IMG/VR virus record: IMGVR_UViG_2563366805_000009
Length of the DNA stretch: 40,060 nt
Strand: one strand, 5' to 3'
From: a virus
Taxonomy: Duplodnaviria; Heunggongvirae; Uroviricota; Caudoviricetes
Shown here: one piece after another, positions 1 to 40,060 of the stretch
Layout of the letters: each line of letters begins with the position of its first letter
How positions within the stretch are numbered: the first letter of the stretch is position 1
Program-made: the position numbers and the translations under genes
The notes under the pieces: model-generated
Databases searched by the model: none
Seen by the model: the letters and a program-made list of their open reading frames with translations, nothing else
Told to the model about the DNA's origin: nothing

Positions 1-1053
1 TTACGGGGTAATGCCAACCGCTGCCGCCACTTTGTCGCCACTTGGCAGCGTTGCCAGAGGATTGAAACGGAGCGCCGTTTCCAGATGATCTGGTGCCAGA
101 TGTGCGTAACGCATAGTCATTTTTATATCGTGGTGTCCGAGAATTTTTTGTAAGGCGAGAATGTTTCCACCCGACATCATGAAGTGCGCCGCAAACGTAT
201 GGCGCAGAACGTGTGTGAGTTGACCGCGAGGGAGCACGATAGACGTTTTTTCCATCACGGATAAAAATTGAAAATAGTAGTCTGTAAAGAAATTGAACCC
301 ATCAAGCGCCATGATCTCTTCGTAAAGCTCTTTACTGATAGGGATGCTTCTGTTTTTCTTCCCCTTCGTTCTGACAAAGGTAATTCGGTATTTGGTCACC
401 TGTGAGCGGGTAAGATTTACGGCTTCACGCCAGCGTGCGCCTGTGCTTAAGCATATCTTAACTACCAGTGCCAGAATTGGGTCCTGACGTTTGCAATCAG
501 CCAGCAATTCAACAATCTGCTCATGGGTAAGCCATGCCATCTCTTTTTCTGCGATGGTGAATTTTCGCATGTTCTCCAGTGGGTTCGGATACGACCACTC
601 GCCCAGACGGGATAGTTCGCTAAAAACACTACTTAGATAGCTTTGCTCCAGGTTAATGGTGACCGGGCTTGCTCCTTTCTTCCATTTCTCGCTGAAGTAG
701 ATCTCGCCTGTCAGGCGTTTATCTCGATAGTGGGCAAACATTTTAGAGGTGAGATCGGTTGCAAGAGGATTACCCAGAGCGTCAACCATCAACAGCAATT
801 TGTCATAGACATGCTGCCCAGCTGTCAGAGATTTACCATGTAGTTTGAACCATAGCTCAACTACGTCTTTCAGTGTTCGACGATCCACTGATTCACCCAG
901 CCAGGGCTTTGCTTCGGTTTCTTCCATCGTGTGGCGCTCAAAAGCCAGAGCTTCGCCTTTGGTGGCGAATTGTTTACGCACACGACGTCCACTACGTCCG
1001 GCGGGGTAACATTCGCAAAGCCATTTCCCTGTGGTGAGTTTTCGTACTGCCAT
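1..1053 (-). CDS. int: Tyrosine integrase, P2/186 type
   Basis: The ORF track gives 1..1209. The internal Met at 1053 (MAVRKLTTGKWLCECYPAGRSGRRVRKQFATKGEALAFE) matches the remembered N-terminus of P2-family integrases. The C-terminal part has the R..HxxR..Y catalytic pattern (LRHTFAAHF, MRYAHL). Confidence 0.9.
   Translation of the reverse strand: MAVRKLTTGKWLCECYPAGRSGRRVRKQFATKGEALAFERHTMEETEAKPWLGESVDRRTLKDVVELWFKLHGKSLTAGQHVYDKLLLMVDALGNPLATDLTSKMFAHYRDKRLTGEIYFSEKWKKGASPVTINLEQSYLSSVFSELSRLGEWSYPNPLENMRKFTIAEKEMAWLTHEQIVELLADCKRQDPILALVVKICLSTGARWREAVNLTRSQVTKYRITFVRTKGKKNRSIPISKELYEEIMALDGFNFFTDYYFQFLSVMEKTSIVLPRGQLTHVLRHTFAAHFMMSGGNILALQKILGHHDIKMTMRYAHLAPDHLETALRFNPLATLPSGDKVAAAVGITP
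19..40. repeat. Candidate attL core (CGCTGCCGCCACTTTGTCGCCA), inside the last codons of int
   Basis: 21/22 identical direct repeat of 37206..37227, which lies immediately after ogr. The two copies bracket exactly the phage-like gene set. Confidence 0.5.
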
Positions 1054-1241
1054 AAAAAATGCCCTCCAGTAGAGAGCATTTTTACTGTATGTATAACCAG
1101 TGTCAATGTATGAAATCCTACGACCATACATCTCACTGAAGCCATCATGAAGTTGGCTATTCTTTTTGCTATGTGAGCATGTAACTTTTGCGGTTAACCT
1201 GCGGCTCATTTTTATTTTAGACGCAGATATAAAAGCAAAAG

Positions 1242-1433
1242 TTATCGTGAGTTTTTAGTACAGATTTTTTTGGATTTACTAATAGTTCCATCATTGCAAA
1301 CGAATTTGCCATCTGAGGTACAGTGAGAAACACCTCCCTTTTTCCCTGAGCAGGGATAATTTCTAGCATAGGTAGTTAGTGGGTTTAATAACAAAGAACA
1401 TGACAAAACCACAAAAAATACCTTACCAAGCAT
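1242..1433 (-). CDS. Small secreted cysteine-rich protein (63 aa), probable moron
   Basis: Hydrophobic N-terminal signal-like segment ([23 protein letters not shown]). The short mature part has 5 Cys. AT-rich and located between int and cI. Confidence 0.5.
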
Positions 1434-1448
1434 AGTTTCCTCCCGGTA

Positions 1449-2105
1449 CTATTTAATATACTTGACTGTTAAACTTATAATTTTACCAATTATTTCAATG
1501 TCTTCTATCTTGCATTCGAAGGCTCTGTTTCCACCCTCGACGAAGATTCTTCCACCGGGTAAACGAGTAATGTCACGGATCGTTATTTCGCCATCAATAC
1601 TTATTACCCATTTACCATCACGTATATCATCAAATTCTTTATCACAAATAAATTCAGAATTGTTATCTGTGATGACAAAAGGTTTTTTAAACGTAGAGGG
1701 TAGAAATCCCTTATCAAAAATATAAAAACCGTCTTTCTGCAATGCTCCATCAGACAATAAATATTTTTCTACTTCTATAGTATTTGTATTTGCTGATGCT
1801 TGCTTTGAACCATGCCCTGTTGTTAGCCAATTAAGCGAGGTGCCCGTTTCAAGGGCGCACTGGATTACCCAATCTGCTGGAAAAATATCACGCATATAGC
1901 GCGTTGCCATGGTGCTCTTAGAAACACCTAAATGATCACAGAGAGCCTGACGGGTACCGAACCCATATGCTTCAACTAAACGTTCTATGGCTTTCTTACC
2001 GCCGCTATTGAAATCCACAAGTCCTCCAAAGAAATCCAAAATTCGTTGACAGATTCCAAAAGCGATCTTAAAGTTGAACCAGAAGTGTTCTTTTGGAGCC
2101 TTCAC
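1449..2105 (-). CDS. cI: CI-type immunity repressor (phage 186 CI family)
   Basis: The segment IERLVEAYGFGTRQALCDHLGVSKSTMATRYMRD..CALETGTSLNWLTTG resembles the 186 CI N-terminal HTH domain. It is divergent from the early lytic operon. The true start is uncertain: GTG at 2105 is the ORF limit and an internal start is possible. Confidence 0.75.
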   Translation of the reverse strand: MKAPKEHFWFNFKIAFGICQRILDFFGGLVDFNSGGKKAIERLVEAYGFGTRQALCDHLGVSKSTMATRYMRDIFPADWVIQCALETGTSLNWLTTGHGSKQASANTNTIEVEKYLLSDGALQKDGFYIFDKGFLPSTFKKPFVITDNNSEFICDKEFDDIRDGKWVISIDGEITIRDITRLPGGRIFVEGGNRAFECKIEDIEIIGKIISLTVKYIK

Positions 2106-2163
2106 TACTAATCACGACAAACAACGGCTCGCCACAAGCCATACCTAGAAGGAATGTTGCCTT

Positions 2164-2367
2164 ATGACACCTAACATTTCAATTACTCTGAATACACCAC
2201 ATGTCACAATCGAACGTTATAGCGAACTGACTGGCCTTTCTATTGATACGATTAACGACATGTTGGCTGATGGCCGACTACCTCGTCATCGTCTTCGTAA
2301 AGACAAAAAACGTGAAAAGGTAATGATTAACCTGGCTGCTCTGACTGTTGATGCTTTGTCTGCTTAA
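2164..2367 (+). CDS. Cox/Apl-like small HTH regulator/excisionase
   Basis: 67-aa basic protein with an HTH-like segment ([25 protein letters not shown]). It is the first gene of the rightward early operon, opposite cI, as in P2 cox and 186 apl. Confidence 0.6.
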
Positions 2368-2431
2368 TAGACGTCTATTTTCGCAATAAGACGCTGAGTT
2401 CGATTTTGCGATAAGTTCGGAGTTGAAAACC

Positions 2432-2941
2432 ATGTTTGATTACCAAGTTTCCAAACATCCACATTTTGATGAAGCCTGTCGTGCATTCGCACTGCGCCAC
2501 AATCTGGTGCAACTGGCAGAACGTGCGGGCATGAATGTGCAGATTCTGCGGAACAAGCTGAACCCAGCTCAGCCTCATTTATTAACCGCACCAGAAATCT
2601 GGCTGCTTACCGATCTGACTGAAGATTCAACGCTGGTAGATGGTTTTCTGGCACAGATTCATTGTCTGCCATGTGTACCGATTAATGAGGTGGCAAAAGA
2701 GAAACTGCCACATTACGTCATGAGTGCAACCGCAGAGATCGGGCGTGTTGCTGCAGGTGCGGTATCTGGCGATGTAAAAACCAGTGCAGGTCGTCGTGAT
2801 GCTATCAGCAGCATTAACTCTGTAACACGACTGATGGCGTTGGCTGCTGTTTCATTGCAGGCCCGTTTACAGGCTAACCCTGCGATGGCGAGTGCAGTTG
2901 ATACCGTGACTGGCCTCGGTGCTTCATTCGGTTTGCTGTGA
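2432..2941 (+). CDS. cII: CII lysogeny-establishment activator (phage 186 CII family)
   Basis: [64 protein letters not shown] closely matches remembered 186 CII. ATG at 2432 follows GGAG and gives 169 aa. Confidence 0.8.
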
Positions 2942-2948
2942 GGTGCTT

Positions 2949-3245
2949 ATGCTGACGAAAGAACCATCATTTGCATCGCTGCTGGTAAAACAAAGCCCGG
3001 CAATGCACTACGGTCACGGCTGGATCACGGGTGAGGATGGAAAACGCTGGCATCCATGTCATTCACAAGATGAATTGCTGTCTGAATTGACCACGAGGAA
3101 ACGGAGAAAGTCCAAATGTATGCGGCAGAAAGTGAAGTGGTTTATCAGTTTCGTTACAGAGGGGAGAGTTATTCAGTACCTGAAGATGATTTGCTCTGTT
3201 GCTATCCGTCATTGTCGGGCGATGGCAGTTACTTTTTCGCGTTAA
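2949..3245 (+). CDS. Fil-like early protein
   Basis: MLTKEPSFASLLVKQSPAMHYGHGWI..GKRWHPC resembles the phage filamentation (Fil) family of 186-like phages. GAGG lies upstream of ATG 2949. The 3' end overlaps the next gene by 130 nt. Confidence 0.55.
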   Translation: MLTKEPSFASLLVKQSPAMHYGHGWITGEDGKRWHPCHSQDELLSELTTRKRRKSKCMRQKVKWFISFVTEGRVIQYLKMICSVAIRHCRAMAVTFSR

Positions 3246-3340
3246 AGGATGGGACGTTTTTACGGGGAGAGCAGGTTAAAGAGACGATACGAAAAAATGT
3301 ATCTCCTCTTGAGCGTTACCGTAAGAACAAAGAACGATAG
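3116..3340 (+). CDS. Hypothetical early protein (74 aa)
   Basis: GGAGAAAG RBS precedes ATG 3116. Same-strand position in the early operon. Confidence 0.5.
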   Translation: MYAAESEVVYQFRYRGESYSVPEDDLLCCYPSLSGDGSYFFALKDGTFLRGEQVKETIRKNVSPLERYRKNKER

Positions 3341-3362
3341 CTGCGTTTGGGGGATATGAAGT

Positions 3363-3704
3363 ATGGCAATTAATGGCGCTGCAGCAACTGTTCCATTAAG
3401 CCCCGGTGAACGCCTGAATGGACTTAATCACATTGCGGAGTTAAGGGCGAAAGTTTTTGGCCTGAATATTGAGTCAGAGCTTGAGCGGTTTATTAAAGAT
3501 ATGCGTGATCCACGGGATATCAATAATGAACAAAATAAACGGGCACTGGCTGCCATATTCTTTATGGCAAAAATTCCAGCTGAACGTCATAGCATCAGCA
3601 TTAATGAGCTGACCACTGACGAAAAGCGGGAGCTGATTAAAGCAATGAATCATTTTCGTGCAGTGGTGAGCTTATTTCCCAGACGGCTAACCATGCCGAA
3701 TTAA
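3363..3704 (+). CDS. Hypothetical early protein (113 aa)
   Basis: ORF with an upstream G-rich RBS, located in the early operon. Confidence 0.6.
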   Translation: MAINGAAATVPLSPGERLNGLNHIAELRAKVFGLNIESELERFIKDMRDPRDINNEQNKRALAAIFFMAKIPAERHSISINELTTDEKRELIKAMNHFRAVVSLFPRRLTMPN

Positions 3705-3771
3705 CCAACTAATGAAATTAATGGCGTAAACCCGCCGGGCATCCCTTTATCTAAATTCAGGAGAATTGATT

Positions 3772-4005
3772 ATGCGTAATATTGAAACCCTCACGACTAA
3801 AACCGGACCGGATGACGCAGGGCTTAATATTTTACTGACAGAGGCTCGTCTGGAAGAACGCCGGGCAAGGGCTGAAGCAATGGCAGCTCGCCTTGATAGC
3901 CTGGCGTGTCATATCTCATCCCGTCAGCTAAACCACGTGGAAGCGGCAGAACTGCTGCGTGTGACTGCTGAAGCAATCCAGAACGAAGCGCAGGAGATCC
4001 ACTAA
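3772..4005 (+). CDS. Hypothetical small helical early protein (77 aa)
   Basis: AGGAGA RBS lies 7 nt before ATG 3772. Its stop overlaps the next start (ATG 4005). Confidence 0.6.
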   Translation: MRNIETLTTKTGPDDAGLNILLTEARLEERRARAEAMAARLDSLACHISSRQLNHVEAAELLRVTAEAIQNEAQEIH

Positions 4006-4232
4006 TGGCTGATGCAATGGATCTCGTACAGCAGCGCGTTGAAGAAGAACGCCAGCGCCATATCCGTGCTGCCCGTGCCAAAACGCCGGGCGTGTCCCGC
4101 GTGCTTTGCGTTGAGTGTGAAGCGCCAATTCCGCCAGCACGCCGCCGTGCCATTCCGGGTGTGCAGCTTTGCATTACCTGTCAGGAAATCGCAGAGCTGA
4201 AAGGCAAACATTACAACGGGGGGGCTGTATGA
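4005..4232 (+). CDS. TraR/DksA-family C4 zinc-finger protein
   Basis: CVECEAPIP...CITCQ four-Cys motif in a 75-aa protein, as in P2 orf82-type proteins. Confidence 0.8.
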   Translation: MADAMDLVQQRVEEERQRHIRAARAKTPGVSRVLCVECEAPIPPARRRAIPGVQLCITCQEIAELKGKHYNGGAV

Positions 4233-5086
4233 GCACCATCCTGAAATGGGCGGGAAATAAAACCGCCGTAATGTCCGAACTGAAAAAACATCTTCCTGCT
4301 GGTCCGCGACTAGTTGAACCTTTCGCGGGTTCCTGTGCTGTGATGATGGAGACGGATTATCCCTGCTATCTGGTTGCGGATATTAATCCTGATTTAATCA
4401 ACCTCTATAAAAAGGTTGCCGCTGATTGTGAATCGTTTATATCTCGCGCCAAAGTTTTATTTGAGATCGCAAACAGGGAGGTGGCTTATTACAACATAAG
4501 GCAGGAGTTTAATTACTCAACTGAAATTACTGATTTCATGAAAGCGGTATATTTCCTGTATCTCAATCGTCACGGTTACCGTGGGTTATGTCGCTATAAC
4601 AAGAGCGGGCATTTCAACATTCCCTACGGTAATTATAAAAATCCGTATTTCCCTGAAAAAGAAATTCGCGCTTTTGCAGAAAAAGCCCAGCGAGCAACGT
4701 TTATCTGCGCCAGCTTTGATGAAACGCTGGCGATGTTGAAGGCGGGGGATGTGGTGTATTGCGATCCGCCTTATGACGGTACGTTTTCCGGCTATCACGC
4801 TGACGGCTTTACTGAAGATGACCAGTATCACCTGGCATCCGTTCTTGAACATCGGTCATCAGAAGGACATCCGGTCATTGTTTCTAACAGTGACACATCC
4901 CTGATCCGTTCGCTGTATCGCAATTTTACTCACCACTATATCAAGGTAAAACGCAGCATCGGCGTAGCAGCTGGTGAGAGTAAATCAGCAACAGAAATCA
5001 TTGCTGTTTCCGGGCCGCGCTGCTGGGTGGGATTTGATTATTCGCGTGGCGTGGATAGTTCTGCCGTGTACGGAGTACGTGCATGA
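4229..5086 (+). CDS. dam: DNA adenine methyltransferase (Dam-like, orphan)
   Basis: N-terminal LKWAGNK, FAGS (SAM-binding) and DPPY catalytic motifs. ATGA start/stop coupling with the upstream gene. No adjacent restriction gene. Confidence 0.9.
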
Positions 5087-7497
5087 GCCATGCCGATATG
5101 AGCAACTGCTGCGGCTTTAACGAGGCTGCCGCATCGTTCTCATGGAACAGCCCGAAAAAGGCCATTAACCCTTATCTGGACCCGGCGGAAGTTGCGCCGG
5201 TTTCTGCGCTTTCAAACCTGATCACTCTGTACGCTGCCGATAACGAGCAGGAACAACTGCGCCGCGAGGCACTGAGTGATCAGGTCTGGGAGCGTTATTT
5301 CTTTAATGAATCCCGTGATCCTGTCCAACGCGAAATAGAGCAGGATAAGCTCATTAGCCGGGCAAAGTTGGCGCATGAGCAGCAGCGTTTTAACCCGGAC
5401 ATGGTCATTCTGGCAGACGTCAGCGCCCAGCCCTCCCATATCAGCAAGCCGCTGATGCAACGTATTGAATACTTCAGCAGCTTGGGCAGGCCAAAGGCTT
5501 ATTCCCGCTATTTACGTGAGACGATTAAGCCATGTCTGGAACGACTGGAGCATGTACGCGACAGCCAGCTATCTGCATCTTTTCGTTTTATGGCAAGCCA
5601 TGTAGGGCTGGACGGCCTGCTGATTCTGCCTGAAATGAGTCAGGATCAGGTGAAACGCCTGTCTACCCTTGTCGCTGCGCATATGAGCATGTGCCTTGAT
5701 GCAGCTTGTGGTGATTTGTATGCCACCGATGACGTTAAGCCAGAAGAAATCCGCAAGACATGGGAAAAGGTGGCAGCGGAAACCCTGCGTCTGGATGTCA
5801 TCCCGCCTGCGTTTGAGCAACTCCGTCGGAAAAGAAACCGCCGTAAACCCGTGCCCTATGAACTCATTCCGGGTTCGCTGGCGCGTATGTTGTGCGCCGA
5901 CTGGTGGTACCGGAAATTATGGAAAATGCGTTGCGAATGGCGGGAAGAGCAGTTGCGTGCTGTCTGCCTGGTCAGCAAAAAAGCATCTCCCTATGTCAGC
6001 TATGAAGCCGTGATGCATAAACGTGAGCAGCGCCGCAAGTCACTGGAGTTTTTCCGTTCTCATGAACTGGTGAACGAAGAGGGCGACACGCTGGATATGG
6101 AAGACGTGGTAAACGCCAGCAGCAGCAACCCGGCGCACCGCCGCAATGAGATGATGGCCTGTGTTAAAGGTCTGGAGCTTATCGCGGAAATGCGCGGTGA
6201 CTGCGCCGTTTTCTACACCATTACCTGTCCGTCACGTTTCCATTCCACGCTCAATAACGGCAGACCAAACCCAACCTGGACAAATGCGACGGTAAGACAA
6301 AGCAGCGATTATCTGGTCGGCATGTTTGCTGCATTTCGTAAGGCGATGCACAAAGCCGGGTTGCGCTGGTATGGCGTGCGGGTGGCTGAGCCGCATCATG
6401 ACGGTACAGTTCACTGGCACCTGTTGTGTTTCATGCGCAAAAAAGACCGCCGCGCCATTACTGCATTGTTGCGTAAGTTTGCCATCCGTGAAGACCGCGA
6501 GGAACTGGGTAATAACACTGGTCCACGCTTTAAATCTGAGCTGATAAACCCGCGCAAAGGAACGCCGACAAGCTACATCGCGAAATACATCAGTAAGAAC
6601 ATTGACGGGCGTGGTCTGGCTGGCGAGATCAGCAAGGAAACGGGTAAATCCCTGCGTGATAACGCTGAATACGTTAATGCCTGGGCGTCTCTGCATCGTG
6701 TTCAGCAATTCCGCTTCTTTGGTATTCCGGGACGTCAGGCTTACCGTGAACTTCGCTTGCTGGCTGGTCAGGCGGCAAGGCAACAGGGTGACAAAAAAGC
6801 AGGTGCGCCGGTACTGGATAACCCGCGTCTTGATGCCATTCTGGCTGCTGCTGATGCTGGTTGTTTTGCCACCTACATCATGAAGCAGGGCGGCGTACTG
6901 GTTCCCCGCAAATATCACCTCATCAGAACCGCTTATGAAATCAACGAAGAGCCAACCGCCTATGGCGATCACGGTATTCGTATTTATGGCATCTGGTCAC
7001 CCATTGCAGAGGGCAAGATCTGCACTCATGCAGTGAAGTGGAAAATGGTTCGTAAGGCCGTTGACGTTCAGGAGGCGGCAGCCGACCAGGGCGCTTGCGC
7101 CCCTTGGACTCGTGGCAATAACTGTCCCCTTGCTGAAAATTTGAACCAACATGAGAAAGATGAATCAGCAGATGGGGATACCAGAACGGACATTACCTGC
7201 ATGGATGACAAGGAATTGCACGATTACCTGCACAGTATGAGCAAAAAAGAGCGCCGGGAACTGGCAGCAAGATTGCGCCTGGTTAAACCGAAACGGCGTA
7301 AAGACTACAAACAGCGAATTACAGAGTATCAGCGTCAGCAGCTCGTCTATGAACTGAAGTCCAGAGGATTTGATGGCAGCGAGAAAGAGGTCGATTTGCT
7401 CCTTTGCGGTGGCAGTATTCCGTCAGGAGCAGGCCTGCGTATCTTCTATCGGAACCAGCGTTTGCAGGAAGATGATAAGTGGCGGAACATGTATTAA
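5083..7497 (+). CDS. A: Replication initiation endonuclease gpA
   Basis: 804 aa with the HUH-type motif [13 protein letters not shown] and the catalytic Tyr motif [10 protein letters not shown], typical of P2/186 A proteins. Confidence 0.9.
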
Positions 7498-7589
7498 TCA
7501 CGCGGGTTAACAATTCGTGCTCTTAATAATACCAGGCATATCAGGCTGATGAACGTAAAAAAACGTTTTACATCAGTAAGATTATTATA

Positions 7590-7609
7590 TACTGTAAATA
7601 TAAACAGTG
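7590..7609. promoter_or_regulatory. LexA (SOS) box
   Basis: TACTGTAAATATAAACAGTG fits the consensus TACTG(TA)5CAGTA (CTGT-N8-ACAG). It lies 42 nt upstream of the AGGAGG-ATG at 7641-7651. Confidence 0.6.
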
Positions 7610-7749
7610 GTTATATGTACAGTATTGCGTATGGTGTTATAGGAGGAAAGATGCAGGACTATTTTTTGGAGTCTTTGAAGCTCCAGCGCATTGATTTTTT
7701 TCTTAAGCTTGTAGCGGCTAGTGAGTGTAGTGATGAAGAGAAGGGGCTA

Positions 7750-8902
7750 AATAGCTGCGCGGAATAGTAGATCACTGAAAGGGAACTCAGCCCGGATTGT
7801 GCGATCTGATCAATCGCCAAACCAACCAAAATCACCAACCGGACTGAGCGATGCCGATCATAGTACCAATACCCCGTGGCGAACGACGCCTGATGCAGAA
7901 AGCTATTCATAAAACGCGTGATAAAAATCATGCCCGCAGACTCACGGCCATGCTGATGCTTCATCGGGGTGAACGGGTCAGCGATGTTGCCAGAACTCTC
8001 TGTTGTGCCCGTTCATCCGTTGGTCGCTGGATTAACTGGTTTACGCACTCAGGTATTGAAGGCCTGAAATCCTTACCCGCAGGGCGCTCCCGACGCTGGC
8101 CTTTTGAACATATCTGCACCCTGTTACGTGAGCTGATAAAGCATTCTCCCGGCGATTTTGGTTATCAACGTTCACGCTGGAGCACCGAATTACTGGCAAT
8201 AAAAATCAATGAGATAACCGGTTGCCAGTTACATGCAGGAACCGTTCGCCGCTGGTTGCCATCTGCGGGGCTTGTATGGCGCAGGGCCGCGCCAACTCTG
8301 CGTATCCGTGACCCACATAAAGATGAAAAGATGGCGGTAATCCACAAAGCGCTGGATGAATGCAGCGCAGAGCATCCGGTATTTTATGAAGATGAAGTGG
8401 ATATCCACCTTAATCCTAAAATCGGTGCGGACTGGCAGTTGCGCGGACAGCAGAAACGGGTAGTGACGCCGGGGCAGAACGAAAAATACTATCTGGCCGG
8501 CGCACTGCACAGTGGCACGGGTAAAGTCAGCTACGTGGGCGGCAACAGCAAAAGTTCAGCGCTGTTTATCGCTCTGCTGAAGCACCTGAAAGCCACTTAC
8601 CGGCGGGCGAAAACAATCACGCTGATCGTTGATAACTACATTATCCATAAAAGCCGCGAAACACAGCGCTGGTTGAAAGCAAATCCCAAGTTCAGGGTAA
8701 TTTACCAGCCGGTTTACTCGCCGTGGGTGAATCATGTGGAACGGCTATGGCAGGCACTTCATGACACGATAACCCGTAATCATCAGTGCCGCTCAATGTG
8801 GCAGTTACTGAAAAAGGTCCGCCATTTTATGGAAACCGCCAGCCCATTCCCCGGAGGAAAACATGGTCAGGCAAAAGTGTAGCGGTATTAGGCGCAGCTA
8901 TT
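7750..8902 (+). mobile_element. IS630 (1153 bp, intact)
   Basis: Terminal inverted repeats: AATAGCTGCGCGGAATA at the left end, and the reverse complement AATAGCTGCGCCTAATA at the right end. TA duplication (7748-49 and 8903-04) within a CTAG target. The length equals the 1153 bp I recall for IS630. Confidence 0.9.
7851..8882 (+). CDS. IS630-family (Tc1/mariner-like) DDE transposase, 343 aa
   Basis: Full-length ORF between the IRs. N-terminal HTH regions and a DDE-type C-terminal domain (YEDEVDIHLNP ... LIVDNYIIHKS ... PWVNHVERLW). Confidence 0.95.
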   Translation: MPIIVPIPRGERRLMQKAIHKTRDKNHARRLTAMLMLHRGERVSDVARTLCCARSSVGRWINWFTHSGIEGLKSLPAGRSRRWPFEHICTLLRELIKHSPGDFGYQRSRWSTELLAIKINEITGCQLHAGTVRRWLPSAGLVWRRAAPTLRIRDPHKDEKMAVIHKALDECSAEHPVFYEDEVDIHLNPKIGADWQLRGQQKRVVTPGQNEKYYLAGALHSGTGKVSYVGGNSKSSALFIALLKHLKATYRRAKTITLIVDNYIIHKSRETQRWLKANPKFRVIYQPVYSPWVNHVERLWQALHDTITRNHQCRSMWQLLKKVRHFMETASPFPGGKHGQAKV

Positions 8903-9027
8903 TAGCTCTGCAGTGGGTTTCTGAATTGACTGATGAGTTGATGGCGAAAATTCGAAGCCATGAATACAGTAGGTCGATGGATGTAATCAGTTGAGCTTGT
9001 TTCGTTAGGACTTGATAAGGGAACCGA

Positions 9028-9048
9028 AAAGGGGCATTAAGCCCCTTT
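9028..9048. terminator. Hairpin between convergent genes (AAAGGGGC-attaa-GCCCCTTT)
   Basis: 8-bp GC-rich stem. It lies downstream of both the restored small ORF (+) and the 99-aa lipoprotein gene (-). Confidence 0.5.
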
Positions 9049-9061
9049 CTCATAAGTTGAT

Positions 9062-9361
9062 TTAGTTGTTCCCCAAAGAGCCGGCCATGGCTGCATATTT
9101 AATTTCTTCGCTGGGTATTTCAGGATGTAGTTGAATTTGCCTGATGATATAGCCAGGAACTTCGTCACTCCACAGTTTCGCCGCGTCCTTACAGACCTTA
9201 TACGCGAAGTCTCTATTCTCAAAGGCATAGGATTTTCCGTATGCATATTGCTGACAGGCATGAACATAAGCTCCGAAGTCGCCGTCTTTATCTGGCAAAG
9301 CACATCCAGCTAAGGCTATGATGATTGCTACTAACGTAAAGGAGAAAGTTATACGTTTCAT
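9062..9361 (-). CDS. Lipoprotein, unknown function (99 aa)
   Basis: Signal peptide with lipobox LAGC (MKRITFSFTLVAIIIALAGC). Confidence 0.7.
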   Translation of the reverse strand: MKRITFSFTLVAIIIALAGCALPDKDGDFGAYVHACQQYAYGKSYAFENRDFAYKVCKDAAKLWSDEVPGYIIRQIQLHPEIPSEEIKYAAMAGSLGNN

Positions 9362-9469
9362 GGTCTCTTTCTAAGCGTTTAGCATTATTTAACTAAGGGG
9401 TATCTGCCGTGATTTGGTAGTCCCTGATATATATTCTCAGGGACTATGCTGAAGTAGCTTTAATTTTGA

Positions 9470-10276
9470 TTATTTAGAAAGGTACTTATCTCTAAGTTGA
9501 TTCAGTCTGTCAGCATCGCGTTCTGAAAACTCGGCGTCACCATAGATCGATTTCCCATCTGCGTCTTCAAGGCCAATGACTGTGACGGTAAATATAGCAT
9601 CAGCCGGAACTTTAAGTTTTCCCCAATCAGAGTATCTATTAGGGGCTAATTTCCAGTTGGCTTTCTCACCTGGTTCCAGACCTCCAGAAATTTTATAGTT
9701 GAAGACGTCAGAGAACCAAGGGACGCTTCTTCCTGGGCTGGCAATAACTCCTTTGAAGAATACTCTGGCAACCGCTTTGTCTGTTCCGTTTTCAACGCTA
9801 ATATCCAGAATTGGCTGATCATTGCCGTAATCCTCTTTCTGGAAATAAAAACGGGAACGTTCGACCTTGAAGGCTTTCATTTTTTCCGCAGCCTGTGTTG
9901 CAGAGGTTTGTTTGGCTTCCAGTTCTTTTATTTCTTGCAGAGCCTGTTCTTTCTCTCTCTTCTCACGCTCAAGGCGAATAGTTTGTGCGTAATTTATAAC
10001 CTCATCACCAGTTTTACCTTCCAACGCTGACTTAATTTTTGTTTCGTAGACGTCCCCAGAAGACGTTCCAGCCTGCATTAGCTCTCTCATGTTGATTTGG
10101 CTAAAGGCAACGACTTTAACTGCATCATCAAACTGAGCTTTTTTATCTGCAGGTAAGGACTCTCTTACTTTTTGAATGGACTCTTTCATCGACTGATCGC
10201 TTGATGCATCGATCTTCGGTTTGTCACAAGCAGTAAGCAGCAGAGCAAAAGCAATTACGCCAGTTAATTTCTTCAT
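9470..10276 (-). CDS. Lipoprotein, unknown function (268 aa)
   Basis: The internal Met at 10276 gives MKKLTGVIAFALLLTAC (lipobox LTAC). Central coiled-coil-like EKREKEQALQEIKELEAK segment. The 24-codon upstream extension in the ORF track lacks support. Confidence 0.75.
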   Translation of the reverse strand: MKKLTGVIAFALLLTACDKPKIDASSDQSMKESIQKVRESLPADKKAQFDDAVKVVAFSQINMRELMQAGTSSGDVYETKIKSALEGKTGDEVINYAQTIRLEREKREKEQALQEIKELEAKQTSATQAAEKMKAFKVERSRFYFQKEDYGNDQPILDISVENGTDKAVARVFFKGVIASPGRSVPWFSDVFNYKISGGLEPGEKANWKLAPNRYSDWGKLKVPADAIFTVTVIGLEDADGKSIYGDAEFSERDADRLNQLRDKYLSK

Positions 10277-10437
10277 ATCCCTATCCCAATCGTAAAAAAA
10301 CAAGGCTAATCCTAACAGGATTAGCGGGCATGACAAACTCATAGCCATATAGGTGTGCTGTATAAATTAGCGGGATGAGAAAGCCTGCACAGACCCTCAT
10401 GTTGAAACTTGATTTTAGCTCAAAAGAGCTGACACTA

Positions 10438-10618
10438 AATAACTGCGCGGAATAATGTTCCACTTTCGGTTAGCCCTTGGCCCTTGGCTCTTGCTGGGTA
10501 AGGCGTGGGGCCGTTTTCTTCGCCTGATCCTGCTGTATCTGGCCTACAGTATGTTGTCCTTACGCGACATGCCACATGTCAGTAAACGGCAGGTGTAGCA
10601 GTATTAGACGCAGCTATT
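10438..10618. mobile_element. IS630-derived MITE (181 bp, non-autonomous)
   Basis: The ends AATAACTGCGCGGAATAAT and GTATTAGACGCAGCTATT each match the IS630 termini at 7750/8902 with one mismatch in the compared stretch. TA duplication in a CTAG target (10435-37 and 10619-21). No ORF inside. Confidence 0.75.
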
Positions 10619-10805
10619 TAGTGTGTATTAAGCTGGCTCATATTTATGACTGGTTTCAAGGTTTGACCGATTTTCATGTCATGCATGTCTATGCTGCATG
10701 AGTTCGCATGATCGTTTGAGGATCGGTTTGGCTAAGACATGCCAGAACTGGCGGGCTTTTGCTCATGTCATGCAGGTGCATGAAAACTACTACATAAAGC
10801 GGGCA

Positions 10806-10824
10806 GGCGTGGCGGGGATACGAG
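10806..10824. other. Probable cos cohesive-end sequence
   Basis: GGCGTGGCGGGGATACGAG shares its first 13 nt with the 19-nt cohesive end I recall for phage 186 (GGCGTGGCGGGGAAAGCAT; P2 is GGCGAGGCGGGGAAAGCAC). It lies in a non-coding stretch between gene A and gene Q, as expected. Confidence 0.6.
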
Positions 10825-10983
10825 CGCGCGCTCGCTTAGTTTTGTAACACTCTGAGTAAGGTCGCTTTTTAGAAGCAAATGGCTTGCAAATTTTTTCAAC
10901 ATTGAGGTAATTTGTTAGGTATCGAAGGATAAATTAAGACAAGAGCAAATTCTTATTGCTTTTTGGATGACTAGGTGCAAGTT

Positions 10984-12090
10984 ATGACAGGTAGTGTCCC
11001 AGTAGTGCTTTCTGAGTCTGAGTTAAAGTCGATCTTGACCTTAACTGAACGTTTCACATGGAACGTTGCAAGGCCAATTATTGCGTCTTTAGGGCTGCCA
11101 ACAGGTAGGGGGCGTGAAGCAACAAACGAAAAAATACTAGAAAGCCTCATTGATCTTAAAAGTAAAGATAGGCAAAAGTTTGATGGCATTATGGCAAACG
11201 TAAATGACCTAATTTTGGGTCAGGTCGTTTATGGTGAAAAAGCAATATTTAGTTTGACTGTAGATAATAGTGTAATTAAAACACTAAATGACAGATTTAG
11301 TTTCCAATGGAATTTGATGAATCAACCATCATTATTGGTTGATTCGATCCTTGATGATGTCCAATTGCAAAATGCTGTAAAAAATCAACCTGAACTTGTT
11401 AATTATTCTATTCAAAACACCCAGTCAATACTTGTTTTTTCATCTGTCAGAGAATTAGTTGTAAGAGAAAAAATTCCCCCGTCAGCACTTGCGCAATACA
11501 AGCAGTTTGATGAAATTATTGCAAAGCGAAAAGAAAAGCGACAATGTTTTGATGTCTGTATATTAGACTCTGTTACTAATAAAATTCATGTTTTGGTAGA
11601 TACTAATGGTAATATTATTGGTGATAATGTTACTTTTGCAAAGAGTAACATTATTCGTGAATTGTATAATCATGTCGGTTATGAATTTAAATCATCGGAA
11701 AAAGATTTTTATCCGTTAATTGAGCCAATTTTCAAACAAAATTCATTGCCTTATTCAAAATTAAGCTATAAAGTCTTTGATTTGTCATTTTTGACGAATG
11801 AGGGGACTACGCATAAAGAAAAGAAAAATGTGGCCACTAAAGACTTACGTGATGATTTGTTTAATAAGGAAGGCATCAAAGCAGTAGGCAGTATTGGTTT
11901 GTATCGTATTGGAATTAGAGTTGATAGAAATAATCCAAAACTGCAATTAGCGGATAACGTAGAGCTTATCATTCCGGGAACACTCCGCAGGCATCTAGGA
12001 GGGAGTAGTTGCTCTCCTGTTAACTATGCTATATTAAGTAAATGTATATCCAAAGATGATTTCGAAACCCTCACAAAGCTGATATTATAA
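10984..12090 (+). CDS. Unknown protein, gene 1 of the three-gene cassette (368 aa)
   Basis: Long AT-rich ORF. ATG 10984 is preceded by TAGGTG; GTG 10975 is an alternative start. No Walker A or other motif I recognise. A possible helix-extended-helix-like N-terminal segment (LGLPTGRGREATNEKILESLIDL). Confidence 0.8.
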   Translation: MTGSVPVVLSESELKSILTLTERFTWNVARPIIASLGLPTGRGREATNEKILESLIDLKSKDRQKFDGIMANVNDLILGQVVYGEKAIFSLTVDNSVIKTLNDRFSFQWNLMNQPSLLVDSILDDVQLQNAVKNQPELVNYSIQNTQSILVFSSVRELVVREKIPPSALAQYKQFDEIIAKRKEKRQCFDVCILDSVTNKIHVLVDTNGNIIGDNVTFAKSNIIRELYNHVGYEFKSSEKDFYPLIEPIFKQNSLPYSKLSYKVFDLSFLTNEGTTHKEKKNVATKDLRDDLFNKEGIKAVGSIGLYRIGIRVDRNNPKLQLADNVELIIPGTLRRHLGGSSCSPVNYAILSKCISKDDFETLTKLIL

Positions 12091-12102
12091 TTGGAGTCAG
12101 CA

Positions 12103-12537
12103 ATGAAGGATGGTGATATGCCCAAGATCATCAAAGAAATGTGTGCAGAACGCCCTGAAATTGGGGCGTTAGCTTGCTATTTGTACGATGAAATCGAGGC
12201 AAGGGCTAAAAAATCATCAAATATAGCTTTAAGTTATAAGGATTTATTTAATATAGCTGGTGGTTATAATAAGGTTTTACAGCCAGAAACGTATGAGCAG
12301 GTTATCTATCCGGCCATACAAATTCTTTGTAGCCCAAAGGTTGATTTTTTAAAACTCAATTATTGGTTCATTGATGATTTTCATGACCCTGTAGAACTTG
12401 AAATAGAGGAAGTTATTGAGGCGGAAATCAGTCAATCTTTAGCAAACCCATTTACAGGGGAGCTTATGTATGACTATAAGTCATTCGTATTTCCTTTTTT
12501 TACATTAGATGAATCTAAATCAAAGGATATTATCTGA
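12103..12537 (+). CDS. Unknown small acidic protein, gene 2 of the cassette (144 aa)
   Basis: GGAG at 12093 with ATG at 12103, 12 nt after the gene-1 stop. Asp/Glu-rich. No recognisable motif. Confidence 0.75.
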   Translation: MKDGDMPKIIKEMCAERPEIGALACYLYDEIEARAKKSSNIALSYKDLFNIAGGYNKVLQPETYEQVIYPAIQILCSPKVDFLKLNYWFIDDFHDPVELEIEEVIEAEISQSLANPFTGELMYDYKSFVFPFFTLDESKSKDII

Positions 12538-13202
12538 TGTTAAAAATGTCTGCAGCAATGAGTTTGGCTGATATTGATAATGATATTTTTCTTCAGCGTA
12601 TTAATGCTTCTATTACTCGTGTTAGATTTGCACTTCAATCGTACGATAATTTCAAACAATTTGTCAGGATTGAACTTGATTCTGCTGTAAAGGAAATAGA
12701 AGAGAATTCAAATAAGTTAAACTTCGATTTAACAGAAGATCAGCTTACTTTAATTTTATTGGCCAATATCAAAAATAAAGATATGGGCATTGAAGCATTT
12801 CATGAAAATAATCAGCGCGGACATTGTGATATTACAATAAAACTAAAGGATTATATTTGGCATGGCGAAGCCAAAAAACATACATCTTCATATAGTTATT
12901 TATTTAAAGGGTATGCTCAACTCACTGAACGATATAGTACAGGGACCGTAGACAGCGCAAGTGGTGGATTGATTATCTATACTCGTAATAGAAAATGTAA
13001 TGAAATGATGAGCAACTGGAAGGCGCATTTAGATAAATTCGCACCAAGAATTCATGCCTGTAAATCTATAACGATTACTCCTTGTCAAAAAAATCCATTG
13101 GTTTTTTATAGCCAGCATGTTCACACAGTTACTCAACTGAATTATGAAGTTATTCATTACCCTGTAAATCTATATCATGAGCCTGTAGATCCGGATCTTT
13201 AA
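12537..13202 (+). CDS. Putative PD-(D/E)xK-fold nuclease, gene 3 of the cassette (221 aa)
   Basis: Its start overlaps the gene-2 stop (TGATG). The sequence GIEAFHE..GHCDITIKLKDYIWHGEAKKH gives an E...D(98)-x12-E(111)-x-K(113) pattern typical of restriction-endonuclease-like folds. Confidence 0.75.
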   Translation: MLKMSAAMSLADIDNDIFLQRINASITRVRFALQSYDNFKQFVRIELDSAVKEIEENSNKLNFDLTEDQLTLILLANIKNKDMGIEAFHENNQRGHCDITIKLKDYIWHGEAKKHTSSYSYLFKGYAQLTERYSTGTVDSASGGLIIYTRNRKCNEMMSNWKAHLDKFAPRIHACKSITITPCQKNPLVFYSQHVHTVTQLNYEVIHYPVNLYHEPVDPDL

Positions 13203-13242
13203 GTTTTAATGCTCATGTCTTGGTGATTTTAAACTAAAGAAT

Positions 13243-13266
13243 AAAAGCCTGTTTGTACAGGCTTTT
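13243..13266. terminator. Bidirectional rho-independent terminator
   Basis: AAAAGCCTG-tttgta-CAGGCTTTT. The A-run/T-run flanks serve both the cassette (+) and gene Q (-). Confidence 0.7.
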
Positions 13267-13271
13267 AAATA

Positions 13272-14309
13272 TCATTCAATACCTAAATTATAATCTTCAA
13301 AACGCATGACTTCTTCTCCAAGCCAGTCGTTCAATTCCTGAAGGCGCTTCTGCAGAGGTATCAACTCGTTGCGAACAAAGACGCGGCTGGCTTTCTCCAC
13401 ATCCCCAAAACCCCCAACATTACTCGGCATAATCCCCATCATTTGCGGCGGCACACGATGTGCTGCCATCATGTCATCCCGACTCACGTTCTTGATATTC
13501 AAAAACTCATCCTTCGCTGCGACCTCTGACAACGGGATAATCTGAAGTCCGTCCTTTTTGCCGTTAGGCGAGTACATAAACAGATTGCGGAAGTTGCCAG
13601 GGCCTTTGGCGCTTTTCATTGCGTTGCGGAGGTTGTTCACATCTTCCTGGTTCTGCGCGGCATCGGTCATATACATGATGAAGCCTGCATGGCTACCGTT
13701 AATGTAATACTTGCGGCGGAACAGCGTGGCGGACTCGTTGAGCAGGGCTGACGGAATGGCAGAAAGATAACCGGGCAGGCCGTAGATCTCCTGGTTGATG
13801 TCCGGTTCCATCAGATGAAAAATGCTGCCTTTCGTGAACTGATACGGCAGGGTTGTCATACCGTATTGCACAAACCAGTAGGTATCCAGGTCTAATCCGC
13901 GTCGGGTGTATTTTGCAAGCGCAGGCTCAATAGCGATAACTTCACCGAATCGGTTCGTGCGTTTCTCCAGGTAGGCGTTACCAAATACCAGATAGTCCTG
14001 CACAAAACGCGAAAAAGCCTGCTGGCTGAGCAGCGGATGAGGGATATAGGTACTGGTCAGAATGTTGCACTTTACTGCAATCGGGGAACTGTGATGCACG
14101 GCGGCGCGGAAGGTGCGCGCCAGTCCGTCAAAGCTGACGGGCGGCTCATACCAACGGTCCATCTGTACGCATTCCACATAATCCAGCAGTTCTCGGCGGT
14201 CCAGAACAGGAACGGGATCGCCGAAGCTGAATGCTTCGGCTGTAGTTTGACTTTTAAGCTGGATCTGTTTCGTCGCCGCAGCGCGGTTCTTCTTACTCTT
14301 TCCCATCAA
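13272..14309 (-). CDS. Q: Portal protein gpQ
   Basis: 345 aa. Position and sequence are typical of P2 Q (PBSX-family portal), with the stop of P overlapping its start. Confidence 0.9.
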   Translation of the reverse strand: MMGKSKKNRAAATKQIQLKSQTTAEAFSFGDPVPVLDRRELLDYVECVQMDRWYEPPVSFDGLARTFRAAVHHSSPIAVKCNILTSTYIPHPLLSQQAFSRFVQDYLVFGNAYLEKRTNRFGEVIAIEPALAKYTRRGLDLDTYWFVQYGMTTLPYQFTKGSIFHLMEPDINQEIYGLPGYLSAIPSALLNESATLFRRKYYINGSHAGFIMYMTDAAQNQEDVNNLRNAMKSAKGPGNFRNLFMYSPNGKKDGLQIIPLSEVAAKDEFLNIKNVSRDDMMAAHRVPPQMMGIMPSNVGGFGDVEKASRVFVRNELIPLQKRLQELNDWLGEEVMRFEDYNLGIE

Positions 14310-16072
14310 AAAATCTCCACAATATTGCTGGTATTGGCGGATTCGCCCTGCAGCGGTTCGTTAAACAGTGCGTGCATCGTTGCCCAGGCCAGATCGGCGT
14401 GGCTGGCTTCTTCGCTGCGGCTGGCTTCATAGGTCGGGCGGTTGCCACTGGCGGTGGTGGCGCGACGGATTGCCATAAAGGACTGCGCTATGTCGGTGTG
14501 TCCGGCGTCAAACTCCAGACGGCGGTGGCTGATAATGTCGTAGGCCTTGAGTACCAGGGCGTTTTTAACGTTGGGGTTGTAGACAAACTCCCGGACGGCA
14601 GGAAAAAACGCTTTCACGTTCTCGTAAACCCCGTGACCAACGCCGGTTGAGTCGATACCGATATAGGTCACGTTGTACTGTTCGGTCAGTTTTTTGATGG
14701 CGTCAGCCTGGGCGCGGAAGTCCATTCCGCGCCACTGGTGACGCTCAAGAATGCGGAACTTACCGCCCGGCACGGCTGGCGGCGCCACCACCACGCATCC
14801 GGCGCTGTCGCCGTTCTGCGTACCTTTCGCCGGGTCATATCCGATCCACACTTCGCGCCAGCCAAACGGGCGCAGGGCCAGTGCATGAAAGTCGGTCCAG
14901 ACTTCCCAACTGTCCACCATGCACGCCTGCAGCTCGCTGAGTGGGAACACAGACGCGAGATCGTCCACGAACTCACACATCAGCAGGTTCTGGTATTCGT
15001 CCGGGCTGTACTCCATGCGCAACTGGTCGAGGTCGAACAGGTTACAGCCGCCGCGCACCGCATCTTCCACAGTGACTATCTGGCGGTACTGCCCGTCTGC
15101 GCACAGCAGGCCGGGGGCCAGATTGCTGTGGGACAGGTCGATGTCCACCTTATCGGCTTTGCTGCGCCCTCGGTTGAACAGCGCACCGGACCAGAACGGA
15201 TAAGCACTGTGTGTCAGGCTGGATGGCGTGGAAAAATAGGTTTGTCGCCATTTTTTGTGAATAGCCATACCGGAAGCCACTTTGCCCAGCTCCTGGAATT
15301 TCGGTATCCAGAAATATTCATCCAGATACAGGTTGCCGTGGTAACTCTGGGCCGTGCGGGCATTGGTGCCGAGGAAGTACAGCGTGGCCCCGTTAGGAAG
15401 CACCATCGGATCGCCTTTCAGCTCCACCTCCACTTCTTTGGCGAAGTCGATGATGTACTGCTTAAAGACGTGGGCCTGAGCCTTGCTGGCGGAAAGGAAA
15501 ATCTGGTTACGCCCGGTTAGCAGGGCGTCAATCAGGGCTTCACGGGCAAAATAGAAGGTCGCGCCGATCTGGCGTGACTTCAGCAGGTTGCGGATGCGGT
15601 TGGTTTTTCCGGCTTCCCACCAGTGGCGCTGGTAGTTGAACATGGAGGAATGGAAGATTTCTTCCAACTTCTCAATCTGTTCATCGGTGAAAACGTTCTT
15701 TTCCGGCTGACGGCGCGGGCCTTTGTTGCGGTTGGCGACGTTAGGGTTTAAGTCGGCTTCGTTGCCGCCATTGTTAAACTTGCCGATCCGCGCATGGCGC
15801 TCCGACTGGCGCGCCAGCAGGTCAATCTCTTTGAAATCTTTCCCTTCTTTGTGCTCCTTCATAATGAGCTGGCAGTAGCGTGCGGCGGTGGTGAGCTGCA
15901 TCTGATCAAGCGGCCCATAGTCACCCCACTTGTCGCGTTTTTTCCAGCTGTGAACGGTTGCAACTTTCTCGCCCAGCATTTCAGCAATGCGGGCTACGCG
16001 GTATCCCTGAAAGTACAGCAGCATGGCCTGCCGACGGGGATCGAGATCTGCGGGTGTCAGTGTGGTGTTCAT
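14306..16072 (-). CDS. P: Terminase large (ATPase) subunit gpP
   Basis: 588 aa, with P2 P-like order and size. Terminase-type motifs (RQIGATFYFA Walker-A-like region, DEYFWIP Walker B). Confidence 0.9.
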   Translation of the reverse strand: MNTTLTPADLDPRRQAMLLYFQGYRVARIAEMLGEKVATVHSWKKRDKWGDYGPLDQMQLTTAARYCQLIMKEHKEGKDFKEIDLLARQSERHARIGKFNNGGNEADLNPNVANRNKGPRRQPEKNVFTDEQIEKLEEIFHSSMFNYQRHWWEAGKTNRIRNLLKSRQIGATFYFAREALIDALLTGRNQIFLSASKAQAHVFKQYIIDFAKEVEVELKGDPMVLPNGATLYFLGTNARTAQSYHGNLYLDEYFWIPKFQELGKVASGMAIHKKWRQTYFSTPSSLTHSAYPFWSGALFNRGRSKADKVDIDLSHSNLAPGLLCADGQYRQIVTVEDAVRGGCNLFDLDQLRMEYSPDEYQNLLMCEFVDDLASVFPLSELQACMVDSWEVWTDFHALALRPFGWREVWIGYDPAKGTQNGDSAGCVVVAPPAVPGGKFRILERHQWRGMDFRAQADAIKKLTEQYNVTYIGIDSTGVGHGVYENVKAFFPAVREFVYNPNVKNALVLKAYDIISHRRLEFDAGHTDIAQSFMAIRRATTASGNRPTYEASRSEEASHADLAWATMHALFNEPLQGESANTSNIVEIF

Positions 16073-16118
16073 GGCACAAACCTACAGCCTTGAATGAAGG
16101 CTTTCCCCGCCTGCGGTT

Positions 16119-16136
16119 TGTGTGGTTGTCGGTACA
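16119..16136. promoter_or_regulatory. Ogr-type late-promoter dyad TGT-N12-ACA (P/O divergent region)
   Basis: TGTGTGGTTGTCGGTACA lies in the 142-bp P-O intergenic region, centred about 87 nt upstream of the O start codon. Confidence 0.55.
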
Positions 16137-16214
16137 AATACCGCGCATTGTTTCACTGCCCCCATCACCGCAACCATAAGGCTCCAGTAAGTTTTTTCTA
16201 ACGGAGCACGGCTC

Positions 16215-17048
16215 ATGACAGTGAAAGCAAAGCGTTTTCGCATCGGGGTGGAAGGTGCCACCACCGACGGACGCGAAATCCAGCGTGAATGGCTGGAACA
16301 GATGGCAGCCAGCTATAACCCGGCGGTGTATACCGCGCTGATTAACCTTGAGCACATCAAGTCTTATCTGCCGGACAGCACCTTTAACCGCTACGGCAAG
16401 GTGACGGCGCTGTTTGCTGAAGAAATCACGGAAGGTCCGCTGGCAGGCAAGATGGCGCTGTATGCTGACGTTGAGCCAACGGAGTCCCTGGTGGAACTGG
16501 TGAAAAAAGGCCAGAAATTATTCACCTCTATGGAAGTCAGCCCGAAGTTCGCTGATACGGGCAAAGCCTACCTGGTCGGCCTGGCTGCCACTGATGACCC
16601 TGCCAGTCTGGGCACTGAAATGCTGACATTCAGCGCCAGTGCAGCCCATAACCCGCTGGCAAACCGCAAGCAGAATCCCGCCAATCTCTTTACCGCCGCA
16701 GAGGAAACGGTGATCGAACTGGAAGAAGTCCAGGACGACAAACCGTCCCTGTTTGCCCGCGTCACGGCGCTGTTTACCAAAAAAGAGCAGTCCGATGACG
16801 CCCGGTTCTCTGATGTGCATAAGGCCGTGGAGCTGGTCGCCACTGAGCAGCAGAACCTGAGCGCACGCACCGAAAAATCCCTGTCTGAGCAGGAAGAACG
16901 CCTGTCTGAGCTGGAGACTGCCCTGCAGGCACAGCAAACCGCCTTTAACGAACTGGTGGACAAGCTGAGTCATGAAGACAGCCGCCAGGACTACCGCCAG
17001 CGTGCAACAGGCGGTAACGCCCCCGCTGACACTCTGACCAATTGCTGA
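16215..17048 (+). CDS. O: Capsid scaffolding protein gpO
   Basis: MTVKAKRFRIGVEGATTDGREI... is a typical P2 O N-terminus. 277 aa. Confidence 0.9.
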   Translation: MTVKAKRFRIGVEGATTDGREIQREWLEQMAASYNPAVYTALINLEHIKSYLPDSTFNRYGKVTALFAEEITEGPLAGKMALYADVEPTESLVELVKKGQKLFTSMEVSPKFADTGKAYLVGLAATDDPASLGTEMLTFSASAAHNPLANRKQNPANLFTAAEETVIELEEVQDDKPSLFARVTALFTKKEQSDDARFSDVHKAVELVATEQQNLSARTEKSLSEQEERLSELETALQAQQTAFNELVDKLSHEDSRQDYRQRATGGNAPADTLTNC

Positions 17049-17064
17049 TGGAGCACAAAACCTG

Positions 17065-18123
17065 ATGAAGAAGAATACCCGCTTTGCTTTTAACGCTTAC
17101 CTGCAGCAGCTGGCGCGTCTGAACGGTGTGGCAGTTGAAGAACTGTCCAGCAAGTTCACCGTAGAGCCGTCTGTACAGCAGACGCTGGAAGACCAGATCC
17201 AGCAGTCCGCCGCTTTCCTGACGCTGATTAACGTCACGCCAGTGACTGAGCAGTCCGGTCAGCTGCTGGGGCTGGGAGTTGGCAGCACCATTGCCGGAAC
17301 CACTGACACCACCGCGAAAGAGCGTGAACCTGTCGATCCGACGCTGATGGTCGATGTGGAATATAAATGCGAGCAGACCAACTTTGACACGGTGCTGACC
17401 TACGCGAAGCTGGACCTGTGGGCGAAGTTTCAGGATTTCCAGGTGCGCATCCGTGACGCCATCGTGAAACGTCAGGCACTGGACCGCATCATGATCGGCT
17501 TTAACGGCGTGAAGCGTGCGAAAACCTCCAACCGTAGCGATAACCCGCTGCTGCAGGATGTGAACAAAGGCTGGCTGCAGAAAATCCGTGAAGATGCACC
17601 GGATCACGTCATGGGCAGCACCACCACGGGCGGTGAAACCACACCGGGTGCGGTGAAAGTCGGGAAAGGTGGCGAATATGCCAACCTGGACGCCGTGGTG
17701 ATGGATGCCGTCAATGAGCTTATCGATGTGGTCTACCAGGACGATGACGATCTGGTGGTGATTTGCGGTCGTGAACTGCTGTCTGACAAGTATTTCCCGC
17801 TGGTCAACAAAGAGCAGGAAAACAGTGAAAAACTGGCTGCCGATATGATCATCAGTCAGAAACGCATGGTTGGCCTGCAGGCCGTGCGTGCGCCGTTCTT
17901 CCCGCCGAATGCACTGCTGATCACCCGTCTGGATAACCTGTCCATCTACTGGCAGGAAGACACCCGCCGCCGCTCAGTTATCGACAACCCGAAACGTGAC
18001 CGGATTGAAAACTTTGAATCCGTTAACGAAGCCTATGTGGTTGAGGACTACCGCTGCGCCGCACTGGTGGAAAACATCCAGATTGGCGACTTCAGCGCCG
18101 CAGCAGCAGAAACCGGAGCGTAA
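17065..18123 (+). CDS. N: Major capsid protein gpN
   Basis: 352 aa. P2 N family by order and sequence. Confidence 0.9.
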   Translation: MKKNTRFAFNAYLQQLARLNGVAVEELSSKFTVEPSVQQTLEDQIQQSAAFLTLINVTPVTEQSGQLLGLGVGSTIAGTTDTTAKEREPVDPTLMVDVEYKCEQTNFDTVLTYAKLDLWAKFQDFQVRIRDAIVKRQALDRIMIGFNGVKRAKTSNRSDNPLLQDVNKGWLQKIREDAPDHVMGSTTTGGETTPGAVKVGKGGEYANLDAVVMDAVNELIDVVYQDDDDLVVICGRELLSDKYFPLVNKEQENSEKLAADMIISQKRMVGLQAVRAPFFPPNALLITRLDNLSIYWQEDTRRRSVIDNPKRDRIENFESVNEAYVVEDYRCAALVENIQIGDFSAAAAETGA

Positions 18124-18126
18124 TTC

Positions 18127-18777
18127 ATGAGCCTGAGTCCCGCACGGCAGCATCGCCTGCGCGTTCAGGCTGAACAGGCCGCCCGCGAGGGCGGCAGCGT
18201 TCGCCACGCGTCGGGCTATGACCTGATGCTGCTGCAACTGGCGGAAGACCGCCGCCGTCTCAAGGGCGTTCAGTCCACGGTCAAAAAAGCGGAAATCAAG
18301 GTGGAGCTGCTGCCGAAGTACGCCGCTTGGGCGGAGGGTGTCCTGGCTGCCGGAGGCGCTCAACAGGATGACGTGCTGATGTACGTGATGCTGTGGCGCA
18401 TTGATGCCGGAGATTATGCCGGGGCGCTGGAGATCGGGCGTCACGCCCTGCGTCATGGCTGGGTGATGCCGTTAGGTAACCGCAACGTGCAGACCGTGCT
18501 GGCAGAGGAAATGGCAGATGCAGCCCAGAGCGCAATGCTTGCCGCCACCGGCTTTGATGCCGATCTGTTGCTGCAGACCCTGGAGCTGACAGACGGTATG
18601 GATATGCCGGACCAGTCACGGGCGCGTCTGCATAAAGCGATTGGCGCTGTCCTGAGTGAAAGAAATCCGGCGTCTGCCCTTAATCATCTCAACCATGCGT
18701 TACAGCTCGATCCCCGCTGTGGCGTGAAAAAAGACAAACAGCAGCTGGAGCGCAGACTGCGCAATGACAGCCGCTGA
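18127..18777 (+). CDS. M: Terminase small (endonuclease) subunit gpM
   Basis: 216 aa, located between N and L as in P2. Confidence 0.85.
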   Translation: MSLSPARQHRLRVQAEQAAREGGSVRHASGYDLMLLQLAEDRRRLKGVQSTVKKAEIKVELLPKYAAWAEGVLAAGGAQQDDVLMYVMLWRIDAGDYAGALEIGRHALRHGWVMPLGNRNVQTVLAEEMADAAQSAMLAATGFDADLLLQTLELTDGMDMPDQSRARLHKAIGAVLSERNPASALNHLNHALQLDPRCGVKKDKQQLERRLRNDSR

Positions 18778-18872
18778 CAGAACGTGCCCCCGCGCACGGG
18801 CGGCACGGGGTGGCGAAAGGCACTGCCACATCAAAACCCCGTCCACCGCCCTCTATTTCAGGAGAAAGCAGC

Positions 18873-19337
18873 ATGAAGTTTGTTGCGCCAGAACAGGCAC
18901 CGGAACAGGCGGAAATCATCAGGAATACGCCGTTCTGGCCTGATGTGGACCTGTCGGAGTTTCGCAGTGTGATGCGCACTGACGGCACGGTGACGCAGCC
19001 GCGTTTAAAACAGGTTGCTCTGTCGGCAATTTCGGAGGTCAACGCAGAGCTGTATGAGTTTCGCAGACGCCAGCAGATGCTGGGGTATGCCTCGCTGGCA
19101 GAAGTCCCGGCGGAACAACTGGACGGCAAAAGCGAGCGCATTCAGCACTATTTCAACGCGGTTTATTGCTGGGCACGCGCCATGCTCAACGAACGTTACC
19201 AGGACTATGACGCCACGGCATCCGGTGCGAAGCGAGGCGAGGAACTGGCGGAAGCAAGCGGTGATTTATGGCGTGACGCCCGCTGGGCCATCAGCCGGGT
19301 GCAGGATGCGCCGCACTGCACAGTGGAGCTTATCTGA
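18873..19337 (+). CDS. L: Head completion/stabilisation protein gpL
   Basis: AGGAGA RBS precedes ATG 18873 (MKFVAPEQAPEQ...). The upstream extension in the ORF track is unsupported. Confidence 0.85.
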   Translation: MKFVAPEQAPEQAEIIRNTPFWPDVDLSEFRSVMRTDGTVTQPRLKQVALSAISEVNAELYEFRRRQQMLGYASLAEVPAEQLDGKSERIQHYFNAVYCWARAMLNERYQDYDATASGAKRGEELAEASGDLWRDARWAISRVQDAPHCTVELI

Positions 19338-19540
19338 TGAAAGTGCGTGCGCATCAGTATGACACGGTGGACGCACTTTGCTGGCGTCATTACGGGCGCA
19401 CGCAGGGTGTCACGGAGCAGGTACTGAAGGCAAATCCGGGGCTTGCCGAATACGGCCCCTTTTTACCTCACGGGCTGCAGGTGGAGCTGCCGGACATTCC
19501 GACAACCACCACCGTGCAGACCGTCCAGCTATGGGACTGA
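19337..19540 (+). CDS. X: Tail protein X
   Basis: 67 aa with a LysM-like sequence (YDTVDALCWRHYG), at the P2 X position. Confidence 0.85.
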   Translation: MKVRAHQYDTVDALCWRHYGRTQGVTEQVLKANPGLAEYGPFLPHGLQVELPDIPTTTTVQTVQLWD

Positions 19541-19543
19541 ATT

Positions 19544-19759
19544 ATGACGCTTGAGCGAATCAGCGCCTTTATCACGTATTGCATCGCCGTCGTGCTGGCC
19601 TGGCTGGGCGATTTGTCCATCAAGGATGCCTCAACGCTGGGCGGCCTGATGATCGGTGTGCTGATGCTGGCTATCAACTGGTACTACAAACACAAAGCCT
19701 ACCAGCTTCTGCGCGACGGGCAGATCTCGCGGGAGGACTATGAATCCATCAATCGTTAA
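19544..19759 (+). CDS. Holin (class II-like, two TM segments)
   Basis: 71 aa with two hydrophobic helices and a charged C-terminus, immediately upstream of the endolysin. Confidence 0.7.
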   Translation: MTLERISAFITYCIAVVLAWLGDLSIKDASTLGGLMIGVLMLAINWYYKHKAYQLLRDGQISREDYESINR

Positions 19760-20252
19760 ACGCTGCCTTGTCGGGGCCGTGCTGGCTATTGCTGCCACGC
19801 TGCCGGGGTTTCAGCAGCTTCACACCTCCGAGGAGGGACTGAAACTGATCGCCGATTATGAAGGCTGTCGTCTGCAGCCGTATCAGTGCAGCGCGGGTGT
19901 CTGGACCGACGGCATTGGTAATACGTCGGGCGTCATTCCCGGCAAAATTATTACGGAACGACAGGCAGCTGAAGGGCTGATCTCCAACGTGCTACGAGTG
20001 GAGCGGGCGCTGGAAAGGTGTGTGAAGCAACAGCCGCCGCAGAAGGTGTATGACGCTACGGTGTCGTTTGCCTTCAACGTGGGGACGGGCAATGCCTGTA
20101 GTTCCACGCTGGTGAAATTGCTCAATCAGCGGCGCTGGGCGGATGCATGCCGACAGTTGCCGCGCTGGGTTTATGTGAAAGGTGTTTTTAATCAGGGGCT
20201 GGATAACCGCCGTGCGCGGGAGATGGCCTGGTGTTTACAGGGAGCAAACTGA
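19740..20252 (+). CDS. SAR endolysin (GH24 lysozyme)
   Basis: N-terminal weakly hydrophobic signal-anchor (CLVGAVLAIAATLPG). Catalytic pattern E-x8-C-x5-T in YEGCRLQPYQCSAGVWTDGIGNT. Confidence 0.85.
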   Translation: MNPSIVKRCLVGAVLAIAATLPGFQQLHTSEEGLKLIADYEGCRLQPYQCSAGVWTDGIGNTSGVIPGKIITERQAAEGLISNVLRVERALERCVKQQPPQKVYDATVSFAFNVGTGNACSSTLVKLLNQRRWADACRQLPRWVYVKGVFNQGLDNRRAREMAWCLQGAN

Positions 20253-20253
20253 A

Positions 20254-20631
20254 ATGAAAAAGAAATTAATCAGCGGACTGTTTCTGATGTTATGGATGGC
20301 GCTGTTAATCGCAGCAATGGTGTATCCGCAGAGGATTTTTCCGGTACTGGCAGCGTCCGGCGTTTGGGTAGCCTGTTTGCTGACATGGGCGGTAATTCCG
20401 GTAGCACTGGCTGCGTTAATTAAGAATGGCCCGCTCTGGCAGGAGTTAAGGGCATCTTTGCTGAAGACAATTACCCGAAAAGAAAACGTATTTACCAGTT
20501 GGGTGATGCGATTGCTGATTGTTGTAAGTCTCGCCTGGACGGGGTGGGCTATTACCCTGGTCTTTTATCTACTGACCGTTATTGCCTTCTGGATCACCCG
20601 TAATCAGATGGCGCAACAGGTAGCAGCATGA
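20254..20631 (+). CDS. LysA-like multi-pass membrane protein (lysis timing)
   Basis: 125 aa with about 4 hydrophobic helices. GGAG precedes ATG 20254. Occupies the P2 lysA position. Confidence 0.6.
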   Translation: MKKKLISGLFLMLWMALLIAAMVYPQRIFPVLAASGVWVACLLTWAVIPVALAALIKNGPLWQELRASLLKTITRKENVFTSWVMRLLIVVSLAWTGWAITLVFYLLTVIAFWITRNQMAQQVAA

Positions 20632-21056
20632 ACCGGTTGCTGCTGGTTGTGCTGACGTTATTACTGGCGGCGCTGGGCTGGCAGACGTGGCGGCTGGCTG
20701 ATGCCAGCCAGACCATCAGCACGCAGGCAGACGAGCTGCAGAGCAAAAGCCAGGCACTGGCAAAGAGCAATAGCCAGCTTATCAGCCTGTCCATTCTGAC
20801 TGAAACCAATAACCGGGAGCAGGCGCGGCTCTATGCCGAAGCAGAACAGACCAGCACGCTGCTGAGACAACGACAACACCGGATCGAGGAACTGAAACGT
20901 GAGAACGAGGATTTACGCCGCTGGGCTGATACTCCTTTGCCTGCTGACATTATCCGGCTGCGGAAACGTCCGGCACTCACCGGAGGTATGGCTTACCGTC
21001 AGTGGTTGTCCGCGAGTGACGCCGTGTCGGCTGGATCAGGCAACGCCGCGCACTAA
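20628..21056 (+). CDS. lysB: LysB / Rz-like inner-membrane spanin
   Basis: N-terminal TM segment (LLLVVLTLLLAALGW) followed by a coiled-coil periplasmic domain. Confidence 0.8.
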   Translation: MNRLLLVVLTLLLAALGWQTWRLADASQTISTQADELQSKSQALAKSNSQLISLSILTETNNREQARLYAEAEQTSTLLRQRQHRIEELKRENEDLRRWADTPLPADIIRLRKRPALTGGMAYRQWLSASDAVSAGSGNAAH

Positions 21057-21189
21057 CGGTGATCTGAACGCGTTGCTGGATGAAACGGAGGCCGCCTGGG
21101 CGGTCTGTGCAGACAAAGTGGACATGATTATTGCGTGTCAGGAGCGAAACAGTGAACAAACCACAATCCCTGCGCCACGCCCTCAATAA
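20899..21189 (+). CDS. lysC: LysC / Rz1-like outer-membrane lipoprotein spanin (overlapped architecture)
   Basis: Starts in an alternative frame inside lysB and extends beyond it. Lipobox LSGC. Pro-rich mature part. GTG start. Confidence 0.7.
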   Translation: MRTRIYAAGLILLCLLTLSGCGNVRHSPEVWLTVSGCPRVTPCRLDQATPRTNGDLNALLDETEAAWAVCADKVDMIIACQERNSEQTTIPAPRPQ

Positions 21190-21583
21190 AGCGGTGCCTT
21201 ATGTCCGCAATAACCCGGACAAACTGCATCTGTTTGTGGATAACGGTTCGCTGGTTGCCACGGGGGCCAGCTCCATGTCGTGGGAGTACCGTTACACACT
21301 GAACGCGGTGATTGAGGATTTCAGCGGCGACCAGAATCTGCTGATGGCCCCGGTTTTGCTGTGGCTGAGGGATAACCAGCCCGATGCCATCAATAACCCG
21401 GCGTTACGGGAAAAGCTATTCACCTTTGAGGTGGATATTCTGCGCAACGATGTCTGTGATATCAGCCTGAACCTGCAACTGACGGAACGTGTGCTGGTCA
21501 GCACTGACGGCAGTGTGTCGAGCGTTGAAGCTATAGCGGAACCTGATGCACCAGAAGAAATGTGGACGGTGAAACGTGGCTGA
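21152..21583 (+). CDS. R: Tail completion protein gpR
   Basis: GTG 21152 follows GGAG. NKPQSLRHALNKAVPYVRNNPDKLHLFVDNG resembles the P2 R N-terminus. Confidence 0.8.
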   Translation: MNKPQSLRHALNKAVPYVRNNPDKLHLFVDNGSLVATGASSMSWEYRYTLNAVIEDFSGDQNLLMAPVLLWLRDNQPDAINNPALREKLFTFEVDILRNDVCDISLNLQLTERVLVSTDGSVSSVEAIAEPDAPEEMWTVKRG

Positions 21584-22022
21584 ACTGCAGAAGGTGGACG
21601 ACTGGCTGAGTGCCTTGCTGGCGAATCTGGAACCAGCCTCGAGAAGCCGCATGATGCGCCAGCTGGCGCAGGAACTTCGCCGGACACAGCAGCAGAATAT
21701 CAGGATGCAGCGCAACCCTGACGGCAGCGGCTATGAACCGCGACGGGTAACAGCACGCAGTAAAAAAGGCCGTATCAAACGTCAGATGTTTGCAAAGCTG
21801 CGCACCACAAAATACCTGAAAACTGCCGCCAGCACCGACTCTGCCAGCGTGCAGTTTGAAGGCAAGGTGCAGCGCATTGCCCGCATTCACCATTACGGCC
21901 TGCGAGATCGCGTCAGTCGTAAGGGACCGGAGGTGCGTTACGCAGAGCGTCGCCTTCTGGGTGTAAATGATGATGTTGAGGCAATGACCCGCGACATGAT
22001 TCTGCAATGGCTGGCGGGGTGA
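21576..22022 (+). CDS. S: Tail completion / virion morphogenesis protein gpS
   Basis: 148 aa. Overlaps the R stop. P2 gene order. Confidence 0.8.
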   Translation: MAELQKVDDWLSALLANLEPASRSRMMRQLAQELRRTQQQNIRMQRNPDGSGYEPRRVTARSKKGRIKRQMFAKLRTTKYLKTAASTDSASVQFEGKVQRIARIHHYGLRDRVSRKGPEVRYAERRLLGVNDDVEAMTRDMILQWLAG

Positions 22023-22026
22023 TCTT

Positions 22027-22044
22027 TGTATCAGCACTGATACA
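22027..22044. promoter_or_regulatory. Ogr-type late-promoter dyad (PV)
   Basis: TGTATCAGCACTGATACA (TGT-N12-ACA, part of the near-perfect palindrome TTGTATCAGCACTGATACAA), located upstream of gene V. Confidence 0.65.
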
Positions 22045-22090
22045 AGTTGCAGCACTGCCGCCTTTCTTCCCCTGATGGCAACCTTTCCCT

Positions 22091-22669
22091 ATGAACGCAC
22101 AATTAACCGAAATCATGCGCCTTATCACCAACCTGATCCGCACAGGGGTAGTCACCGAAGTGGACAGGGAAAACTGGCTTTGCCGGGTGAAAACGGGCGA
22201 CCTTGAAACCAACTGGATTAACTGGCTGACGCTGCGCGCGGGTAATGCCCGGACATGGTGGCGACCATCGGAAGGTGAGCAGGTGGTGCTACTGAGTCTG
22301 GGCGGCAATCTGGAAACAGCCTTTGCGCTGCCCGCCATCTATTCGAATCAGTTCGCGCCACCGTCGACGTCGGCAGACGCCTGCGTGACAGAACATCCTG
22401 ACGGTGGCTGGTTTGAATACGAACCTGCCACCGGGCGTTGGTATGTAAGGGGCATCAAATCAATGGTCATTGAGGCCGCTGACAACATCACCATGAAAAC
22501 CAGTGAGTTTGTACTGGAGGCTGACCACACGCGCATTAACAGCGAAGTGGTGATCAATGGTGGCGTTACCCAGGGCGGCGGAGTGATGAGTTCTAACGGG
22601 ATTGTGGTTGATGCACATCAGCATACTGGCGTCCTGAAAGGCGGCGACACAACCGGAGGCCCGGTATGA
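22091..22669 (+). CDS. V: Baseplate spike/assembly protein gpV
   Basis: 192 aa. P2 V-like N-terminus and position. Confidence 0.85.
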   Translation: MNAQLTEIMRLITNLIRTGVVTEVDRENWLCRVKTGDLETNWINWLTLRAGNARTWWRPSEGEQVVLLSLGGNLETAFALPAIYSNQFAPPSTSADACVTEHPDGGWFEYEPATGRWYVRGIKSMVIEAADNITMKTSEFVLEADHTRINSEVVINGGVTQGGGVMSSNGIVVDAHQHTGVLKGGDTTGGPV

Positions 22670-23025
22670 CGCTTTATAGCGGGATGAACAATACCAGCGG
22701 TAAAGCCATTACTGATATTGACCATCTGCGCCAGTCGGTGCGGGACATTTTGCTGACGCCGCAGGGTAGCCGCATTGCCCGTCGGGAATATGGTTCCCTG
22801 CTGTCGGCACTGATAGACCAGCCACAAAATCCGGCATTACGCCTGCAGGTCATGTCGGCAGTGTATGTGGCGCTGAGTCGCTGGGAGCCACGGCTGACGC
22901 TGGATTCCATCACCATCAACAGCAACTTTGACGGTTCTATGGTGGTGGAGCTGACCGGGCGGCGGAATAACGGTGTGCCTGTGTCCCTTTCCGTATCAAC
23001 AGGAGCAGAGAATGGCAATGATTGA
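22666..23025 (+). CDS. W: Baseplate wedge protein gpW (gp25-like)
   Basis: 119 aa. GPW/gp25 family features (ITDIDHLRQSVRDILLTPQGSR..REYGS). Confidence 0.85.
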   Translation: MTLYSGMNNTSGKAITDIDHLRQSVRDILLTPQGSRIARREYGSLLSALIDQPQNPALRLQVMSAVYVALSRWEPRLTLDSITINSNFDGSMVVELTGRRNNGVPVSLSVSTGAENGND

Positions 23026-23920
23026 CCTTTCGCAGTTGCCTGCACCGCAGATTGTGGATGTGCCGGACTTTGAGACGCTGCTTGCCGAACGCAAGGCAGA
23101 ATTTGTGGCGCTTCATCCGAAAGATGAGCAGGAAGCCGTGATCCGCACGCTGGAACTGGAATCTGAACCCGTCACTAAATTGTTGCAGGAGAACGCTTAC
23201 CGTGAGTTGCTTCTGCGCCAGCGCATTAACGAAGCCGCACAGGCGGTGATGGTGGCTTACGCGATGGGCGGCGATCTTGACCAGCTCGCTGCCAACTACA
23301 ACGTGACACGCCTGACGGTGACGCCTGCTGATAATGATGCTGTGCCGCCCGTTGCAGCTGTGATGGAAAGCGATGAAGCGTTACGCCTGCGTGTGCCTGC
23401 AGCCTTTGAAGGGCTTTCTGTTGCGGGGCCAACTGCAGCTTATGAATTTCATGCCCGAAGCGCCGACGGTAGGGTGGCGGATGCCAGTGCAACCAGCCCG
23501 GCACCTGCAGAGGTGGTGCTGACTGTCCTTAGCCGCGAAGGCGATGGAACTGCAGAAAAAGACCTGCTGGACGTGGTGGAAAAAGCTCTGAACAGTGAGA
23601 ACGTCCGCCCGGTGGCTGACCGTCTGACGGTTCGCAGCGCAGAAATCATCCCGTATCGCGTGGAAGCCACCATTTTTCTCTATCCGGGACCGGAAGCAGA
23701 GCCGGTAATGGCAGCGGCAAAAGCCAGCCTGCAGAAGTACATCGCCAGTCAGACGCGTCTTGGTCGGGATATTCGCCGTAGCGCCATCTTTGCCGCCCTG
23801 CATGTTGAGGGTGTGCAGCGTGTGGAGCTGGCTTCTCCTCTGGCGGATGTGGTCCTGAACAAAACACAGGCGGCATCATGTACGCAGTGGAGCGTAACCA
23901 ACGGAGGAACGGATGAATAG
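23012..23920 (+). CDS. J: Baseplate protein gpJ
   Basis: AGGAG RBS plus ATG 23012 gives 302 aa, the length I recall for P2 J. Confidence 0.85.
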   Translation: MAMIDLSQLPAPQIVDVPDFETLLAERKAEFVALHPKDEQEAVIRTLELESEPVTKLLQENAYRELLLRQRINEAAQAVMVAYAMGGDLDQLAANYNVTRLTVTPADNDAVPPVAAVMESDEALRLRVPAAFEGLSVAGPTAAYEFHARSADGRVADASATSPAPAEVVLTVLSREGDGTAEKDLLDVVEKALNSENVRPVADRLTVRSAEIIPYRVEATIFLYPGPEAEPVMAAAKASLQKYIASQTRLGRDIRRSAIFAALHVEGVQRVELASPLADVVLNKTQAASCTQWSVTNGGTDE

Positions 23921-24518
23921 TCTGCTGCCACGGGGTTCAACTTCACTGGAGCGCCGACTGGCGCAAACCTGTAGCGGGATTTCTGATCTGCAGGTGCCGC
24001 TGCGTGACTTGTGGAATCCGGCTACCTGTCCGGTCAGCTTCCTGCCTTATCTCGCCTGGGCGTTCTCTGTGGATCGCTGGGACGAGGGCTGGACAGAAAG
24101 CGTCAAACGCCAGGTAGTGAAGGATGCTTTTTATATTCATCAGCATAAAGGAACCACCAGTGCCGTGCGGCGGGTGGTGGAACCGTTCGGATTCCTGATC
24201 CGCATTATTGAGTGGTGGCAAACCGGAGAGGCTCCGGGCACGTTTCGCCTGGATATCGGCGTGCAGGACCAGGGCATCACTGAAGATACCTATCTGGAAC
24301 TTGAGCGACTGATAAGCGATGCCAAACCATGTAGCCGCCACATGATCGGCATGTCCATCAATCTGCAGACCAGCGGCCCGCATTGGGTGGGAGCCGCCAG
24401 CTATCTTGGCGAAGAAATCACGATCTATCCGTATATCAACGAAACAATTATTTCTGGCGGCACCGCGCATGAAGGCGGGGCGGTCCATGTTATTGACACA
24501 ATGAGAGTGAATCCATGA
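23913..24518 (+). CDS. I: Baseplate/tail protein gpI
   Basis: 201 aa. P2 I position and sequence type. Confidence 0.8.
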
Positions 24519-25897
24519 GCACAAAATTTTATACCCTGCTGACGGATATTGGCGCGGCGAAACTTGTCAGCGCCGCCGCGCTCGGTGTGCCGCTAAAAAT
24601 TACCCATATGGCGGTGGGCGATGGTGGCGGAACATTGCCGACGCCGGACGCAAAGCAGAGTGCACTGGTAAATGAGAAACGTCGGGCTGCGCTGAATATG
24701 CTCTATATCGACCCACAGAACAGCAGCCAGATTATTGCTGAACAGGTGATCCCTGAAAACGAGGGCGGTTGGTGGATACGTGAAGTGGGCCTGTTTGATG
24801 AGTCAGGGGCATTGATTGCCGTGGGCAACTGCCCGGAAAGCTATAAGCCGCAACTGGCTGAAGGCAGCGGGCGTACCCAGACCGTGCGCATGGTGCTGAT
24901 TACCAGCAGCACGGACAATATCACCCTGAAAATCGACCCTGCTGTAGTGCTGGCAACCCGCAAGTATGTGGATGACAAGGCACTGGAGCTGAAGGTGTAC
25001 GCGGATGATCAGATGGCAAAACATCTTGCCGCACCGGACCCGCATTCACAGTATGCAGCCAAAGAAAGTCCTACGTTTACCGGGACACCCAAAGCGCCAA
25101 CGCCAGCGACGGGGAATAACACCACGCAGGTTGCGACCACCGCATTTGTTCAGGCGGCACTGACGGCTCTTATTAATGATGCGCCAGCCACGCTGGACAC
25201 GCTGAAAGAAATAGCCGTAGCCATTAACAATGATCCGAAATTCAGTACCACCATTAACAATGCGCTGGCACTGAAAGCGCCGCTGTCGAGTCCGGCACTC
25301 ACCGGAACGCCAACCGCACCGACTGCGGCACAGTCGGTCAACAATACACAGATTGCCACCACGGCATTTGTGAAATCGGCGATTGCGGCAATGGTGGGTT
25401 CTGCACCTGCGGCACTGGATACACTGAACGAACTGGCGGCGGCGCTGGGGAATGACCCGAACTTTGCCACGACAATGCTTAATGCACTGGCAGGTAAACA
25501 ACCGCTGGACAATACGCTGACTCATTTGAGTGGAAAGGATGTTGCTAGTCTTCTCGCATACCTTGGTTTGGGAGAAGCGGCAAAACGGAATGTGGGAACA
25601 GGGGAAAATCAGATACCTGATATGTCATCATATGCATCAGGTTCAGGCTGGCGAAAAATGCCAGATGGTTCAATTGAACAGTGGGGACGAATTAGTTTTC
25701 CTGGTGAACACGGGCCTGTATCCGCCAATGTTTCATTCCCGATTCCATTTACACAGACACCTGGCATTGTAATTGTGTGCGATGGTGGTTTCGGGGGCGG
25801 GAATATGTGGGGGGCGACCAACTGGAGCACTACCGGCTTCATAGCTCACTGCAATTATGGTCTTGAAGGTGGTGCGTTTTTCGCTAAGGGCTGGTAA
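24515..25897 (+). CDS. H: Tail fibre protein gpH (constant part fused to variable cassette Sv1)
   Basis: 460 aa with tail-fibre repeats (TTAFV..AP..LDTL.E.A.A..NDP.F.TT..NAL..K.PL, twice). Crossover site ix1 lies in-frame at 25551-25576. The C-terminal 110 aa (25565..25897) form the invertible cassette. Confidence 0.9.
25551..25576. other. Invertase crossover site ix1 (Hc half / Sv1 half)
   Basis: TTCTCGCATACC-TT-GGTTTGGGAGAA is a 26-bp imperfect palindrome resembling hix/gix/pix sites (compare hixL, TTCTTGAAAACC-AA-GGTTTTTGATAA). Confidence 0.75.
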
Positions 25898-26340
25898 TGA
25901 TGAAATATCTGTACGTAAACAACCTGGCATATCCTTACGAACTTCAGTCTCTTTATGTTGAAAAAGGTGAATGGCCTGAAGAAAAAGGTGTTGATATAGA
26001 CGAAGTAATTTTCAGGGAATATTTCTATGACACACCACCAGAAGGAAAATACAGATGTGTTGGAGAAGATGGACTGCCTGCATGGGCAGATATTCCTCCA
26101 CCAACACGTGAAGAACAAATTGCATCAGCCGAAACTAAAAAGCAGCAATTGATTAATCAGGCCAACGATTATATGAACAGTAGACAATGGGTTGGTAAAG
26201 CGGCTATTGGTCGTCTGAAAGGTGAGGAACTGGCGCAATATAATTTGTGGCTGGATTATCTGGACGCACTGGAGCTGGTCGATACTTCCGGTGCACCAGA
26301 TATTGAATGGCCTACGCCTCCGGCAGTTCAGGCCAGATGA
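25897..26340 (+). CDS. Tail fibre assembly chaperone Tfa1 (partner of Sv1, gpG/Mu U-like)
   Basis: 147 aa. ATGA coupling to the H stop. The C-terminal tail-fibre-assembly motif region overlaps the convergent Tfa2 gene. Confidence 0.85.
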   Translation: MMKYLYVNNLAYPYELQSLYVEKGEWPEEKGVDIDEVIFREYFYDTPPEGKYRCVGEDGLPAWADIPPPTREEQIASAETKKQQLINQANDYMNSRQWVGKAAIGRLKGEELAQYNLWLDYLDALELVDTSGAPDIEWPTPPAVQAR

Positions 26341-26914
26341 CATCCGGCGCGGTGCTGGTATCTGTTGCCGTCACCGCGTCAATGTAATCCAGCACGGCGT
26401 TAAGGCGGGTTGTTTCTGCCTGCGTCAGCTTCCGTCCGGCCTGTAATTTCAGTTGAATCAGACTGATGGAGGCCATTGCAGTATCAATCAGCGACTGGCG
26501 CTGTGCTTCTGCTGCATCTACTGCTGCGCCGTGCTGTGCCTCAGTATCGGTCACCCATTTCTCACCATCCCATTTATCGTATGGCGTTAACGGGGCGATA
26601 GTGGTTGTATTTTCAGGGTAATCACCCGGAGTTGTGATTTCTTTGGCTTCTCCCGTTTCGGTGTTATAGACGATTTCACCGCGATGGTCTGGCACATATT
26701 CCCATGAGTTAAAATCTGCAGAACGGCAGATAGCATAACCAGCCTTATATGTGCCTGGTGAATCTAAACAGGAATATGCCGGGATACCAACACCAACGGC
26801 AAGATATTCATTTGAAGTGGAAATATATTCCCGTATTTCACCATCATAGTTATAGACGGTAATATTCCCTGCCTTCGTGGCAATAATCTCGCTATTTAAT
26901 ACAGCGTTATCCAT
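26312..26914 (-). CDS. Tail fibre assembly chaperone Tfa2 (partner of Sv2), copy 1
   Basis: 200 aa. Convergent with Tfa1, as for Mu U/U'. Confidence 0.8.
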   Translation of the reverse strand: MDNAVLNSEIIATKAGNITVYNYDGEIREYISTSNEYLAVGVGIPAYSCLDSPGTYKAGYAICRSADFNSWEYVPDHRGEIVYNTETGEAKEITTPGDYPENTTTIAPLTPYDKWDGEKWVTDTEAQHGAAVDAAEAQRQSLIDTAMASISLIQLKLQAGRKLTQAETTRLNAVLDYIDAVTATDTSTAPDVIWPELPEA

Positions 26915-27393
26915 TATGCAGCCCTCACAATATAATTAAAGGCAATGTTACGTGGGCGGTTCTCATTTGCGGTTGGGACAACGGCTGAAGCATTAAAATT
27001 CGCATACAGGGAGCGTTGATACCCGGATGCTGATGCACCACTTAATGCGGGAGCTTTTGACTCCGAAGCCGAAAAGGCCCCTGACACGTATCCTAATAAC
27101 CCTTGTGAATCGCCAATTGAACTGTAGCCAACCACCCCGGTAATGTTTCGGATAGCATCTCCTTGTGCTGAAAGCAGAGTTCGCCCACTATCCACTCCCT
27201 TTCCACCATCCCAGCCACGAATAAACTCACCGCGTAAATCAGGCAATTTTAACGTCGGGTAAGCCTTTGCCAGATTAGGGTAATCTTCAGCAGAAAAAGC
27301 CGCACCGTTGCATTTCAGCCAGCCTGTTGGCGGTGTGGCTGAAGGCCATGGAACAGGCACACCAACAGGCAGCGCAGAGCCTTCCCCTAAACC
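26914..27393 (-). CDS. Silent alternative tail-fibre C-terminal cassette Sv2, copy 1 (no start of its own)
   Basis: The frame is continuous from crossover site ix2. GLGEGSALPVGVPVPWPSATPPTGWLKCNGAAFSAEDYP is a Mu S / tail-collar-type receptor-binding C-terminus. Confidence 0.75.
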   Translation of the reverse strand, partial: GLGEGSALPVGVPVPWPSATPPTGWLKCNGAAFSAEDYPNLAKAYPTLKLPDLRGEFIRGWDGGKGVDSGRTLLSAQGDAIRNITGVVGYSSIGDSQGLLGYVSGAFSASESKAPALSGASASGYQRSLYANFNASAVVPTANENRPRNIAFNYIVRAA

Positions 27394-27407
27394 AACGTTT
27401 AAGAAAA
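27382..27407. other. Crossover site ix2 (Sv2 half / invertase-side half)
   Basis: TTCCCCTAAACC-AA-CGTTTAAGAAAA. Confidence 0.7.
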
Positions 27408-27437
27408 TGCAGAGGTGTGGAAAGGATGTTGCTAGTC

Positions 27438-27463
27438 TTCTCGCATACCTTGGTTTAGGGGAA
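27438..27463. other. Crossover site ix3 (duplicated Hc half / Sv2 half)
   Basis: TTCTCGCATACC-TT-GGTTTAGGGGAA, preceded by a 21-bp copy of the H constant region (27417..27437 is identical to 25530..25550). Confidence 0.7.
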
Positions 27464-27931
27464 GGCTCTGCGCTGCCTGTTGGTGTGCCTGTTCCATGGC
27501 CTTCAGCCACACCGCCAACAGGCTGGCTGAAATGCAACGGTGCGGCTTTTTCTGCTGAAGATTACCCTAATCTGGCAAAGGCTTACCCGACGTTAAAATT
27601 GCCTGATTTACGCGGTGAGTTTATTCGTGGCTGGGATGGTGGAAAGGGAGTGGATAGTGGGCGAACTCTGCTTTCAGCACAAGGAGATGCTATCCGAAAC
27701 ATTACCGGGGTGGTTGGCTACAGTTCAATTGGCGATTCACAAGGGTTATTAGGATACGTGTCAGGGGCCTTTTCGGCTTCGGAGTCAAAAGCTCCCGCAT
27801 TAAGTGGTGCATCAGCATCCGGGTATCAACGCTCCCTGTATGCGAATTTTAATGCTTCAGCCGTTGTCCCAACCGCAAATGAGAACCGCCCACGTAACAT
27901 TGCCTTTAATTATATTGTGAGGGCTGCATAA
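27452..27931 (+). CDS. Sv2 cassette, copy 2 (not joined to full-length H)
   Basis: Mirror image of 26914..27393. Confidence 0.7.
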   Translation, partial: GLGEGSALPVGVPVPWPSATPPTGWLKCNGAAFSAEDYPNLAKAYPTLKLPDLRGEFIRGWDGGKGVDSGRTLLSAQGDAIRNITGVVGYSSIGDSQGLLGYVSGAFSASESKAPALSGASASGYQRSLYANFNASAVVPTANENRPRNIAFNYIVRAA

Positions 27932-28533
27932 TGGATAACGCTGTATTAAATAGCGAGATTATTGCCACGAAGGCAGGGAATATTACCGTCTATAACTATG
28001 ATGGTGAAATACGGGAATATATTTCCACTTCAAATGAATATCTTGCCGTTGGTGTTGGTATCCCGGCATATTCCTGTTTAGATTCACCAGGCACATATAA
28101 GGCTGGTTATGCTATCTGCCGTTCTGCAGATTTTAACTCATGGGAATATGTGCCAGACCATCGCGGTGAAATCGTCTATAACACCGAAACGGGAGAAGCC
28201 AAAGAAATCACAACTCCGGGTGATTACCCTGAAAATACAACCACTATCGCCCCGTTAACGCCATACGATAAATGGGATGGTGAGAAATGGGTGACCGATA
28301 CTGAGGCACAGCACGGCGCAGCAGTAGATGCAGCAGAAGCACAGCGCCAGTCGCTGATTGATACTGCAATGGCCTCCATCAGTCTGATTCAACTGAAATT
28401 ACAGGCCGGACGGAAGCTGACGCAGGCAGAAACAACCCGCCTTAACGCCGTGCTGGATTACATTGACGCGGTGACGGCAACAGATACCAGCACCGCGCCG
28501 GATGTCATCTGGCCTGAACTGCCGGAGGCGTAG
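27931..28533 (+). CDS. Tfa2, copy 2
   Basis: Translation identical to 26312..26914. Confidence 0.75.
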   Translation: MDNAVLNSEIIATKAGNITVYNYDGEIREYISTSNEYLAVGVGIPAYSCLDSPGTYKAGYAICRSADFNSWEYVPDHRGEIVYNTETGEAKEITTPGDYPENTTTIAPLTPYDKWDGEKWVTDTEAQHGAAVDAAEAQRQSLIDTAMASISLIQLKLQAGRKLTQAETTRLNAVLDYIDAVTATDTSTAPDVIWPELPEA

Positions 28534-28948
28534 GCCATTCAATATCTGGTGCACCGGAAGTATCGACCAGCTCCAGTGCGTCCAGATAATCCAGCCACAA
28601 ATTATATTGCGCCAGTTCCTCACCTTTCAGACGACCAATAGCCGCTTTACCAACCCATTGTCTACTGTTCATATAATCGTTGGCCTGATTAATCAATTGC
28701 TGCTTTTTAGTTTCGGCTGATGCAATTTGTTCTTCACGTGTTGGTGGAGGAATATCTGCCCATGCAGGCAGTCCATCTTCTCCAACACATCTGTATTTTC
28801 CTTCTGGTGGTGTGTCATAGAAATATTCCCTGAAAATTACTTCGTCTATATCAACACCTTTTTCTTCAGGCCATTCACCTTTTTCAACATAAAGAGACTG
28901 AAGTTCGTAAGGATATGCCAGGTTGTTTACGTACAGATATTTCATCAT
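28505..28948 (-). CDS. Tfa1, copy 2
   Basis: Translation identical to 25897..26340. Confidence 0.75.
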   Translation of the reverse strand: MMKYLYVNNLAYPYELQSLYVEKGEWPEEKGVDIDEVIFREYFYDTPPEGKYRCVGEDGLPAWADIPPPTREEQIASAETKKQQLINQANDYMNSRQWVGKAAIGRLKGEELAQYNLWLDYLDALELVDTSGAPDIEWPTPPAVQAR

Positions 28949-29280
28949 TACCAGCCCTTAGCGAAAAACGCACCACCTTCAAGACCATAATTGCAGTGAG
29001 CTATGAAGCCGGTAGTGCTCCAGTTGGTCGCCCCCCACATATTCCCGCCCCCGAAACCACCATCGCACACAATTACAATGCCAGGTGTCTGTGTAAATGG
29101 AATCGGGAATGAAACATTGGCGGATACAGGCCCGTGTTCACCAGGAAAACTAATTCGTCCCCACTGTTCAATTGAACCATCTGGCATTTTTCGCCAGCCT
29201 GAACCTGATGCATATGATGACATATCAGGTATCTGATTTTCCCCTGTTCCCACATTCCGTTTTGCCGCTTCTCCCAAACC
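28948..29280 (-). CDS. Sv1 cassette, copy 2 (silent)
   Basis: Mirror image of 25565..25897 ([23 protein letters not shown]...). Confidence 0.7.
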
Positions 29281-29294
29281 AACGTTTAAGAAAA
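29269..29294. other. Crossover site ix4 (Sv1 half / invertase-side half)
   Basis: TTCTCCCAAACC-AA-CGTTTAAGAAAA. Confidence 0.7.
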
Positions 29295-29349
29295 TGCAGA
29301 GGTAACAGCTAACTGGCATCATCTCCGGTTTTTATTCAGGGGGATGATC

Positions 29350-29916
29350 ATGCTTATTGGCTATGTACGCGTGTCAACAAATGACCAGAACACCGATTTG
29401 CAACGTAATGCACTGAACTGCGCGGGATGTGAGCGGATTTTTGAGGACAAAATCAGTGGCACTAAGTCCGACAGACCGGGGCTGAAAAAACTACTCAGGA
29501 CACTATCGGCAGGAGACACGCTGGTTGTCTGGAAGCTGGACAGGTTGGGGCGCAGTATGCGGCATCTTGTTACGCTGATAGAAGAGTTGCGCCAGCGTGG
29601 TGTGAATTTCAGAAGCCTGACTGACAGTATTGATACCAGTACCCCAATGGGCCGTTTCTTTTTTCATGTCATGGGTGCCCTGGCTGAAATGGAACGCGAA
29701 CTGATAGTTGAACGTACCAGGGCAGGGCTGGCTGCAGCTCGTGCCAAAGGCAGAGTAGGTGGACGCCGTCCTAAGTTGACCACCGAACAGTGGGCACAGA
29801 TTGGGCGTTTACTCGAGGCCGGAGAATCAAGACAGCGTATTGCACTGATTTTTGATGTAGGCGTTTCTACCATTTATAGAAAATTTCCGGCAAATAAGAT
29901 CAATGAATCCCCCTGA
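29350..29916 (+). CDS. Serine DNA invertase (Hin/Gin/Cin/Pin family)
   Basis: MLIGYVRVSTNDQNTDLQRNAL..DTLVVWKLDRLGRSMRHL..MGRFFFHVMGALAEMERELI is near-identical in pattern to e14 Pin / Mu Gin. It has a C-terminal HTH. Confidence 0.95.
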   Translation: MLIGYVRVSTNDQNTDLQRNALNCAGCERIFEDKISGTKSDRPGLKKLLRTLSAGDTLVVWKLDRLGRSMRHLVTLIEELRQRGVNFRSLTDSIDTSTPMGRFFFHVMGALAEMERELIVERTRAGLAAARAKGRVGGRRPKLTTEQWAQIGRLLEAGESRQRIALIFDVGVSTIYRKFPANKINESP

Positions 29917-29964
29917 ATCAGCATTATGTTGATTATCCCTGCAAGCAGACAAATACCGTTATTT

Positions 29965-29982
29965 TGTGTGAATAACGACACA
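29965..29982. promoter_or_regulatory. Ogr-type late-promoter dyad (PF)
   Basis: TGTGTGAATAACGACACA (TGT-N12-ACA), located between the invertase gene and FI. Confidence 0.6.
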
Positions 29983-30058
29983 ACTGCGTTTAGCTGTTTG
30001 TCAGGCACAATCACTTCAACATAGGGCGAAGCCTAATCCAATCAGGAGGTTCGCCACT

Positions 30059-31231
30059 ATGGCTCAGGATTACCACCACGGGGTGCGCGTTGTTGAAGTC
30101 AACGAAGGCACCCGATCTATTACCACGGTGAGCACCGCCATCGTGGGTATGGTCTGCACGGGCGATGATGCCGATGCAAAAATGTTTCCTCTTAATAAAC
30201 CCGTGCTGATCACTGATGTGCTGACTGCCAGCGGTAAAGCGGGTGAGTCCGGTACTCTGGCCCGTTCGCTGGATGCCATCGCTGACCAGGCAAAACCCGT
30301 GACCATTGTTGTGCGTGTGCCGCAGGGTGAAACGGAAGACGAAACCACGACCAATATCATCGGCGCAGTGACTGCTGAAGGTAAAAAAACAGGTATGAAA
30401 GCCCTGTTATCTGCCCAGTCACAGCTCGGCGTTAAACCGCGCATTCTCGGCGTGCCAGGCCACGACACCAAGGCGGTGGCTACTGAGTTGCTGAGCGTGG
30501 CGCAAAGCCTGCGTGGATTTGCTTACCTGTCAGCGTATGGCTGCAAGACAGTGCAGGAGGCGATCACTTACCGCGAAAACTTCAGCCAGCGCGAAGGGAT
30601 GCTGATCTGGCCTGACTTTACTGGCTGGGACACGGTGCTGAATGCCGAAGCAACGGCATATGCCACCGCTCGTGCGCTTGGTCTGCGCGCCAAAATTGAC
30701 GAGCAGACCGGATGGCACAAAAGCCTGTCCAACGTGGGCGTGAACGGTGTCACCGGAATTTCTGCAGATGTGTTCTGGGATCTGCAGGACCCGGCAACCG
30801 ATGCAGGTCTGCTGAACCAGAAAGACGTCACCACGCTTGTGCGTAAAGACGGTTTCCGCTTCTGGGGTTCCCGCTGCCTGAGTGATGACCCGCTCTTTGC
30901 CTTCGAAAACTACACCCGCACGGCGCAGGTGCTGATGGACACGATGGCAGAAGCACACATGTGGGCGGTGGATAAACCGCTTAACCCGTCGCTGGCCCGC
31001 GACATTATCGAAGGTATCCGCGCCAAAATGCGCAGCCTGGTCAGTCAGGGCTATCTCATTGGTGGTGATTGCTGGCTGGATGAGTCGGTGAACGACAAAG
31101 ACACGCTGAAAGCCGGAAAACTCACCATCGACTACGACTACACGCCAGTGCCGCCACTTGAAAACCTGATGCTGCGTCAGCGCATCACCGATCAGTACCT
31201 GGTGAATTTCGCCAGCCAGGTCAGCGCGTAA
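30059..31231 (+). CDS. FI: Contractile tail sheath protein FI
   Basis: 390 aa. [13 protein letters not shown]... is a typical P2 FI start. Confidence 0.9.
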
Positions 31232-31240
31232 GGGGACAAC

Positions 31241-31756
31241 ATGGCTTTACCACGCAAATTAAAACACCTGAACCTGTTTAACGACGGGAACAACTGGCAG
31301 GGGATCGTTGAGTCGCTGACGCTGCCGAAATTTACCCGCAAATATGAGAAGTATCGCGGCGGCGGAATGCCGGGTGCGGTGGATGTGGATCTGGGGCTTG
31401 ATGACAGTGCGCTGGACACAGAATTTTCCATTGGTGGTACTGAATTGCTGCTGTTTAAACAGATGGGTAAAGCCACGGTGGATGGCATCCAGCTGCGCTT
31501 TACCGGCTCTATTCAGCGTGACGATACCGGGGAAGTGCAGGCCGTGGAGCTTGTCGTGCGTGGACGTCACAAAGAAGTGGATTCCGGCGAGTGGAAGACG
31601 GGCGAAAGCAACACCACCAAAGTGACCAGTACCAACAGCTACGCGAAGCTGACCATCAATGGTGAGGTGCTCTATGAAGTGGACCTTATCAACATGGTGG
31701 AAATTGTGGACGGTGTGGACCTGATGGAAGCGCACCGCAACGCCCTCGGCCTCTGA
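31241..31756 (+). CDS. FII: Tail tube protein FII
   Basis: 171 aa. MALPRKLKHLNLFNDG... is P2 FII-like. Confidence 0.9.
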   Translation: MALPRKLKHLNLFNDGNNWQGIVESLTLPKFTRKYEKYRGGGMPGAVDVDLGLDDSALDTEFSIGGTELLLFKQMGKATVDGIQLRFTGSIQRDDTGEVQAVELVVRGRHKEVDSGEWKTGESNTTKVTSTNSYAKLTINGEVLYEVDLINMVEIVDGVDLMEAHRNALGL

Positions 31757-31810
31757 TATATCTGAACGGCGCGGGATACCGCGCCAGAACCCAATTGACA
31801 GGACAGCAAA

Positions 31811-32113
31811 ATGAGCGATAAGCAGACTGAAAAGACCATTCAACTGGATACCCCCATCAAGCGCGGTAAAACAGAAATCACCGAAATTGTGCTGCGTAAA
31901 CCGCAGTCCGGTGCGCTGCGCGGTACACGCCTGCAGGCCATTATGGATATGGATGTAAACGCGATGATGACCGTGATCCCCCGCATCTCCAGTCCGGCAC
32001 TGACTGCACAGGAAATTGCAGAGATGGACCCGGCAGATCTCACTGCCATGTCGGTTGAGGTTGTCACTTTTTTGTTGAAGAAGTCGGTGCTTGCCGGTTT
32101 ACCGACAGCCTGA
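31811..32113 (+). CDS. E: Tail assembly chaperone gpE
   Basis: 100 aa, upstream of the tape measure gene. Confidence 0.85.
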   Translation: MSDKQTEKTIQLDTPIKRGKTEITEIVLRKPQSGALRGTRLQAIMDMDVNAMMTVIPRISSPALTAQEIAEMDPADLTAMSVEVVTFLLKKSVLAGLPTA

Positions 32114-32247
32114 CGGTTGACGATCTGGTGGCAGATATCGCCACCATTTTTCACTGGCCGCCATCCGTTACTGACGTTATGCCGCTGACCGAAGTGCTGG
32201 AATGGCGGTATAAAGCGATTCAGAGAAGCGGGGCCAACGATGAGTGA
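31811..32247 (+). CDS. E+E': gpE+E' produced by a programmed -1 frameshift at T_TTT_TTG (32068..32074)
   Basis: Hand translation of the -1 frame from 32068 gives FFVEEVGACRFTDSLTVDDLVADIATIFHWPPSVTDVMPLTEVLEWRYKAIQRSGANDE, with a stop at 32245-47 overlapping the T start. The slippery heptamer is the same as in P2. Confidence 0.8.
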
Positions 32248-35200
32248 TAACAACCTGCGTCTGCAGGTCATTCTTAATGCGGTTGACAAGCTTACCCGCC
32301 CATTTCGATCTGCGCAGGCCAGTTCAAGAGAACTGGCTGCTGCTGTCAAAAAATCCCGCGATGCAATAAAGCAGCTTGATCAGGCCGGGAGCAGTCTGGA
32401 CAGCTTCCGAAAGCTGCAGGCAGAAAATCAGAAATTAGGCGACAGGCTGAACTATGCCCGCCAGCGTGCAAATTTGCTCAGTCAGGAACTGGGAGCGATG
32501 GGGCCGCCTTCGCAACGTCAGGTTGTTGCTCTGGGCCGTCAACGGCTGGCTGTTCAGCGCCTGGAAGAACGCCAGAAAAAGCTGCAGCAGCAGACGGCGC
32601 TTGTGCGTGCTGAACTGTACCGGGCGGGAATTTCTGCGAAAGACGATGCGGGAGCAACTGCCCGTTTAGCCCGTGAAACATCACGTTATAACCAGGAACT
32701 TTCGAAACAGGAGGCGCGGCTGAAGCGACTGGGGGAAGCTCAGCGCAGGATGAATGCAGCGCGTGCCAGTTATGCCCGTTCGCTGGAGGTGCGTGATCGT
32801 ATTGCAGGTGCCGGAGCCACCACCACGGCTGCAGGGCTGGCAATGGGCGCACCAGTGATGGCGGCAGTAAAAAGCTATACCAGCATGGAAGATGCCATGA
32901 AAGGTGTGGCAAAGCAGGTCAATGGTCTGCGTGACGATAATGGCAACCGCACTGCACGTTTTTATGAAATGCAGGATGCCATCAAGGCTGCCAGCGAACA
33001 GTTGCCGATGGAAAACGGTGCGGTGGATTTCGCTGCACTGGTTGAAGGTGGTGCGCGCATGAACGTCGCAAACCCTGACGACAGTTGGGAAGATCAGAAA
33101 CGTGACCTGCTGGCCTTCGCCAGTACGGCAGCAAAGGCGGCAACAGCCTTTGAGCTGCCAGCGGATGAACTGTCAGAAAGTCTGGGGAAAATCGCCCAGC
33201 TCTACAAAATCCCCACCCGCAATATTGAACAGCTCGGCGATGCGCTGAACTATCTGGATGATAACGCCATGTCGAAAGGGGCAGACATCATTGATGTGAT
33301 GCAACGTCTGGGCGGTGTGGCTGACCGTCTGGATTATCGTAAAGCGGCGGCGCTGGGTTCCACCTTCCTGACACTGGGCGCTGCGCCAGAGGTTGCAGCC
33401 AGTGCAGCAAACGCGATGGTGCGTGAATTGTCCATTGCCACCATGCAAAGCAAGAGTTTCTTTGAAGGGATGAATCTGCTGAAACTCAATCCTGAAGTGA
33501 TTGAAAAGCAGATGACGAAGGATGCGATGGGAACCATCCAGCGCGTGCTGGAGAAGGTAAACGCGCTGCCGCAGGACAAGCGCCTGTCTGCCATGACTAT
33601 GTTGTTTGGTAAAGAGTTTGGCGATGACGCGGCGAAACTGGCAAACAACCTGCCGGAACTGCAGCGTCAGTTAAAACTGACAGCGGGCAATGATGCGCTC
33701 GGCTCCATGCAGAAAGAATCCGACATTAACAAGGATTCACTTTCTGCGCAGTGGTTGCAGGTCAAAACCGGAGCGCAGAACACCTTCAGCAGTCTGGGCG
33801 AAACGCTGCGCCAGCCGCTGATGGATATTCTGTACACGGTGAAAAGCGTCACGGGGGCGTTGCGTCGCTGGGTGGAAGCTAACCCGGAACTGACAGGCAC
33901 ACTGATGAAAGCATCGGCTGTTGTGGCTGCGGTTACCGTCGGCCTAGGCACCTTAGCGGTGGCGATGGCTGCAGTGCTGGGGCCGCTGGCAGTGATCCGT
34001 CTGGGATTCTCTGTGCTGGGTATCAAAACGTTACCTTCCGTTACGGCAGCAGTAACTCGAACCAGCAACGCGTTGTCCTGGTTGGCTGGCGCTCCACTGG
34101 CACTGCTGCGACGCGGGCTTGCTTCATCGGGCAACGCCGCAGGTTTACTTACTGCGCCGTTGTCGTCTTTGCGCCGCACGGCATCACTGACGGGAAATGT
34201 CCTGAAAACTGTAGCAGGTGCGCCAGTTGCACTTTTGCGGTCTGGATTATCCGGTTTACGTGCTGTTGCTGTGATGTTTATGAATCCTCTGGCGGTACTG
34301 CGCGGTGGACTGGCCGCCGCAGGCACGGTGCTGCGAGTACTGGCATCTGGTCCACTGGCGATGCTGCGCGTTGCCCTGTATGCCATATCTGGTCTGTTAG
34401 GTGCTCTGCTCAGTCCGATAGGTCTTGTGGTTACTGCACTGGCGGGCGTGGCGCTGGTTGTCTGGAAATACTGGCAACCCATCACCGCATTTCTCGGTGG
34501 CGTGGTGGAAGGATTCAAAGCGGCGGCAGGTCCCATCAGTGCAGCGTTCGAACCGCTTAAGCCCGTGTTCCAGTGGATTGGCGACAAAGTGCAGGCGCTG
34601 TGGGGCTGGTTTACTGATCTGCTGACGCCCGTTAAGTCGACCTCTGCCGAACTGCAGAGCGCAGCGGCAATGGGGCGGCGATTCGGGGAGGCACTGGCGG
34701 AAGGGCTGAATATGGTCATGCATCCGCTGGACTCCCTGAAATCCGGCGTTTCCTGGTTGCTGGAGAAGCTCGGCATTGTCAGTAAAGAGGCCGCAAAGGC
34801 AAAACTGCCGGAAAGCGTGACGCGTCAGCAACCTGCGACGGTGAATGCAGACGGTAAAGTGATGATGCCATCGGGTGGTTTTCCATCATGGGGATATGGC
34901 TTTGCGGGGATGTATGACAGCGGCGGGTATATCCCGCGCAGGCAGTTTGGCATCGTCGGTGAAAACGGACCGGAAATTGTTAACGGCCCGGCAAATGTGA
35001 CCAGCCGGAGAAATACAGCTGCACTGGCTGCCGTTGTTGCCGGAATGATGGGCGTTGCTGCCGCGCCAGCAGAGCTTCCACCGTTGCACCCCTTGGCACT
35101 TCCCGCGAAAGGTGGAGAAGCAATTGTGAGTCGCGCAGCCACTGTGCCGCTCGTTCAACGGATTGAGGCACCGACGCAGATCATCATTCAGACGCAGCCA

Positions 35201-35317
35201 GGACAAAGTGCGCAGGATATTGCGCGGGAGGTGGCACGCCAGCTTGATGAACGTGAACGCAGGCTGAAGGCAAAAGCCAGGAGTAACTACAGCGATCAGG
35301 GGGGATACGACGCATGA
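32240..35317 (+). CDS. T: Tail tape measure protein gpT
   Basis: 1025 aa with a coiled-coil N-terminus and a hydrophobic repeated central region. Confidence 0.9.
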   Translation: MSDNNLRLQVILNAVDKLTRPFRSAQASSRELAAAVKKSRDAIKQLDQAGSSLDSFRKLQAENQKLGDRLNYARQRANLLSQELGAMGPPSQRQVVALGRQRLAVQRLEERQKKLQQQTALVRAELYRAGISAKDDAGATARLARETSRYNQELSKQEARLKRLGEAQRRMNAARASYARSLEVRDRIAGAGATTTAAGLAMGAPVMAAVKSYTSMEDAMKGVAKQVNGLRDDNGNRTARFYEMQDAIKAASEQLPMENGAVDFAALVEGGARMNVANPDDSWEDQKRDLLAFASTAAKAATAFELPADELSESLGKIAQLYKIPTRNIEQLGDALNYLDDNAMSKGADIIDVMQRLGGVADRLDYRKAAALGSTFLTLGAAPEVAASAANAMVRELSIATMQSKSFFEGMNLLKLNPEVIEKQMTKDAMGTIQRVLEKVNALPQDKRLSAMTMLFGKEFGDDAAKLANNLPELQRQLKLTAGNDALGSMQKESDINKDSLSAQWLQVKTGAQNTFSSLGETLRQPLMDILYTVKSVTGALRRWVEANPELTGTLMKASAVVAAVTVGLGTLAVAMAAVLGPLAVIRLGFSVLGIKTLPSVTAAVTRTSNALSWLAGAPLALLRRGLASSGNAAGLLTAPLSSLRRTASLTGNVLKTVAGAPVALLRSGLSGLRAVAVMFMNPLAVLRGGLAAAGTVLRVLASGPLAMLRVALYAISGLLGALLSPIGLVVTALAGVALVVWKYWQPITAFLGGVVEGFKAAAGPISAAFEPLKPVFQWIGDKVQALWGWFTDLLTPVKSTSAELQSAAAMGRRFGEALAEGLNMVMHPLDSLKSGVSWLLEKLGIVSKEAAKAKLPESVTRQQPATVNADGKVMMPSGGFPSWGYGFAGMYDSGGYIPRRQFGIVGENGPEIVNGPANVTSRRNTAALAAVVAGMMGVAAAPAELPPLHPLALPAKGGEAIVSRAATVPLVQRIEAPTQIIIQTQPGQSAQDIAREVARQLDERERRLKAKARSNYSDQGGYDA

Positions 35318-35799
35318 TGATGGTGCTGGGATTGTACGTGTTTATGCTGCGCACCGTTCCGTATCAGGAACTGCAGTATCAACGCAGCTGGCGACATGCG
35401 GCAAACAGTCGGGTAAACCGACGTCCGTCCACGCAGTTTCTGGGACCGGAAAACGACATGCTGACGCTTTCCGGTGTTCTTATGCCGGAAATAACAGGCG
35501 GCAGGCTGTCGTTGCTGGCACTGGAGCAGATGGCAGAACAGGGGAAAGCATGGCCCCTGATTGAAGGCAGCGGCACGATTTACGGCATGTATGTGATTGA
35601 GGGACTGAATCAGACTAAAACGGAGTTTTTCCGCGACGGTATGCCGCGCCGGATTGAGTTCACCCTGTCGCTCAAACGAGTGGATGAATCCCTGTCCGAT
35701 ATGTTCGGTGATCTCAGTGCGCAACTGAATAATCTGCAGGACACGGCAACGTCTGCCTTAAGCGATATCAGTAAAACGGTGGGAGGGCTGCTGTCGTGA
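35314..35799 (+). CDS. U: Tail protein gpU
   Basis: 161 aa. P2 gene order, overlapping the stop of T. Confidence 0.85.
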   Translation: MMMVLGLYVFMLRTVPYQELQYQRSWRHAANSRVNRRPSTQFLGPENDMLTLSGVLMPEITGGRLSLLALEQMAEQGKAWPLIEGSGTIYGMYVIEGLNQTKTEFFRDGMPRRIEFTLSLKRVDESLSDMFGDLSAQLNNLQDTATSALSDISKTVGGLLS

Positions 35800-36896
35800 A
35801 TTTCAGCTCTGAACTGCTTAACAAAGGCAACAAAACTCCCGCATTCAGCATCAGTATTGAGGGCAGGGATATCACCACTGTGCTGGATAACCGCCTGATG
35901 AGTTTGACGCTGACGGATAACCGGGGCTTTGAAGCGGACCAGCTTGATCTGGAGCTGGATGACGCTGACGGAAAAATCGTGCTGCCGCGCCGTGGTGCGG
36001 TTATTACGCTGGCGCTGGGCTGGAAGGGGCAGCCGCTTTTCCCGAAAGGGGCATTCACAGTGGACGAGATTGAACACACTGGCGCACCGGACCGCCTGAC
36101 TATCCGGGCGCGAAGTGCTGATTTTAGGGAAACGCTGAATACCCGCCGTGAAAAATCGTGGCACAAGACCACTGTCGGGGAAGTGGTGAAGGAAATAGCC
36201 GCGCGTCATAAGCTGAAGATGGCACTGGGTAAAGACCTGTCGGATAAGCCCGTGGAGCATATAGACCAGACTAATGAGAGTGACGGCAGTTTTCTGATGC
36301 GGCTGGCGCGCCAGTACGGTGCCATCGCGTCGGTGAAAAATGGCAATCTGTTATTCATCCGGCAGGGACAGGGCAAAAGCGCCAGCGGTAAACCACTGCC
36401 GGTGATCTCAATCACACGTAAGGACGGCGACAGTCACCGCTTTACCCTGGCAGATCGCGGAGCCTACACGGGCGTAATTGCCAGCTGGTTGCATACCCGC
36501 GAACCCGCGAAGAAAGAAAGCACCACGGTGAAGCGTAAGCGCAGGACTAAGAAGCAGAAGAAAGAGCCGGAAGCGAAGCAGGGCGATTACCTGGTGGGTA
36601 CAGATGAAAACGTGCTGGTACTTAATCGCACCTATGCCAACCGGAGCAACGCCGAACGGGCGGCGAAAATGCAGTGGGAACGCCTGCAACGCGGCGTTGC
36701 GTCATTCTCGCTACAACTGGCAGAAGGTCGGGCAGATCTCTACACGGAAATGCCAGTGAAAGTCAGTGGCTTTAAACAGCCGATAGATGATGCGGAATGG
36801 ACCATTACGACTCTGACGCATACTGTCAGCCCGGATAACGGTTTTACGACCAGTTTGGAGCTTGAAGTGAAGATTGATGATTTCGAAATGGAATGA
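35796..36896 (+). CDS. D: Tail protein / late control protein gpD
   Basis: 366 aa. P2 D family by position and sequence type. Confidence 0.85.
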   Translation: MNFSSELLNKGNKTPAFSISIEGRDITTVLDNRLMSLTLTDNRGFEADQLDLELDDADGKIVLPRRGAVITLALGWKGQPLFPKGAFTVDEIEHTGAPDRLTIRARSADFRETLNTRREKSWHKTTVGEVVKEIAARHKLKMALGKDLSDKPVEHIDQTNESDGSFLMRLARQYGAIASVKNGNLLFIRQGQGKSASGKPLPVISITRKDGDSHRFTLADRGAYTGVIASWLHTREPAKKESTTVKRKRRTKKQKKEPEAKQGDYLVGTDENVLVLNRTYANRSNAERAAKMQWERLQRGVASFSLQLAEGRADLYTEMPVKVSGFKQPIDDAEWTITTLTHTVSPDNGFTTSLELEVKIDDFEME

Positions 36897-36986
36897 TTCT
36901 TCGCAATGGAGAACTTTTAAGTTTTCAAAATGGAATAATGCGGTATCATTATTGTGAATTTAGCAAAAATGGGGAGAGCTCGAAAA

Positions 36987-37205
36987 ATGATGATTTGCCC
37001 ACTGTGTGGAAGTGCCGCCCATACTCGCAGCAGTTTTCAGGTATCTTCATTGACCAAAGAGCGTTACAACCAGTGCCAGAACATTAACTGCAGCCATACT
37101 TTTGTTACCCATGAAACTTTTGTTCGTTCGATTGCAACGCCAAAAGAGTCAAATCCGGTTCAGCCGCATCCAATGAAATCAGGACAGGTGGCGCTCTCTC
37201 TTTGA
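36987..37205 (+). CDS. ogr: Ogr late-gene transcription activator (Cys4 zinc finger)
   Basis: MMICPLCGSAAHTRSS..KERYNQCQNINCSHTF matches the P2 Ogr pattern CPLC..(KERYHQCQN)..C. 72 aa from ATG 36987, the same length as P2 Ogr. Confidence 0.9.
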   Translation: MMICPLCGSAAHTRSSFQVSSLTKERYNQCQNINCSHTFVTHETFVRSIATPKESNPVQPHPMKSGQVALSL

Positions 37206-37227
37206 CGCTGCCGCCATTTTGTCGCCA
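37206..37227. repeat. Candidate attR core (CGCTGCCGCCATTTTGTCGCCA)
   Basis: Direct repeat of 19..40 (one C/T mismatch), starting 1 nt after the ogr stop. Confidence 0.5.
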
Positions 37228-37284
37228 TCGTTAAAAAACAGTGTTTCTAACATCATGATTTTAAACAGCTTAAATTTCAGGCAA

Positions 37285-37328
37285 CAAAAAACCCATCAAC
37301 CTTGAACCGAAATGGCGGGGTTGATGGG
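37285..37328 (-). terminator. Rho-independent terminator of ybjL
   Basis: CCCATCAACC ... GGTTGATGGG stem, followed on the minus strand by TTTTTT. Confidence 0.7.
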
Positions 37329-37440
37329 CTCCACAAAATGGGGACATCAAAGAAAAGCAGTGGCACTAATTAAGACTGATGCCCTGCGGAAAAGTTCTGC
37401 GGTTGTGCAAAAAAATTTCATTTTCAGGGCAACTTCAGTT

Positions 37441-39126
37441 TTATCCTAATCCTGGCCATACCATGACGATGATTGTCCCTGCCAGCGTCAGCAGGACGTT
37501 GGCGATTGCATAGGTGCCCGCATAGCCCAGCGCCGGGATGTTACTGCGAGCTGTATCACTGATGATCTCCATTGCCGGCGCGCAGGTACGTGCGCCCATC
37601 ATTGCGCCGAACAACAGCGCGCGGTTCATTCGCAATACATAAGCACCGAACAAGAAACAGATAACCACGGGCACCAGACTGACAATCAATCCGGCAATCA
37701 ACATCTGACCGCCAATCGCGCCCAGGCCGTTATTAATACCGCTACCGGCGCTCAGACCAACGCCTGCCATAAACACCATCAAGCCGAACTCTTTCACCAT
37801 GCTTAATGCACCCTGCGGAATGTAACCGAAGGTCGGGTGGTTAGCACGCATAAAGCCCAGCATAATTCCGGCGAATAACAACCCGGCAGCGTTCCCCATG
37901 CCGAAACTGAATGTGCTGAACTGGAAGGTGATCATCCCGATCATCAGCCCAATAACAAAGAAGGCGCAGAATGCCAGCAGGTCAGTGACCTGGCTGTGAA
38001 TCGAGATAAAGCCGATGCGATCGGCGATGGTTTTTACGCGGCGGGCATCGCCGCTGACTTGTAAAACGTCACCTTTGTTAAGCACGACGTTGTCATCTAT
38101 CGGCATCTCAATCTGGCTACGAATGACGCGGTTAAGGAAGCAACCGTGATCGGTCAACTTCAGTTGTGCGAGACGTTTACCTACAGCGTTATGGTTTTTA
38201 ACGACCACTTCTTCAGTGACGATACGCATGTCGAGAAGGTCACGATCGAAAACTTCTTTACCGTTACGGAAGCTGGGATCGAGTCGGGCATGGGCGTCGG
38301 GATAGCCTACCAACGCTATTTCATCGCCCATTTGTAGCACGGCATCACCGTCTGGATTTGCCAGAATCCCGTTACGTCGAATACGTTCAATGTAGCAGCC
38401 GGTTTGTCGATAAATACCCAGTTCACGCAGATTTTTGCCGTCGGTCCAGGCCACCAGTTCCGGGCCGACGCGATAGGCGCGGATCACCGGTAAATAAACC
38501 TTACGGTTGGCATCAGTGTCCAGGCCACGTTCGCGGGCGATTTGCTGGGCGCTGGTCTGTAAGTCCTGATGCTGCAATTTCGGCAAGTAACGCGCACCAA
38601 CAATCAAACTCACCAGACCGATTAAATAGGTTAAGGCATACCCGAGGCTCAGATTATCCAGTGCCAGTGAGAGCTGCCTGCTTTCCATGCCGGAATGACG
38701 CAGTGTATCGCCAGCACCGACCAGAACCGGTGTCGACGTCATAGAGCCTGCTAACATACCGGCCGTCAGGCCAATATCCCAGCCAAACAGCTTACCTAAC
38801 CCTAAGGCGATCACCAGCGCACTGCCAACCATCACCAGTGCTAACATTAGGTAATTTTTCCCATCGCGAAAAAAAATGGAAAAAAAGTTCGGTCCGGCTT
38901 CGACCCCGACGCAGAAAATAAACAGCATAAAGCCAAGATTAAGCGCATCGGTGTTAATGCTGAAATGTTGTTGGCCTAATAACAGCGATACGACTAAAAC
39001 GCCAATGGAATTACCCAGTTGGATCGAACCAAGTCGTAACTTTCCGAGACATAGCCCAAGCGCGAGGACCACAAATAATAACAGAATGTAATTCCCATTT
39101 AACAATTCGGCGACGTTTATATTCAC
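37441..39126 (-). CDS. ybjL: Putative AAE-family transport protein YbjL
   Basis: 561 aa. [33 protein letters not shown]... is recognised as E. coli YbjL (two TM domains flanking TrkA-C-like domains). Confidence 0.9.
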
Positions 39127-39395
39127 GGAGGCTAACTTCTTGTTTACTAGTAAGCTGTTGAAAGAAATGGTAATTTACGATAATGTTTTTTACCAGAATT
39201 CAGGGCGCAGATTCATTCAGCGCACCTAAACGATAGTAAAGTAACAATATATTTTACTAGTGTAATCACATTAGGTATCAACGGCTATATGAATTGCGTT
39301 GGCCTATATTAGCATGGAATGCGAAGCGGCTTTATCTTACTGAACGCCACACTGGCGAAAAATGTGTTCGATAGACGCAGTGTCAGGAGGAACGA

Positions 39396-39773
39396 GTGAA
39401 ACATAAACAACGTTGGGCGGGGGCAATCTGCTGTTTTGTCCTCTTCATTGTGGTGTGCCTTTTTCTGGCGACGCACATGAAAGGCGCTTTTCGGGCTGCC
39501 GGGCATCCTGAAATCGGCTTGCTATTTTTCATTCTTCCTGGAGCAGTCGCCAGCTTCTTTTCACAGCGTAGAGAAGTCCTGAAACCTCTGTTTGGCGCAA
39601 TGCTGGCGGCACCCTGTTCGATGCTCATTATGCGGCTGTTTTTTTCACCGACGCGCTCATTCTGGCAAGAGCTGGCATGGTTATTAAGTGCGGTGTTCTG
39701 GTGTGCGCTGGGGGCACTGTGTTTCTTATTTATCAGTAGTTTGTTTAAACCACAGCACAGAAAAAATCAGTAA
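39396..39773 (+). CDS. ybjM: Inner membrane protein YbjM
   Basis: 125-aa multi-TM protein, located between ybjL and grxA as in E. coli. Confidence 0.8.
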   Translation: MKHKQRWAGAICCFVLFIVVCLFLATHMKGAFRAAGHPEIGLLFFILPGAVASFFSQRREVLKPLFGAMLAAPCSMLIMRLFFSPTRSFWQELAWLLSAVFWCALGALCFLFISSLFKPQHRKNQ

Positions 39774-39793
39774 AGCCCTCAACGCGAGGGCTT
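39773..39793. terminator. Bidirectional hairpin between ybjM and grxA
   Basis: AAGCCCTC-aacgc-GAGGGCTT. Confidence 0.55.
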
Positions 39794-39802
39794 GTCAGAC
39801 GA

Positions 39803-40060
39803 TCAGGCGTCCAGATTTTCTTTCACCCATGCAGCAAAATCGGTATAGCCGCCGATATGTTGCTGATCGACAAAAATCTGCGGCACGGTTTCTACGGGTT
39901 TACCTGCCTTTTGTTGTAGATCTTCTTTAGTGATCCCTTCCGCACGAATATCTACATAGTGATACTGAAAATCATCGTGTTCATTGCTCAATTTCTCAGC
40001 CAGATCTTTTGCACGCACACAGTAAGGGCAACCCGGACGACCAAAAATAACGGTTTGCAT
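39803..40060 (-). CDS. grxA: Glutaredoxin 1
   Basis: 85 aa. MQTVIFGRPGCPYCVRAKDLAEKL carries the CPYC active site and is recognised as E. coli GrxA. Confidence 0.95.
   Translation of the reverse strand: MQTVIFGRPGCPYCVRAKDLAEKLSNEHDDFQYHYVDIRAEGITKEDLQQKAGKPVETVPQIFVDQQHIGGYTDFAAWVKENLDA

Follow-up and report, generated by a model that had tools for sequence, protein, structure and literature searches.

The locus directly 3' of replication gene A in a P2-like prophage raises the question of what a small gene placed behind a LexA box does for its prophage, and of what follows for induction when an insertion sequence cuts that gene in two. The whole stretch of DNA analysed, referred to below as the window, is 40,060 nt long, and the elements on which the question turns (the interrupted gene being called tum) lie in it as follows.

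5083-7497, + strand: replication endonuclease gene A, an 804-aa ORF; tum comes next, as in 186
7651-7749, + strand: tum 5' fragment, codons 1-33, corresponding to predicted helix 1 and the turn
7651-7767, + strand: present-day ORF, 33 native residues followed by NSCAE, then TAG TAG
7748-7749, no strand: left copy of the TA target duplication, within CTAG
7750-8902, + strand: IS630-family element of 1153 bp, in the orientation of tum
7851-8882, + strand: IS630-family transposase, 343 aa, with Pfam DDE_3 and HTH_23/HTH_32/HTH_29
8863-8994, + strand: putative 43-aa ORF whose GGAGG-ATG belongs to the right end of the IS and which runs in frame into tum codons 34-62
8903-8904, no strand: right copy of the TA target duplication, the second TA flanking the IS
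8905-8994, + strand: tum 3' fragment, codons 34-62 and stop, corresponding to predicted helix 2, the most conserved part
9028-9048, no strand: GC-rich hairpin separating tum from the convergent gene at 9062-9361

The first-pass annotation had described an ORF split after codon 33 by IS630, whose precise excision together with one TA would restore a 62-aa ORF, and both statements hold. The element is flanked by TA duplications, its removal in silico with one TA gives back CTAG and a 62-aa ORF ending at 8994, and no intact Tum coding sequence is left at the locus, the gene being cut after codon 33. The element has the size (~1.15 kb), the terminal inverted repeats (left end AATAGCTGCGC, right end GCGCAGCTATT), the single DDE_3 transposase and the TA within CTAG that mark the IS630 family, for which a CTAG target with a 2-bp duplication has been described (PMC2577343 Table 1), and identical copies of its transposase are named 'IS630-like element ISEc33 family transposase' in RefSeq. 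The excision model is exact, because the restored 400 nt are matched with 100% identity in 16 complete E. coli genomes and because the IS flanks, aligned on the prophage of E. coli MS 115-1, overlap by the 2-bp TA; in this comparison with IS-free relatives, which had been proposed earlier, the 16 genomes and MS 115-1 all carry the unbroken allele. The proposed hairpin after the restored ORF was borne out in part, in that a stem-loop does lie at 9028-9048, but the + strand has no T-tract there and a terminator scan made no call on either strand; the hairpin may act for the convergent gene at 9062-9361. In an AlphaFold model the restored 62-aa protein is a helical hairpin (pLDDT 90), and the invariant residues of short Tum cluster at 33-53, on the 3' side of the insertion point; the insertion strips helix 2 of this predicted hairpin from the product.

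The disruption is exceptional, because tum is unbroken in 1103 of the 1105 E. coli records with the gene. This near-universal contiguity argues that tum is under selection and that the present allele is a rare knockout. The IS junction, which the 39-mer GATGAAGAGAAGGGGCTAAATAGCTGCGCGGAATAGTAG spans, had 0 matches in GTDB species representatives or in 5,426 complete E. coli genomes. The 62-aa family is spread across Enterobacterales and is found in ~20% of complete E. coli genomes, some of which have up to 3 copies. Two other candidate interruptions were set aside: P0119, considered as a second independent break of tum (codon 53), is a fold-back chimera with reverse-complemented dinI at the end of a metagenome contig, while the Klebsiella 'plasmid' p1878-9k, with a group II intron right behind LexA box 1, is uninformative, being the record of a circularised piece of phage DNA that lacks tum. 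Over its whole length the prophage shares 99.97% identity with the IS-free one of MS 115-1, and beyond the IS it differs from this twin by 8 SNPs, none of them nonsense, and an inverted duplication in the tail-fibre region. With so few differences, the earlier description of the prophage as domesticated goes too far, and judging from the sequence its state suggests that SOS induction was locked very recently rather than that the prophage is decaying.

What the interrupted gene is can be approached through its control region, where the following elements are found.

7567-7595, + strand: putative p95-like promoter, with -35 TTTACA at 7567-7572, a 17-nt spacer and -10 TACTGT at 7590-7595, read by eye
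7590-7609, + strand: LexA box 1, TACTGTAAATATAAACAGTG
7605-7624, + strand: LexA box 2, CAGTGGTTATATGTACAGTA, which shares 5 nt with box 1 and, on the - strand, departs from the pattern at 3 positions
7641-7646, + strand: ribosome-binding site AGGAGG, 4 nt 5' of the ATG at 7651

The strong SOS box reported ahead of an AGGAGG-ATG was found in each of its parts: box 1 at 7590-7609, AGGAGG at 7641-7646 and ATG at 7651. Box 1 is the single CTGT-N8-ACAG site in the window, as a degenerate 20-mer it had 0 matches over 100 shuffles, and it is the same letter for letter in DuoHS, RE-2010 and Cartapus. The first-pass annotation was silent on the second, overlapping LexA-type box. Box 2 is a 100% match to the second box before a colicin-like bacteriocin gene of plasmid pAp, and the interval holding the double box (7585-7626) is matched by 908 plasmid records. 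Both boxes are retained in relatives while the flanking sequence diverges, the right half-site of box 2 being kept. The overlap of two SOS boxes makes the tum operator one of the colicin double type, to which LexA is predicted to bind. At the sequence level this operator overlaps the promoter, whose layout is that of the annotated 186 p95, where the -10 is formed by the first six bases of the LexA box; the hexamers are counted as putative here, because a consensus promoter scan made no call at this site.

The genomic setting is likewise that of a 186-type switch. Gene A, annotated as a replication endonuclease at the same position in DuoHS, MS 115-1, RE-2010 and Cartapus, ends at 7497 and tum begins directly after it at 7651, an arrangement also found in 186, RE-2010, Cartapus, DuoHS, MS 115-1, ST437phi4.1 and ESSI2_ev015, and accompanied by a LexA box in 186, RE-2010, Cartapus, DuoHS, ST437phi4.1 and ESSI2_ev015. 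The presumed target of Tum is encoded elsewhere in the window.

1449-2018, - strand: cI, 186-type immunity repressor, 189 aa, with the start codon of the MS 115-1 annotation

The earlier recognition of 186-type cI and cII genes is confirmed by the Pfam domains and by the 33% identity of CI to 186 CI. The repressor matches Phage_CI_repr and Phage_CI_C (E 3e-31 and 5e-29), reaches 16 bits against Peptidase_S24, under the 23-bit cut-off, and so is a 186-type CI rather than a self-cleaving S24 repressor; to DuoHS CI it is 86% identical, with the last ~70 residues the same. No second tum, dinI or orf97 was found in the 40-kb window, tblastn with RE-2010 DinI gave nothing significant there, and neither the 62-aa protein nor the product of the next gene has a PF06183 DinI domain. 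Since dinI is missing from the IS-free twin MS 115-1 as well, its absence is a trait of the lineage. PADLOC and Pfam searches of the neighbouring cargo genes returned no match except DUF6694.

The inference of a tum-like antirepressor, which had been drawn from position, gains support from the protein itself. The restored protein is identical to ECHS_RS04495, the Tum of DuoHS, a prophage of E. coli HS, at 61 of 62 residues (98%), and a search with the restored sequence, also proposed earlier, returned homologues at the same position after gene A. Similarity to 186 Tum, which the first-pass annotation could not see, is detectable by profiles: hhalign of a diverse-homologue profile against the 186 Tum profile gave a probability of 96.3% (E 1.6e-9) with residues 1-45 in register, so that the homology lies with the N-terminal, non-DinI domain. 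The bridging sequence P0312 matches that domain by BLASTP at E 7e-9, 186 Tum matches phrog_698 at E 6e-6, and the 62-aa protein and 186 Tum both match phrog_8554 and phrog_1993 in the same register. This homology leans on diverse profiles and bridging sequences, because a direct BLASTP comparison of the two proteins gave zero alignments and a narrow-profile hhalign reached a probability of only 23%. Pfam and NCBIfam returned nothing meaningful for the 62-aa protein, PDB searches by sequence and by fold returned generic helical hairpins and no hit at E <= 0.001, PHROG 698 is annotated 'unknown function', and the database names for the family are hypothetical protein and levan regulatory protein. 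The identity to DuoHS tum, the homology to 186 Tum and the literature on split tum genes together support the assignment of the 62-aa gene, from its sequence, as a short-form (Fels-2/PSP3/DuoHS-type) Tum antirepressor.

In the mechanism proposed for the unbroken gene, LexA, probably as two dimers on the double box, would block the -10 region and promoter start just 3' of gene A. DNA damage would lead to RecA-stimulated cleavage of LexA and so to the production of Tum, whose helical hairpin, by analogy with 186, would bind the 186-type CI stoichiometrically and stop it from binding its operators, upon which the early lytic promoter would fire and the prophage would enter lytic growth. An IS630-family element has jumped into the CTAG at codons 33-34 of this gene, so that the LexA-controlled promoter would now give a 38-residue stub without helix 2 and would also read into the co-oriented transposase gene. 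With such a stub, the otherwise intact prophage would be expected to lose DNA-damage inducibility in cis. It has been shown in DuoHS that in-frame deletion of tum abolishes mitomycin C-induced lysis, as does lexA(Ind-) (the Phollow paper, PMC12055606), and it is because deletion of this 98%-identical orthologue abolishes induction that the same loss is inferred here: by this analogy the insertion probably leaves the prophage non-inducible by DNA damage. The reading of the locus as the short-Tum SOS switch of a 186-like prophage, knocked out by an IS630-family insertion with inducibility expected to be lost, is held with good confidence.

It is unlikely that the insertion hardly alters the phenotype and that the prophage is still SOS-inducible, through an active stub, reassembled halves, Tum acting in trans or excision of the IS. 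The two halves could reassemble, residues 1-33 being made from the SOS promoter and 34-62 from the 43-aa ORF that leaves the IS with its own GGAGG-ATG, but this out-reading ORF has no identifiable promoter and adds 14 foreign residues, and the cut leaves the stub without the invariant residues 34-53 and with hardly any of helix 2. A source in trans is conceivable, in that antirepressor action between prophages has been documented in Salmonella (PMC3121763), and the tum-type gene in ~20% of E. coli genomes, at up to 3 copies, offers possible donors in a host genome that lies unseen beyond the window. Cross-activation between heteroimmune relatives is plausible as well, because short Tum hardly varies among phages with very different CI C-terminal domains; this co-variation would point to the CI N-terminal domain as the part that Tum contacts. 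Against residual inducibility, the window holds no second tum, and the in-frame deletion of the DuoHS gene was enough to abolish induction.

It is very improbable that the main effect of the insertion is on the IS, with the LexA-controlled tum promoter driving the transposase so that transposition and excision become inducible by DNA damage and the lock conditionally reversible. The transposase lies on the tum strand 200 nt past the tum ATG, a scan of the + strand found no terminator-like site from the promoter to the transposase gene, and the stub ORF ends 84 nt 5' of the transposase ATG. Against this, such support is purely structural and the transposase ribosome-binding site is weak. Many insertion sequences guard against read-through, and the usual outcome of Tc1/IS630-type excision is a break or a footprint, not a clean restoration, both of which count against rewiring of the element. 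The related proposal that the double-box promoter has been rewired to the transposase, so that damage would lead to IS transposition or excision in place of induction and the lock would be reversible and gated by SOS, is scarcely more probable; if it were true, occasional clean excision at CTAG would re-arm the prophage. An effect on the IS would in any case add to the knockout of the switch rather than compete with it.

That the 62-aa protein is an SOS-induced accessory protein with another role, its disruption being irrelevant to induction, is barely credible. The lack of a Pfam or NCBIfam family, the 'unknown function' of PHROG 698, the hypothetical or levan regulatory labels and the generic helical hairpins of the fold search speak for it, while the Δtum phenotype known from DuoHS, whose gene is 98% identical, the homology to that half of 186 Tum which acts as antirepressor, and the position, LexA control and co-occurrence with a 186-type CI in every relative examined speak against it.

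For the preferred reading, a knocked-out short-Tum switch, the gain is one of annotation, in that a family still named hypothetical, levan regulatory or of unknown function would be a prophage SOS switch, and the present allele would serve as a rare natural knockout and a convenient control in induction studies. The findings leave the understanding of 186-type induction unchanged.

The kind of system is already known, being the 186/Fels-2-type SOS switch of P2-like prophages. In 186, as here, a LexA-repressed promoter after gene A has its -10 TACTGT inside the box and the target is a 186-type CI, and the N-terminal ~45 residues of Tum are homologous and share the antirepressor logic (for the 186 mechanism, see PMC7708051). 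However, 186 Tum has 146 aa with internal starts, is fused to a C-terminal DinI domain and is only ~18% identical to the 62-aa protein, and the p95 SOS operon of 186 has a single LexA box and orf97 after tum. In the available text of PMC3121763 and PMC7708051, the CI-binding biochemistry cited is that of 186 Tum only.

Closer examples are Fels-2, RE-2010 and PSP3, which share the stand-alone upstream gene of ~62 aa, the RE-2010 protein being 95% identical and under the same operator, but which keep a downstream dinI homologue and have intact genes. According to the available text of PMC3121763, tum in Fels-2 and PSP3 consists of two separate genes, the antirepressor gene upstream and dinI downstream of it, and the PSP3 upstream gene carries the antirepressor activity, the latter being reported second-hand from a personal communication. 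DuoHS has the same position after gene A, an identical box 1, the same ribosome-binding site and the rcdA/ybjL insertion site; its box 2 differs at 2 spacer positions with the half-sites the same. Its tum is unbroken, and a dinI-like gene comes 10 nt after it, whereas the present lineage, like MS 115-1, is without dinI and has other cargo genes.

More distant parallels are GfoA, GftA and FsoA of Gifsy/Fels-1 and AntC of N15, small LexA-controlled proteins that bind repressors without triggering cleavage and can work in trans (PMC3121763); by their descriptions these act on lambdoid/DicA-like repressors and have dinI first, whereas the present CI is 186-type and not GfoR-type. The inserted element agrees with IS630 of Shigella sonnei and ISEc33 in its 1153 bp, TA duplication in CTAG, 343-aa DDE_3 transposase and terminal inverted repeats, with no difference found on those features. 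The operator finds its counterpart in the colicin operator of pAp (ColRNAI), which also has two 20-bp LexA boxes with a 5-nt overlap, box 2 being identical and box 1 differing at 3 positions, although it controls a plasmid bacteriocin-lysis operon and its boxes, as we read them, lie 3' of the -10 and not over it. Such a colicin double box has been described as keeping a lethal function very tightly repressed (PMC2994835), and the colicin-type operator of tum suggests that induction of the prophage, as with colicin release, would wait for strong SOS.

The interrupted gene and its controlling elements comprise the following:

7590-7609, + strand, LexA box 1 (TACTGTAAATATAAACAGTG), read from the sequence
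7605-7624, + strand, LexA box 2 (CAGTGGTTATATGTACAGTA), overlapping box 1 by 5 nt
7641-7646, + strand, AGGAGG ahead of the ATG at 7651
7748-7749 and 8903-8904, TA flanks of the insertion sequence
7750-8902, IS630-family element of 1153 bp, terminal inverted repeats AATAGCTGCGC...
7851-8882, + strand, transposase of 343 aa (DDE_3/HTH) within the element
9028-9048, GC-rich hairpin 3' of tum

The first-pass annotation had described an SOS box upstream of an AGGAGG-ATG, an ORF broken after codon 33 by IS630, and a 62-aa ORF regained by excision, all of which are borne out, the last by 16 complete E. coli genomes that match the restored 400 nt at 100% identity. Removal of the element with one TA brings back CTAG and the 62-aa ORF ending at 8994 (MQDYFLESLKLQRIDFFLKLVAASECSDEEKGLALQWVSELTDELMAKIRSHEYSRSMDVIS), CTAG being the listed target of IS630, with a 2-bp duplication (PMC2577343). 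In RefSeq, identical transposase copies are named 'IS630-like element ISEc33 family transposase'. The Leu33 codon is CTA in the window lineage, as opposed to CTG in most relatives, and this codon created the CTAG site used by the element. The split ORF now encodes native residues 1-33 followed by NSCAE.

The 62-aa protein had no match in Pfam or NCBIfam, and matched PHROG 698, labelled 'unknown function', over its full length (E 1e-37). Homologues were looked for at the same position, and many P2-like phages (from Escherichia, Klebsiella, Salmonella, Cronobacter and Yersinia) have the gene 3' of gene A; a DinI-family protein of 77 aa is encoded separately, 10 nt 3' of it, in RE-2010, Cartapus and others. 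Coliphage 186 carries tum at this position, encoding a 146-aa product that has a DinI domain for its C-terminal half and resembles an antirepressor-DinI fusion, and in Fels-2 and PSP3 a stop codon divides the tum region in two (Lemire et al., 2011, PMC3121763). Antirepressor activity in PSP3 is assigned to the upstream gene by a personal communication relayed through Bunny et al. (2002), as quoted in PMC3121763. The decisive link to tum identity is the E. coli HS prophage DuoHS, where ECHS_RS04495, a 62-aa protein encoded directly 3' of the replication endonuclease gene, is identical to the restored ORF at 61 of 62 residues, and where mitomycin C-induced lysis is abolished by deletion of this gene, named tum, as it is by lexA(Ind-) (Phollow, PMC12055606).

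A tum-like antirepressor had been proposed earlier from position, with no similarity to Tum; the latter is true of pairwise BLASTP, which returned no alignment between the 62-aa protein and 186 Tum, but is overturned by profile comparison. Residues 7-44 of 186 Tum match PHROG 698 in the same register (E about 6e-6), and PHROGs 8554 and 1993 are matched by both proteins. A profile searched exhaustively against 1.84 billion representatives recovered just 87 relatives, almost all of them 50-75 aa long and stand-alone; one of the 87 (P0312) aligns with the N-terminal domain of 186 Tum by BLASTP (E 7e-9). When a diverse alignment of the 62-aa family was compared by hhalign with stand-alone and fused 186-type Tum N-termini, some bearing the NCBI name 'Tum protein', the probability was 96.3% (E 1.6e-9, residues 1-45), as opposed to just 23% with a narrow alignment. 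The profile matches, the P0312 bridge and hhalign thus indicate that the 62-aa protein represents a family sister to the antirepressor half of Tum, and with the identity to ECHS_RS04495 they uphold the proposal. Another database protein, P0119 (74 aa), was rejected as a real protein: its source (L007, ENA ERZ28605111, 2999-3115) is a fold-back assembly chimera, in which the ORF turns after tum codon 53 into the reverse-complemented adjacent dinI at the contig end.

The tum operator appears to be a double LexA box of the colicin type. CTGT-N8-ACAG occurs once in the whole 40-kb window, at box 1, which as a degenerate 20-mer had zero matches across 100 shuffles. The 35-nt double-box unit is ~90% identical to colicin-like bacteriocin promoter regions of hundreds of Col-type plasmids, and box 2 equals its plasmid pAp counterpart at every base. 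Double boxes in colicin operons are described as keeping a lethal function under very tight repression (PMC2994835). The double box is also present in DuoHS, RE-2010, Cartapus and Klebsiella phage ST437phi4.1, whereas 186 and ESSI2_ev015 have one; DuoHS shares box 1 and the RBS with the window base for base, and its box 2 differs at 2 spacer positions. The tum promoter, not called by a consensus promoter scan of the window, is likely TTTACA-17 nt-TACTGT, whose putative -10 falls within box 1, the same arrangement as annotated for 186 p95. A LexA-like box (TACTGTATGTATAACCAGTG, 1083-1102, CTG-N10-CAG kept), identical in DuoHS and the MS 115-1 prophage, precedes the integrase start codon by 30 nt, in the interval from a 63-aa ORF to int, and might place int under SOS control. 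This ORF (1242-1433, - strand, between cI and int), with a hydrophobic N-terminus, several cysteines and no Pfam match, is kept in both prophages as 'hypothetical protein'.

The hairpin noted earlier 3' of tum is present, but the + strand has no T-run and the terminator scan called neither strand; it may serve the convergent gene at 9062-9361. The transposase gene has the same orientation as the LexA-controlled tum promoter and the scan found no terminator-like site between them on the + strand, so SOS induction may now drive the transposase.

Comparison with IS-free relatives shows that the in-silico excision is exact. The MS 115-1 prophage (NZ_CP146665.1), at the same rcdA/ybjL site and with the same genes, is 99.97% identical to the window either side of the element, and the left and right alignments share exactly TA. 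Across the full 37 kb, 8 SNPs separate it from the window away from the edges of the inverted tail-fibre segment, and no stop is created by any of them. The IS junction was not found in 5,426 complete E. coli genomes nor in GTDB species representatives, which, with the near-identical IS-free twin, argues that the insertion is recent and so far unique. A homologue at at least 89% identity is present in ~1,100 of these 5,426 genomes, and tum is uninterrupted in 1103 of 1105 E. coli carrier records, one of the other two breaking at the record end. Disruption of tum is exceptional and not a common way of prophage taming.

The invertible tail-fibre segment contains an inverted duplication of 1857 nt (arms 25551-27407 and 27438-29294, 99% complementary, 30 nt apart) adjoining a recombinase gene (29344-29916), as opposed to a single copy of the arm in MS 115-1 (14632-16467 of its sequence, L006); this could be a true invertase-mediated rearrangement or an assembly artefact of a mixed-orientation population. 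Besides this and the IS there are no signs of decay, and 'domestication', as first suggested, is too strong a term.

The 186-type cI and cII recognized earlier are supported by the domains of the repressor and by a CP76-family cII:

1449-2018, - strand, resident CI repressor (Phage_CI_repr and Phage_CI_C domains)

S24 peptidase did not match this CI significantly in a domain search. Its identity to 186 CI is 33%, and to DuoHS CI 86%, with ~70 C-terminal residues identical in the latter. In 186, CI is sequestered by Tum (PMC7708051). Across six phages compared, Tum identity tracks that of the CI N-terminal (DNA-binding) and not the C-terminal domain (window versus Cartapus: Tum 100%, CI N-terminal 70%, C-terminal 33%); the sequences are few and related, and they hint only weakly at contact between Tum and the CI N-terminal domain. 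AlphaFold predicts the 62-aa protein as a helical hairpin (helices 2-23 and 28-61, mean pLDDT 90), with invariant residues densest at 33-53; since the IS interrupts the protein past residue 33, only helix 1 and the turn could be made from the SOS promoter.

On the best-supported reading, the IS has probably inactivated the SOS switch, and recently, in a prophage that is intact in other respects. DNA-damage induction should then be blocked in cis, judging by what deletion of tum does in DuoHS and by the missing conserved helix. The block could fail through residual or split-protein activity, as a 43-aa ORF (8863-8994), whose own GGAGG-ATG lies inside the IS right end and overlaps the 3' end of the transposase gene, runs in frame into tum codons 34-62 (the final 29). 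It could also fail if another prophage supplied Tum in trans, for which there is precedent in Gifsy phages (PMC3121763), or through IS excision.

Related loci show other arrangements. The window lineage (window and MS 115-1 examined) has tum without dinI or orf97, and ESSI2_ev015 likewise lacks dinI, so the module can dispense with the DinI part. Escherichia phage ESSI2_ev015 (L013, 7380-7713) carries a distant Tum-like gene of 70 aa (about 50% identity), with a single perfect LexA box (TACTGTGTTTATATACAGTT) and directly adjoining the portal module, a layout that makes box plus short tum the minimal module. In Escherichia phage 500465-1 (NC_049342.1, L011), IS21-family (IS100kyp) genes at 2249-3481 break the gene A region, with an intact tum-dinI pair just downstream and then a TIR-domain cargo gene. 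Klebsiella pneumoniae p1878-9k (NZ_CP072999.1, L009/L010), a 9.1-kb circular record of a P2-like cI-to-A early region, has a group II intron (ltrA, L009 2501-4401) immediately 3' of LexA box 1 and no tum; it may be a misassembly or a further mobile-element insertion at the same locus.

In P2-like phages, anti-phage systems have a hotspot in the variable stretch from tum to the portal gene. The window carries as cargo:

9062-9361, - strand, 99-aa ORF
9470-10348, - strand, DUF6694 lipoprotein
10984-13202, + strand, cluster of three genes (368, 139 and 221 aa) in the tum-to-portal variable region

The three-gene cluster had no significant Pfam match and no PADLOC match, and given its hotspot location may be an undescribed anti-phage system.

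What the gene family is, how it is regulated and what it does were already known from 186, Fels-2/PSP3 and DuoHS, and the IS family and the target it chooses were known as well; what is new is one rare allele, together with the descriptive details of a colicin-type double operator, a dinI-less lineage and an annotation gap.

Follow-up and report, generated by a model that had tools for sequence, protein, structure and literature searches.

An ISEc33-type insertion sequence and an IS630-type MITE that flank two prophage lipoprotein genes are probably separate insertions

Two elements of one transposon superfamily, an intact IS630-family insertion sequence (IS) of the ISEc33 type and a 181-bp MITE, flank a pair of lipoprotein genes in the 40,060 nucleotides of DNA analysed here (the window). 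We consider it very probable that they are two separate insertions, which came to be neighbours by coincidence among the cargo genes of a P2-like prophage, in the stretch that separates the gene for the gpA replication endonuclease from the portal gene. The IS appears to be the recent arrival and the MITE the older one, an order that rests on their population distribution. An earlier note on this DNA had proposed that the two elements and the genes between them could act as a composite mobilisable unit, and that the elements may explain how cargo is shuffled at this locus. Its description of the elements held up, apart from the name given to the IS, and these two proposals did not.

Results

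The insertion sequence

On the plus strand, at 7750..8902, the window carries an intact insertion sequence of the IS630 family, 1153 bp long, which matches E. coli copies annotated as ISEc33 from end to end at 100% identity. Its termini are AATAGCTGCGCGGAATA on the left and TATTAGGCGCAGCTATT on the right, and its inverted-repeat arms are 21 nt long and 90% complementary. The terminal inverted repeats, both given on the plus strand, lie at 7750..7769 on the left (AATAGCTGCGCGGAATAGTA) and, from a comparison of the ends, at 8883..8902 on the right (CGGTATTAGGCGCAGCTATT). Between them, a transposase gene (7851..8882, plus strand) encodes 343 amino acids without internal stops, and its product matched the Pfam domain DDE_3 (E = 1.4e-24) as well as HTH_23, HTH_32, HTH_29 and HTH_33 in its N-terminal part. 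The element is flanked by a duplicated TA, with the left copy (7748..7749) preceded by C at 7747 and the right copy (8903..8904) followed by G at 8905, and the corresponding empty C-TA-G site is found elsewhere. According to Tenzen and Ohtsubo, CTAG is reportedly the target of IS630, with the TA being duplicated.

Copies of the ISEc33 type are abundant: 105 records matched the window IS at an identity of at least 99%, with up to 10 places per genome in E. coli, and RefSeq names the identical copies ‘IS630-like element ISEc33 family transposase’. About 1380 further records matched at 80–90% identity only, and we infer that these are IS630-type relatives.

The earlier note had called this element an intact IS630. 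It is indeed intact and of the IS630 family, with its transposase at 7851..8882, but it is not IS630 itself, because its 3' end (TATTAGG) is one base off that of IS630 X05955 (TATTAAG; PMC11544213) and the identical copies are named ISEc33. Its left end is shared with IS630 proper, the first 17 nt of the left repeat being the IS630 5' end quoted in the same paper (PMC11544213). From ISEc33, in contrast, the window IS does not differ at all in length, 343-aa transposase, inverted repeats of ~20 bp, CTAG target or TA duplication, where ISEc33 is taken as the RefSeq-annotated copies rather than the ISfinder reference sequence. The IS is a known, common element.

The MITE and the shared ends

The second element lies at 10438..10618, in the same orientation as the IS (plus strand), with termini AATAACTGCGCGGAATA on the left and TATTAGACGCAGCTATT on the right. 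The comparison of ends and a family alignment characterise it as a non-coding MITE of 181 bp with ends of the IS630/ISEc33 type. It too is bracketed by a TA duplication (10436..10437, with C at 10435, and 10619..10620, with G at 10621), which gives both elements C-TA / TA-G flanks. The arms of the MITE, of about 30 nt, are imperfect inverted repeats and can form a long hairpin. At 10473..10493 on the plus strand, three tandem 7-mers (GCCCTTG GCCCTTG GCTCTTG) lengthen this copy from ~166 to 181 bp; length alleles of 166, 174 and 181 bp have identical flanks and represent the same MITE insertion. The MITE encodes no transposase, and a coding role for a 47-aa ORF within it was rejected, because the frame is broken in other copies (by a stop in the copy at locus L003, for example).

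The near-identical termini and the CTAG targets with TA duplication that the earlier note had read in both elements were borne out. At up to three mismatches, the end motif occurred five times in the window, compared with 0.11 times in shuffles, and four of the five occurrences were the four ends of the two elements. The same scan found no third IS630-type end bordering the lipoprotein module on its left. The window copy of the MITE agrees with ISEc33 at 16 of 17 terminal positions on either side. Intact CTAG occurs 12 times in the window, as against ~156 times expected from base composition, and less than 1% of the TA dinucleotides in the window lie inside a CTAG. With CTAG as rare as this, the insertion of both elements into it is not chance.

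Away from the ends, the two elements are dissimilar, again as described before. When the 134-nt interior of the MITE (the element minus 20 nt at its left end and 27 nt at its right) was compared with the IS interior, 47 of 300 shuffles scored as high, and the similarity was not significant. Similarity does extend past the 17-nt ends: on the left, the family consensus is identical to ISEc33 over 19 nt, and on the right, a copy from Erwinia is identical over 26 nt, which take in the stop codon of the transposase (GTG-TAG). Among the loci fetched there was no parent IS with a MITE-like interior, and the interior of ISEc33 does not match.

The MITE family in other genomes

Diverged copies of the MITE, ~166–168 bp long, are scattered over unrelated loci, both in E. 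coli and in nine further species of Enterobacterales. Outside E. coli, the family was found at 11 loci in these nine species, which belong to the genera Erwinia, Sodalis, Dickeya, Trabulsiella, Kluyvera, Intestinirhabdus, Klebsiella and Brenneria. Among complete E. coli genomes, 154 of 5426 carry the family, with one or two copies per genome, and the five E. coli loci are the P2-like prophage, an Rhs locus, a fimbrial island, a lambdoid tail-fibre region and a 98-kb plasmid. Away from the P2-like locus, the E. coli copies share only 73–83% identity with the window MITE. The family aligns over its whole length with a mean column identity of 82%, and 12 of its 16 distinct sites have CTA on one side and TAG on the other, the rest keeping TA on at least one side.

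Because homologues of ~167 bp with the same ends and with TA/CTAG flanks are found at many unrelated loci in several genera, the 181-bp element, judged by its sequence, is a genuine IS630-type MITE and not a one-off deletion remnant. In this the earlier note was right. It had also thought such MITEs unusual in prophage cargo, a view that is weakened by the E. coli loci, three of the five being phage or probable phage–plasmid DNA. A search of the literature (as distinct from ISfinder) by end sequence or name found no earlier description of the family.

A MITE depends for its movement on the transposase of a matching IS, supplied in trans. The ends of the window MITE differ from those of ISEc33 at a single position in 17 per side, so the transposase of ISEc33 could plausibly bind the MITE and move it in this way. 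In Erwinia tracheiphila, three near-identical copies of the MITE occupy three different sites. At one of them there is, in addition, a partial transposase with 75% identity to ISEc33, and the subterminal sequence of this partial IS is ISEc33-like rather than MITE-like.

For the P2-like locus, a synthetic 300-nt query for an empty MITE site returned only occupied sites from E. coli genomes, matched as two pieces, and exact junction scans of IMG/VR and the JGI metagenomes returned nothing. We infer that the MITE inserted at this locus from its TA/CTAG flanks and from the family copies elsewhere. At the Rhs locus, an apparent empty site was rejected, because the matching sequence (AACTGGCAG) lacked CTAG and was only a similar Rhs core, and the search for one at the site of the plasmid copy gave none.

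The prophage slot and the order of insertion

As the earlier note had it, about 1.5 kb with two lipoprotein genes separates the elements. These 1533 bp hold two genes on the minus strand, each encoding a product with an N-terminal signal peptide of the lipoprotein type (MKRITFSFTLVAIIIALAG-C and MKKLTGVIAFALLLTA-C). The gene at 9062..9361 encodes a predicted lipoprotein of 99 aa, with the lipobox LAG-C in its translation, which matched phrog_7666 over its full length and nothing in Pfam or PADLOC. The gene at 9470..10276 encodes a 268-aa DUF6694 lipoprotein with the lipobox LTA-C (Pfam DUF6694, E = 3.5e-22; phrog_7468, full length), whose product RefSeq names ‘DUF6694 family lipoprotein’. A defence system in the cargo was rejected, since the lipoprotein genes and three downstream ORFs match no PADLOC model.

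On the other side of the module, the IS splits a phage ORF of 62 aa, the 5' part of which (33 codons) lies at 7651..7749 and the 3' part (29 codons and the stop) at 8905..8994, both on the plus strand. With the IS and one TA removed, the restored ORF matched phrog_698 over residues 1–62 (E = 1.2e-37), and its counterpart, WP_001580533.1, is intact at two compared loci (L001 and L002). That the IS interrupts this small phage ORF is an ordinary finding that matters little.

Comparison with related phages placed the bounds of the variable slot in conserved backbone, at window positions 8995 and 10682. The backbone anchor that closes the slot (10682..10831) is 89–91% identical to Fels-2 and phage 500465-1, and the anchor part of the query was present in ~1240 E. 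coli genomes. Related P2-like phages carry other genes in the same slot, including dinI/tum-like genes, and the window module has the same position and the same gene turnover as the variable region between gene A and the portal gene in P2-like phages (Peduoviridae), which in P2 holds tin/old. In this P2-like cargo region, gene exchange maps to backbone anchors, at window positions 8995, 10682 and 10831, and not to transposon ends. Thus, the IS630-type elements are passengers of this hotspot and not its engine, and the idea that they explain the shuffling of its cargo is not supported.

A plain CTAG stands in place of the IS in the 100%-identical prophage of ECONIH4, in Fels-2 and in 500465-1 (loci L001, L032 and L033). 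The lipoprotein genes and the MITE occur without the IS, in the same prophage slot, in 20 of the 5426 complete E. coli genomes. Given the empty CTAG in an identical prophage and a module that lacks the IS, the IS inserted alone and late.

From these observations we propose a history in two steps. In the older event, a MITE of ~167 bp, which would have kept only the transposase-binding ends of an element of the IS630/ISEc33 group, would have entered a CTAG 160 bp upstream of the two-gene lipoprotein module and been inherited with the module since, growing to 181 bp via two 7-bp tandem duplications. In the recent event, of which none of the other sequences searched shows a trace, an intact and currently active copy of ISEc33 would have moved into a second CTAG, 1.5 kb away, by the usual IS630 cut-and-paste with TA duplication, splitting the 62-aa phage ORF. 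The lipoprotein genes themselves would be ordinary prophage cargo, in a slot that is swapped by recombination at its conserved flanks, not by transposition.

Discussion

Alternative explanations

In a composite transposon that reached from the left end of the IS to the right end of the MITE, the two lipoprotein genes would be cargo carried into or out of the prophage hotspot. The layout would suit such a unit, as the two elements have the same orientation, their outer ends at 7750 and 10618 form a proper inverted pair of near-identical sequence, and an intact transposase is present in cis. One degenerate composite of the IS630 family, Tn630-NC1, has been reported; such composites were unreported before 2024 (PMC11544213). 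With Tn630-NC1 and with composites of the Tn5/Tn10 type, the window shares matching ends, compatible orientation and bracketed passengers; in contrast to such composites, one partner here is a MITE, the insertions are separate, and the unit is seen nowhere else. It was present in none of the 5426 complete E. coli genomes, and neither IMG/VR nor the JGI metagenomes contained the junction between the IS and its target here, a sequence that every copy of the unit in this position must include. Furthermore, a separate TA duplication flanks the IS, an identical prophage shows the exact site without it, the module and the MITE predate it, and the left boundary of the module is the backbone at 8995 rather than a transposon end. 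The one empty site observed lacks just the IS, in whose absence passengers and MITE persist in the 20 genomes described above. As an account of how the locus arose, the composite transposon is close to refuted, and we consider it very improbable. The chances are slimmer still that the 181-bp element is a one-off, a second copy of ISEc33/IS630 that suffered an internal deletion. Its ISEc33-like ends would fit such a remnant, as would a right end that keeps the position of the transposase stop codon, but the resemblance of the 134-nt interior to ISEc33 is not significant, and the same interior recurs in ~167-bp copies at unrelated E. coli loci and in eight other genera. The family copies already refute this origin, as their alignment over the whole length, at 82% mean column identity, excludes independent deletions with unrelated interiors.

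Finally, the MITE could have been co-opted as a regulatory piece (a promoter, a terminator or a structured RNA) for the divergent lipoprotein or cargo operons, which would be why it is never absent from the module. In 20 of 20 genomes the module and the MITE occurred together, and the searches for an empty site gave none; however, the common descent of these ~20 nearly identical prophages explains the linkage. On the plus strand, a sigma-70-like sequence (CTGACA-16-AATAAT) spans the junction of the left flank and the MITE, and owes its −10 element to a substitution that only the copies in this position have, but promoter-like matches were no more numerous than in shuffles (2 vs. 3.5 expected). 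A structured or known RNA in the MITE was rejected on Rfam, covariation and folding stability: there was no Rfam match at E ≤ 1, the covariation term of the consensus fold was only −0.44 kcal/mol, with helices that are essentially the inverted ends, and the folding energy of the window copy was no better than that of shuffles (z = −0.13). Tandem insertions of 7 and 14 bp, which break the internal hairpin, are tolerated as well. We regard a regulatory role as decidedly unlikely, and favour two separate insertions, of which the MITE was inherited with the module.

Comparison with known small repeats

IS630-derived MITEs include RUP in Streptococcus pneumoniae and Nezha in cyanobacteria. With the IS630-derived MITEs of bacteria, the window MITE has in common that it is short and non-coding, with inverted repeats of the IS630 type, a TA duplication and extended arms that can fold into a long hairpin, and that a transposase presumably moves it in trans; what sets its family apart is a strong preference for CTAG. 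ERIC, MITEEc1 and MITEPlu5 have been linked to ‘CCC-type’ IS630 elements and have ends of the CCC type, whereas the ends of the window MITE are of the AATAGCTGCGC type (PMC6267812). ERIC-like families also run to tens to hundreds of copies, in contrast to the one or two per genome found here. Using reference sequences for ERIC, YPAL and RU-3 from PMC2759123, we rejected the identification of the MITE with ERIC/RU-1/MITEEc1 or with YPAL/RU-2, as the local alignment scores were within the range of shuffles. RU-3 was rejected as well, its score being marginal for the window copy only (4 of 300 shuffles) and not for the family consensus.

A broader proposal would make the ~167-bp element an undescribed, low-copy MITE family that depends on transposases of the IS630/ISEc33 group, targets CTAG, resides mainly on phages, plasmids and islands throughout Enterobacterales and is still active in Erwinia tracheiphila. 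In the strain of the window, the intact ISEc33 that arrived 1.5 kb away would then provide a suitable transposase, which could reactivate the MITE or, on rare occasions, mobilise the bracketed lipoprotein genes within a hybrid IS–MITE composite. We think it unlikely that this proposal is correct as a whole. The MITE family is the only mildly new item in this region, and it might merit a name as well as a listing in ISfinder. It is also a clean case of CTAG-specific targeting and a marker of phage, plasmid and island DNA across several genera of enterobacteria.

A recent IS insertion in a P2-like prophage

Gene content and identical DNA with matching RefSeq annotation identify the window as a P2-like prophage, with an integrase gene at 1-1209, the gpA replication endonuclease at 5083-7497 and the portal gene at 13272-14309, beyond which lie terminase and capsid genes. 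The variable region from gene A to the portal gene holds an IS630-family element (IS; 7750-8902), a 181-bp MITE (10438-10618) and, in the 1533-bp interval between them, two minus-strand genes. All the sequence features reported in the earlier note (IS, MITE, TA/CTAG flanks and lipoprotein genes) were present at the coordinates it gave.

The IS is 1153 bp long, has the inverted ends AATAGCTGCGCGGAATA and TATTAGGCGCAGCTATT, and carries an uninterrupted transposase ORF (7851-8882, 343 aa) with a Pfam DDE_3 domain and several HTH domains at the N-terminus. It had been described as an intact IS630. It is intact and belongs to that family, but differs from IS630 proper: the two share the 5′ end, whereas the 3′ end here is TATTAGG and not the TATTAAG of IS630 X05955 (sequences quoted in PMC11544213). 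Over all 1153 bp the element is 100% identical to many chromosomal and plasmid copies in E. coli that are annotated 'IS630-like element ISEc33 family transposase', and copies of at least 99% identity occur in 105 records, at up to 10 places per genome. The ISEc33-type IS is a common, active and already known element.

Transposition in the IS630 family is by cut-and-paste with duplication of TA, and IS630 prefers CTAG. The window contains 12 intact CTAG sites versus about 156 expected from base composition (~13-fold under-representation), and less than 1% of its TA dinucleotides lie within CTAG. Both the IS and the MITE have C-TA at the left flank and TA-G at the right; because CTAG is so strongly avoided here, two CTAG insertions are not due to chance. 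This scarcity sharply limits the targets of the IS630 group in this prophage. The end motif, with up to three mismatches, occurs five times in the 40 kb versus 0.11 times in shuffled sequence, and four of the five occurrences are the IS and MITE ends.

Relative to window 5000-13000, the ECONIH4 prophage is 100% identical except that the IS is absent and an IS1 is present in the larger lipoprotein gene. There, the sequences that flank the IS overlap by exactly TA and form an intact CTAG, and the related phages Fels-2 and 500465-1 have the same IS-free CTAG site. Removal of the IS and one TA restores a 62-aa ORF that matches phrog_698 over its full length and is intact in other strains (WP_001580533.1); thus, the IS interrupts this small gene. 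Among 5426 E. coli genomes, none covered more than 63% of window 7600-10750, and 20 covered all of it minus exactly the IS. The IS-to-flank junction of this site was not found in IMG/VR or JGI metagenomes. Together, the empty sites, the 20 IS-free genomes and the absence of the junction from these collections argue that the insertion is recent and, among the collections searched, found only in the source of the window.

The MITE belongs to a widespread family

The MITE (ends AATAACTGCGCGGAATA and TATTAGACGCAGCTATT) was found at 164 places in 154 complete E. coli genomes, once or twice per genome and in discrete classes: a P2-like prophage site (about 20 genomes, at least 90% identity to the window copy), a site adjoining an Rhs gene (88 records, 83%), a fimbrial island (73%), a lambdoid tail-fibre region (77%, partial match) and a 98-kb plasmid (80%, partial match). 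The plasmid is probably a phage-plasmid, because identical MITE copies recur on five IMG/VR contigs. When one genome per species was scanned for both end cores spaced as in the MITE, 11 more loci came up, in Erwinia tracheiphila (three), Sodalis, Dickeya oryzae, Trabulsiella, two Kluyvera species, Intestinirhabdus, a Klebsiella plasmid and Brenneria. Family copies are 166-168 bp, with additional 174- and 181-bp alleles at this prophage site, and an end-to-end alignment of 13 distinct copies has a mean column identity of 82%. CTA to the left and TAG to the right flank the MITE at 12 of 16 distinct sites, and TA remains at one or both sides of the others.

Only one or two bases distinguish the three E. 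tracheiphila copies, whose flanks differ, and we consider this the best evidence in this analysis for recent mobility of the family. One of these loci also contains a partial transposase 75% identical to ISEc33. This partial IS630-family element (1-456 of locus L021) has an ISEc33-like right end, lies 6.8 kb from one of the three MITE copies, and its transposase is apparently frameshifted near the C-terminus.

The earlier note allowed that the MITE-like ends might be remnants of a deleted second IS630. Homologous copies that can be aligned end to end at many unrelated loci and in several genera show that the element is not a one-off deletion remnant, and its reading as an IS630-type MITE holds. 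As the note had also observed, the MITE interior bears no relation to the ISEc33 interior (the alignment score was reached in 47 of 300 shuffles). The left end, in the family consensus, equals ISEc33 for 19 nt, and the right end of an Erwinia copy does so over 26 nt that take in the transposase stop-codon position. ERIC/MITEEc1, YPAL/RU-2 and RU-3 were rejected as identities, their sequences being unrelated; the ends are of the AATAG/AATAA type, in contrast to the ERIC-associated CCC type (PMC6267812). No earlier description of the family was found in the searchable literature, and the MITE is a new, or at least unnamed, representative of IS630-type MITEs.

Alleles of 166, 174 and 181 bp occupy the same insertion, with identical flanks, in different strains, their lengths stepping by a 7-bp tandem duplication of GCCCTTG (window 10473-10493; three copies, the last imperfect). 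The family length of about 167 bp identifies the short allele as ancestral; the window copy is the most derived form. In E. coli genomes, the MITE always accompanied the DNA on its left, and IMG/VR and metagenomes likewise yielded no empty site; thus, the MITE has long resided in this cargo type. That it inserted at this locus is suggested by flanks and relatives, not by polymorphism.

Other roles for the MITE found little favor. It had no match in Rfam, its consensus fold is made up largely of the extended inverted arms (covariation term −0.44 kcal/mol), and the fold of the window copy is no more stable than that of shuffled sequence (z = −0.13). Promoter-like matches were not enriched within it, and a 47-aa internal ORF was rejected as coding, as it is not conserved in other copies. 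A sigma-70-like CTGACA-16-AATAAT spans the junction of left flank and MITE on the plus strand (window 10429-10456); its −10 element depends on a G-to-A substitution confined to the copies at this prophage site.

IS and MITE as a composite unit

The earlier note proposed that the IS, the lipoprotein genes and the MITE could act as one mobilisable unit. The orientation of the two elements would permit joint movement, since the outer ends of the block (IS left, MITE right) do form a proper inverted pair. The comparative tests all argue against such a unit as the history of the locus: the IS inserted alone (empty site; genomes with module and MITE and no IS), the unit was found in none of the 5426 E. 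coli genomes, and the left edge of the lipoprotein module has no third IS630-type end. The histories of IS and MITE are separate. The intact ISEc33 duplicated TA at a CTAG site that is found empty elsewhere, and the MITE belongs to a family sharing matching ends and target with ISEc33. MITEs are mobilised in trans by the transposase of a matching IS. The ISEc33 transposase could act on the window MITE, whose two ends each deviate from those of the IS at 1 of 17 positions; for the 2.87-kb block, moving as a whole would be possible only in principle. Overall, the original observation is confirmed and its interpretation is supported in part; neither the composite unit nor cargo shuffling by these elements gained support.

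Cargo exchange and neighboring features

Shuffling of cargo through these elements, also suggested earlier, did not fit the homology pattern. Fels-2 and 500465-1 match the window at 7400-7748 and 8905-8995, diverge, and match again at 10682-10831. In these phages a dinI/tumB-like gene fills the slot 8996-10681; in the window the same slot is occupied by the lipoprotein genes, the MITE and another 62 bp. Past 10831, cargo differs again among otherwise near-identical prophages. These breaks at 8995 and 10682, with the change beyond 10831, place the exchange at conserved backbone anchors and not at transposon ends, and the MITE lies within slot-specific DNA.

Both module genes (9062-9361, 99 aa; 9470-10276, 268 aa) encode products that start with lipoprotein signal peptides (lipoboxes LAG|C and LTA|C) and have full-length matches to PHROG families of unknown function. 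The larger is Pfam DUF6694 (RefSeq, DUF6694 family lipoprotein). Just upstream of its start codon, within a longer alternative ORF (9470-10348), a perfect 9-bp stem, GCTAATCCT-GTT-AGGATTAGC (10305-10325), precedes a T-run on the minus strand. In the otherwise identical ECONIH4 prophage (locus L001), IS1 splits this gene (4257-5839, corresponding to window 9470-10276); thus, with ISEc33 here, different IS elements have independently hit the same 3-kb stretch in sister prophages.

The 150-bp segment at 10682-10831 is 89-91% conserved in Fels-2 and 500465-1, occurs in ~1240 of 5426 E. coli genomes, and divides two independently variable slots (8996-10681 vs. 10832 to about 13270). A terminator-like GC hairpin lies at its end (10821-10834), and there are copies of the direct repeat TCATGTCATGCA at 10674 and 10763, the first of which straddles the left edge of the segment. 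The segment may serve the hotspot as a recombination anchor or as a terminator. The second slot contains three co-oriented ORFs (10975-13202; 371, 148 and 221 aa), the first matching phrog_12777, a family of unknown function. None matched a PADLOC defence-system model, and Pfam gave a single sub-threshold Rep3_C match. Another near-identical prophage carries other genes in their place, including one for a STAS-like domain protein, and the three ORFs could form an uncharacterised defence or exclusion module.

Follow-up and report, generated by a model that had tools for sequence, protein, structure and literature searches.

A three-gene cassette beside cos in a 186-like P2-family prophage is a candidate anti-phage defence system with a predicted restriction-fold nuclease

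Organization and accessory status of the cassette

The window analysed here (IMG/VR record IMGVR_UViG_2563366805_000009, 40 060 nt at full length) carries the cos core of an E. coli P2/186-type prophage (GGCGTGGCGGGGATACGAG; an exact, single match at 10806–10824, + strand) that forms the left edge of a variable site. Three genes, referred to below as g1, g2 and g3, lie between cos and the portal gene Q (13272–14309, minus strand, convergent with g3) and span 10984–13202, all on the + strand. The first, g1 (10975/10984–12090), encodes a protein of 368 aa (pI 8.5) when read from the ATG at 10984, which follows an AGGTG ribosome-binding site by 7 nt and is also the start chosen by RefSeq in the identical ECONIH4 copy. 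The second, g2 (12103–12537), encodes 144 aa and g3 (12537–13202) encodes 221 aa. The tight coupling of these same-strand ORFs reported in the original prediction is borne out, both the 12-nt gap between the g1 stop codon and the g2 ATG (ttggagtcagca, with GGAG inside it) and the TGATG overlap shared by the g2 stop and g3 start being present. Between cos and g1 is an AT-rich spacer of 159 nt (10825–10983, + strand) which presumably houses the cassette's own promoter; a promoter scan of this spacer gave no signal above background. The cassette start proposed earlier, 10860, falls inside the spacer. A hairpin with an 11-bp stem and 4-nt loop lies between g3 and Q (13242–13267) and is followed, when read on the + strand, by TTTTAAAT. 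This had been described as a bidirectional terminator common to the two genes; the hairpin exists, but the terminator scan called it on the minus strand only.

The base composition of the cassette (GC 0.342 overall; 0.344, 0.349 and 0.329 for g1, g2 and g3 respectively) contrasts with that of the phage genes Q (0.513), P (0.571) and the replication gene A (0.528; located at 5083–7497 and identified by a Phage_GPA match). The sharp difference claimed from hand counts thus stands (0.34 versus 0.51–0.57), although the 68% GC counted then in one line of the phage backbone is higher than in any 300-nt window (maximum 0.61). In a survey set of 5,426 E. coli genomes the cassette was found in 21, as against 1,267 with the cos core and 1,235 with the portal gene, so that it is accessory cargo, as had been supposed, rather than part of the P2-like core, and fewer than 2% of related prophages carry it. 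The homology to the cos region in the 1,267 genomes is limited to query positions 213–363 (approximately 10682–10832) and breaks on both sides of cos. The same cos sequence also adjoins a cloned P2-hotspot system in Table S2A of Rousset et al. (2022). The identity of the cargo is uncoupled from that of the backbone, as illustrated by one locus (L030) where Q and P are 93% and 99% identical to those of the window yet the trio is only 62/52/65% identical. Between two E. coli alleles dN/dS is 0.13 for g1, 0.14 for g2 and 0.06 for g3; all three genes are real and under purifying selection. The cassette lies between A and Q, beside cos, and is variably present, as is characteristic of the P2-family cos-proximal hotspot, which in P2 houses old and tin (PMC9122126). 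We interpret it as horizontally acquired cargo at the variable cos-proximal site of a 186-like P2-family prophage.

Distribution and known relatives

All but one of the first 36 loci compared have g1–g2–g3 in this order, and the trio also occurs, as confirmed by profile, in distant metagenomic loci. A megablast of the phage collection gave no match to the cassette, and a search of the same collection in protein mode found homologues. The mobile elements involved are diverse: the trio occupies the P4-like satellite hotspot between primase and psu, lies between Q and stx1 in Stx1a phages, and is found in a lambdoid prophage, on an integrative element with ArdC and an integrase and on a 6.1-kb Col plasmid of which it is the main cargo. 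The trio further adjoins Gabija (GajA, E 3e-295; GajB, E 8e-241), and it is also found flanked by Hachiman HamA on one side and a Ppl-like gene on the other. This presence in defence islands and in several mobile-element hotspots, together with the predicted nuclease fold described below, lends computational support to the earlier reading of the cassette as defence cargo.

For the three proteins Pfam and NCBIfam gave nothing usable, PADLOC-DB 2.0.0 returned no family at E ≤ 1 for any of them or for a distant member of the trio, and the PHROGs matches were to families of unknown function only. No NTPase match was obtained, and the predicted lack of a Walker A motif in each protein was confirmed by a motif check. 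As anticipated, the Pfam, NCBIfam and PADLOC searches linked the genes neither to a non-defence function nor to a named defence system. The claim that the system is undescribed is very nearly right; Rousset et al. (2022) already catalogue the trio, unnamed and not assayed, as System #91 (36 of 18,150 loci; their Table S5B). No demonstration of a defence phenotype was found for it in the literature searched, accession-number and motif searches of full texts and of the DefensePredictor supplements did not find it, and the main texts of a 2026 P2/P4 paper and of a domain-centric discovery paper do not describe it.

Several named systems invite comparison. The validated Rst_3HP system ('hp + hp + hp', pFR109; Rousset et al., 2022) also consists of three genes for hypothetical proteins in the same cos-proximal P2 hotspot, but its products are of about 346, 377 and 227 aa rather than 368, 144 and 221 aa and the sequences are unrelated: BLASTP gave no match below E 0.6 and there was no profile or PADLOC match, so that identity of the trio with Rst_3HP was rejected. 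The old and tin genes of P2 share the A–cos–Q locus and are likewise cargo, excluding other phages (PMC9122126), but are not related in sequence to the trio. Old is an ATPase–TOPRIM nuclease and Tin a single protein; a relationship of the trio to P2 Tin or to a RexA-like protein was discarded for want of similarity in the sequence comparison. Hachiman combines the HamA nuclease with the HamB helicase, whereas the cassette has three components with no helicase, ATPase or Walker A motif, an RdgC-fold protein stands where Hachiman has its helicase, and no PADLOC match to HamA or HamB was obtained.

Predicted folds and partners of the three proteins

The PD-(D/E)xK signature noted previously in g3 (D98/E111/K113) belongs to a predicted structure with the restriction-endonuclease-like alpha/beta core of the PD-(D/E)xK superfamily, and none of these three residues varies, nor do E67 and Q128, among 36 close and 81 divergent relatives. 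The best structural matches are to the type II enzymes OkrAI, BamHI, BstYI and BglII, with McrC also among the matches, and there is structural likeness to CdiA-CT DNase toxins. These closest solved folds share the catalytic layout of g3, and the small acidic protein encoded next to it recalls the immunity proteins of CdiA-CT/CdiI pairs, but sequence identity is 6–9% and the trio has neither the methyltransferase partner of the type IIP enzymes nor a delivery domain. A Pfam match of g3 to Rep3_C was dropped as it lay below the curated cut-off. The g3 family comprises 568 clusters at 50% identity, and NACHT or NB-ARC proteins bearing HEAT or TPR repeats can have a relative of g3 as their C-terminal domain, the sole candidate effector domain in such fusions. 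In this the fusions resemble antiviral STAND/NLR-like systems (Avs, bNACHT), although the trio has no STAND NTPase and its nuclease is a separate protein alongside g1 and g2. From the predicted fold, the invariant residues and these fusions we propose that g3 is a putative nuclease effector.

The g2 product is small and acidic (144 aa, pI 4.43), as the original prediction had it, and is the fastest-evolving member of the trio. Its gene lies directly 5′ of g3, and the stop codon of the one overlaps the start codon of the other both in the window and in every one of the nine distant loci examined. It could be assigned to no known family by Pfam, NCBIfam, PADLOC or profile searches. An armadillo-repeat assignment was abandoned as the profile matched designed armadillo-repeat proteins only, through summed weak repeat matches, and the idea that g2 is a split-off HEAT/ARM module of the HEAT–nuclease fusions was given up since searching those fusions with its profile gave no match. 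The C-terminal half of g2 shares homology with the C-terminal end of a TIR protein that has two transmembrane segments (BLASTP E 4e-7; full-length alignment), and this TIR protein is encoded just before a g3 homologue. In these arrangements parts of the trio are exchanged in modular fashion with TIR and NACHT proteins, and we propose that g2 is a g3-binding adaptor or inhibitor.

A small acidic protein encoded immediately 5′ of, and overlapping, a nuclease gene would also suit an addiction module in which g3 is the toxin, g2 a labile antitoxin and g1 a regulator, with stabilization of the element as the main function and phage protection secondary. Gene order and overlap fit type II toxin–antitoxin systems, the CdiA-CT DNase toxins that g3 resembles are neutralized by small immunity proteins, and the 6.1-kb plasmid has the trio as its main cargo. 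That plasmid already has a RelE/ParE module, however, a conserved third gene of 350–370 aa is atypical of type II systems, integrated prophages do not need segregational stabilization, and the Gabija, Hachiman and Ppl-like neighbours and the g3–NACHT fusions indicate immunity; we regard this explanation as unlikely. Variable hotspots of phages can also house anti-defence genes, and many inhibitor proteins are small and acidic like g2, so that the proteins might instead inhibit host or competitor immunity, for instance through DNA-end binding or signal degradation. Such a counter-defence role is highly improbable given that the g3–NACHT–HEAT fusion and the TIR pairing are defence architectures, that bacterial defence islands and plasmids carry the trio and that the conserved catalytic set of g3 is of the DNA nuclease type.

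The predicted structure of g1 has the RdgC/RexA/IML3–CHL4 fold, with structural matches to RdgC, IML3, CHL4 and CENP-L, and the model contains the base and centre domains of the RdgC type. Sequence comparison did not place g1 in the RdgC family: Pfam gave DUF7628 alone, which was set aside because the match is under the curated cut-off, and the g1 profile had no match among PDB sequences at E ≤ 10. RdgC-type rings encircle DNA, E. coli RdgC modulates RecA, and RexA, the sensor of lambda exclusion, is a DNA-binding protein with the RdgC-type two-domain fold (PMC11077077); the RexA structure paper was also the only literature found on RdgC-like defence components. The cassette, as putative accessory immunity encoded by a prophage, resembles lambda RexAB, with RexA (PMC11077077) and g1 in the same fold group. 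It differs in that g1 and a RexA-like protein are dissimilar in sequence, in that the partners of g1 are a predicted soluble nuclease and a small acidic protein, and in having no RexB-like membrane protein (maximum 19-residue hydropathy ≤1.07 in all three). From the modelled fold we propose that g1 is a putative DNA-binding sensor. The roles suggested originally for genes 1 and 2 are thereby narrowed, and we infer an RdgC/RexA-fold DNA binder and a g3-binding module respectively. The TIR variant locus is missing g1, which raises the possibility that g1 is an exchangeable effector or accessory and not the sensor, in which case g3 itself could sense DNA. In a Klebsiella copy (L005) g1 is split, and phage RdgC-type proteins usually carry a recombination-accessory annotation. 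Both points count against the defence mechanism proposed below, as does the absence of a promoter signal above background 5′ of g1.

Foldseek matches of g1 were indeed to phage RdgC-type proteins annotated as 'recombination-associated protein' or 'exonuclease', which, with the modulation of RecA by E. coli RdgC (PMC11077077), would be in keeping with a phage DNA-metabolism module, pairing an exonuclease with an RdgC-like modulator of recombination, in the manner of the recombination or anti-RecBCD functions of phages, and having no role in defence. We consider this very unlikely, as the cassette is dispensable, being present in fewer than 2% of related prophages, is convergent to the phage genes with a foreign base composition, and also resides on plasmids, on an integrative element and in chromosomal defence islands, settings that offer no phage replication for it to support; furthermore, g3 is restriction-enzyme-like and unlike the recombination exonucleases of the lambda-Exo/YqaJ type.

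Since RdgC-type rings encircle DNA (PMC11077077), g1 might alternatively be a sliding clamp that loads g3 onto DNA, with g2 as a bridge, for direct restriction by a type IV-like g3 (modification- or structure-dependent), with constitutive cutting of foreign DNA and no abortive step. The best matches of g3 to orthodox type II enzymes (OkrAI, BamHI, BstYI and BglII), plus McrC, speak for this, as does the composition of the cassette, whose three genes, unlike those of restriction–modification systems, include no cognate methyltransferase; a Dam-like methyltransferase gene of the window (4169–5086) belongs to the phage backbone and lies outside the cassette. On the other hand, the NACHT/STAND and TIR partners of the g3 domain typify triggered and often abortive systems, a small acidic and translationally overlapping g2 is more inhibitor-like than bridge-like, and g3 has no evident DNA-recognition domain beyond the nuclease core. 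Direct restriction is thus improbable in our estimation, though it deserves some weight.

Proposed mechanism and significance

We consider it on balance, if narrowly, probable that the trio is a three-component anti-phage defence system, acquired horizontally as prophage cargo, that works as follows. The effector g3 would be a metal-dependent PD-(D/E)xK DNase, and g2, made just ahead of g3 from overlapping codons, would bind it and either keep it inactive or dock it. The basic g1 protein, with its RdgC/RexA DNA-encircling fold, may survey DNA for an infection-specific state, candidate triggers being incoming or replicating phage DNA and recombination or replication intermediates. On detecting such a state g1 would lift the block imposed by g2 and g3 would then cut DNA, so that either the phage genome alone is destroyed or the host DNA along with it (abortive infection). 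What we infer here is that the trio confers defence, which way its signal runs and what g1 senses. A broader and more doubtful reading is that the trio is the founding member of an immune system, widespread and as yet unnamed, in which an RdgC/RexA-fold clamp serves as sensor for a restriction-fold nuclease controlled through a small exchangeable docking domain; this docking domain would likewise connect the nuclease to TIR membrane proteins, and NACHT–HEAT receptors would make use of the nuclease domain itself. Were this broader reading true, Rex-type DNA sensing, unexplained for decades, would be extended to a soluble nuclease output and bacterial immunity would gain a new adaptor module.

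Confirmation of the proposed system would reveal a new defence family missed by PADLOC-DB 2.0.0 and a second immune role for the RdgC/RexA fold. It would also provide a soluble, tractable system in which to learn what RdgC/RexA-fold proteins sense on DNA, a question unresolved for lambda Rex, and the g2 domain, common to the TIR protein, would be a new case of modular sensor–effector wiring. In clinical Enterobacterales the family travels on P2-like and P4-like elements, Stx1 phages and small plasmids, and carriage of the cassette could alter the host range of therapeutic phages in E. coli, Klebsiella and Enterobacter.

Boundaries and anatomy of the cassette

Three plus-strand genes lie between the cos core (GGCGTGGCGGGGATACGAG, 10806-10824) and the portal gene Q: g1 (10984-12090, 368 aa from an ATG that is also the RefSeq start, a GTG at 10975 being a possible alternative), g2 (12103-12537, 144 aa) and g3 (12537-13202, 221 aa). 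This is where the original prediction had placed them, and the tight coupling described there is also present, as a 12-nt gap containing GGAG between g1 and g2 and a TGATG overlap of the g2 stop with the g3 start. The contrast in composition holds (GC 0.342 in the cassette versus 0.513 in Q, 0.571 in P and 0.528 in A), g2 is indeed small and acidic (pI 4.43), and none of the three proteins carries a Walker A motif. An 11-bp hairpin (13242-13267) separates g3 from the convergent Q gene; the terminator scan scored it on the minus strand only, and on the plus strand it is followed by TTTTAAAT.

Accessory status within a P2-family prophage

The window corresponds to an E. coli prophage that is 186-like and belongs to the P2 family. 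It encodes CI repressor, CII, Fil, a Dam-like methylase and gene A, followed by Q, P and the late genes. The cassette region is identical in strains ECONIH4, MS 115-1 and others; MS 115-1 is the strain given as the origin of the solved NucC structure 6p7p, so a laboratory strain with the cassette exists. The cassette was found in just 21 of the 5,426 complete E. coli genomes, at 99% identity or more in nine of them and as an allele of 85% identity in the other 12. A related portal gene, by contrast, is found in 1,235 E. coli genomes and the cos core in 1,267; in the latter, homology extends over only some 150 nt spanning cos and is lost to either side. This marks the cassette as accessory cargo occupying a recombination hotspot. 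Across 36 loci the identity of the cargo was uncoupled from that of the backbone. Comparison of the two E. coli alleles gave dN/dS values of 0.13 (g1), 0.14 (g2) and 0.06 (g3), indicating purifying selection on all three genes.

Several other features of the prophage were observed. A second cargo block (GC 0.43) on the gene-A side of cos consists of two minus-strand lipoprotein genes, encoding a 99-aa protein (9062-9361) and a 292-aa DUF6694 protein (9470-10348), which might act in surface exclusion; the former (WP_000822802) shares locus rows with the trio in Table S5A of Rousset et al. (2022). An IS630-type transposase gene (DDE_3 and HTH domains; 7851-8882, plus strand) is inserted immediately after gene A and is missing from the otherwise identical ECONIH4 prophage, in which the DUF6694 lipoprotein gene is split by IS1 instead. 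Further downstream a 1,857-nt inverted repeat (25551-27407 and 27438-29294; 99% complementary, arms 30 nt apart) spans the tail-fibre C-terminal region and Caudo_TAP assembly genes and adjoins a serine recombinase gene (Resolvase and HTH_7; 29344-29916). The arrangement resembles a host-range switch that works by inverting the tail-fibre region, although the mirrored copies are unusually long and nearly identical.

A wider family, its fusions and its settings

Searching 1.84 billion proteins with a g3 profile matched 568 cluster representatives, 445 of them at E <= 1e-10. All nine distant stand-alone g3 members that were looked up are preceded by an overlapping gene of some 135-150 aa and, wherever the contig extends, by a further gene of about 350-380 aa upstream of that one; in each of the six loci among these to which profiles were applied, homology to g1 and g2 was confirmed. 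The conserved unit is thus the trio and not g3 alone. In a Klebsiella sp. I138 chromosome (L005, 6422-7551) g2 and g3 are intact and g1 is broken into ORFs of 145 and 233 aa, probably as the result of a frameshift, with decay or sequencing error as possible causes.

A two-gene variant without g1 occurs in a metagenomic phage (L003; JGI metagenome contig Ga0604934_0015514, 2765-4764), where a 458-aa protein that combines a TIR domain and two transmembrane helices with a g2-homologous C-terminal domain is followed by an overlapping g3 homologue; here the g2 domain appears to be the part onto which g3 docks. Several long proteins combine a NACHT or NB-ARC NTPase and HEAT or TPR repeats with a C-terminal g3 domain, which in the NACHT fusions is the sole plausible effector. 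In P0220 (locus L045, 984-2054), whose gene is preceded by a 136-aa gene resembling g2 in size and position, a g3-like nuclease domain precedes a LexA/UmuD-type Peptidase_S24 domain, a fusion that may tie the nuclease to RecA-stimulated self-cleavage.

The trio also occurs in the primase-psu hotspot of a Providencia P4-like satellite, beside ArdC and an integrase in Pantoea, in lambdoid prophages, on a mobilizable 6.1-kb Klebsiella Col plasmid, on larger plasmids of several phyla, and on metagenomic contigs beside a complete Gabija system or between Hachiman HamA and a Ppl-like gene. In Stx1a-converting phages it lies between antiterminator Q and stx1AB; phage Stx1_499 (LC567825.1, 3475-5582) carries the whole trio in divergent form (g3 35% identical), antisense to late transcription. 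Such a spread is as expected for a defence system.

Proposed mechanism and relation to known systems

The best-supported reading of the trio, as first proposed, is a three-part defence system. Its predicted folds, conservation, synteny and contexts have been demonstrated; binding, activation, trigger and phenotype are inferred. The g3 protein would be a DNase effector, and g2 an inhibitor or adaptor that binds it, as suggested by the universal translational coupling, acidity and fast evolution of g2 and by the TIR-protein fusion. The g1 protein would act as an RdgC/RexA-type DNA-binding sensor that licenses g3 on meeting infection-specific DNA. The main mechanistic rival is constitutive, type IV-like restriction. 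Readings outside defence, as a phage recombination module, a counter-defence function or an addiction module, are less likely.

The trio is not '3HP', the validated three-gene system of the same hotspot, as the proteins are unrelated, and identity with old/tin, RexAB, Hachiman, an R-M system or an Avs protein was rejected because the defining features of each are lacking. The original description of the cassette as undescribed needs qualifying: it is uncharacterised, but its accession numbers appear in Table S5A of Rousset et al. (2022), and Table S5B lists it as 'System #91', without Pfam domains, with 36 occurrences among 18,150 P2 hotspot loci. It is missing from that paper's tables of tested systems, and no later paper naming or testing it was found in the limited literature covered, the newest DefenseFinder models lying outside that scope. 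Discoveries of new defence systems are frequent, the hotspot is known and the cassette had been catalogued, though not studied. The feature itself is real and well delimited, the original interpretation is upheld, and the trio, still uncharacterised, is a candidate defence system whose set of components is unusual and which belongs to a large and previously unconnected family.

Follow-up and report, generated by a model that had tools for sequence, protein, structure and literature searches.

The window analyzed in this study, a stretch of 40,060 nucleotides (IMG/VR record IMGVR_UViG_2563366805_000009), is an E. coli P2-like prophage carrying a cassette of three codirectional low-GC genes, the third of which probably encodes a metal-dependent PD-(D/E)xK DNA endonuclease that would serve as effector in an anti-phage system formed by all three genes and carried in a cos-proximal hotspot. 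Gene 3 has the corresponding fold in its structure model and its active-site residues are intact and invariant, while the trio is strictly syntenic and resides in phage and satellite hotspots as well as in defense islands. In this way, an anonymous entry in a catalog of the P2 hotspot can be turned into a candidate defense system whose three parts are predicted to act as sensor, coupler, and effector.

Gene 3 (12537–13202, + strand) encodes a protein of 221 aa (WP_016239485), which was assigned to a family of PD-(D/E)xK (restriction-endonuclease-fold) proteins that has no Pfam model. The catalytic signature D98-x12-E111-A-K113 at 12828–12875 (+) was established by reading the codons directly, together with the secondary structure of the model and the conservation of the residues. 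G95, H96, and C97 are encoded at 12819–12821, 12822–12824, and 12825–12827, followed by D98 at 12828–12830, E111 at 12867–12869, and K113 at 12873–12875, so that the translation, numbering, and coordinates in the preliminary description, which had proposed this signature, were all exact. The bare D...ExK motif is no evidence by itself, because the pattern D-x(8-25)-[DE]-x-K was present in 72% of 5000 shuffles of the gene 3 protein, and in 45% when a hydrophobic residue was required after the D. The real protein contains a single match to the pattern, at D98.

The three residues D98, E111, and K113 were invariant in 36/36 close homologues of gene 3, which were mostly from Enterobacterales and had 37–86% identity. 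When 1.84 billion cluster representatives were then searched with a profile (E ≤ 1e-3), 568 family members were obtained, each standing for a 50%-identity cluster, and conservation was calculated from the best 149 of these 568 representatives, aligned at a pairwise identity of at most 50%. Among these best 149 of 568, D98, E111, K113, G95, G125, and Y133 were 100% conserved and E67, Q128, R132, and H207 99% conserved, followed by W108 (98%), W161 and L129 (97% each), and D68 (88%). The conservation among homologues on which the nuclease proposal depended was thus found in both sets. The conserved residues outside the signature include E67-D68 (12735–12740, +), at the start of the helix 67–76 that forms alpha1 of the nuclease core in the model, and the near-invariant motif Q128-L-x-x-R132-Y133 (12918–12935, +), located in the helix alpha2 (119–133) after the ExK strand. 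The acidic helix residue of the active site had originally been sought at E86 or E90. Residues 85–88 form a strand in the model and E86 is poorly kept (D 32%, N 15%, Q 11%, and E 8% in the family alignment), while E90, which is D or E in 89% of the family alignment, lies after strand 1. The residue in question is instead E67.

Five histidines outside the canonical PD-(D/E)xK motif were also conserved family-wide, at 83% (H89), 88% (H96), 71% (H194), 90% (H196), and 99% (H207). This cluster (window positions 12801–13157) is unaccounted for by the model and could bind another metal or a ligand. C97 and C183 were considered as a possible zinc site, which was dropped, since these residues were conserved in only 45% and 59%, respectively.

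The AlphaFold2 model of gene 3, built from the 36-sequence alignment, had a mean pLDDT of 89.6 and a pTM of 0.85, with residues 91–100 less confident (pLDDT 71). In this model, an N-terminal helical hairpin (helices 10–32 and 36–56) is followed by helix 67–76, the strands 85–88, 99–103, and 106–115, helix 119–133, and strand 142–149, an order which, as modeled, reproduces the restriction-endonuclease fold with its alpha-beta-beta-beta-alpha-beta core, as had been predicted for gene 3. E67 lies on alpha1, D98 directly before strand 2 (99–103), E111 and K113 on strand 3 (106–115), and Q128 on alpha2. The core is followed by helix 154–171 and three further strands; the roughly 100 C-terminal residues, for which a regulatory or target-binding domain had initially been considered possible, continue the alpha/beta pattern in the model, and no distinct domain is evident there. 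The nearest solved structures were those of the type IIP enzymes OkrAI, BamHI, BstYI, and BglII, with 6–10% identity.

Gene 3 accordingly shares with the PD-(D/E)xK superfamily the core fold and two features conserved among its homologues, an acidic residue where strand 2 begins and the (D/E)-x-K on strand 3. Because the order of the fold elements and the placement of the residues in the model are canonical, the data support gene 3 as a predicted restriction-endonuclease-like nuclease of a previously unclassified family, with its predicted active site intact. The original proposal of a PD-(D/E)xK nuclease with the D98/E111/K113 signature gained support from the invariance of these residues, their strand placement in the model, and the fold matches. 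A testable catalytic center comprising E67, D98, E111, and K113 can be offered for a family of at least 568 clusters that is annotated only as "hypothetical."

The sequence searches returned no established family for gene 3. Against Pfam, only sub-threshold matches to Rep3_C and DUF7628 were obtained, and a scan of 70 divergent family members gave only scattered sub-threshold matches, with PDDEXK_9, PDDEXK_6, HamA, and Mrr_cat each appearing in 1–2 of the 70. There was no model in Pfam, NCBIfam, or PADLOC covering any of the three cassette genes, genes 1–3 had no match in PADLOC-DB v2.0.0 at E ≤ 1, and only families of unknown function were matched in PHROGs. The PDB, searched by sequence and by profile, contained no solved structure with a relevant match, and the phage GenBank collection contained no near-identical DNA.

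The two upstream genes were analyzed in the same manner. Gene 1 (10984–12090, + strand) encodes a protein of 368 aa (WP_000148121), for which a confident model (pLDDT 86) was obtained. In this model, its fold class is that of RdgC, RexA, Iml3, and Chl4, making it a putative DNA-binding component, and it resembles a DNA-encircling protein; no enzymatic or pore-forming feature was recognized in it. This DNA-binding fold class was described for lambda RexA (PMC11077077). In the lambda RexAB system, RexA is an RdgC-like DNA-binding sensor with which gene 1 shares its fold class, and gene 1 would be a second example, after RexA, of this fold in phage exclusion.

Gene 2 (12103–12537, + strand) encodes a small acidic protein of 144 aa (WP_001324710, pI 4.4), and its stop codon and the gene 3 ATG overlap at the junction CTGATG. 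Residues ~54–138 of gene 2 form a conserved domain, which is the constant companion of gene 3. A gene 2 homologue adjoined gene 3 in 27/27 viral loci from IMG/VR and in 14/14 non-viral loci, including locus L003, where it is fused to a TIR protein, and the Brucella homologue was matched by BLASTP at 4e-11. Two loci, from Methylocystis and from one further genome, had a gene 1 homologue that was truncated (168 aa) or divided between two ORFs (L006, 5067–5573; L014, 3512–4568), with genes 2 and 3 intact. These two loci may represent either a decayed sensor or a working two-gene core.

Within the prophage, the cassette sits in the hotspot between gpA and Q, and the P2 gpA-Q hotspot is a reservoir of anti-phage systems (Rousset et al., 2022; PMC9122126). 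The replication endonuclease gene gpA was found at 5083–7497 (phrog_91), and the convergent portal gene Q at 13272–14309 is followed by the terminase gene at 14306–16072. The GC content of the three genes is approximately 32%, compared with 52–60% in the phage core. A cos-like core, GGCGTGGCGGGGATACGAGCGCGC, was located at 10806–10829 (no strand assigned), where it matched, with 0 mismatches, a string from the pFR109 insert, derived from a P2-like prophage, when that string was read as its reverse complement (PMC9122126, Table S2A). The pFR109 string resembles the P2/P4 cos region in other cloned inserts of the same table, and we infer that 10806–10829 is cos; the canonical P2 cos 19-mer was absent from the window. 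Since the cos-like core lies upstream of gene 1, the cassette would have cos on one side and the portal gene on the other and would form the far left end of the genome as packaged. Gene 3 and the portal gene are separated by an 11-pair hairpin (13242–13267, no strand assigned), which is likely a terminator common to both. Of 5426 complete E. coli genomes, 9 contained identical DNA and a further 12 carried a variant with 85% identity; the E. coli copies were all chromosomal and annotated as three hypothetical proteins.

Two other genes were observed between gpA and the cassette. An IS630-family transposase gene (7851–8882, +; NCBIfam, 1.1e-76) is inserted in the gpA-cos hotspot, and Table S5A of the hotspot study gives the same IS630 arrangement for contig NZ_KE137155 (PMC9122126). 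A DUF6694 lipoprotein gene (9470–10348, −; phrog_7468) is found alongside the cassette in P2-like prophages of E. coli (L001, L016) and is broken by IS1 in strain ECONIH4 (L002). It has no counterpart in the alphaproteobacterial loci and is therefore probably a separate moron rather than a component of the system.

The context of the family was surveyed qualitatively in 41 loci, taken from contigs encoding family members and from IMG/VR, using HMM searches of the loci. The order gene 1-2-3 was found in 27/27 IMG/VR loci, 22 of which had an adjacent P2-type portal gene. Two of the other five were examined (L021 and L032) and proved to be lambdoid prophages, in which the trio lies between O/P/ParB-HTH genes and DinI/DUF1367/antiterminator Q genes, that is, in the lambdoid P-Q region. 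The same order was found in a Providencia P4-like satellite between the primase gene and psu (the P4 hotspot), at the end of a Mu-like prophage, in another prophage, and, at ~30% identity, in the chromosomes of Bradyrhizobium, Brucella intermedia, and Rhizobium as well as on a metagenomic contig. All three proteins were confirmed as homologous across these taxa, which extend from Enterobacterales to Alphaproteobacteria. The neighbors in the chromosomal and metagenomic loci included SIR2_2 proteins, DUF87/methylase genes, type I restriction-modification genes, a complete CBASS operon (SAVED, SMODS, Cap2, JAB), and a Gabija-like pair of AAA_15/21 and UvrD genes. In this qualitative survey of 41 loci, the cassette was thus found in defense hotspots of mobile elements and next to known defense genes. 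In L032, a gene for an S-type pyocin/Cytotoxic-domain protein (620 aa, 7571–9433) was also noted ~2 kb downstream of the cassette, after a tail-fiber-like gene.

The gene 3 domain was additionally found in several other architectures. In six representatives it is C-terminal to NACHT and HEAT repeats, and in one it follows NB-ARC/TPR (P0103, P0135, P0152, P0163, P0168, P0169, and P0216 together); Pfam revealed no candidate output domain besides the gene 3 domain in these fusions. One representative (P0209) carries the gene 3 domain followed by a LexA-type Peptidase_S24 domain, and P0274 is a fusion of gene 2 and gene 3. In L003 (2765–4764), a phage-like contig, a gene 3 homologue shows start/stop coupling with a protein of 458 aa containing a TIR domain (79–199), a hydrophobic segment, and a C-terminal gene 2-like domain. 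By eye and by a weak Pfam match, the hydrophobic segment is possibly a two-helix membrane segment. The TIR partner proved not to be a gene 1 homologue. The L003 and P0274 fusions are each known from a single short metagenomic contig, and P0274 could be a frameshift artifact at the overlapping junction. Taken together, the fusions and the NACHT, S24, and TIR variants indicate that gene 3 and the C-terminal domain of gene 2 behave as one unit, that the upstream module is exchangeable, and that the nuclease domain serves as the output of STAND switches. Its occurrence at the C-termini of NLR-like proteins and beside TIR suggests that prokaryotic immune systems reuse it as an effector module of a new kind.

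In the mechanism that we propose, gene 1 would be a ring- or horseshoe-type RdgC/RexA-like DNA-binding protein that senses foreign DNA or the replication or recombination intermediates of the phage. The translationally coupled gene 2 would bind the nuclease, either keeping gene 3 inactive or coupling it to gene 1, a relationship suggested by the overlapping stop and start codons, by the P0274 fusion, and by the TIR-2TM-gene 2 protein beside gene 3 in L003. Upon infection, the gene 3 nuclease would be freed or assembled, probably as a dimer like its BamHI-like structural relatives, and would then cut DNA, with E67, D98, and E111 binding the metal and K113 acting in catalysis. An effector role of the gene 3 domain is favored because the NACHT/NB-ARC fusions show no other output domain in Pfam. 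Cleavage may be confined to phage DNA or may extend to host DNA, as in abortive infection, and a defense phenotype would be expected.

A broader joint reading of these results is tentative and, in our judgment, somewhat short of probable. It holds that the cassette represents a widespread undescribed immune system consisting of an RdgC/RexA-like DNA sensor, an adaptor (gene 2), and a new restriction-fold nuclease, that is, a Rex-like exclusion with a nuclease output. The adaptor–nuclease pair would be a portable effector module which is also joined to a membrane-anchored TIR, and the nuclease alone would be joined to NACHT-HEAT and to the LexA-type S24 domain.

The exchange of the upstream module could also be explained by the opposite assignment of roles, in which genes 2 and 3 form a constant sensing core, a REase-like protein specific for DNA structure or sequence plus its adaptor, reporting to interchangeable effectors (gene 1 in most loci, a membrane TIR NADase elsewhere) and cleavage by gene 3 is not the killing step. 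The TIR-2TM-gene 2-domain protein of L003, which replaces gene 1 and is coupled to the gene 3 homologue, fits this assignment, as bacterial immunity usually employs TIR domains as effectors or signal generators and effector swapping on a constant sensor is the common mode of modular defense evolution. Nevertheless, the assignment is unlikely: the TIR variant occurs on one contig only, the DNA-binding fold of gene 1, lacking any enzymatic or pore feature, fits a sensor better than an effector, the NACHT/NB-ARC-repeat fusions offer no alternative Pfam output domain, and the invariance of the catalytic residues in the best 149 of 568 representatives argues for a working enzyme. Similarly, the resemblance of gene 3 to OkrAI, BamHI, BstYI, and BglII, the lack of a methyltransferase in the cassette, and the likeness of gene 1 to a DNA-encircling protein might point to methylase-less restriction (type IV-like or with another means of distinguishing self from non-self), in which incoming phage DNA would be cut directly by a BamHI-like gene 3, with DNA loading or specificity provided by the other two genes. 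However, the identity to these type IIP enzymes is only 6–10%, neither gene 3 nor the 70 family members matched the BamHI family in Pfam, and the motif of gene 3 is ExK, whereas that of BamHI and BglII is ExE or ExQ. Gene 3 further differs from the BamHI group in its additional N-terminal helical hairpin and in having two conserved non-enzymatic partners instead of a methyltransferase. As the NLR-like STAND and S24 fusions also speak for a regulated effector that needs a trigger, and against a constitutively active restriction enzyme, we regard methylase-less restriction as decidedly unlikely.

The overlap of a small acidic upstream gene with the start of the nuclease gene, and the constant location of the cassette on mobile elements or islands, would also suit a toxin–antitoxin or addiction module that stabilizes the mobile element, with gene 3 as a DNase toxin, gene 2 as its antitoxin, and gene 1 as a regulator. 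This explanation partly coincides with the main one, since many toxin–antitoxin modules are abortive-infection defenses. As a separate explanation it is very improbable, given that a third component of 368 aa is strictly conserved and that the cassette lies in hotspots proven to hold defense systems (PMC9122126), beside CBASS, restriction-modification, and Gabija-like genes. Finally, the frequency of the D...ExK pattern in shuffled sequences and the lack of sequence-level matches to solved structures or Pfam families would be compatible with a chance match in a non-nuclease protein. This reading was effectively refuted by the combined sequence and model data, namely the invariance in the best 149 of 568 representatives, the canonical strand placement, and the fold matches. 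The cassette most likely represents a nuclease-effector defense system that combines a PD-(D/E)xK family lacking a classification with two partners not described before.

This candidate system was compared with known defense systems that use PD-(D/E)xK effectors, including HamA of Hachiman, McrC, Cap4/NucC/Can2, and the nuclease domains of Avs/NLR-like STAND proteins. Unlike these, the cassette contains no helicase (HamB), AAA+ motor (McrB), CARF/SAVED sensor, or cyclase, and the combination of HamA/DUF1837 and the HamB helicase that identifies Hachiman was not found in it. Rst_3HP ("hp + hp + hp," pFR109) is a system of three hypothetical proteins from the same P2 gpA-Q hotspot, which was validated against phage P1 (PMC9122126). 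The identity of the present cassette with Rst_3HP was rejected, because all nine protein pairs had BLASTP E ≥ 0.4; the protein sizes are 333/359/227 in Rst_3HP versus 368/144/221 in the present cassette. In the same study, the cassette corresponds to system #91, with 36 occurrences, no Pfam domains, and no annotation (Table S5B), its accessions being given in Table S5A (PMC9122126). Neither the accessions nor the sequence strings of the cassette were present in Table S2 of that study, which lists the tested systems.

For WP_021580613, a homologue of gene 1, the DefensePredictor supplement gives the label "Predicted novel defense gene" and a log-odds of 8.4; in the part of the text searched, it has no entry among the validated systems. 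A 2026 survey of P2/P4 elements reports the new systems Crouga, Bandua, Aernus, Toga, Reve, and Hailong, none of which matches the architecture of the cassette in the text of the survey (PMC13586616). A literature text search for the protein accessions retrieved no paper. The cassette has thus been catalogued, one homologue has been machine-predicted as defensive, and neither a characterization nor a name was found in the literature searched.

A further feature of the window was observed in the tail-fiber region, where an inverted repeat of 1857 nt has two arms (25551–27407 and 27438–29294) that are 99% complementary and 30 nt apart. The arms cover the C-terminal region of the tail fiber and Collar-domain ORFs, and their near-identity is unusual, unless it is an assembly artifact. 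The repeat, noted along with 29344–29916, adjoins a serine recombinase/invertase (Resolvase + HTH_7) and resembles an invertible tail-fiber segment of the Mu G or P1 C type.

Follow-up and report, generated by a model that had tools for sequence, protein, structure and literature searches.

Does a P2-like prophage of E. coli KTE100 carry its invertible tail-fibre segment twice, as two mirror copies, or did the doubling come about when the genome was assembled? The DNA analysed here (the window, 40,060 nucleotides) is scaffold KE137155.1 of GCA_000408565.1, and the original prediction, made from its letters, had proposed both readings: a very recent or actively maintained structure, or an assembly chimera of a population mixed for the two inversion states.

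Mirror arms within a tandem repeat

Recomputation reproduces the predicted 3.7-kb palindrome to the base: its 1,833-nt arms (25563-27395 and 27450-29282) are exact complements in which position x pairs with 54845-x at 0 mismatches, and they enclose a spacer of 54 nt (27396-27449) in which the outer halves of crossover sites B and C bracket 9 nt from the right flank followed by 21 nt from the left. An inverted repeat that is perfect at such length rules out a chance origin. In a repeat search the imperfect inverted repeat extends to 25551-27407 and 27438-29294 (1,857 nt, 99%).

Each arm corresponds to the invertible segment as delimited by the two site cores. Upstream lies the constant part (Sc, up to 25562) of gene H, which as assembled encodes a P2-type tail fibre (24515..25897, plus strand, 460 aa; Pfam Phage_tail_fib and Gp53-like_C); at site A, Sc is fused to Sv1, the variable C-terminus. 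The left arm continues with Tfa1, the tail-fibre assembly chaperone for Sv1 (25897..26340, plus strand, 147 aa; Caudo_TAP), followed on the minus strand by Tfa2, the chaperone for Sv2 (26312..26914, 200 aa), and a silent Sv2 cassette with a Collar domain (26914..27395), which translates into the same residues as the Sv2 part of H in relatives. In the right arm, open reading frames and Pfam place a second Tfa2 on the plus strand (27931..28533) and a second Tfa1 on the minus strand (28505..28948), next to a silent Sv1 fragment that is annotated as such in relatives (28948..29322, minus strand, 124 aa). The gene layout, with two mirror segments and four sites for only two cassette pairs, is thus as had been proposed, and so is the claim that the doubling adds no specificities: the two segments are 100% identical, without the different cassettes that give Min or shufflon systems extra ones.

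Although the mirror arms are exact, calling the structure a palindrome is incomplete, as the sequence also repeats directly in tandem every 1,887 bp, head-to-tail from 25530-27416 (segment in the '+' state) to 27417-29303 ('-' state). In either unit the segment sits between two crossover sites, preceded by 21 nt of gene H and followed by 9 nt from the right flank, and a repeat search finds the flanks as direct repeats D1 (48 nt) and D2 (36 nt) at 1,887 spacing. The duplication hence takes in 21 nt of left and 9 nt of right flank and has a blunt join at 27416|27417. When copy 1 was inverted in silico at the core dinucleotides, as Gin would do (core to core), it became copy 2 with 0 mismatches over 1,887 positions, the half-sites being exchanged at the AA/TT core between the two units. 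As assembled, the sequence therefore looks like a genuine tandem duplication (a head-to-tail repeat with a single novel junction), and it departs from the one-segment, two-site design of the Din family in having two segments and four sites.

A Gin-type inversion system and its single-segment relatives

Downstream of the repeat lies a serine DNA invertase of the Gin/Pin family (29350..29916, plus strand, 188 aa; Pfam Resolvase and HTH_7), which matches the Mu Gin structures 3UJ3 and 4M6F in the PDB at E ~1e-92 over 184 residues and is thus a small serine recombinase. A Fis-dependent enhancer is expected in the 5' part of its gene from homology to gin. The four crossover sites share the form TTC....AAACC AA.G.T........ 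with an AA/TT core throughout, are imperfectly palindromic over 26 bp and form two inverted pairs, A/B and C/D, as do sites of the Din family. Site A (25551..25576) reads TTCTCCCAAACC AA GGTATGCGAGAA on the minus strand and site B (27382..27407) reads TTCCCCTAAACC AA CGTTTAAGAAAA on the plus strand; site C (27438..27463, minus) has its outer half as in A and its inner half as in B, and site D (29269..29294, plus) has its inner half as in A and its outer half as in B. With four such sites, inversions A x B, C x D and A x D are possible in principle.

The segment holds opposed fibre C-termini with their chaperones while the constant N-terminus lies outside, and both orientations occur among otherwise identical elements: '-' in ECONIH4, 2021CK-01361 and MS 115-1, '+' at our loci L005 and L015-L024. 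At the same place, H of the relatives is an Sc+Sv2 protein of 509 aa. A single segment would accordingly toggle the H C-terminus together with its chaperone, Sv1/Tfa1 for Sv2/Tfa2 and back. The underlying biology is that of an ordinary P2-like prophage with one invertible segment of the Gin/Pin type.

Comparison with related prophages, which the original prediction had suggested, returned a single segment in every relative inspected. Four complete genomes with ~99.9% prophage identity have one segment each (CAVP776 as judged by coverage of the single-segment type). Two of them, 2021CK-01361 and MS 115-1, were aligned in full and show 6-9 SNPs per 37 kb; removal of copy 1 (25530..27416) in silico leaves 0 mismatches over 7 kb against 2021CK-01361, and in ECONIH4, which also has one segment, the copy 2 region runs on at 99.98% identity. 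The segment is also single at all 20 loci inspected, ten of them in the '+' state and ten being distinct contexts in which the identical invertase occurs. The prophage lineage marked by ISEc33 is found on 8 other contigs; the only one of its contigs shown at full flank (L038) stops shortly after the IS junction, and the segment is therefore out of view on these eight.

Among matching records in 5,426 complete E. coli genomes, 0/1,134 and 0/3,124 cover the junction or the doubled structure, no phage record searched covers the junction, and its 24-mer has 0 exact matches in three contig collections. The join creates an open reading frame (27407..27931, plus strand, 174 aa; WP_024191338.1 in RefSeq) that consists of a right-flank ATG, 7 codons of H and Sv2. 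An exact search of a public-assembly protein index places this protein on scaffold KE137155.1 only, so that no independent assembly or clonal relative in that index shows the duplication. An exact look-up of the predicted partial junction product gave no match, and other fusions of the junction type were absent from the 36 sequences retrieved from the best 120 homologues.

The blunt join and the source assembly

At k = 24, 31, 47 and 96, the window k-mers missing from a mixture of one-segment '+' and '-' molecules are only the k-1 that cross 27416|27417. The sequence can therefore be derived from expected molecules plus one further join, which is blunt and without microhomology (R9|L21). The nearest state-specific bases lie 28 nt to its left and 40 nt to its right, so it fits within a single 101-nt read. 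However, 27 of the 95 junction 96-mers contain both base 27388, specific to the end of the '+' segment, and base 27457, specific to the start of the '-' segment; no single-segment molecule gives these 27, and for an artefact a patch from a read and unipath ends must be assumed. The idea of a mixed-population chimera is favoured by the evidence, but mere mis-threading of the graph of a simple mixture does not suffice and a novel R9|L21 join is needed.

The adjacent scaffold of the assembly, KE137156.1 (1,801 bp), repeats the segment a third time, as an orphan corresponding to 25533-27333, and its redundancy makes clear that the assembler failed to resolve this locus. Between the orphan and the arms there are three SNPs, all of them synonymous and at third codon positions. 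Two of the three alleles are natural and present in other phage lineages; the orphan haplotype as such has no match in complete genomes. These SNPs imply at least one further near-identical copy truly in the sample, which would also be compatible with a real extra copy, and the orphan's ends (25533; 27333 = 27512 - 95 mirrored) are consistent with a graph that genuinely branches at the join. As for the source, KTE100 is most likely a short-read draft. In the sister UTI project of the Broad, 180-bp fragments and 3-kb mate pairs made up the libraries, and ALLPATHS-LG was used (PMC8303582). The segment, of which both states are natural, very often breaks short-read assemblies and leaves orphan contigs of ~1.8 kb. 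That ALLPATHS-LG takes single jumping reads, with pairing ignored, as patches for its K=96 unipath graph is documented.

To our minds, the palindrome is probably an artefact that arose when a culture containing both inversion states was assembled. We infer that the KTE100 culture held both isomers and that the assembler set the '+' and '-' branches in series, not as alternatives, linking them via one spurious blunt join of right flank nt 9 to left flank nt -21. This join most likely came from a mate-pair jumping read over the circularisation ligation point of a ~1.9-kb fragment; such a read has the topology of a tandem duplication without junction homology and would suit it. Against this stands that a de Bruijn-type assembler is unable to invent 95 junction 96-mers, that use of ALLPATHS-LG for KTE100 and its acceptance of such a patch are assumptions, and that error correction should drop singleton chimeric reads unless these were PCR-duplicated. 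The orphan's SNPs and ends also sit less easily with an artefact, as does the viability of an interrupted palindrome with a 54-nt spacer in rec+ E. coli. That the extra copy is real but belongs to another KTE100 prophage, with both copies placed here and the true variant left as the orphan, is an improbable sub-type of artefact. It would account for the orphan's three synonymous differences (two of them known alleles) as those of a diverged copy and agrees with related cassettes occurring at 3-10 places per record and at several loci per genome, yet it leaves R9|L21 unexplained, does not fit the absence of the orphan haplotype from complete genomes and has the assembly represent two real copies three times.

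The same sequence may instead reflect a genuine, private and recent rearrangement in KTE100, which we hold to be possible but doubtful: illegitimate joining of sister chromosomes, independent of homology, would have duplicated 1,887 bp in tandem, and the resident invertase would then have flipped one copy. As mirror copies are not deletable by RecA, the duplication would be temporarily 'locked' as an interrupted palindrome that SbcCD cuts and homologous recombination mends. Loss would be slow since invertases disfavour deletion between direct sites, a matter of topology in Gin and Hin. The junction k-mers are present in the final contig, where graph assemblers normally draw k-mers from reads, the assembled path is self-consistent and would be resolvable by 3-kb jumping pairs, and the orphan's ends match a graph branching at the join. 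Nor does palindrome instability decide the matter, as had been argued from SbcCD: cleavage occurs, but the argument was overstated, since rec+ E. coli tolerates chromosomal palindromes with a 20-24 bp interruption although they are cleaved, and lethality is confined to perfect ones (PMC4245961). Tolerance of spacers of at least 20 bp leaves a real structure with 54 nt possible. What weighs against a true duplication is that it was found in no other assembly searched, including the four complete-genome relatives, and that endpoints within 21 and 9 nt of the segment are very improbable if random. Moreover, its arms are 100% identical while a slightly different third copy stays unplaced, and no specificity is gained. 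Zero junction homology is expected more of ligation than of duplication in vivo. We consider it unlikely that a real, homology-independent duplication tight around a Gin-type segment was locked by inversion into a 3.7-kb palindrome that RecA cannot collapse, persists despite SbcCD in a wild E. coli chromosome and provides a new ATG-initiated free Sv2 receptor-binding reading frame; if it were so, replication block or breakage at invertasome-bound sites possibly promoted the duplication.

Least credible is a natural, conserved four-site system of the phage lineage in the manner of Min or a shufflon. The presence of four genuine crossover sites with a single invertase would agree with it and multi-site inversion systems do exist, p15B Min being one, but the segments are identical and bring no new specificities, the spacer between them is duplicated flank rather than a shared site, and the architecture occurs at 0 of >3,000 homologous loci. 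Absent from all related loci, such a system is effectively refuted.

Significance and comparison with known systems

If the palindrome is an artefact, it is a warning for scans of draft genomes: mate-pair assemblies may write phase-variable segments twice, and the doubling would yield spurious palindromes and a spurious RefSeq protein (here WP_024191338.1) from what is a textbook one-segment tail-fibre switch. A true duplication would be a natural, kilobase-scale interrupted palindrome kept in a wild-type E. coli chromosome, in which an invertase gives an unstable tandem duplication a mirror form that is proof against recombination, and would bear on palindrome stability and on the origin of multi-site systems such as Min.

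If real, the structure would resemble the E. coli palindromes of the Leach laboratory (SbcCD/RecBCD) in its long inverted repeat and short 54-nt spacer, and a lagging-strand hairpin, SbcCD cleavage and repair by recombination would be expected (PMC4245961); compared with the engineered arms of 230 bp, those described here are ~8x longer and known from assembled sequence alone. With short-read and mate-pair misassembly at phase-variable or invertible DNA it shares a sequence equal to that of two mixed isomers plus one blunt join with mate-pair topology, and the redundant orphan, ~1.8-kb segment orphans being common in drafts. Such cases normally end in a broken or an orphan contig, whereas isomers in series within a gap-free contig are unusual and we found no second example. 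Like p15B Min (six sites) and the R64 shufflon, the KTE100 assembly combines more than two crossover sites with one recombinase, but theirs is a conserved arrangement of different cassettes with shared sites, while here identical segments with unshared sites occur in one draft only. The closest likeness is to Mu G, P1 C, e14 P and the Din segments of P2-like phages: a serine invertase very close to Mu Gin, 26-bp sites with an AA core, a constant N-terminus outside, two opposed Sv+Tfa pairs and both orientations across genomes. Unlike these, the KTE100 assembly alone shows two copies, in opposite states, of the segment with both its sites and 30 nt of flanking DNA, where relatives have one segment.

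Two inversion states in tandem

The original prediction of a 3.7-kb palindrome at 25563-29282, in which positions x and 54845-x are reverse complements, is borne out without a single mismatch: the arms (25563-27395 and 27450-29282) measure 1,833 nt each and enclose a spacer of 54 nt, and a repeat search extends an imperfect inverted repeat to 25551-27407 and 27438-29294. The proposed gene content stands as well. In the left arm, the P2-type tail-fibre gene H, composed of the constant part Sc and the variable part Sv1 (24515-25897, plus strand), is followed by its assembly chaperone gene Tfa1 (25897-26340, plus), while Tfa2 (26312-26914) and a silent Sv2 lie on the minus strand; the right arm is the mirror image, and beyond it a recombinase gene (29350-29916) precedes P2-type sheath and tube genes.

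The palindrome region is covered by a direct repeat, too, with a period of 1,887 bp, which includes a 48-nt repeat of the end of H plus a site (starts 25530 and 27417) and a 36-nt repeat of a site plus right flank (starts 27381 and 29268). Two units, 25530-27416 and 27417-29303, thus follow each other head to tail, and in each the segment with its two 26-bp crossover sites is preceded by 21 nt of H and followed by 9 nt of right flank. Comparison of sites A (25551-25576; TTCTCCCAAACC AA GGTATGCGAGAA), B (27382-27407; TTCCCCTAAACC AA CGTTTAAGAAAA), C (27438-27463; TTCCCCTAAACC AA GGTATGCGAGAA) and D (29269-29294; TTCTCCCAAACC AA CGTTTAAGAAAA) shows that their inner halves are swapped and their outer halves remain with the flanks. 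Since in-silico core-to-core inversion of unit 1 yields unit 2 with 0 mismatches over 1,887 positions, copy 2 is the exact product of a single Gin-type inversion of copy 1.

The units meet bluntly, with ...AAAATGCAGAGGT up to the join and GTGGAAAGGATG... after it; the sequence on either side of 27416/27417 is GCAGAGGT and GTGGAAAGG, and the parental flanks, left and right, share no microhomology there. The window's only k-mers (k = 24, 31, 47, 96) absent from a mixture of '+' and '-' one-segment molecules are the k-1 that cross the join, so the doubled structure amounts to the two isomers in series plus one novel join. State-specific bases lie as near as 28 nt to its left (27388) and 40 nt to its right (27457), and the join fits a single 101-nt read. 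A base specific to the S(+) end and one specific to the S(-) start occur together in 27 of the 95 junction 96-mers; these 27 are beyond what any one-segment molecule can provide and must be either real or made by a patching step.

By bringing a right-flank ATG in frame with seven codons of H and with Sv2, the join creates a 174-aa ORF (27407-27931). RefSeq lists this ORF as the 'phage tail protein' WP_024191338.1; its start codon comes from the flank on the invertase side, it owes its existence solely to the suspect join, and the entry is probably spurious.

One draft genome and its unplaced scaffold

Among 5,426 complete E. coli genomes, a 346-nt query across the join matched 1,134 records and among phage records 36, none of which covers the join; the best matches in the complete genomes begin exactly at 27417. 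A 4.2-kb query matched 3,124 records of the same genomes at a coverage never above about 56%, and an exact 24-mer across the join had no occurrence in GTDB species genomes, IMG/VR or JGI metagenomes. Exact-protein look-up placed the 174-aa junction protein on a single contig, and no second junction-type fusion ORF was seen in 36 homologues fetched from the top 120. Two sets of candidates for such a fusion turned out otherwise, one (P0139) being a decayed prophage remnant and the other (P0099, P0106) TTG-start calls on unplaced contigs. The partial product predicted from a k=31 read assembly had no exact-protein record, which carries no weight either way.

The one contig is KE137155.1 (5,176,203 bp; GCA_000408565.1), 100% identical to the window. 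In this assembly the next scaffold, KE137156.1, is just 1,801 bp long and holds a third copy of the segment equivalent to 25533-27333, which begins with 18 nt of H and site A and lacks the last 62 nt of the segment. Its partial protein is named 'A1WK_04983 [Escherichia coli KTE100]', which identifies the strain as KTE100. Against the arms the scaffold has three substitutions, all third-codon and synonymous: CCT reads CCG (25762 T>G), GTT reads GTC (26061 T>C) and GAA reads GAG (26067 A>G). Two of the three alleles, 26061C and 26067G, occur naturally in other phage lineages (loci L016 and L022); among the loci compared, 25762G has no occurrence outside this scaffold, and the three-allele haplotype is in none of the complete genomes. 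These differences imply a minimum of one additional source of the segment in the sample, slightly diverged and left unplaced by the assembler, which may be a second prophage, a second copy that has diverged or reads from another sample.

Orphan contigs of this segment, about 1.8 kb long, are common in short-read drafts. Many short-read assemblies either hold it as a separate contig of that size or have contigs ending at its sites (the P0017 protein cluster; loci L008, L010-L014, L020-L024), and such contigs give rise to dozens of database entries (139-160 aa) called 'partial phage tail protein'. In draft genomes, inversion heterogeneity systematically leaves its mark in these short entries.

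Origin of the join

Our literature search found no paper naming the accession GCA_000408565.1 or its scaffold and none mentioning KTE100, which is why the methods are inferred from sister projects, the KTE-series genomes being part of the Broad UTI E. coli projects. The assembler ALLPATHS-LG starts from fragment reads and makes of them a unipath graph with K=96, and the jumping libraries, selected on beads, spanned a broad 2-10 kb (PMC3483556). To our minds the doubling, whatever its sub-type and with a second-locus variant included, is probably an assembly artefact. A jumping read through the ligation point of circularisation would join a fragment's end bluntly to its start, and for a fragment from 25530 to 27416 both topology and zero homology would match the join exactly. 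If S+ and S- already ran as parallel branches between common flanks of the graph, such a read, taken as a patch, would add a back-edge through which the two branches could be threaded in series. This would account for the blunt join and the leftover scaffold; it would also explain the tight framing of the segment, because neither end can be further than a read length from the branch points, and the opposite states of the copies, because identical states would have been merged. An artefact is favoured by a structure unique to one draft, presumably a short-read one, by the join's lack of homology, by endpoints within 21 and 9 nt of the sites, by the obligatory opposite states and by the redundant third copy. 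Against it stand the 27 two-state 96-mers, error correction, which should purge singleton chimeras unless they are PCR-duplicated, and a palindrome that is biologically allowed. The scaffold ends (25533 and 27333, the latter mirrored by 27512 = 27417 + 95) also count on that side, since they fit a K=96 graph with the join as a branch vertex; they say that the join was in the graph and are silent on its origin.

The need for junction k-mers keeps a real event alive, as does the viability of interrupted palindromes; such an event, a private tandem duplication of recent date in which one copy has flipped, we consider unlikely. Where 20-24 bp interrupt a chromosomal palindrome, SbcCD cuts it on the lagging strand and recombination repairs it, with lethality only in rec- cells, whereas perfect palindromes kill (PMC4245961). 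If real, the assembled state would express Sc+Sv1 with Tfa1 as sole fibre, next to a 174-aa Sv2 ORF without the baseplate-attachment part. Inversion by A x B or by C x D would switch the structure from its mirror form to a direct tandem or back, the tandem being collapsible by RecA over 1.8 kb of homology, and A x D would flip the entire palindrome and leave the expressed fibre unchanged; B and C would seem too close for synapsis. No host-range specificity would be gained, and a natural multi-site architecture strikes us as extremely improbable.

Other routes to the join were tried and rejected. For an invertase crossover at pseudo-sites with a GT core, the predicted product is GAGGTGGAAAG and the observed one GAGGTGTGGAAAG. 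A trimmed K-1 overlap of edges set by inversion branch points would call for inconsistent values (K=29 for one side, K=41 for the other). The left boundary lies 95 nt (K-1) 5' of natural mosaic boundaries at 25624/25625 and 27511/27512, which allele alignments show not to be sharp for K=96; the join itself, as a graph vertex, is the better explanation of this coincidence.

One-segment relatives

The window is E. coli chromosome carrying a P2-like prophage, whose integrase end adjoins rcdA/ybjJ and whose ogr end adjoins ybjL/grxA. An IS630-family element, ISEc33 (7750-8902, TA target duplication), interrupts a small hypothetical gene immediately 3' of the P2-type replication gene A and is missing from the near-identical prophages of complete genomes used for comparison. 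A further 8 contigs, gut-metagenome assemblies among them, also have the IS-junction ORF (7549-7767), so this IS-marked prophage lineage is in circulation. At the same ybjL-side position, L035 (ENA ERZ27316049 k141_43112) and L036 hold a decayed remnant of this prophage, with terminase, truncated gene I, frameshifted H, Sv2 and Tfa2 running directly into U, D and ogr, and with the invertase and most tail genes deleted. The Sv2 cassette (27450-27931; P0001-P0016, P0027), at 94-99% identity, is found on at least six unrelated tail-fibre N-terminal regions, invariably fused at the motif LGLGEGS encoded by the crossover site, which suggests that phage families swap cassettes at the inversion site.

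Comparison with related prophages, as the original prediction had advised, gave one segment, in the '-' state, in ECONIH4, 2021CK-01361 and MS 115-1 (order I, H(Sc+Sv2), Tfa2, Tfa1, Sv1, invertase, sheath), and coverage in CAVP776 is likewise of the single-segment type. Over 37 kb, 6-9 SNPs and no indels separate 2021CK-01361 and MS 115-1 from the window, and with unit 1 removed the window matches 2021CK-01361 with 0 mismatches over 7 kb. The '+' state, too, occurs in one-segment loci (L005, L015-L024), and the identical invertase accompanies a single segment in all ten different contexts inspected. The recombinase matches Mu Gin crystal structures (E about 1e-92, 184 residues), and the underlying biology is that of a classical one-segment tail-fibre switch.

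Follow-up and report, generated by a model that had tools for sequence, protein, structure and literature searches.

Two oppositely oriented copies of an invertible tail-fibre cassette in the scaffold of a P2-like prophage from Escherichia coli KTE100

How does the scaffold of a prophage come to show its invertible tail-fibre cassette twice, in opposite orientations, beside one invertase gene? The window, by which we mean the whole stretch of 40,060 nucleotides analysed, is scaffold KE137155.1 of E. coli KTE100 (GCA_000408565.1), a draft scaffold that we take to be the product of a Broad Institute Illumina/ALLPATHS-LG assembly. It carries a P2-like prophage, flanked in KTE100 by rcdA/ybjJ on one side and ybjL/grxA on the other, with a P2-like gene set comprising portal, terminase, gpV/W/J/I, sheath, tube, gpD and Ogr. 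The prophage is 99.97% identical over ∼37 kb to one in E. coli MS 115-1, and positions 27417–33516 match that strain at 100% identity.

The tail-fibre gene H, in its currently expressed form, spans 24515–25897 (+ strand, 460 aa) and comprises a constant part (Hc) to 25562 followed by the Sv1 C terminus. Its product is identical to EOW09399.1/WP_016243526.1 of KTE100 and matches the Pfam families Phage_tail_fib (E = 8.5e-64) and Gp53-like_C. The Sv1 tail-fibre assembly chaperone follows on the same strand (25897–26340, 147 aa; Pfam Caudo_TAP, E = 1.5e-32), and after it, in the silent orientation, come the Sv2 chaperone (26312–26914, − strand, 200 aa; Caudo_TAP, E = 1.4e-32) and the silent Sv2 C-terminal coding segment (26914–27381, − strand; Pfam Collar, E = 2e-15 on the ORF at 26914–27537). 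The set is then repeated the other way round, with a second Sv2 chaperone (27931–28533, + strand, 200 aa), a second, silently oriented Sv1 chaperone (28505–28948, − strand, 147 aa) and a silent ORF for the Sv1 C-terminal fragment (28948–29322, − strand, 124 aa; Gp53-like_C). A gene for this 124-aa fragment is also annotated in MS 115-1. The constant 5′ tail-fibre part, the alternative pair of 3′ ends, a separate Caudo_TAP chaperone for either end in a mirror-image layout, and the position of the invertase gene just outside one site are all shared with Din-family systems.

The invertase gene lies downstream of both units (29350–29916, + strand, 188 aa). Its product has an N-terminal catalytic domain (Resolvase, PF00239, E = 2.3e-53) and a C-terminal HTH (HTH_7, PF02796, E = 1.5e-15), matches the Gin structures 3UJ3 and 4M6F over residues 1–184 (E = 1e-92) and is, judged by its sequence, a Gin-type member of the Gin/Pin/Cin/Hin class of serine DNA invertases. 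Among the matches listed, an identical invertase adjoins a single invertible segment in 10/10 other loci.

The window holds four crossover sites, given here on the + strand. The first, ix1 (25551–25576), reads TTCTCGCATACC TT GGTTTGGGAGAA and joins an Hc half to an Sv1 half; ix2 (27382–27407), inverted relative to ix1, reads TTCCCCTAAACC AA CGTTTAAGAAAA (Sv2 half, flank half); ix3 (27438–27463), direct relative to ix1, reads TTCTCGCATACC TT GGTTTAGGGGAA (Hc half, Sv2 half); and ix4 (29269–29294) reads TTCTCCCAAACC AA CGTTTAAGAAAA (Sv1 half, flank half). Read base by base, the sites have exactly the half-site composition claimed in the first-pass annotation, which was also right that ix1 and ix3 are in direct orientation; the order of the four is direct, inverted, direct, inverted. 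Each is 26 bp long (12+2+12) and itself an imperfect inverted repeat, the cores are TT, AA, TT and AA, and partner sites are inverted, with half-sites exchanged exactly at the core, as expected of site-specific inversion. To go by these features of sequence, all four are ordinary Din-family sites. A small serine invertase, 26-bp inverted sites of 12+2+12 and AA/TT cores likewise characterize the Gin/G segment of Mu, the Cin/C segment of P1, the Pin/P segment of e14 and Hin; unlike these examples, the KTE100 host phage is P2-like, and its cassette occurs twice, with four sites rather than two. The same kind of locus is represented by the invertible tail-fibre segments of Phi1, Phi2 and Phi4 in the long-read assemblies of EC958, and the Phi2 sites (..ACCTT GGTTTAGGAGAA and ..AAACGTT GGTTTGGGGGAA) closely resemble ix1–ix4; the four sites also resemble the consensus tabulated in the EC958 study, which cites Min of p15B among its members (PMC4134206).

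Unit 1 (25530–27416) and unit 2 (27417–29303) are each 1887 bp long and, on the + strand, have the same make-up: 21 bp of H constant region, a crossover site, the invertible segment, a second crossover site and a 9-bp right flank, with the segment in the (+) state in unit 1 and the (−) state in unit 2. The lengths, coordinates and identities first proposed for these units all hold. Direct repeats pair 25530–25577 with 27417–27464 and 27381–27416 with 29268–29303, and in both pairs the copies lie exactly 1887 bp apart. The inverted arms (25551–27407 and 27438–29294) span 1857 nt with 10 mismatches, 10/10 of them in the outer half-sites, and the interior 25563–27395 is the perfect reverse complement of 27450–29282, so that the overall shape is a 2 × 1.83-kb perfect inverted repeat with a 54-bp centre. 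In-silico inversion of 27450–29282 at the core dinucleotides makes the two units identical at 1887/1887 positions, as expected if unit 2 is unit 1 flipped; differences between the units beyond the flip, which had been named as evidence against that relationship, were sought by exact comparison and none was found (100% identity). There are no N bases in or near the region.

The 54-bp spacer of the first reading corresponds to the non-palindromic centre at 27396–27449, and its described composition is correct: 27408–27416 (TGCAGAGGT) equals 29295–29303, and 27417–27437 equals 25530–25550. Together these make up the novel joint (27408–27437, + strand), in which 9 bp of right flank (27408–27416) abut 21 bp of H constant region (27417–27437) at the breakpoint 27416|27417. 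A 30-bp exact composite spacer beside 1.86-kb arms cannot have arisen by chance. The parental breakpoints are TTTGA|GTGGA and GAGGT|AACAG; the bases beside them share nothing, so microhomology at the junction is 0 bp, as had been reported.

The joint creates a chimeric ORF (27407–27931, + strand, 174 aa) in which an ATG in the right flank is in frame with seven Hc codons and Sv2. Its translation is probably weak, since the sole Shine-Dalgarno-like motif, AAGAAA, directly abuts the ATG. Across the computed isomers (n = 5), H takes only two forms, of 460 aa (Hc-Sv1) or 509 aa (Hc-Sv2); the duplication adds no coding capacity and no new tail-fibre variant. The chimeric ORF is annotated as WP_024191338.1, found on a single contig among ∼15 billion proteins, and when the same junction was built into ten hypothetical ORFs from other cassette variants, that collection gave 0 hits. 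A 200-bp query across the joint was contiguous in 0/5426 complete E. coli genomes (553 of which have related cassettes) and 0/50,697 phage records, a 24-mer of the joint was absent from three contig collections (genome, viral and metagenome), and among 26 contigs examined with an identical chaperone gene the tandem double copy occurs in the KTE100 scaffold only. The KTE100 double cassette is a unique version of a familiar switch and encodes no new protein.

We lean towards a reading in which the duplication is real, recent and non-homologous, and was locked by having one copy inverted, with direct repeats of just 40 bp and 28 bp left. The ancestor would have had one unit, as does MS 115-1, in which 2317 bp are identical to the in-silico product of ix1 × ix3 deletion. 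In one illegitimate head-to-tail join, a base lying 9 bp to the right of the right-hand crossover site would then have been connected with another 21 bp to the left of the left-hand site. The opposite flip states could reflect later inversion of one copy by the prophage invertase, or sister chromosomes that were already opposite. The first-pass annotation had proposed duplication followed by inversion; the head-to-tail duplication with one copy flipped is exact, but the order of events cannot be inferred, because the identical product also results from a single illegitimate join of two sister chromosomes that differ in flip state.

Persistence of the double copy had been tentatively attributed to an invertase that disfavours deletion. 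This is sound in part: for wild-type invertases of the Gin type, the Fis/enhancer complex aligns sites for inversion, and a Fis-bound recombinational enhancer, commonly located in the 5′ portion of the enzyme's own gene, is needed in cis (PMC3798978), while equal inversion and deletion are found only in enhancer-independent mutants (PMC4817059). An enhancer-dependent invertase would not normally delete between the direct sites ix1/ix3 or ix2/ix4. However, homologous recombination matters at least equally. Computed for the isomers, the shared direct runs are 40 bp and 28 bp in the present state and 1887 bp after either unit flips. Mutually inverted copies would thus leave RecA just the two short direct repeats, so that the duplication would be "inversion-locked", and collapse would become possible only once a flip had aligned both copies to give 1887 bp of direct homology. 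Interrupted palindromes with 20–24-bp centres are tolerated in recombination-proficient E. coli (PMC4245961), and bacterial tandem duplications with 0–1 bp of junction homology are on record (bioRxiv 10.64898/2026.05.22.727201). Like short-junction RecA-independent tandem duplications, the KTE100 structure is head-to-tail, with one novel junction, no flanking boundary repeat and 0 bp of junction homology; it differs in that its unit is small (1.9 kb) and nearly coincides with a site-specific recombination module, and in that one copy is inverted, which takes away the direct homology by which duplications are normally destabilized.

Points against this duplication being real and locked include its single occurrence in the collections searched. 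The units show no differences and hence no sign of age, and we know of no mechanism by which illegitimate breakpoints would fall 21 bp and 9 bp away from crossover sites. On the latter point, duplications with longer flanks would retain extensive direct repeats and soon be lost, a survivorship argument that may account for breakpoints so near the sites. A more far-reaching version, in which the real, "inversion-locked" duplication lies beyond the reach of both RecA and the deletion-averse invertase, has time to diverge, forms a plausible first step towards shuffling like that of Min of p15B and accounts for the breakpoints near the sites, either because tight duplications alone survive or because illegitimate joining takes place within the synapsed invertasome, seems to us unlikely.

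We take seriously, while on the whole doubting it, the rival explanation that KTE100 has a single invertible unit and that, from a culture of mixed orientation, an assembler, scaffolder or gap-closer set both alleles in series as a "heterotype" false duplication. One copy shows each flip state of an active switch, and the pair brackets the heterogeneous region within 21 bp and 9 bp; one copy per orientation over exactly that region, side by side and otherwise 100% identical, is how a false duplication is expected to look. The evidence for a physical 27416|27417 junction is moreover confined to one draft scaffold, and the junction is absent everywhere else searched. The KTE100 cassette itself occurs in nature both ways round, as Hc-Sv2 in MS 115-1, ECONIH4 and others and as Hc-Sv1 in KTE100 unit 1 and metagenome contig L006, which indicates active switching. 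In a single EC958 culture the two orientations occur together and interfere with assembly, mixed-orientation tail-fibre segments give rise to alternative contigs in E. coli assemblies, and artefactual duplication is a recognized hazard (PMC4134206). There, however, the alternative orientations formed separate contigs, of which the authors kept one copy, whereas in KTE100 both lie in one scaffold, connected by the 30-bp joint.

Other observations argue against an artefact. The junction TGCAGAGGT|GTGGAAAGG is present in neither orientation allele, and the flank-to-Hc edge would be missing from the k-mer or overlap graph of a mixed single-copy population; by this reasoning, graph assemblers could not produce the joint unless reads contained it. 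False assembly duplications normally leave gaps or overlap-derived joints, but here the joint shows neither an N gap nor any trace of overlap, and it cleanly and bluntly fuses sequences that lie 1.9 kb apart in a single-unit genome. Nor is a single k−1 overlap matched by the shared stretches, 40 bp long at the left and 28 bp at the right. A deterministic pipeline error might have made the joint elsewhere too, but other assemblies of related prophages lack it, although this is a weak test.

Far less probable is a selected, functional multi-site inversion system, either an incipient switch like Min of p15B that widens host range or one that expresses the 174-aa fibre-tip fragment. The Min region of plasmid p15B (Sandmeier, Iida and Arber) reportedly has six crossover sites. 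KTE100 resembles Min in that a tail-fibre gene cluster served by a single Din-family invertase holds more than two sites (four, all apparently intact and in cis to it), and the joint leaves an ATG in frame with Sv2, with the Sv2 chaperone gene next. Min, however, combines distinct cassettes into many fibre variants, whereas the KTE100 cassettes are identical, without divergence, and yield two variants in one genome, every isomer encoding the same two H proteins. Retention of the frame has a chance of one in three, and AAGAAA sits directly against the ATG. The 30-bp gap between ix2 and ix3 would be too close for synapsis, and the double-cassette architecture is kept in no other genome searched (0/5426 E. 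coli, 0/50,697 phage records; KTE100 only among the loci with an identical invertase or chaperone).

In tandem inversion duplications (TID) an inverted copy is placed between two others, and the junctions lie at quasi-palindromes with inverted flanks. An origin of this kind or by palindrome formation, through snap-back or template switching at quasi-palindromic sites and with the invertase uninvolved, would suit the overall 1.86-kb inverted repeat with its short centre and the imperfect inverted repeats of the ix sites, but is extremely improbable and is contradicted by the half-site pattern: the arm ends carry the recombinant half-sites expected of core-dinucleotide exchange, with 10/10 mismatches in the outer halves, the 21-bp and 9-bp flanks are direct rather than inverted, and there are two copies here versus three in TID.

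The tail-fibre region is built around an inverted repeat whose arms (25551-27407 and 27438-29294, 1857 nt each) are separated by 30 nt. Base-by-base comparison of the arms finds 10 mismatches, every one within the outermost 12 bp of the arm ends, and the interior of the left arm (25563-27395) matches the reverse complement of 27450-29282 at every base. The repeat search also returns two direct repeats, 25530-25577 with 27417-27464 and 27381-27416 with 29268-29303, both at a spacing of exactly 1887 bp. As proposed in the first-pass annotation, the 30 bp between the arms is composite, comprising the 9 bp found to the right of the last crossover site followed by the 21 bp found to the left of the first. 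The joint between these two pieces, 27416|27417, separates unit 1 (25530-27416) from unit 2 (27417-29303). Each unit carries two crossover sites of 12+2+12 bp: ix1 (25551-25576, TTCTCGCATACC-TT-GGTTTGGGAGAA) and ix2 (27382-27407, TTCCCCTAAACC-AA-CGTTTAAGAAAA) in unit 1, and ix3 (27438-27463, TTCTCGCATACC-TT-GGTTTAGGGGAA) and ix4 (29269-29294, TTCTCCCAAACC-AA-CGTTTAAGAAAA) in unit 2. Their half-sites are exactly those described previously, with Hc, the constant part of tail-fibre gene H, paired with the alternative C-terminus Sv1 at ix1 and with Sv2 at ix3, and the right flank paired with Sv2 at ix2 and with Sv1 at ix4. Unit 2 is a flipped unit 1, in that inversion of 27450-29282 in silico, from core to core, makes the two identical at 1887 of 1887 bases. 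The joint has no microhomology, since the parental breakpoints TTTGA|GTGGA and GAGGT|AACAG have no bases in common. In all these respects, the earlier sequence observation is confirmed in full.

The surrounding prophage is P2-like. It encodes an integrase, a repressor, replication gene A, portal, terminase, capsid and lysis genes, together with baseplate V/W/J/I, tail fibre H, sheath, tube, tape measure, gpU, gpD and Ogr, and is followed in the window by the host genes ybjL, ybjM and grxA. The tail-fibre gene (24515-25897) joins a Phage_tail_fib N-terminus to a Gp53-like C-terminus, and the invertible segment holds two Caudo_TAP chaperone genes and a second C-terminus, with a Collar domain, in a mirror-image layout. 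A serine invertase gene (29350-29916), with Resolvase and HTH_7 domains, matches crystal structures of Mu Gin (E=1e-92 over 184 residues). The locus is a classical Gin/Cin/Pin-type host-range switch and an ordinary member of the Din family, with the recombinase, site architecture and natural switching of that family all present; ix1-ix4 resemble the sites of EC958 prophage Phi2 and the Din-family consensus (table in PMC4134206). An invertase of identical sequence is very common (9140 blocks in the index), and in 10 of the 10 other loci displayed it adjoins a single invertible segment. A scan for promoters and terminators over 24400-30100 gave counts no higher than in shuffled sequence.

The E. 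coli KTE100 scaffold KE137155.1 (5.18 Mb; assembly GCA_000408565.1) matches the window at 100% identity and without Ns. The closest complete genome, that of E. coli MS 115-1, carries a 99.97% identical prophage at the same chromosomal site, with one unit in the Hc-Sv2 state. Positions 27417-33516 of the window are 100% identical to MS 115-1, and the in-silico product of deletion between ix1 and ix3 equals MS 115-1 across the 2317 bp compared. KTE100 therefore corresponds to its single-unit relative plus exactly one extra 1887-bp unit.

The two-unit structure is a singleton. A 200-bp query centred on 27416|27417 matched 553 of 5426 complete E. coli genomes and 31 phage records, always as two separate halves and never contiguously, and a 24-mer across the joint was absent from species-representative genome contigs, viral contigs and metagenome contigs. 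The joint produces a 174-aa ORF (27407-27931) in which an ATG supplied by the right flank opens a reading frame that continues through seven H codons into Sv2; this protein, WP_024191338.1, is found in one contig among ∼15 billion proteins. Exact look-up in that collection of ten hypothetical ORFs with the same joint, built on other cassette variants, found none. Of the 26 contigs read that carry an identical Sv2 chaperone gene, the KTE100 scaffold is the only one with two tandem copies.

We incline toward a genuine tandem duplication in KTE100 DNA, at slightly better than an even chance. The main alternative, a false duplication assembled from a switching culture that held the segment in both orientations, is a serious but lesser possibility. 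It would account for there being exactly one copy for each flip state, for the identity of the units apart from the flip, and for copies that bracket the region heterogeneous in a switching culture with margins of 21 bp and 9 bp; it also fits a structure seen in one draft assembly with no second instance. However, the joint itself, TGCAGAGGT|GTGGAAAGG, is absent from both orientation alleles, and because the assembly graph of a mixture of the two flip states, (+) and (-), has no edge from the right flank to H, reads containing the joint are needed to produce it. The shared stretches of 40 bp and 28 bp also fit no single k-mer overlap: in a De Bruijn unitig-overlap model the left stretch implies k=41 and the right k=29, and simple concatenation of unitigs therefore does not explain the joint. 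There is no gap at the region, and no other assembly shows the joint, although the latter is a weak test. From a true (+/-) duplication, short reads would trivially assemble flank-S-joint-S′-flank, and tandem duplications whose junctions have 0-1 bp of homology occur in bacteria (bioRxiv 10.64898/2026.05.22.727201). A literature search for the KTE100 assembly method gave no match. The KTE genomes were probably assembled with ALLPATHS-LG from Illumina fragment and jumping libraries. On either explanation, each 1.83-kb arm is an exact inverted copy of the other, so only mate pairs or long reads can show which way round the central 54 bp (27396-27449) lie; reads shorter than an arm cannot orient them. 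The tandem-duplication reading rests on the deposited orientation, which reflects either mate-pair information or an arbitrary choice by the assembler.

For a genuine duplication, the structure put forward in the first-pass annotation, a duplicate with one copy flipped, stands, but the order given there, duplication and then inversion, is indistinguishable from a one-step event: if two sister chromosomes differed in flip state, one illegitimate join between them would give the same product. Our best guess is that the breakpoints hug the crossover sites through survivorship, with longer-flanked duplications retaining long direct repeats and being lost; illegitimate joining of DNA held within the invertasome is a speculation. 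Several other origins can be rejected. A snap-back or tandem inversion duplication would not leave 21-bp and 9-bp flanks in direct orientation, nor recombinant half-sites. The 9-mer GTGGAAAGG occurs again in Sv2 at 27639, and its reverse complement at 27198, in positions that do not fit a microhomology-mediated joint. The breakpoints lie away from the cores, so the invertase made no cut there. Quasi-crossover sites and unequal invertase-mediated sister exchange are dismissed, as 25529|25530 and 29303|29304 show no half-site resemblance, and a shared GT core at the breakpoints predicts one GT where GTGT is seen.

Tandem duplications are usually lost through homologous recombination. As they now lie, the units are directly identical in register over no more than 40 bp and 28 bp, and a flip of either unit raises this to 1887 bp. 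Mutually inverted copies would offer no substrate for homologous recombination, such that the duplication may be "locked" until a flip occurs. The further proposal that deletion between direct sites is disfavoured is sound: wild-type invertases of the Gin family need a Fis-bound enhancer complex that aligns the sites for inversion (PMC3798978), and enhancer-independent mutants lose this selectivity, with inversion and deletion equal in efficiency (PMC4817059). Because wild-type enzymes of this family are enhancer-dependent and inversion-selective, the direct pairs ix1/ix3 and ix2/ix4 are unlikely to resolve the duplication. Synapsis of ix2 with ix3, only 30 bp apart, is also unlikely. On the cost side, an inverted repeat of 2 × 1.83 kb surrounds the 54-bp centre. 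SbcCD cleaves interrupted palindromes whose centre measures 20-24 bp, yet recombination-proficient E. coli tolerates them (PMC4245961), and on this basis the KTE100 repeat would be viable, though probably at some cost. In every inversion isomer computed (ix1 × ix2, ix3 × ix4, ix1 × ix4 and ix2 × ix3) the fibre expressed is Hc-Sv1 (460 aa) or Hc-Sv2 (509 aa), and the duplication thus gains no new specificity.

The four-site layout resembles Min of p15B only superficially, with both the distinct cassettes and the conservation that define Min missing. The KTE100 arrangement is a one-off structural variation on a known system and may be an assembly error. If real, it is an inversion module caught being duplicated, which its own flip then shields from collapse. 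Such a process would offer some phages and plasmids an easy path to their complex multi-site host-range switches, and would place a natural near-palindrome of 3.7 kb in an E. coli chromosome. If an artefact, it is a clean case of phase-variable segments giving false gene duplications in draft genomes, and the RefSeq protein WP_024191338.1 is a spurious by-product. Either way, knowledge of Gin-type switches is unchanged, with no tail-fibre specificity added.

Elsewhere in the prophage, an ISEc33 (IS630-family) insertion of 1153 bp (7750-8902) lies just downstream of replication gene A. Its ORF (7851-8882) encodes 343 aa with DDE_3 and HTH domains, and its ends are terminal inverted repeats AATAGCTGCGC/GCGCAGCTATT with TA at either side. 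The MS 115-1 prophage lacks this element, though it is otherwise 99.97% identical. The stretch that separates the replication genes from the portal gene is a typical place for P2-like prophages to carry variable cargo, accessory or defensive. Here it spans 9062-13202 and holds a DUF6694 lipoprotein gene on the minus strand (9470-10348) and an ORF of 99 aa. Three further ORFs (371, 148 and 221 aa) share one orientation, and none of them has a significant match in Pfam or any in PADLOC.

The invertible cassette is common to P2-like and Mu-like phages, since the identical 200-aa Sv2 chaperone and the 147-aa partner cassette adjoin 182-184-aa invertases in two Mu-like prophages of CP056865.1 (1496341-1505943 and 2815892-2825494), which have Mu Gp45-48 baseplate genes. 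Degraded remnants of the KTE100-type prophage occupy the ybjL site in four metagenome or draft contigs (L007, L019, L021 and L027), with the terminase against a truncated gene I. They have lost the invertase and most of the tail genes, which leaves the fibre fixed as Hc-Sv2. H is frameshifted in some, giving a 189-aa cluster member (P0005) that was considered as a second junction type and rejected on finding this origin. In ECONIH4 (L001, 7585-7770), the silent Sv1 fragment, annotated as a shorter ORF, has a 1-bp indel relative to KTE100 (28948-29322) and MS 115-1, an example of decay in the unexpressed orientation.
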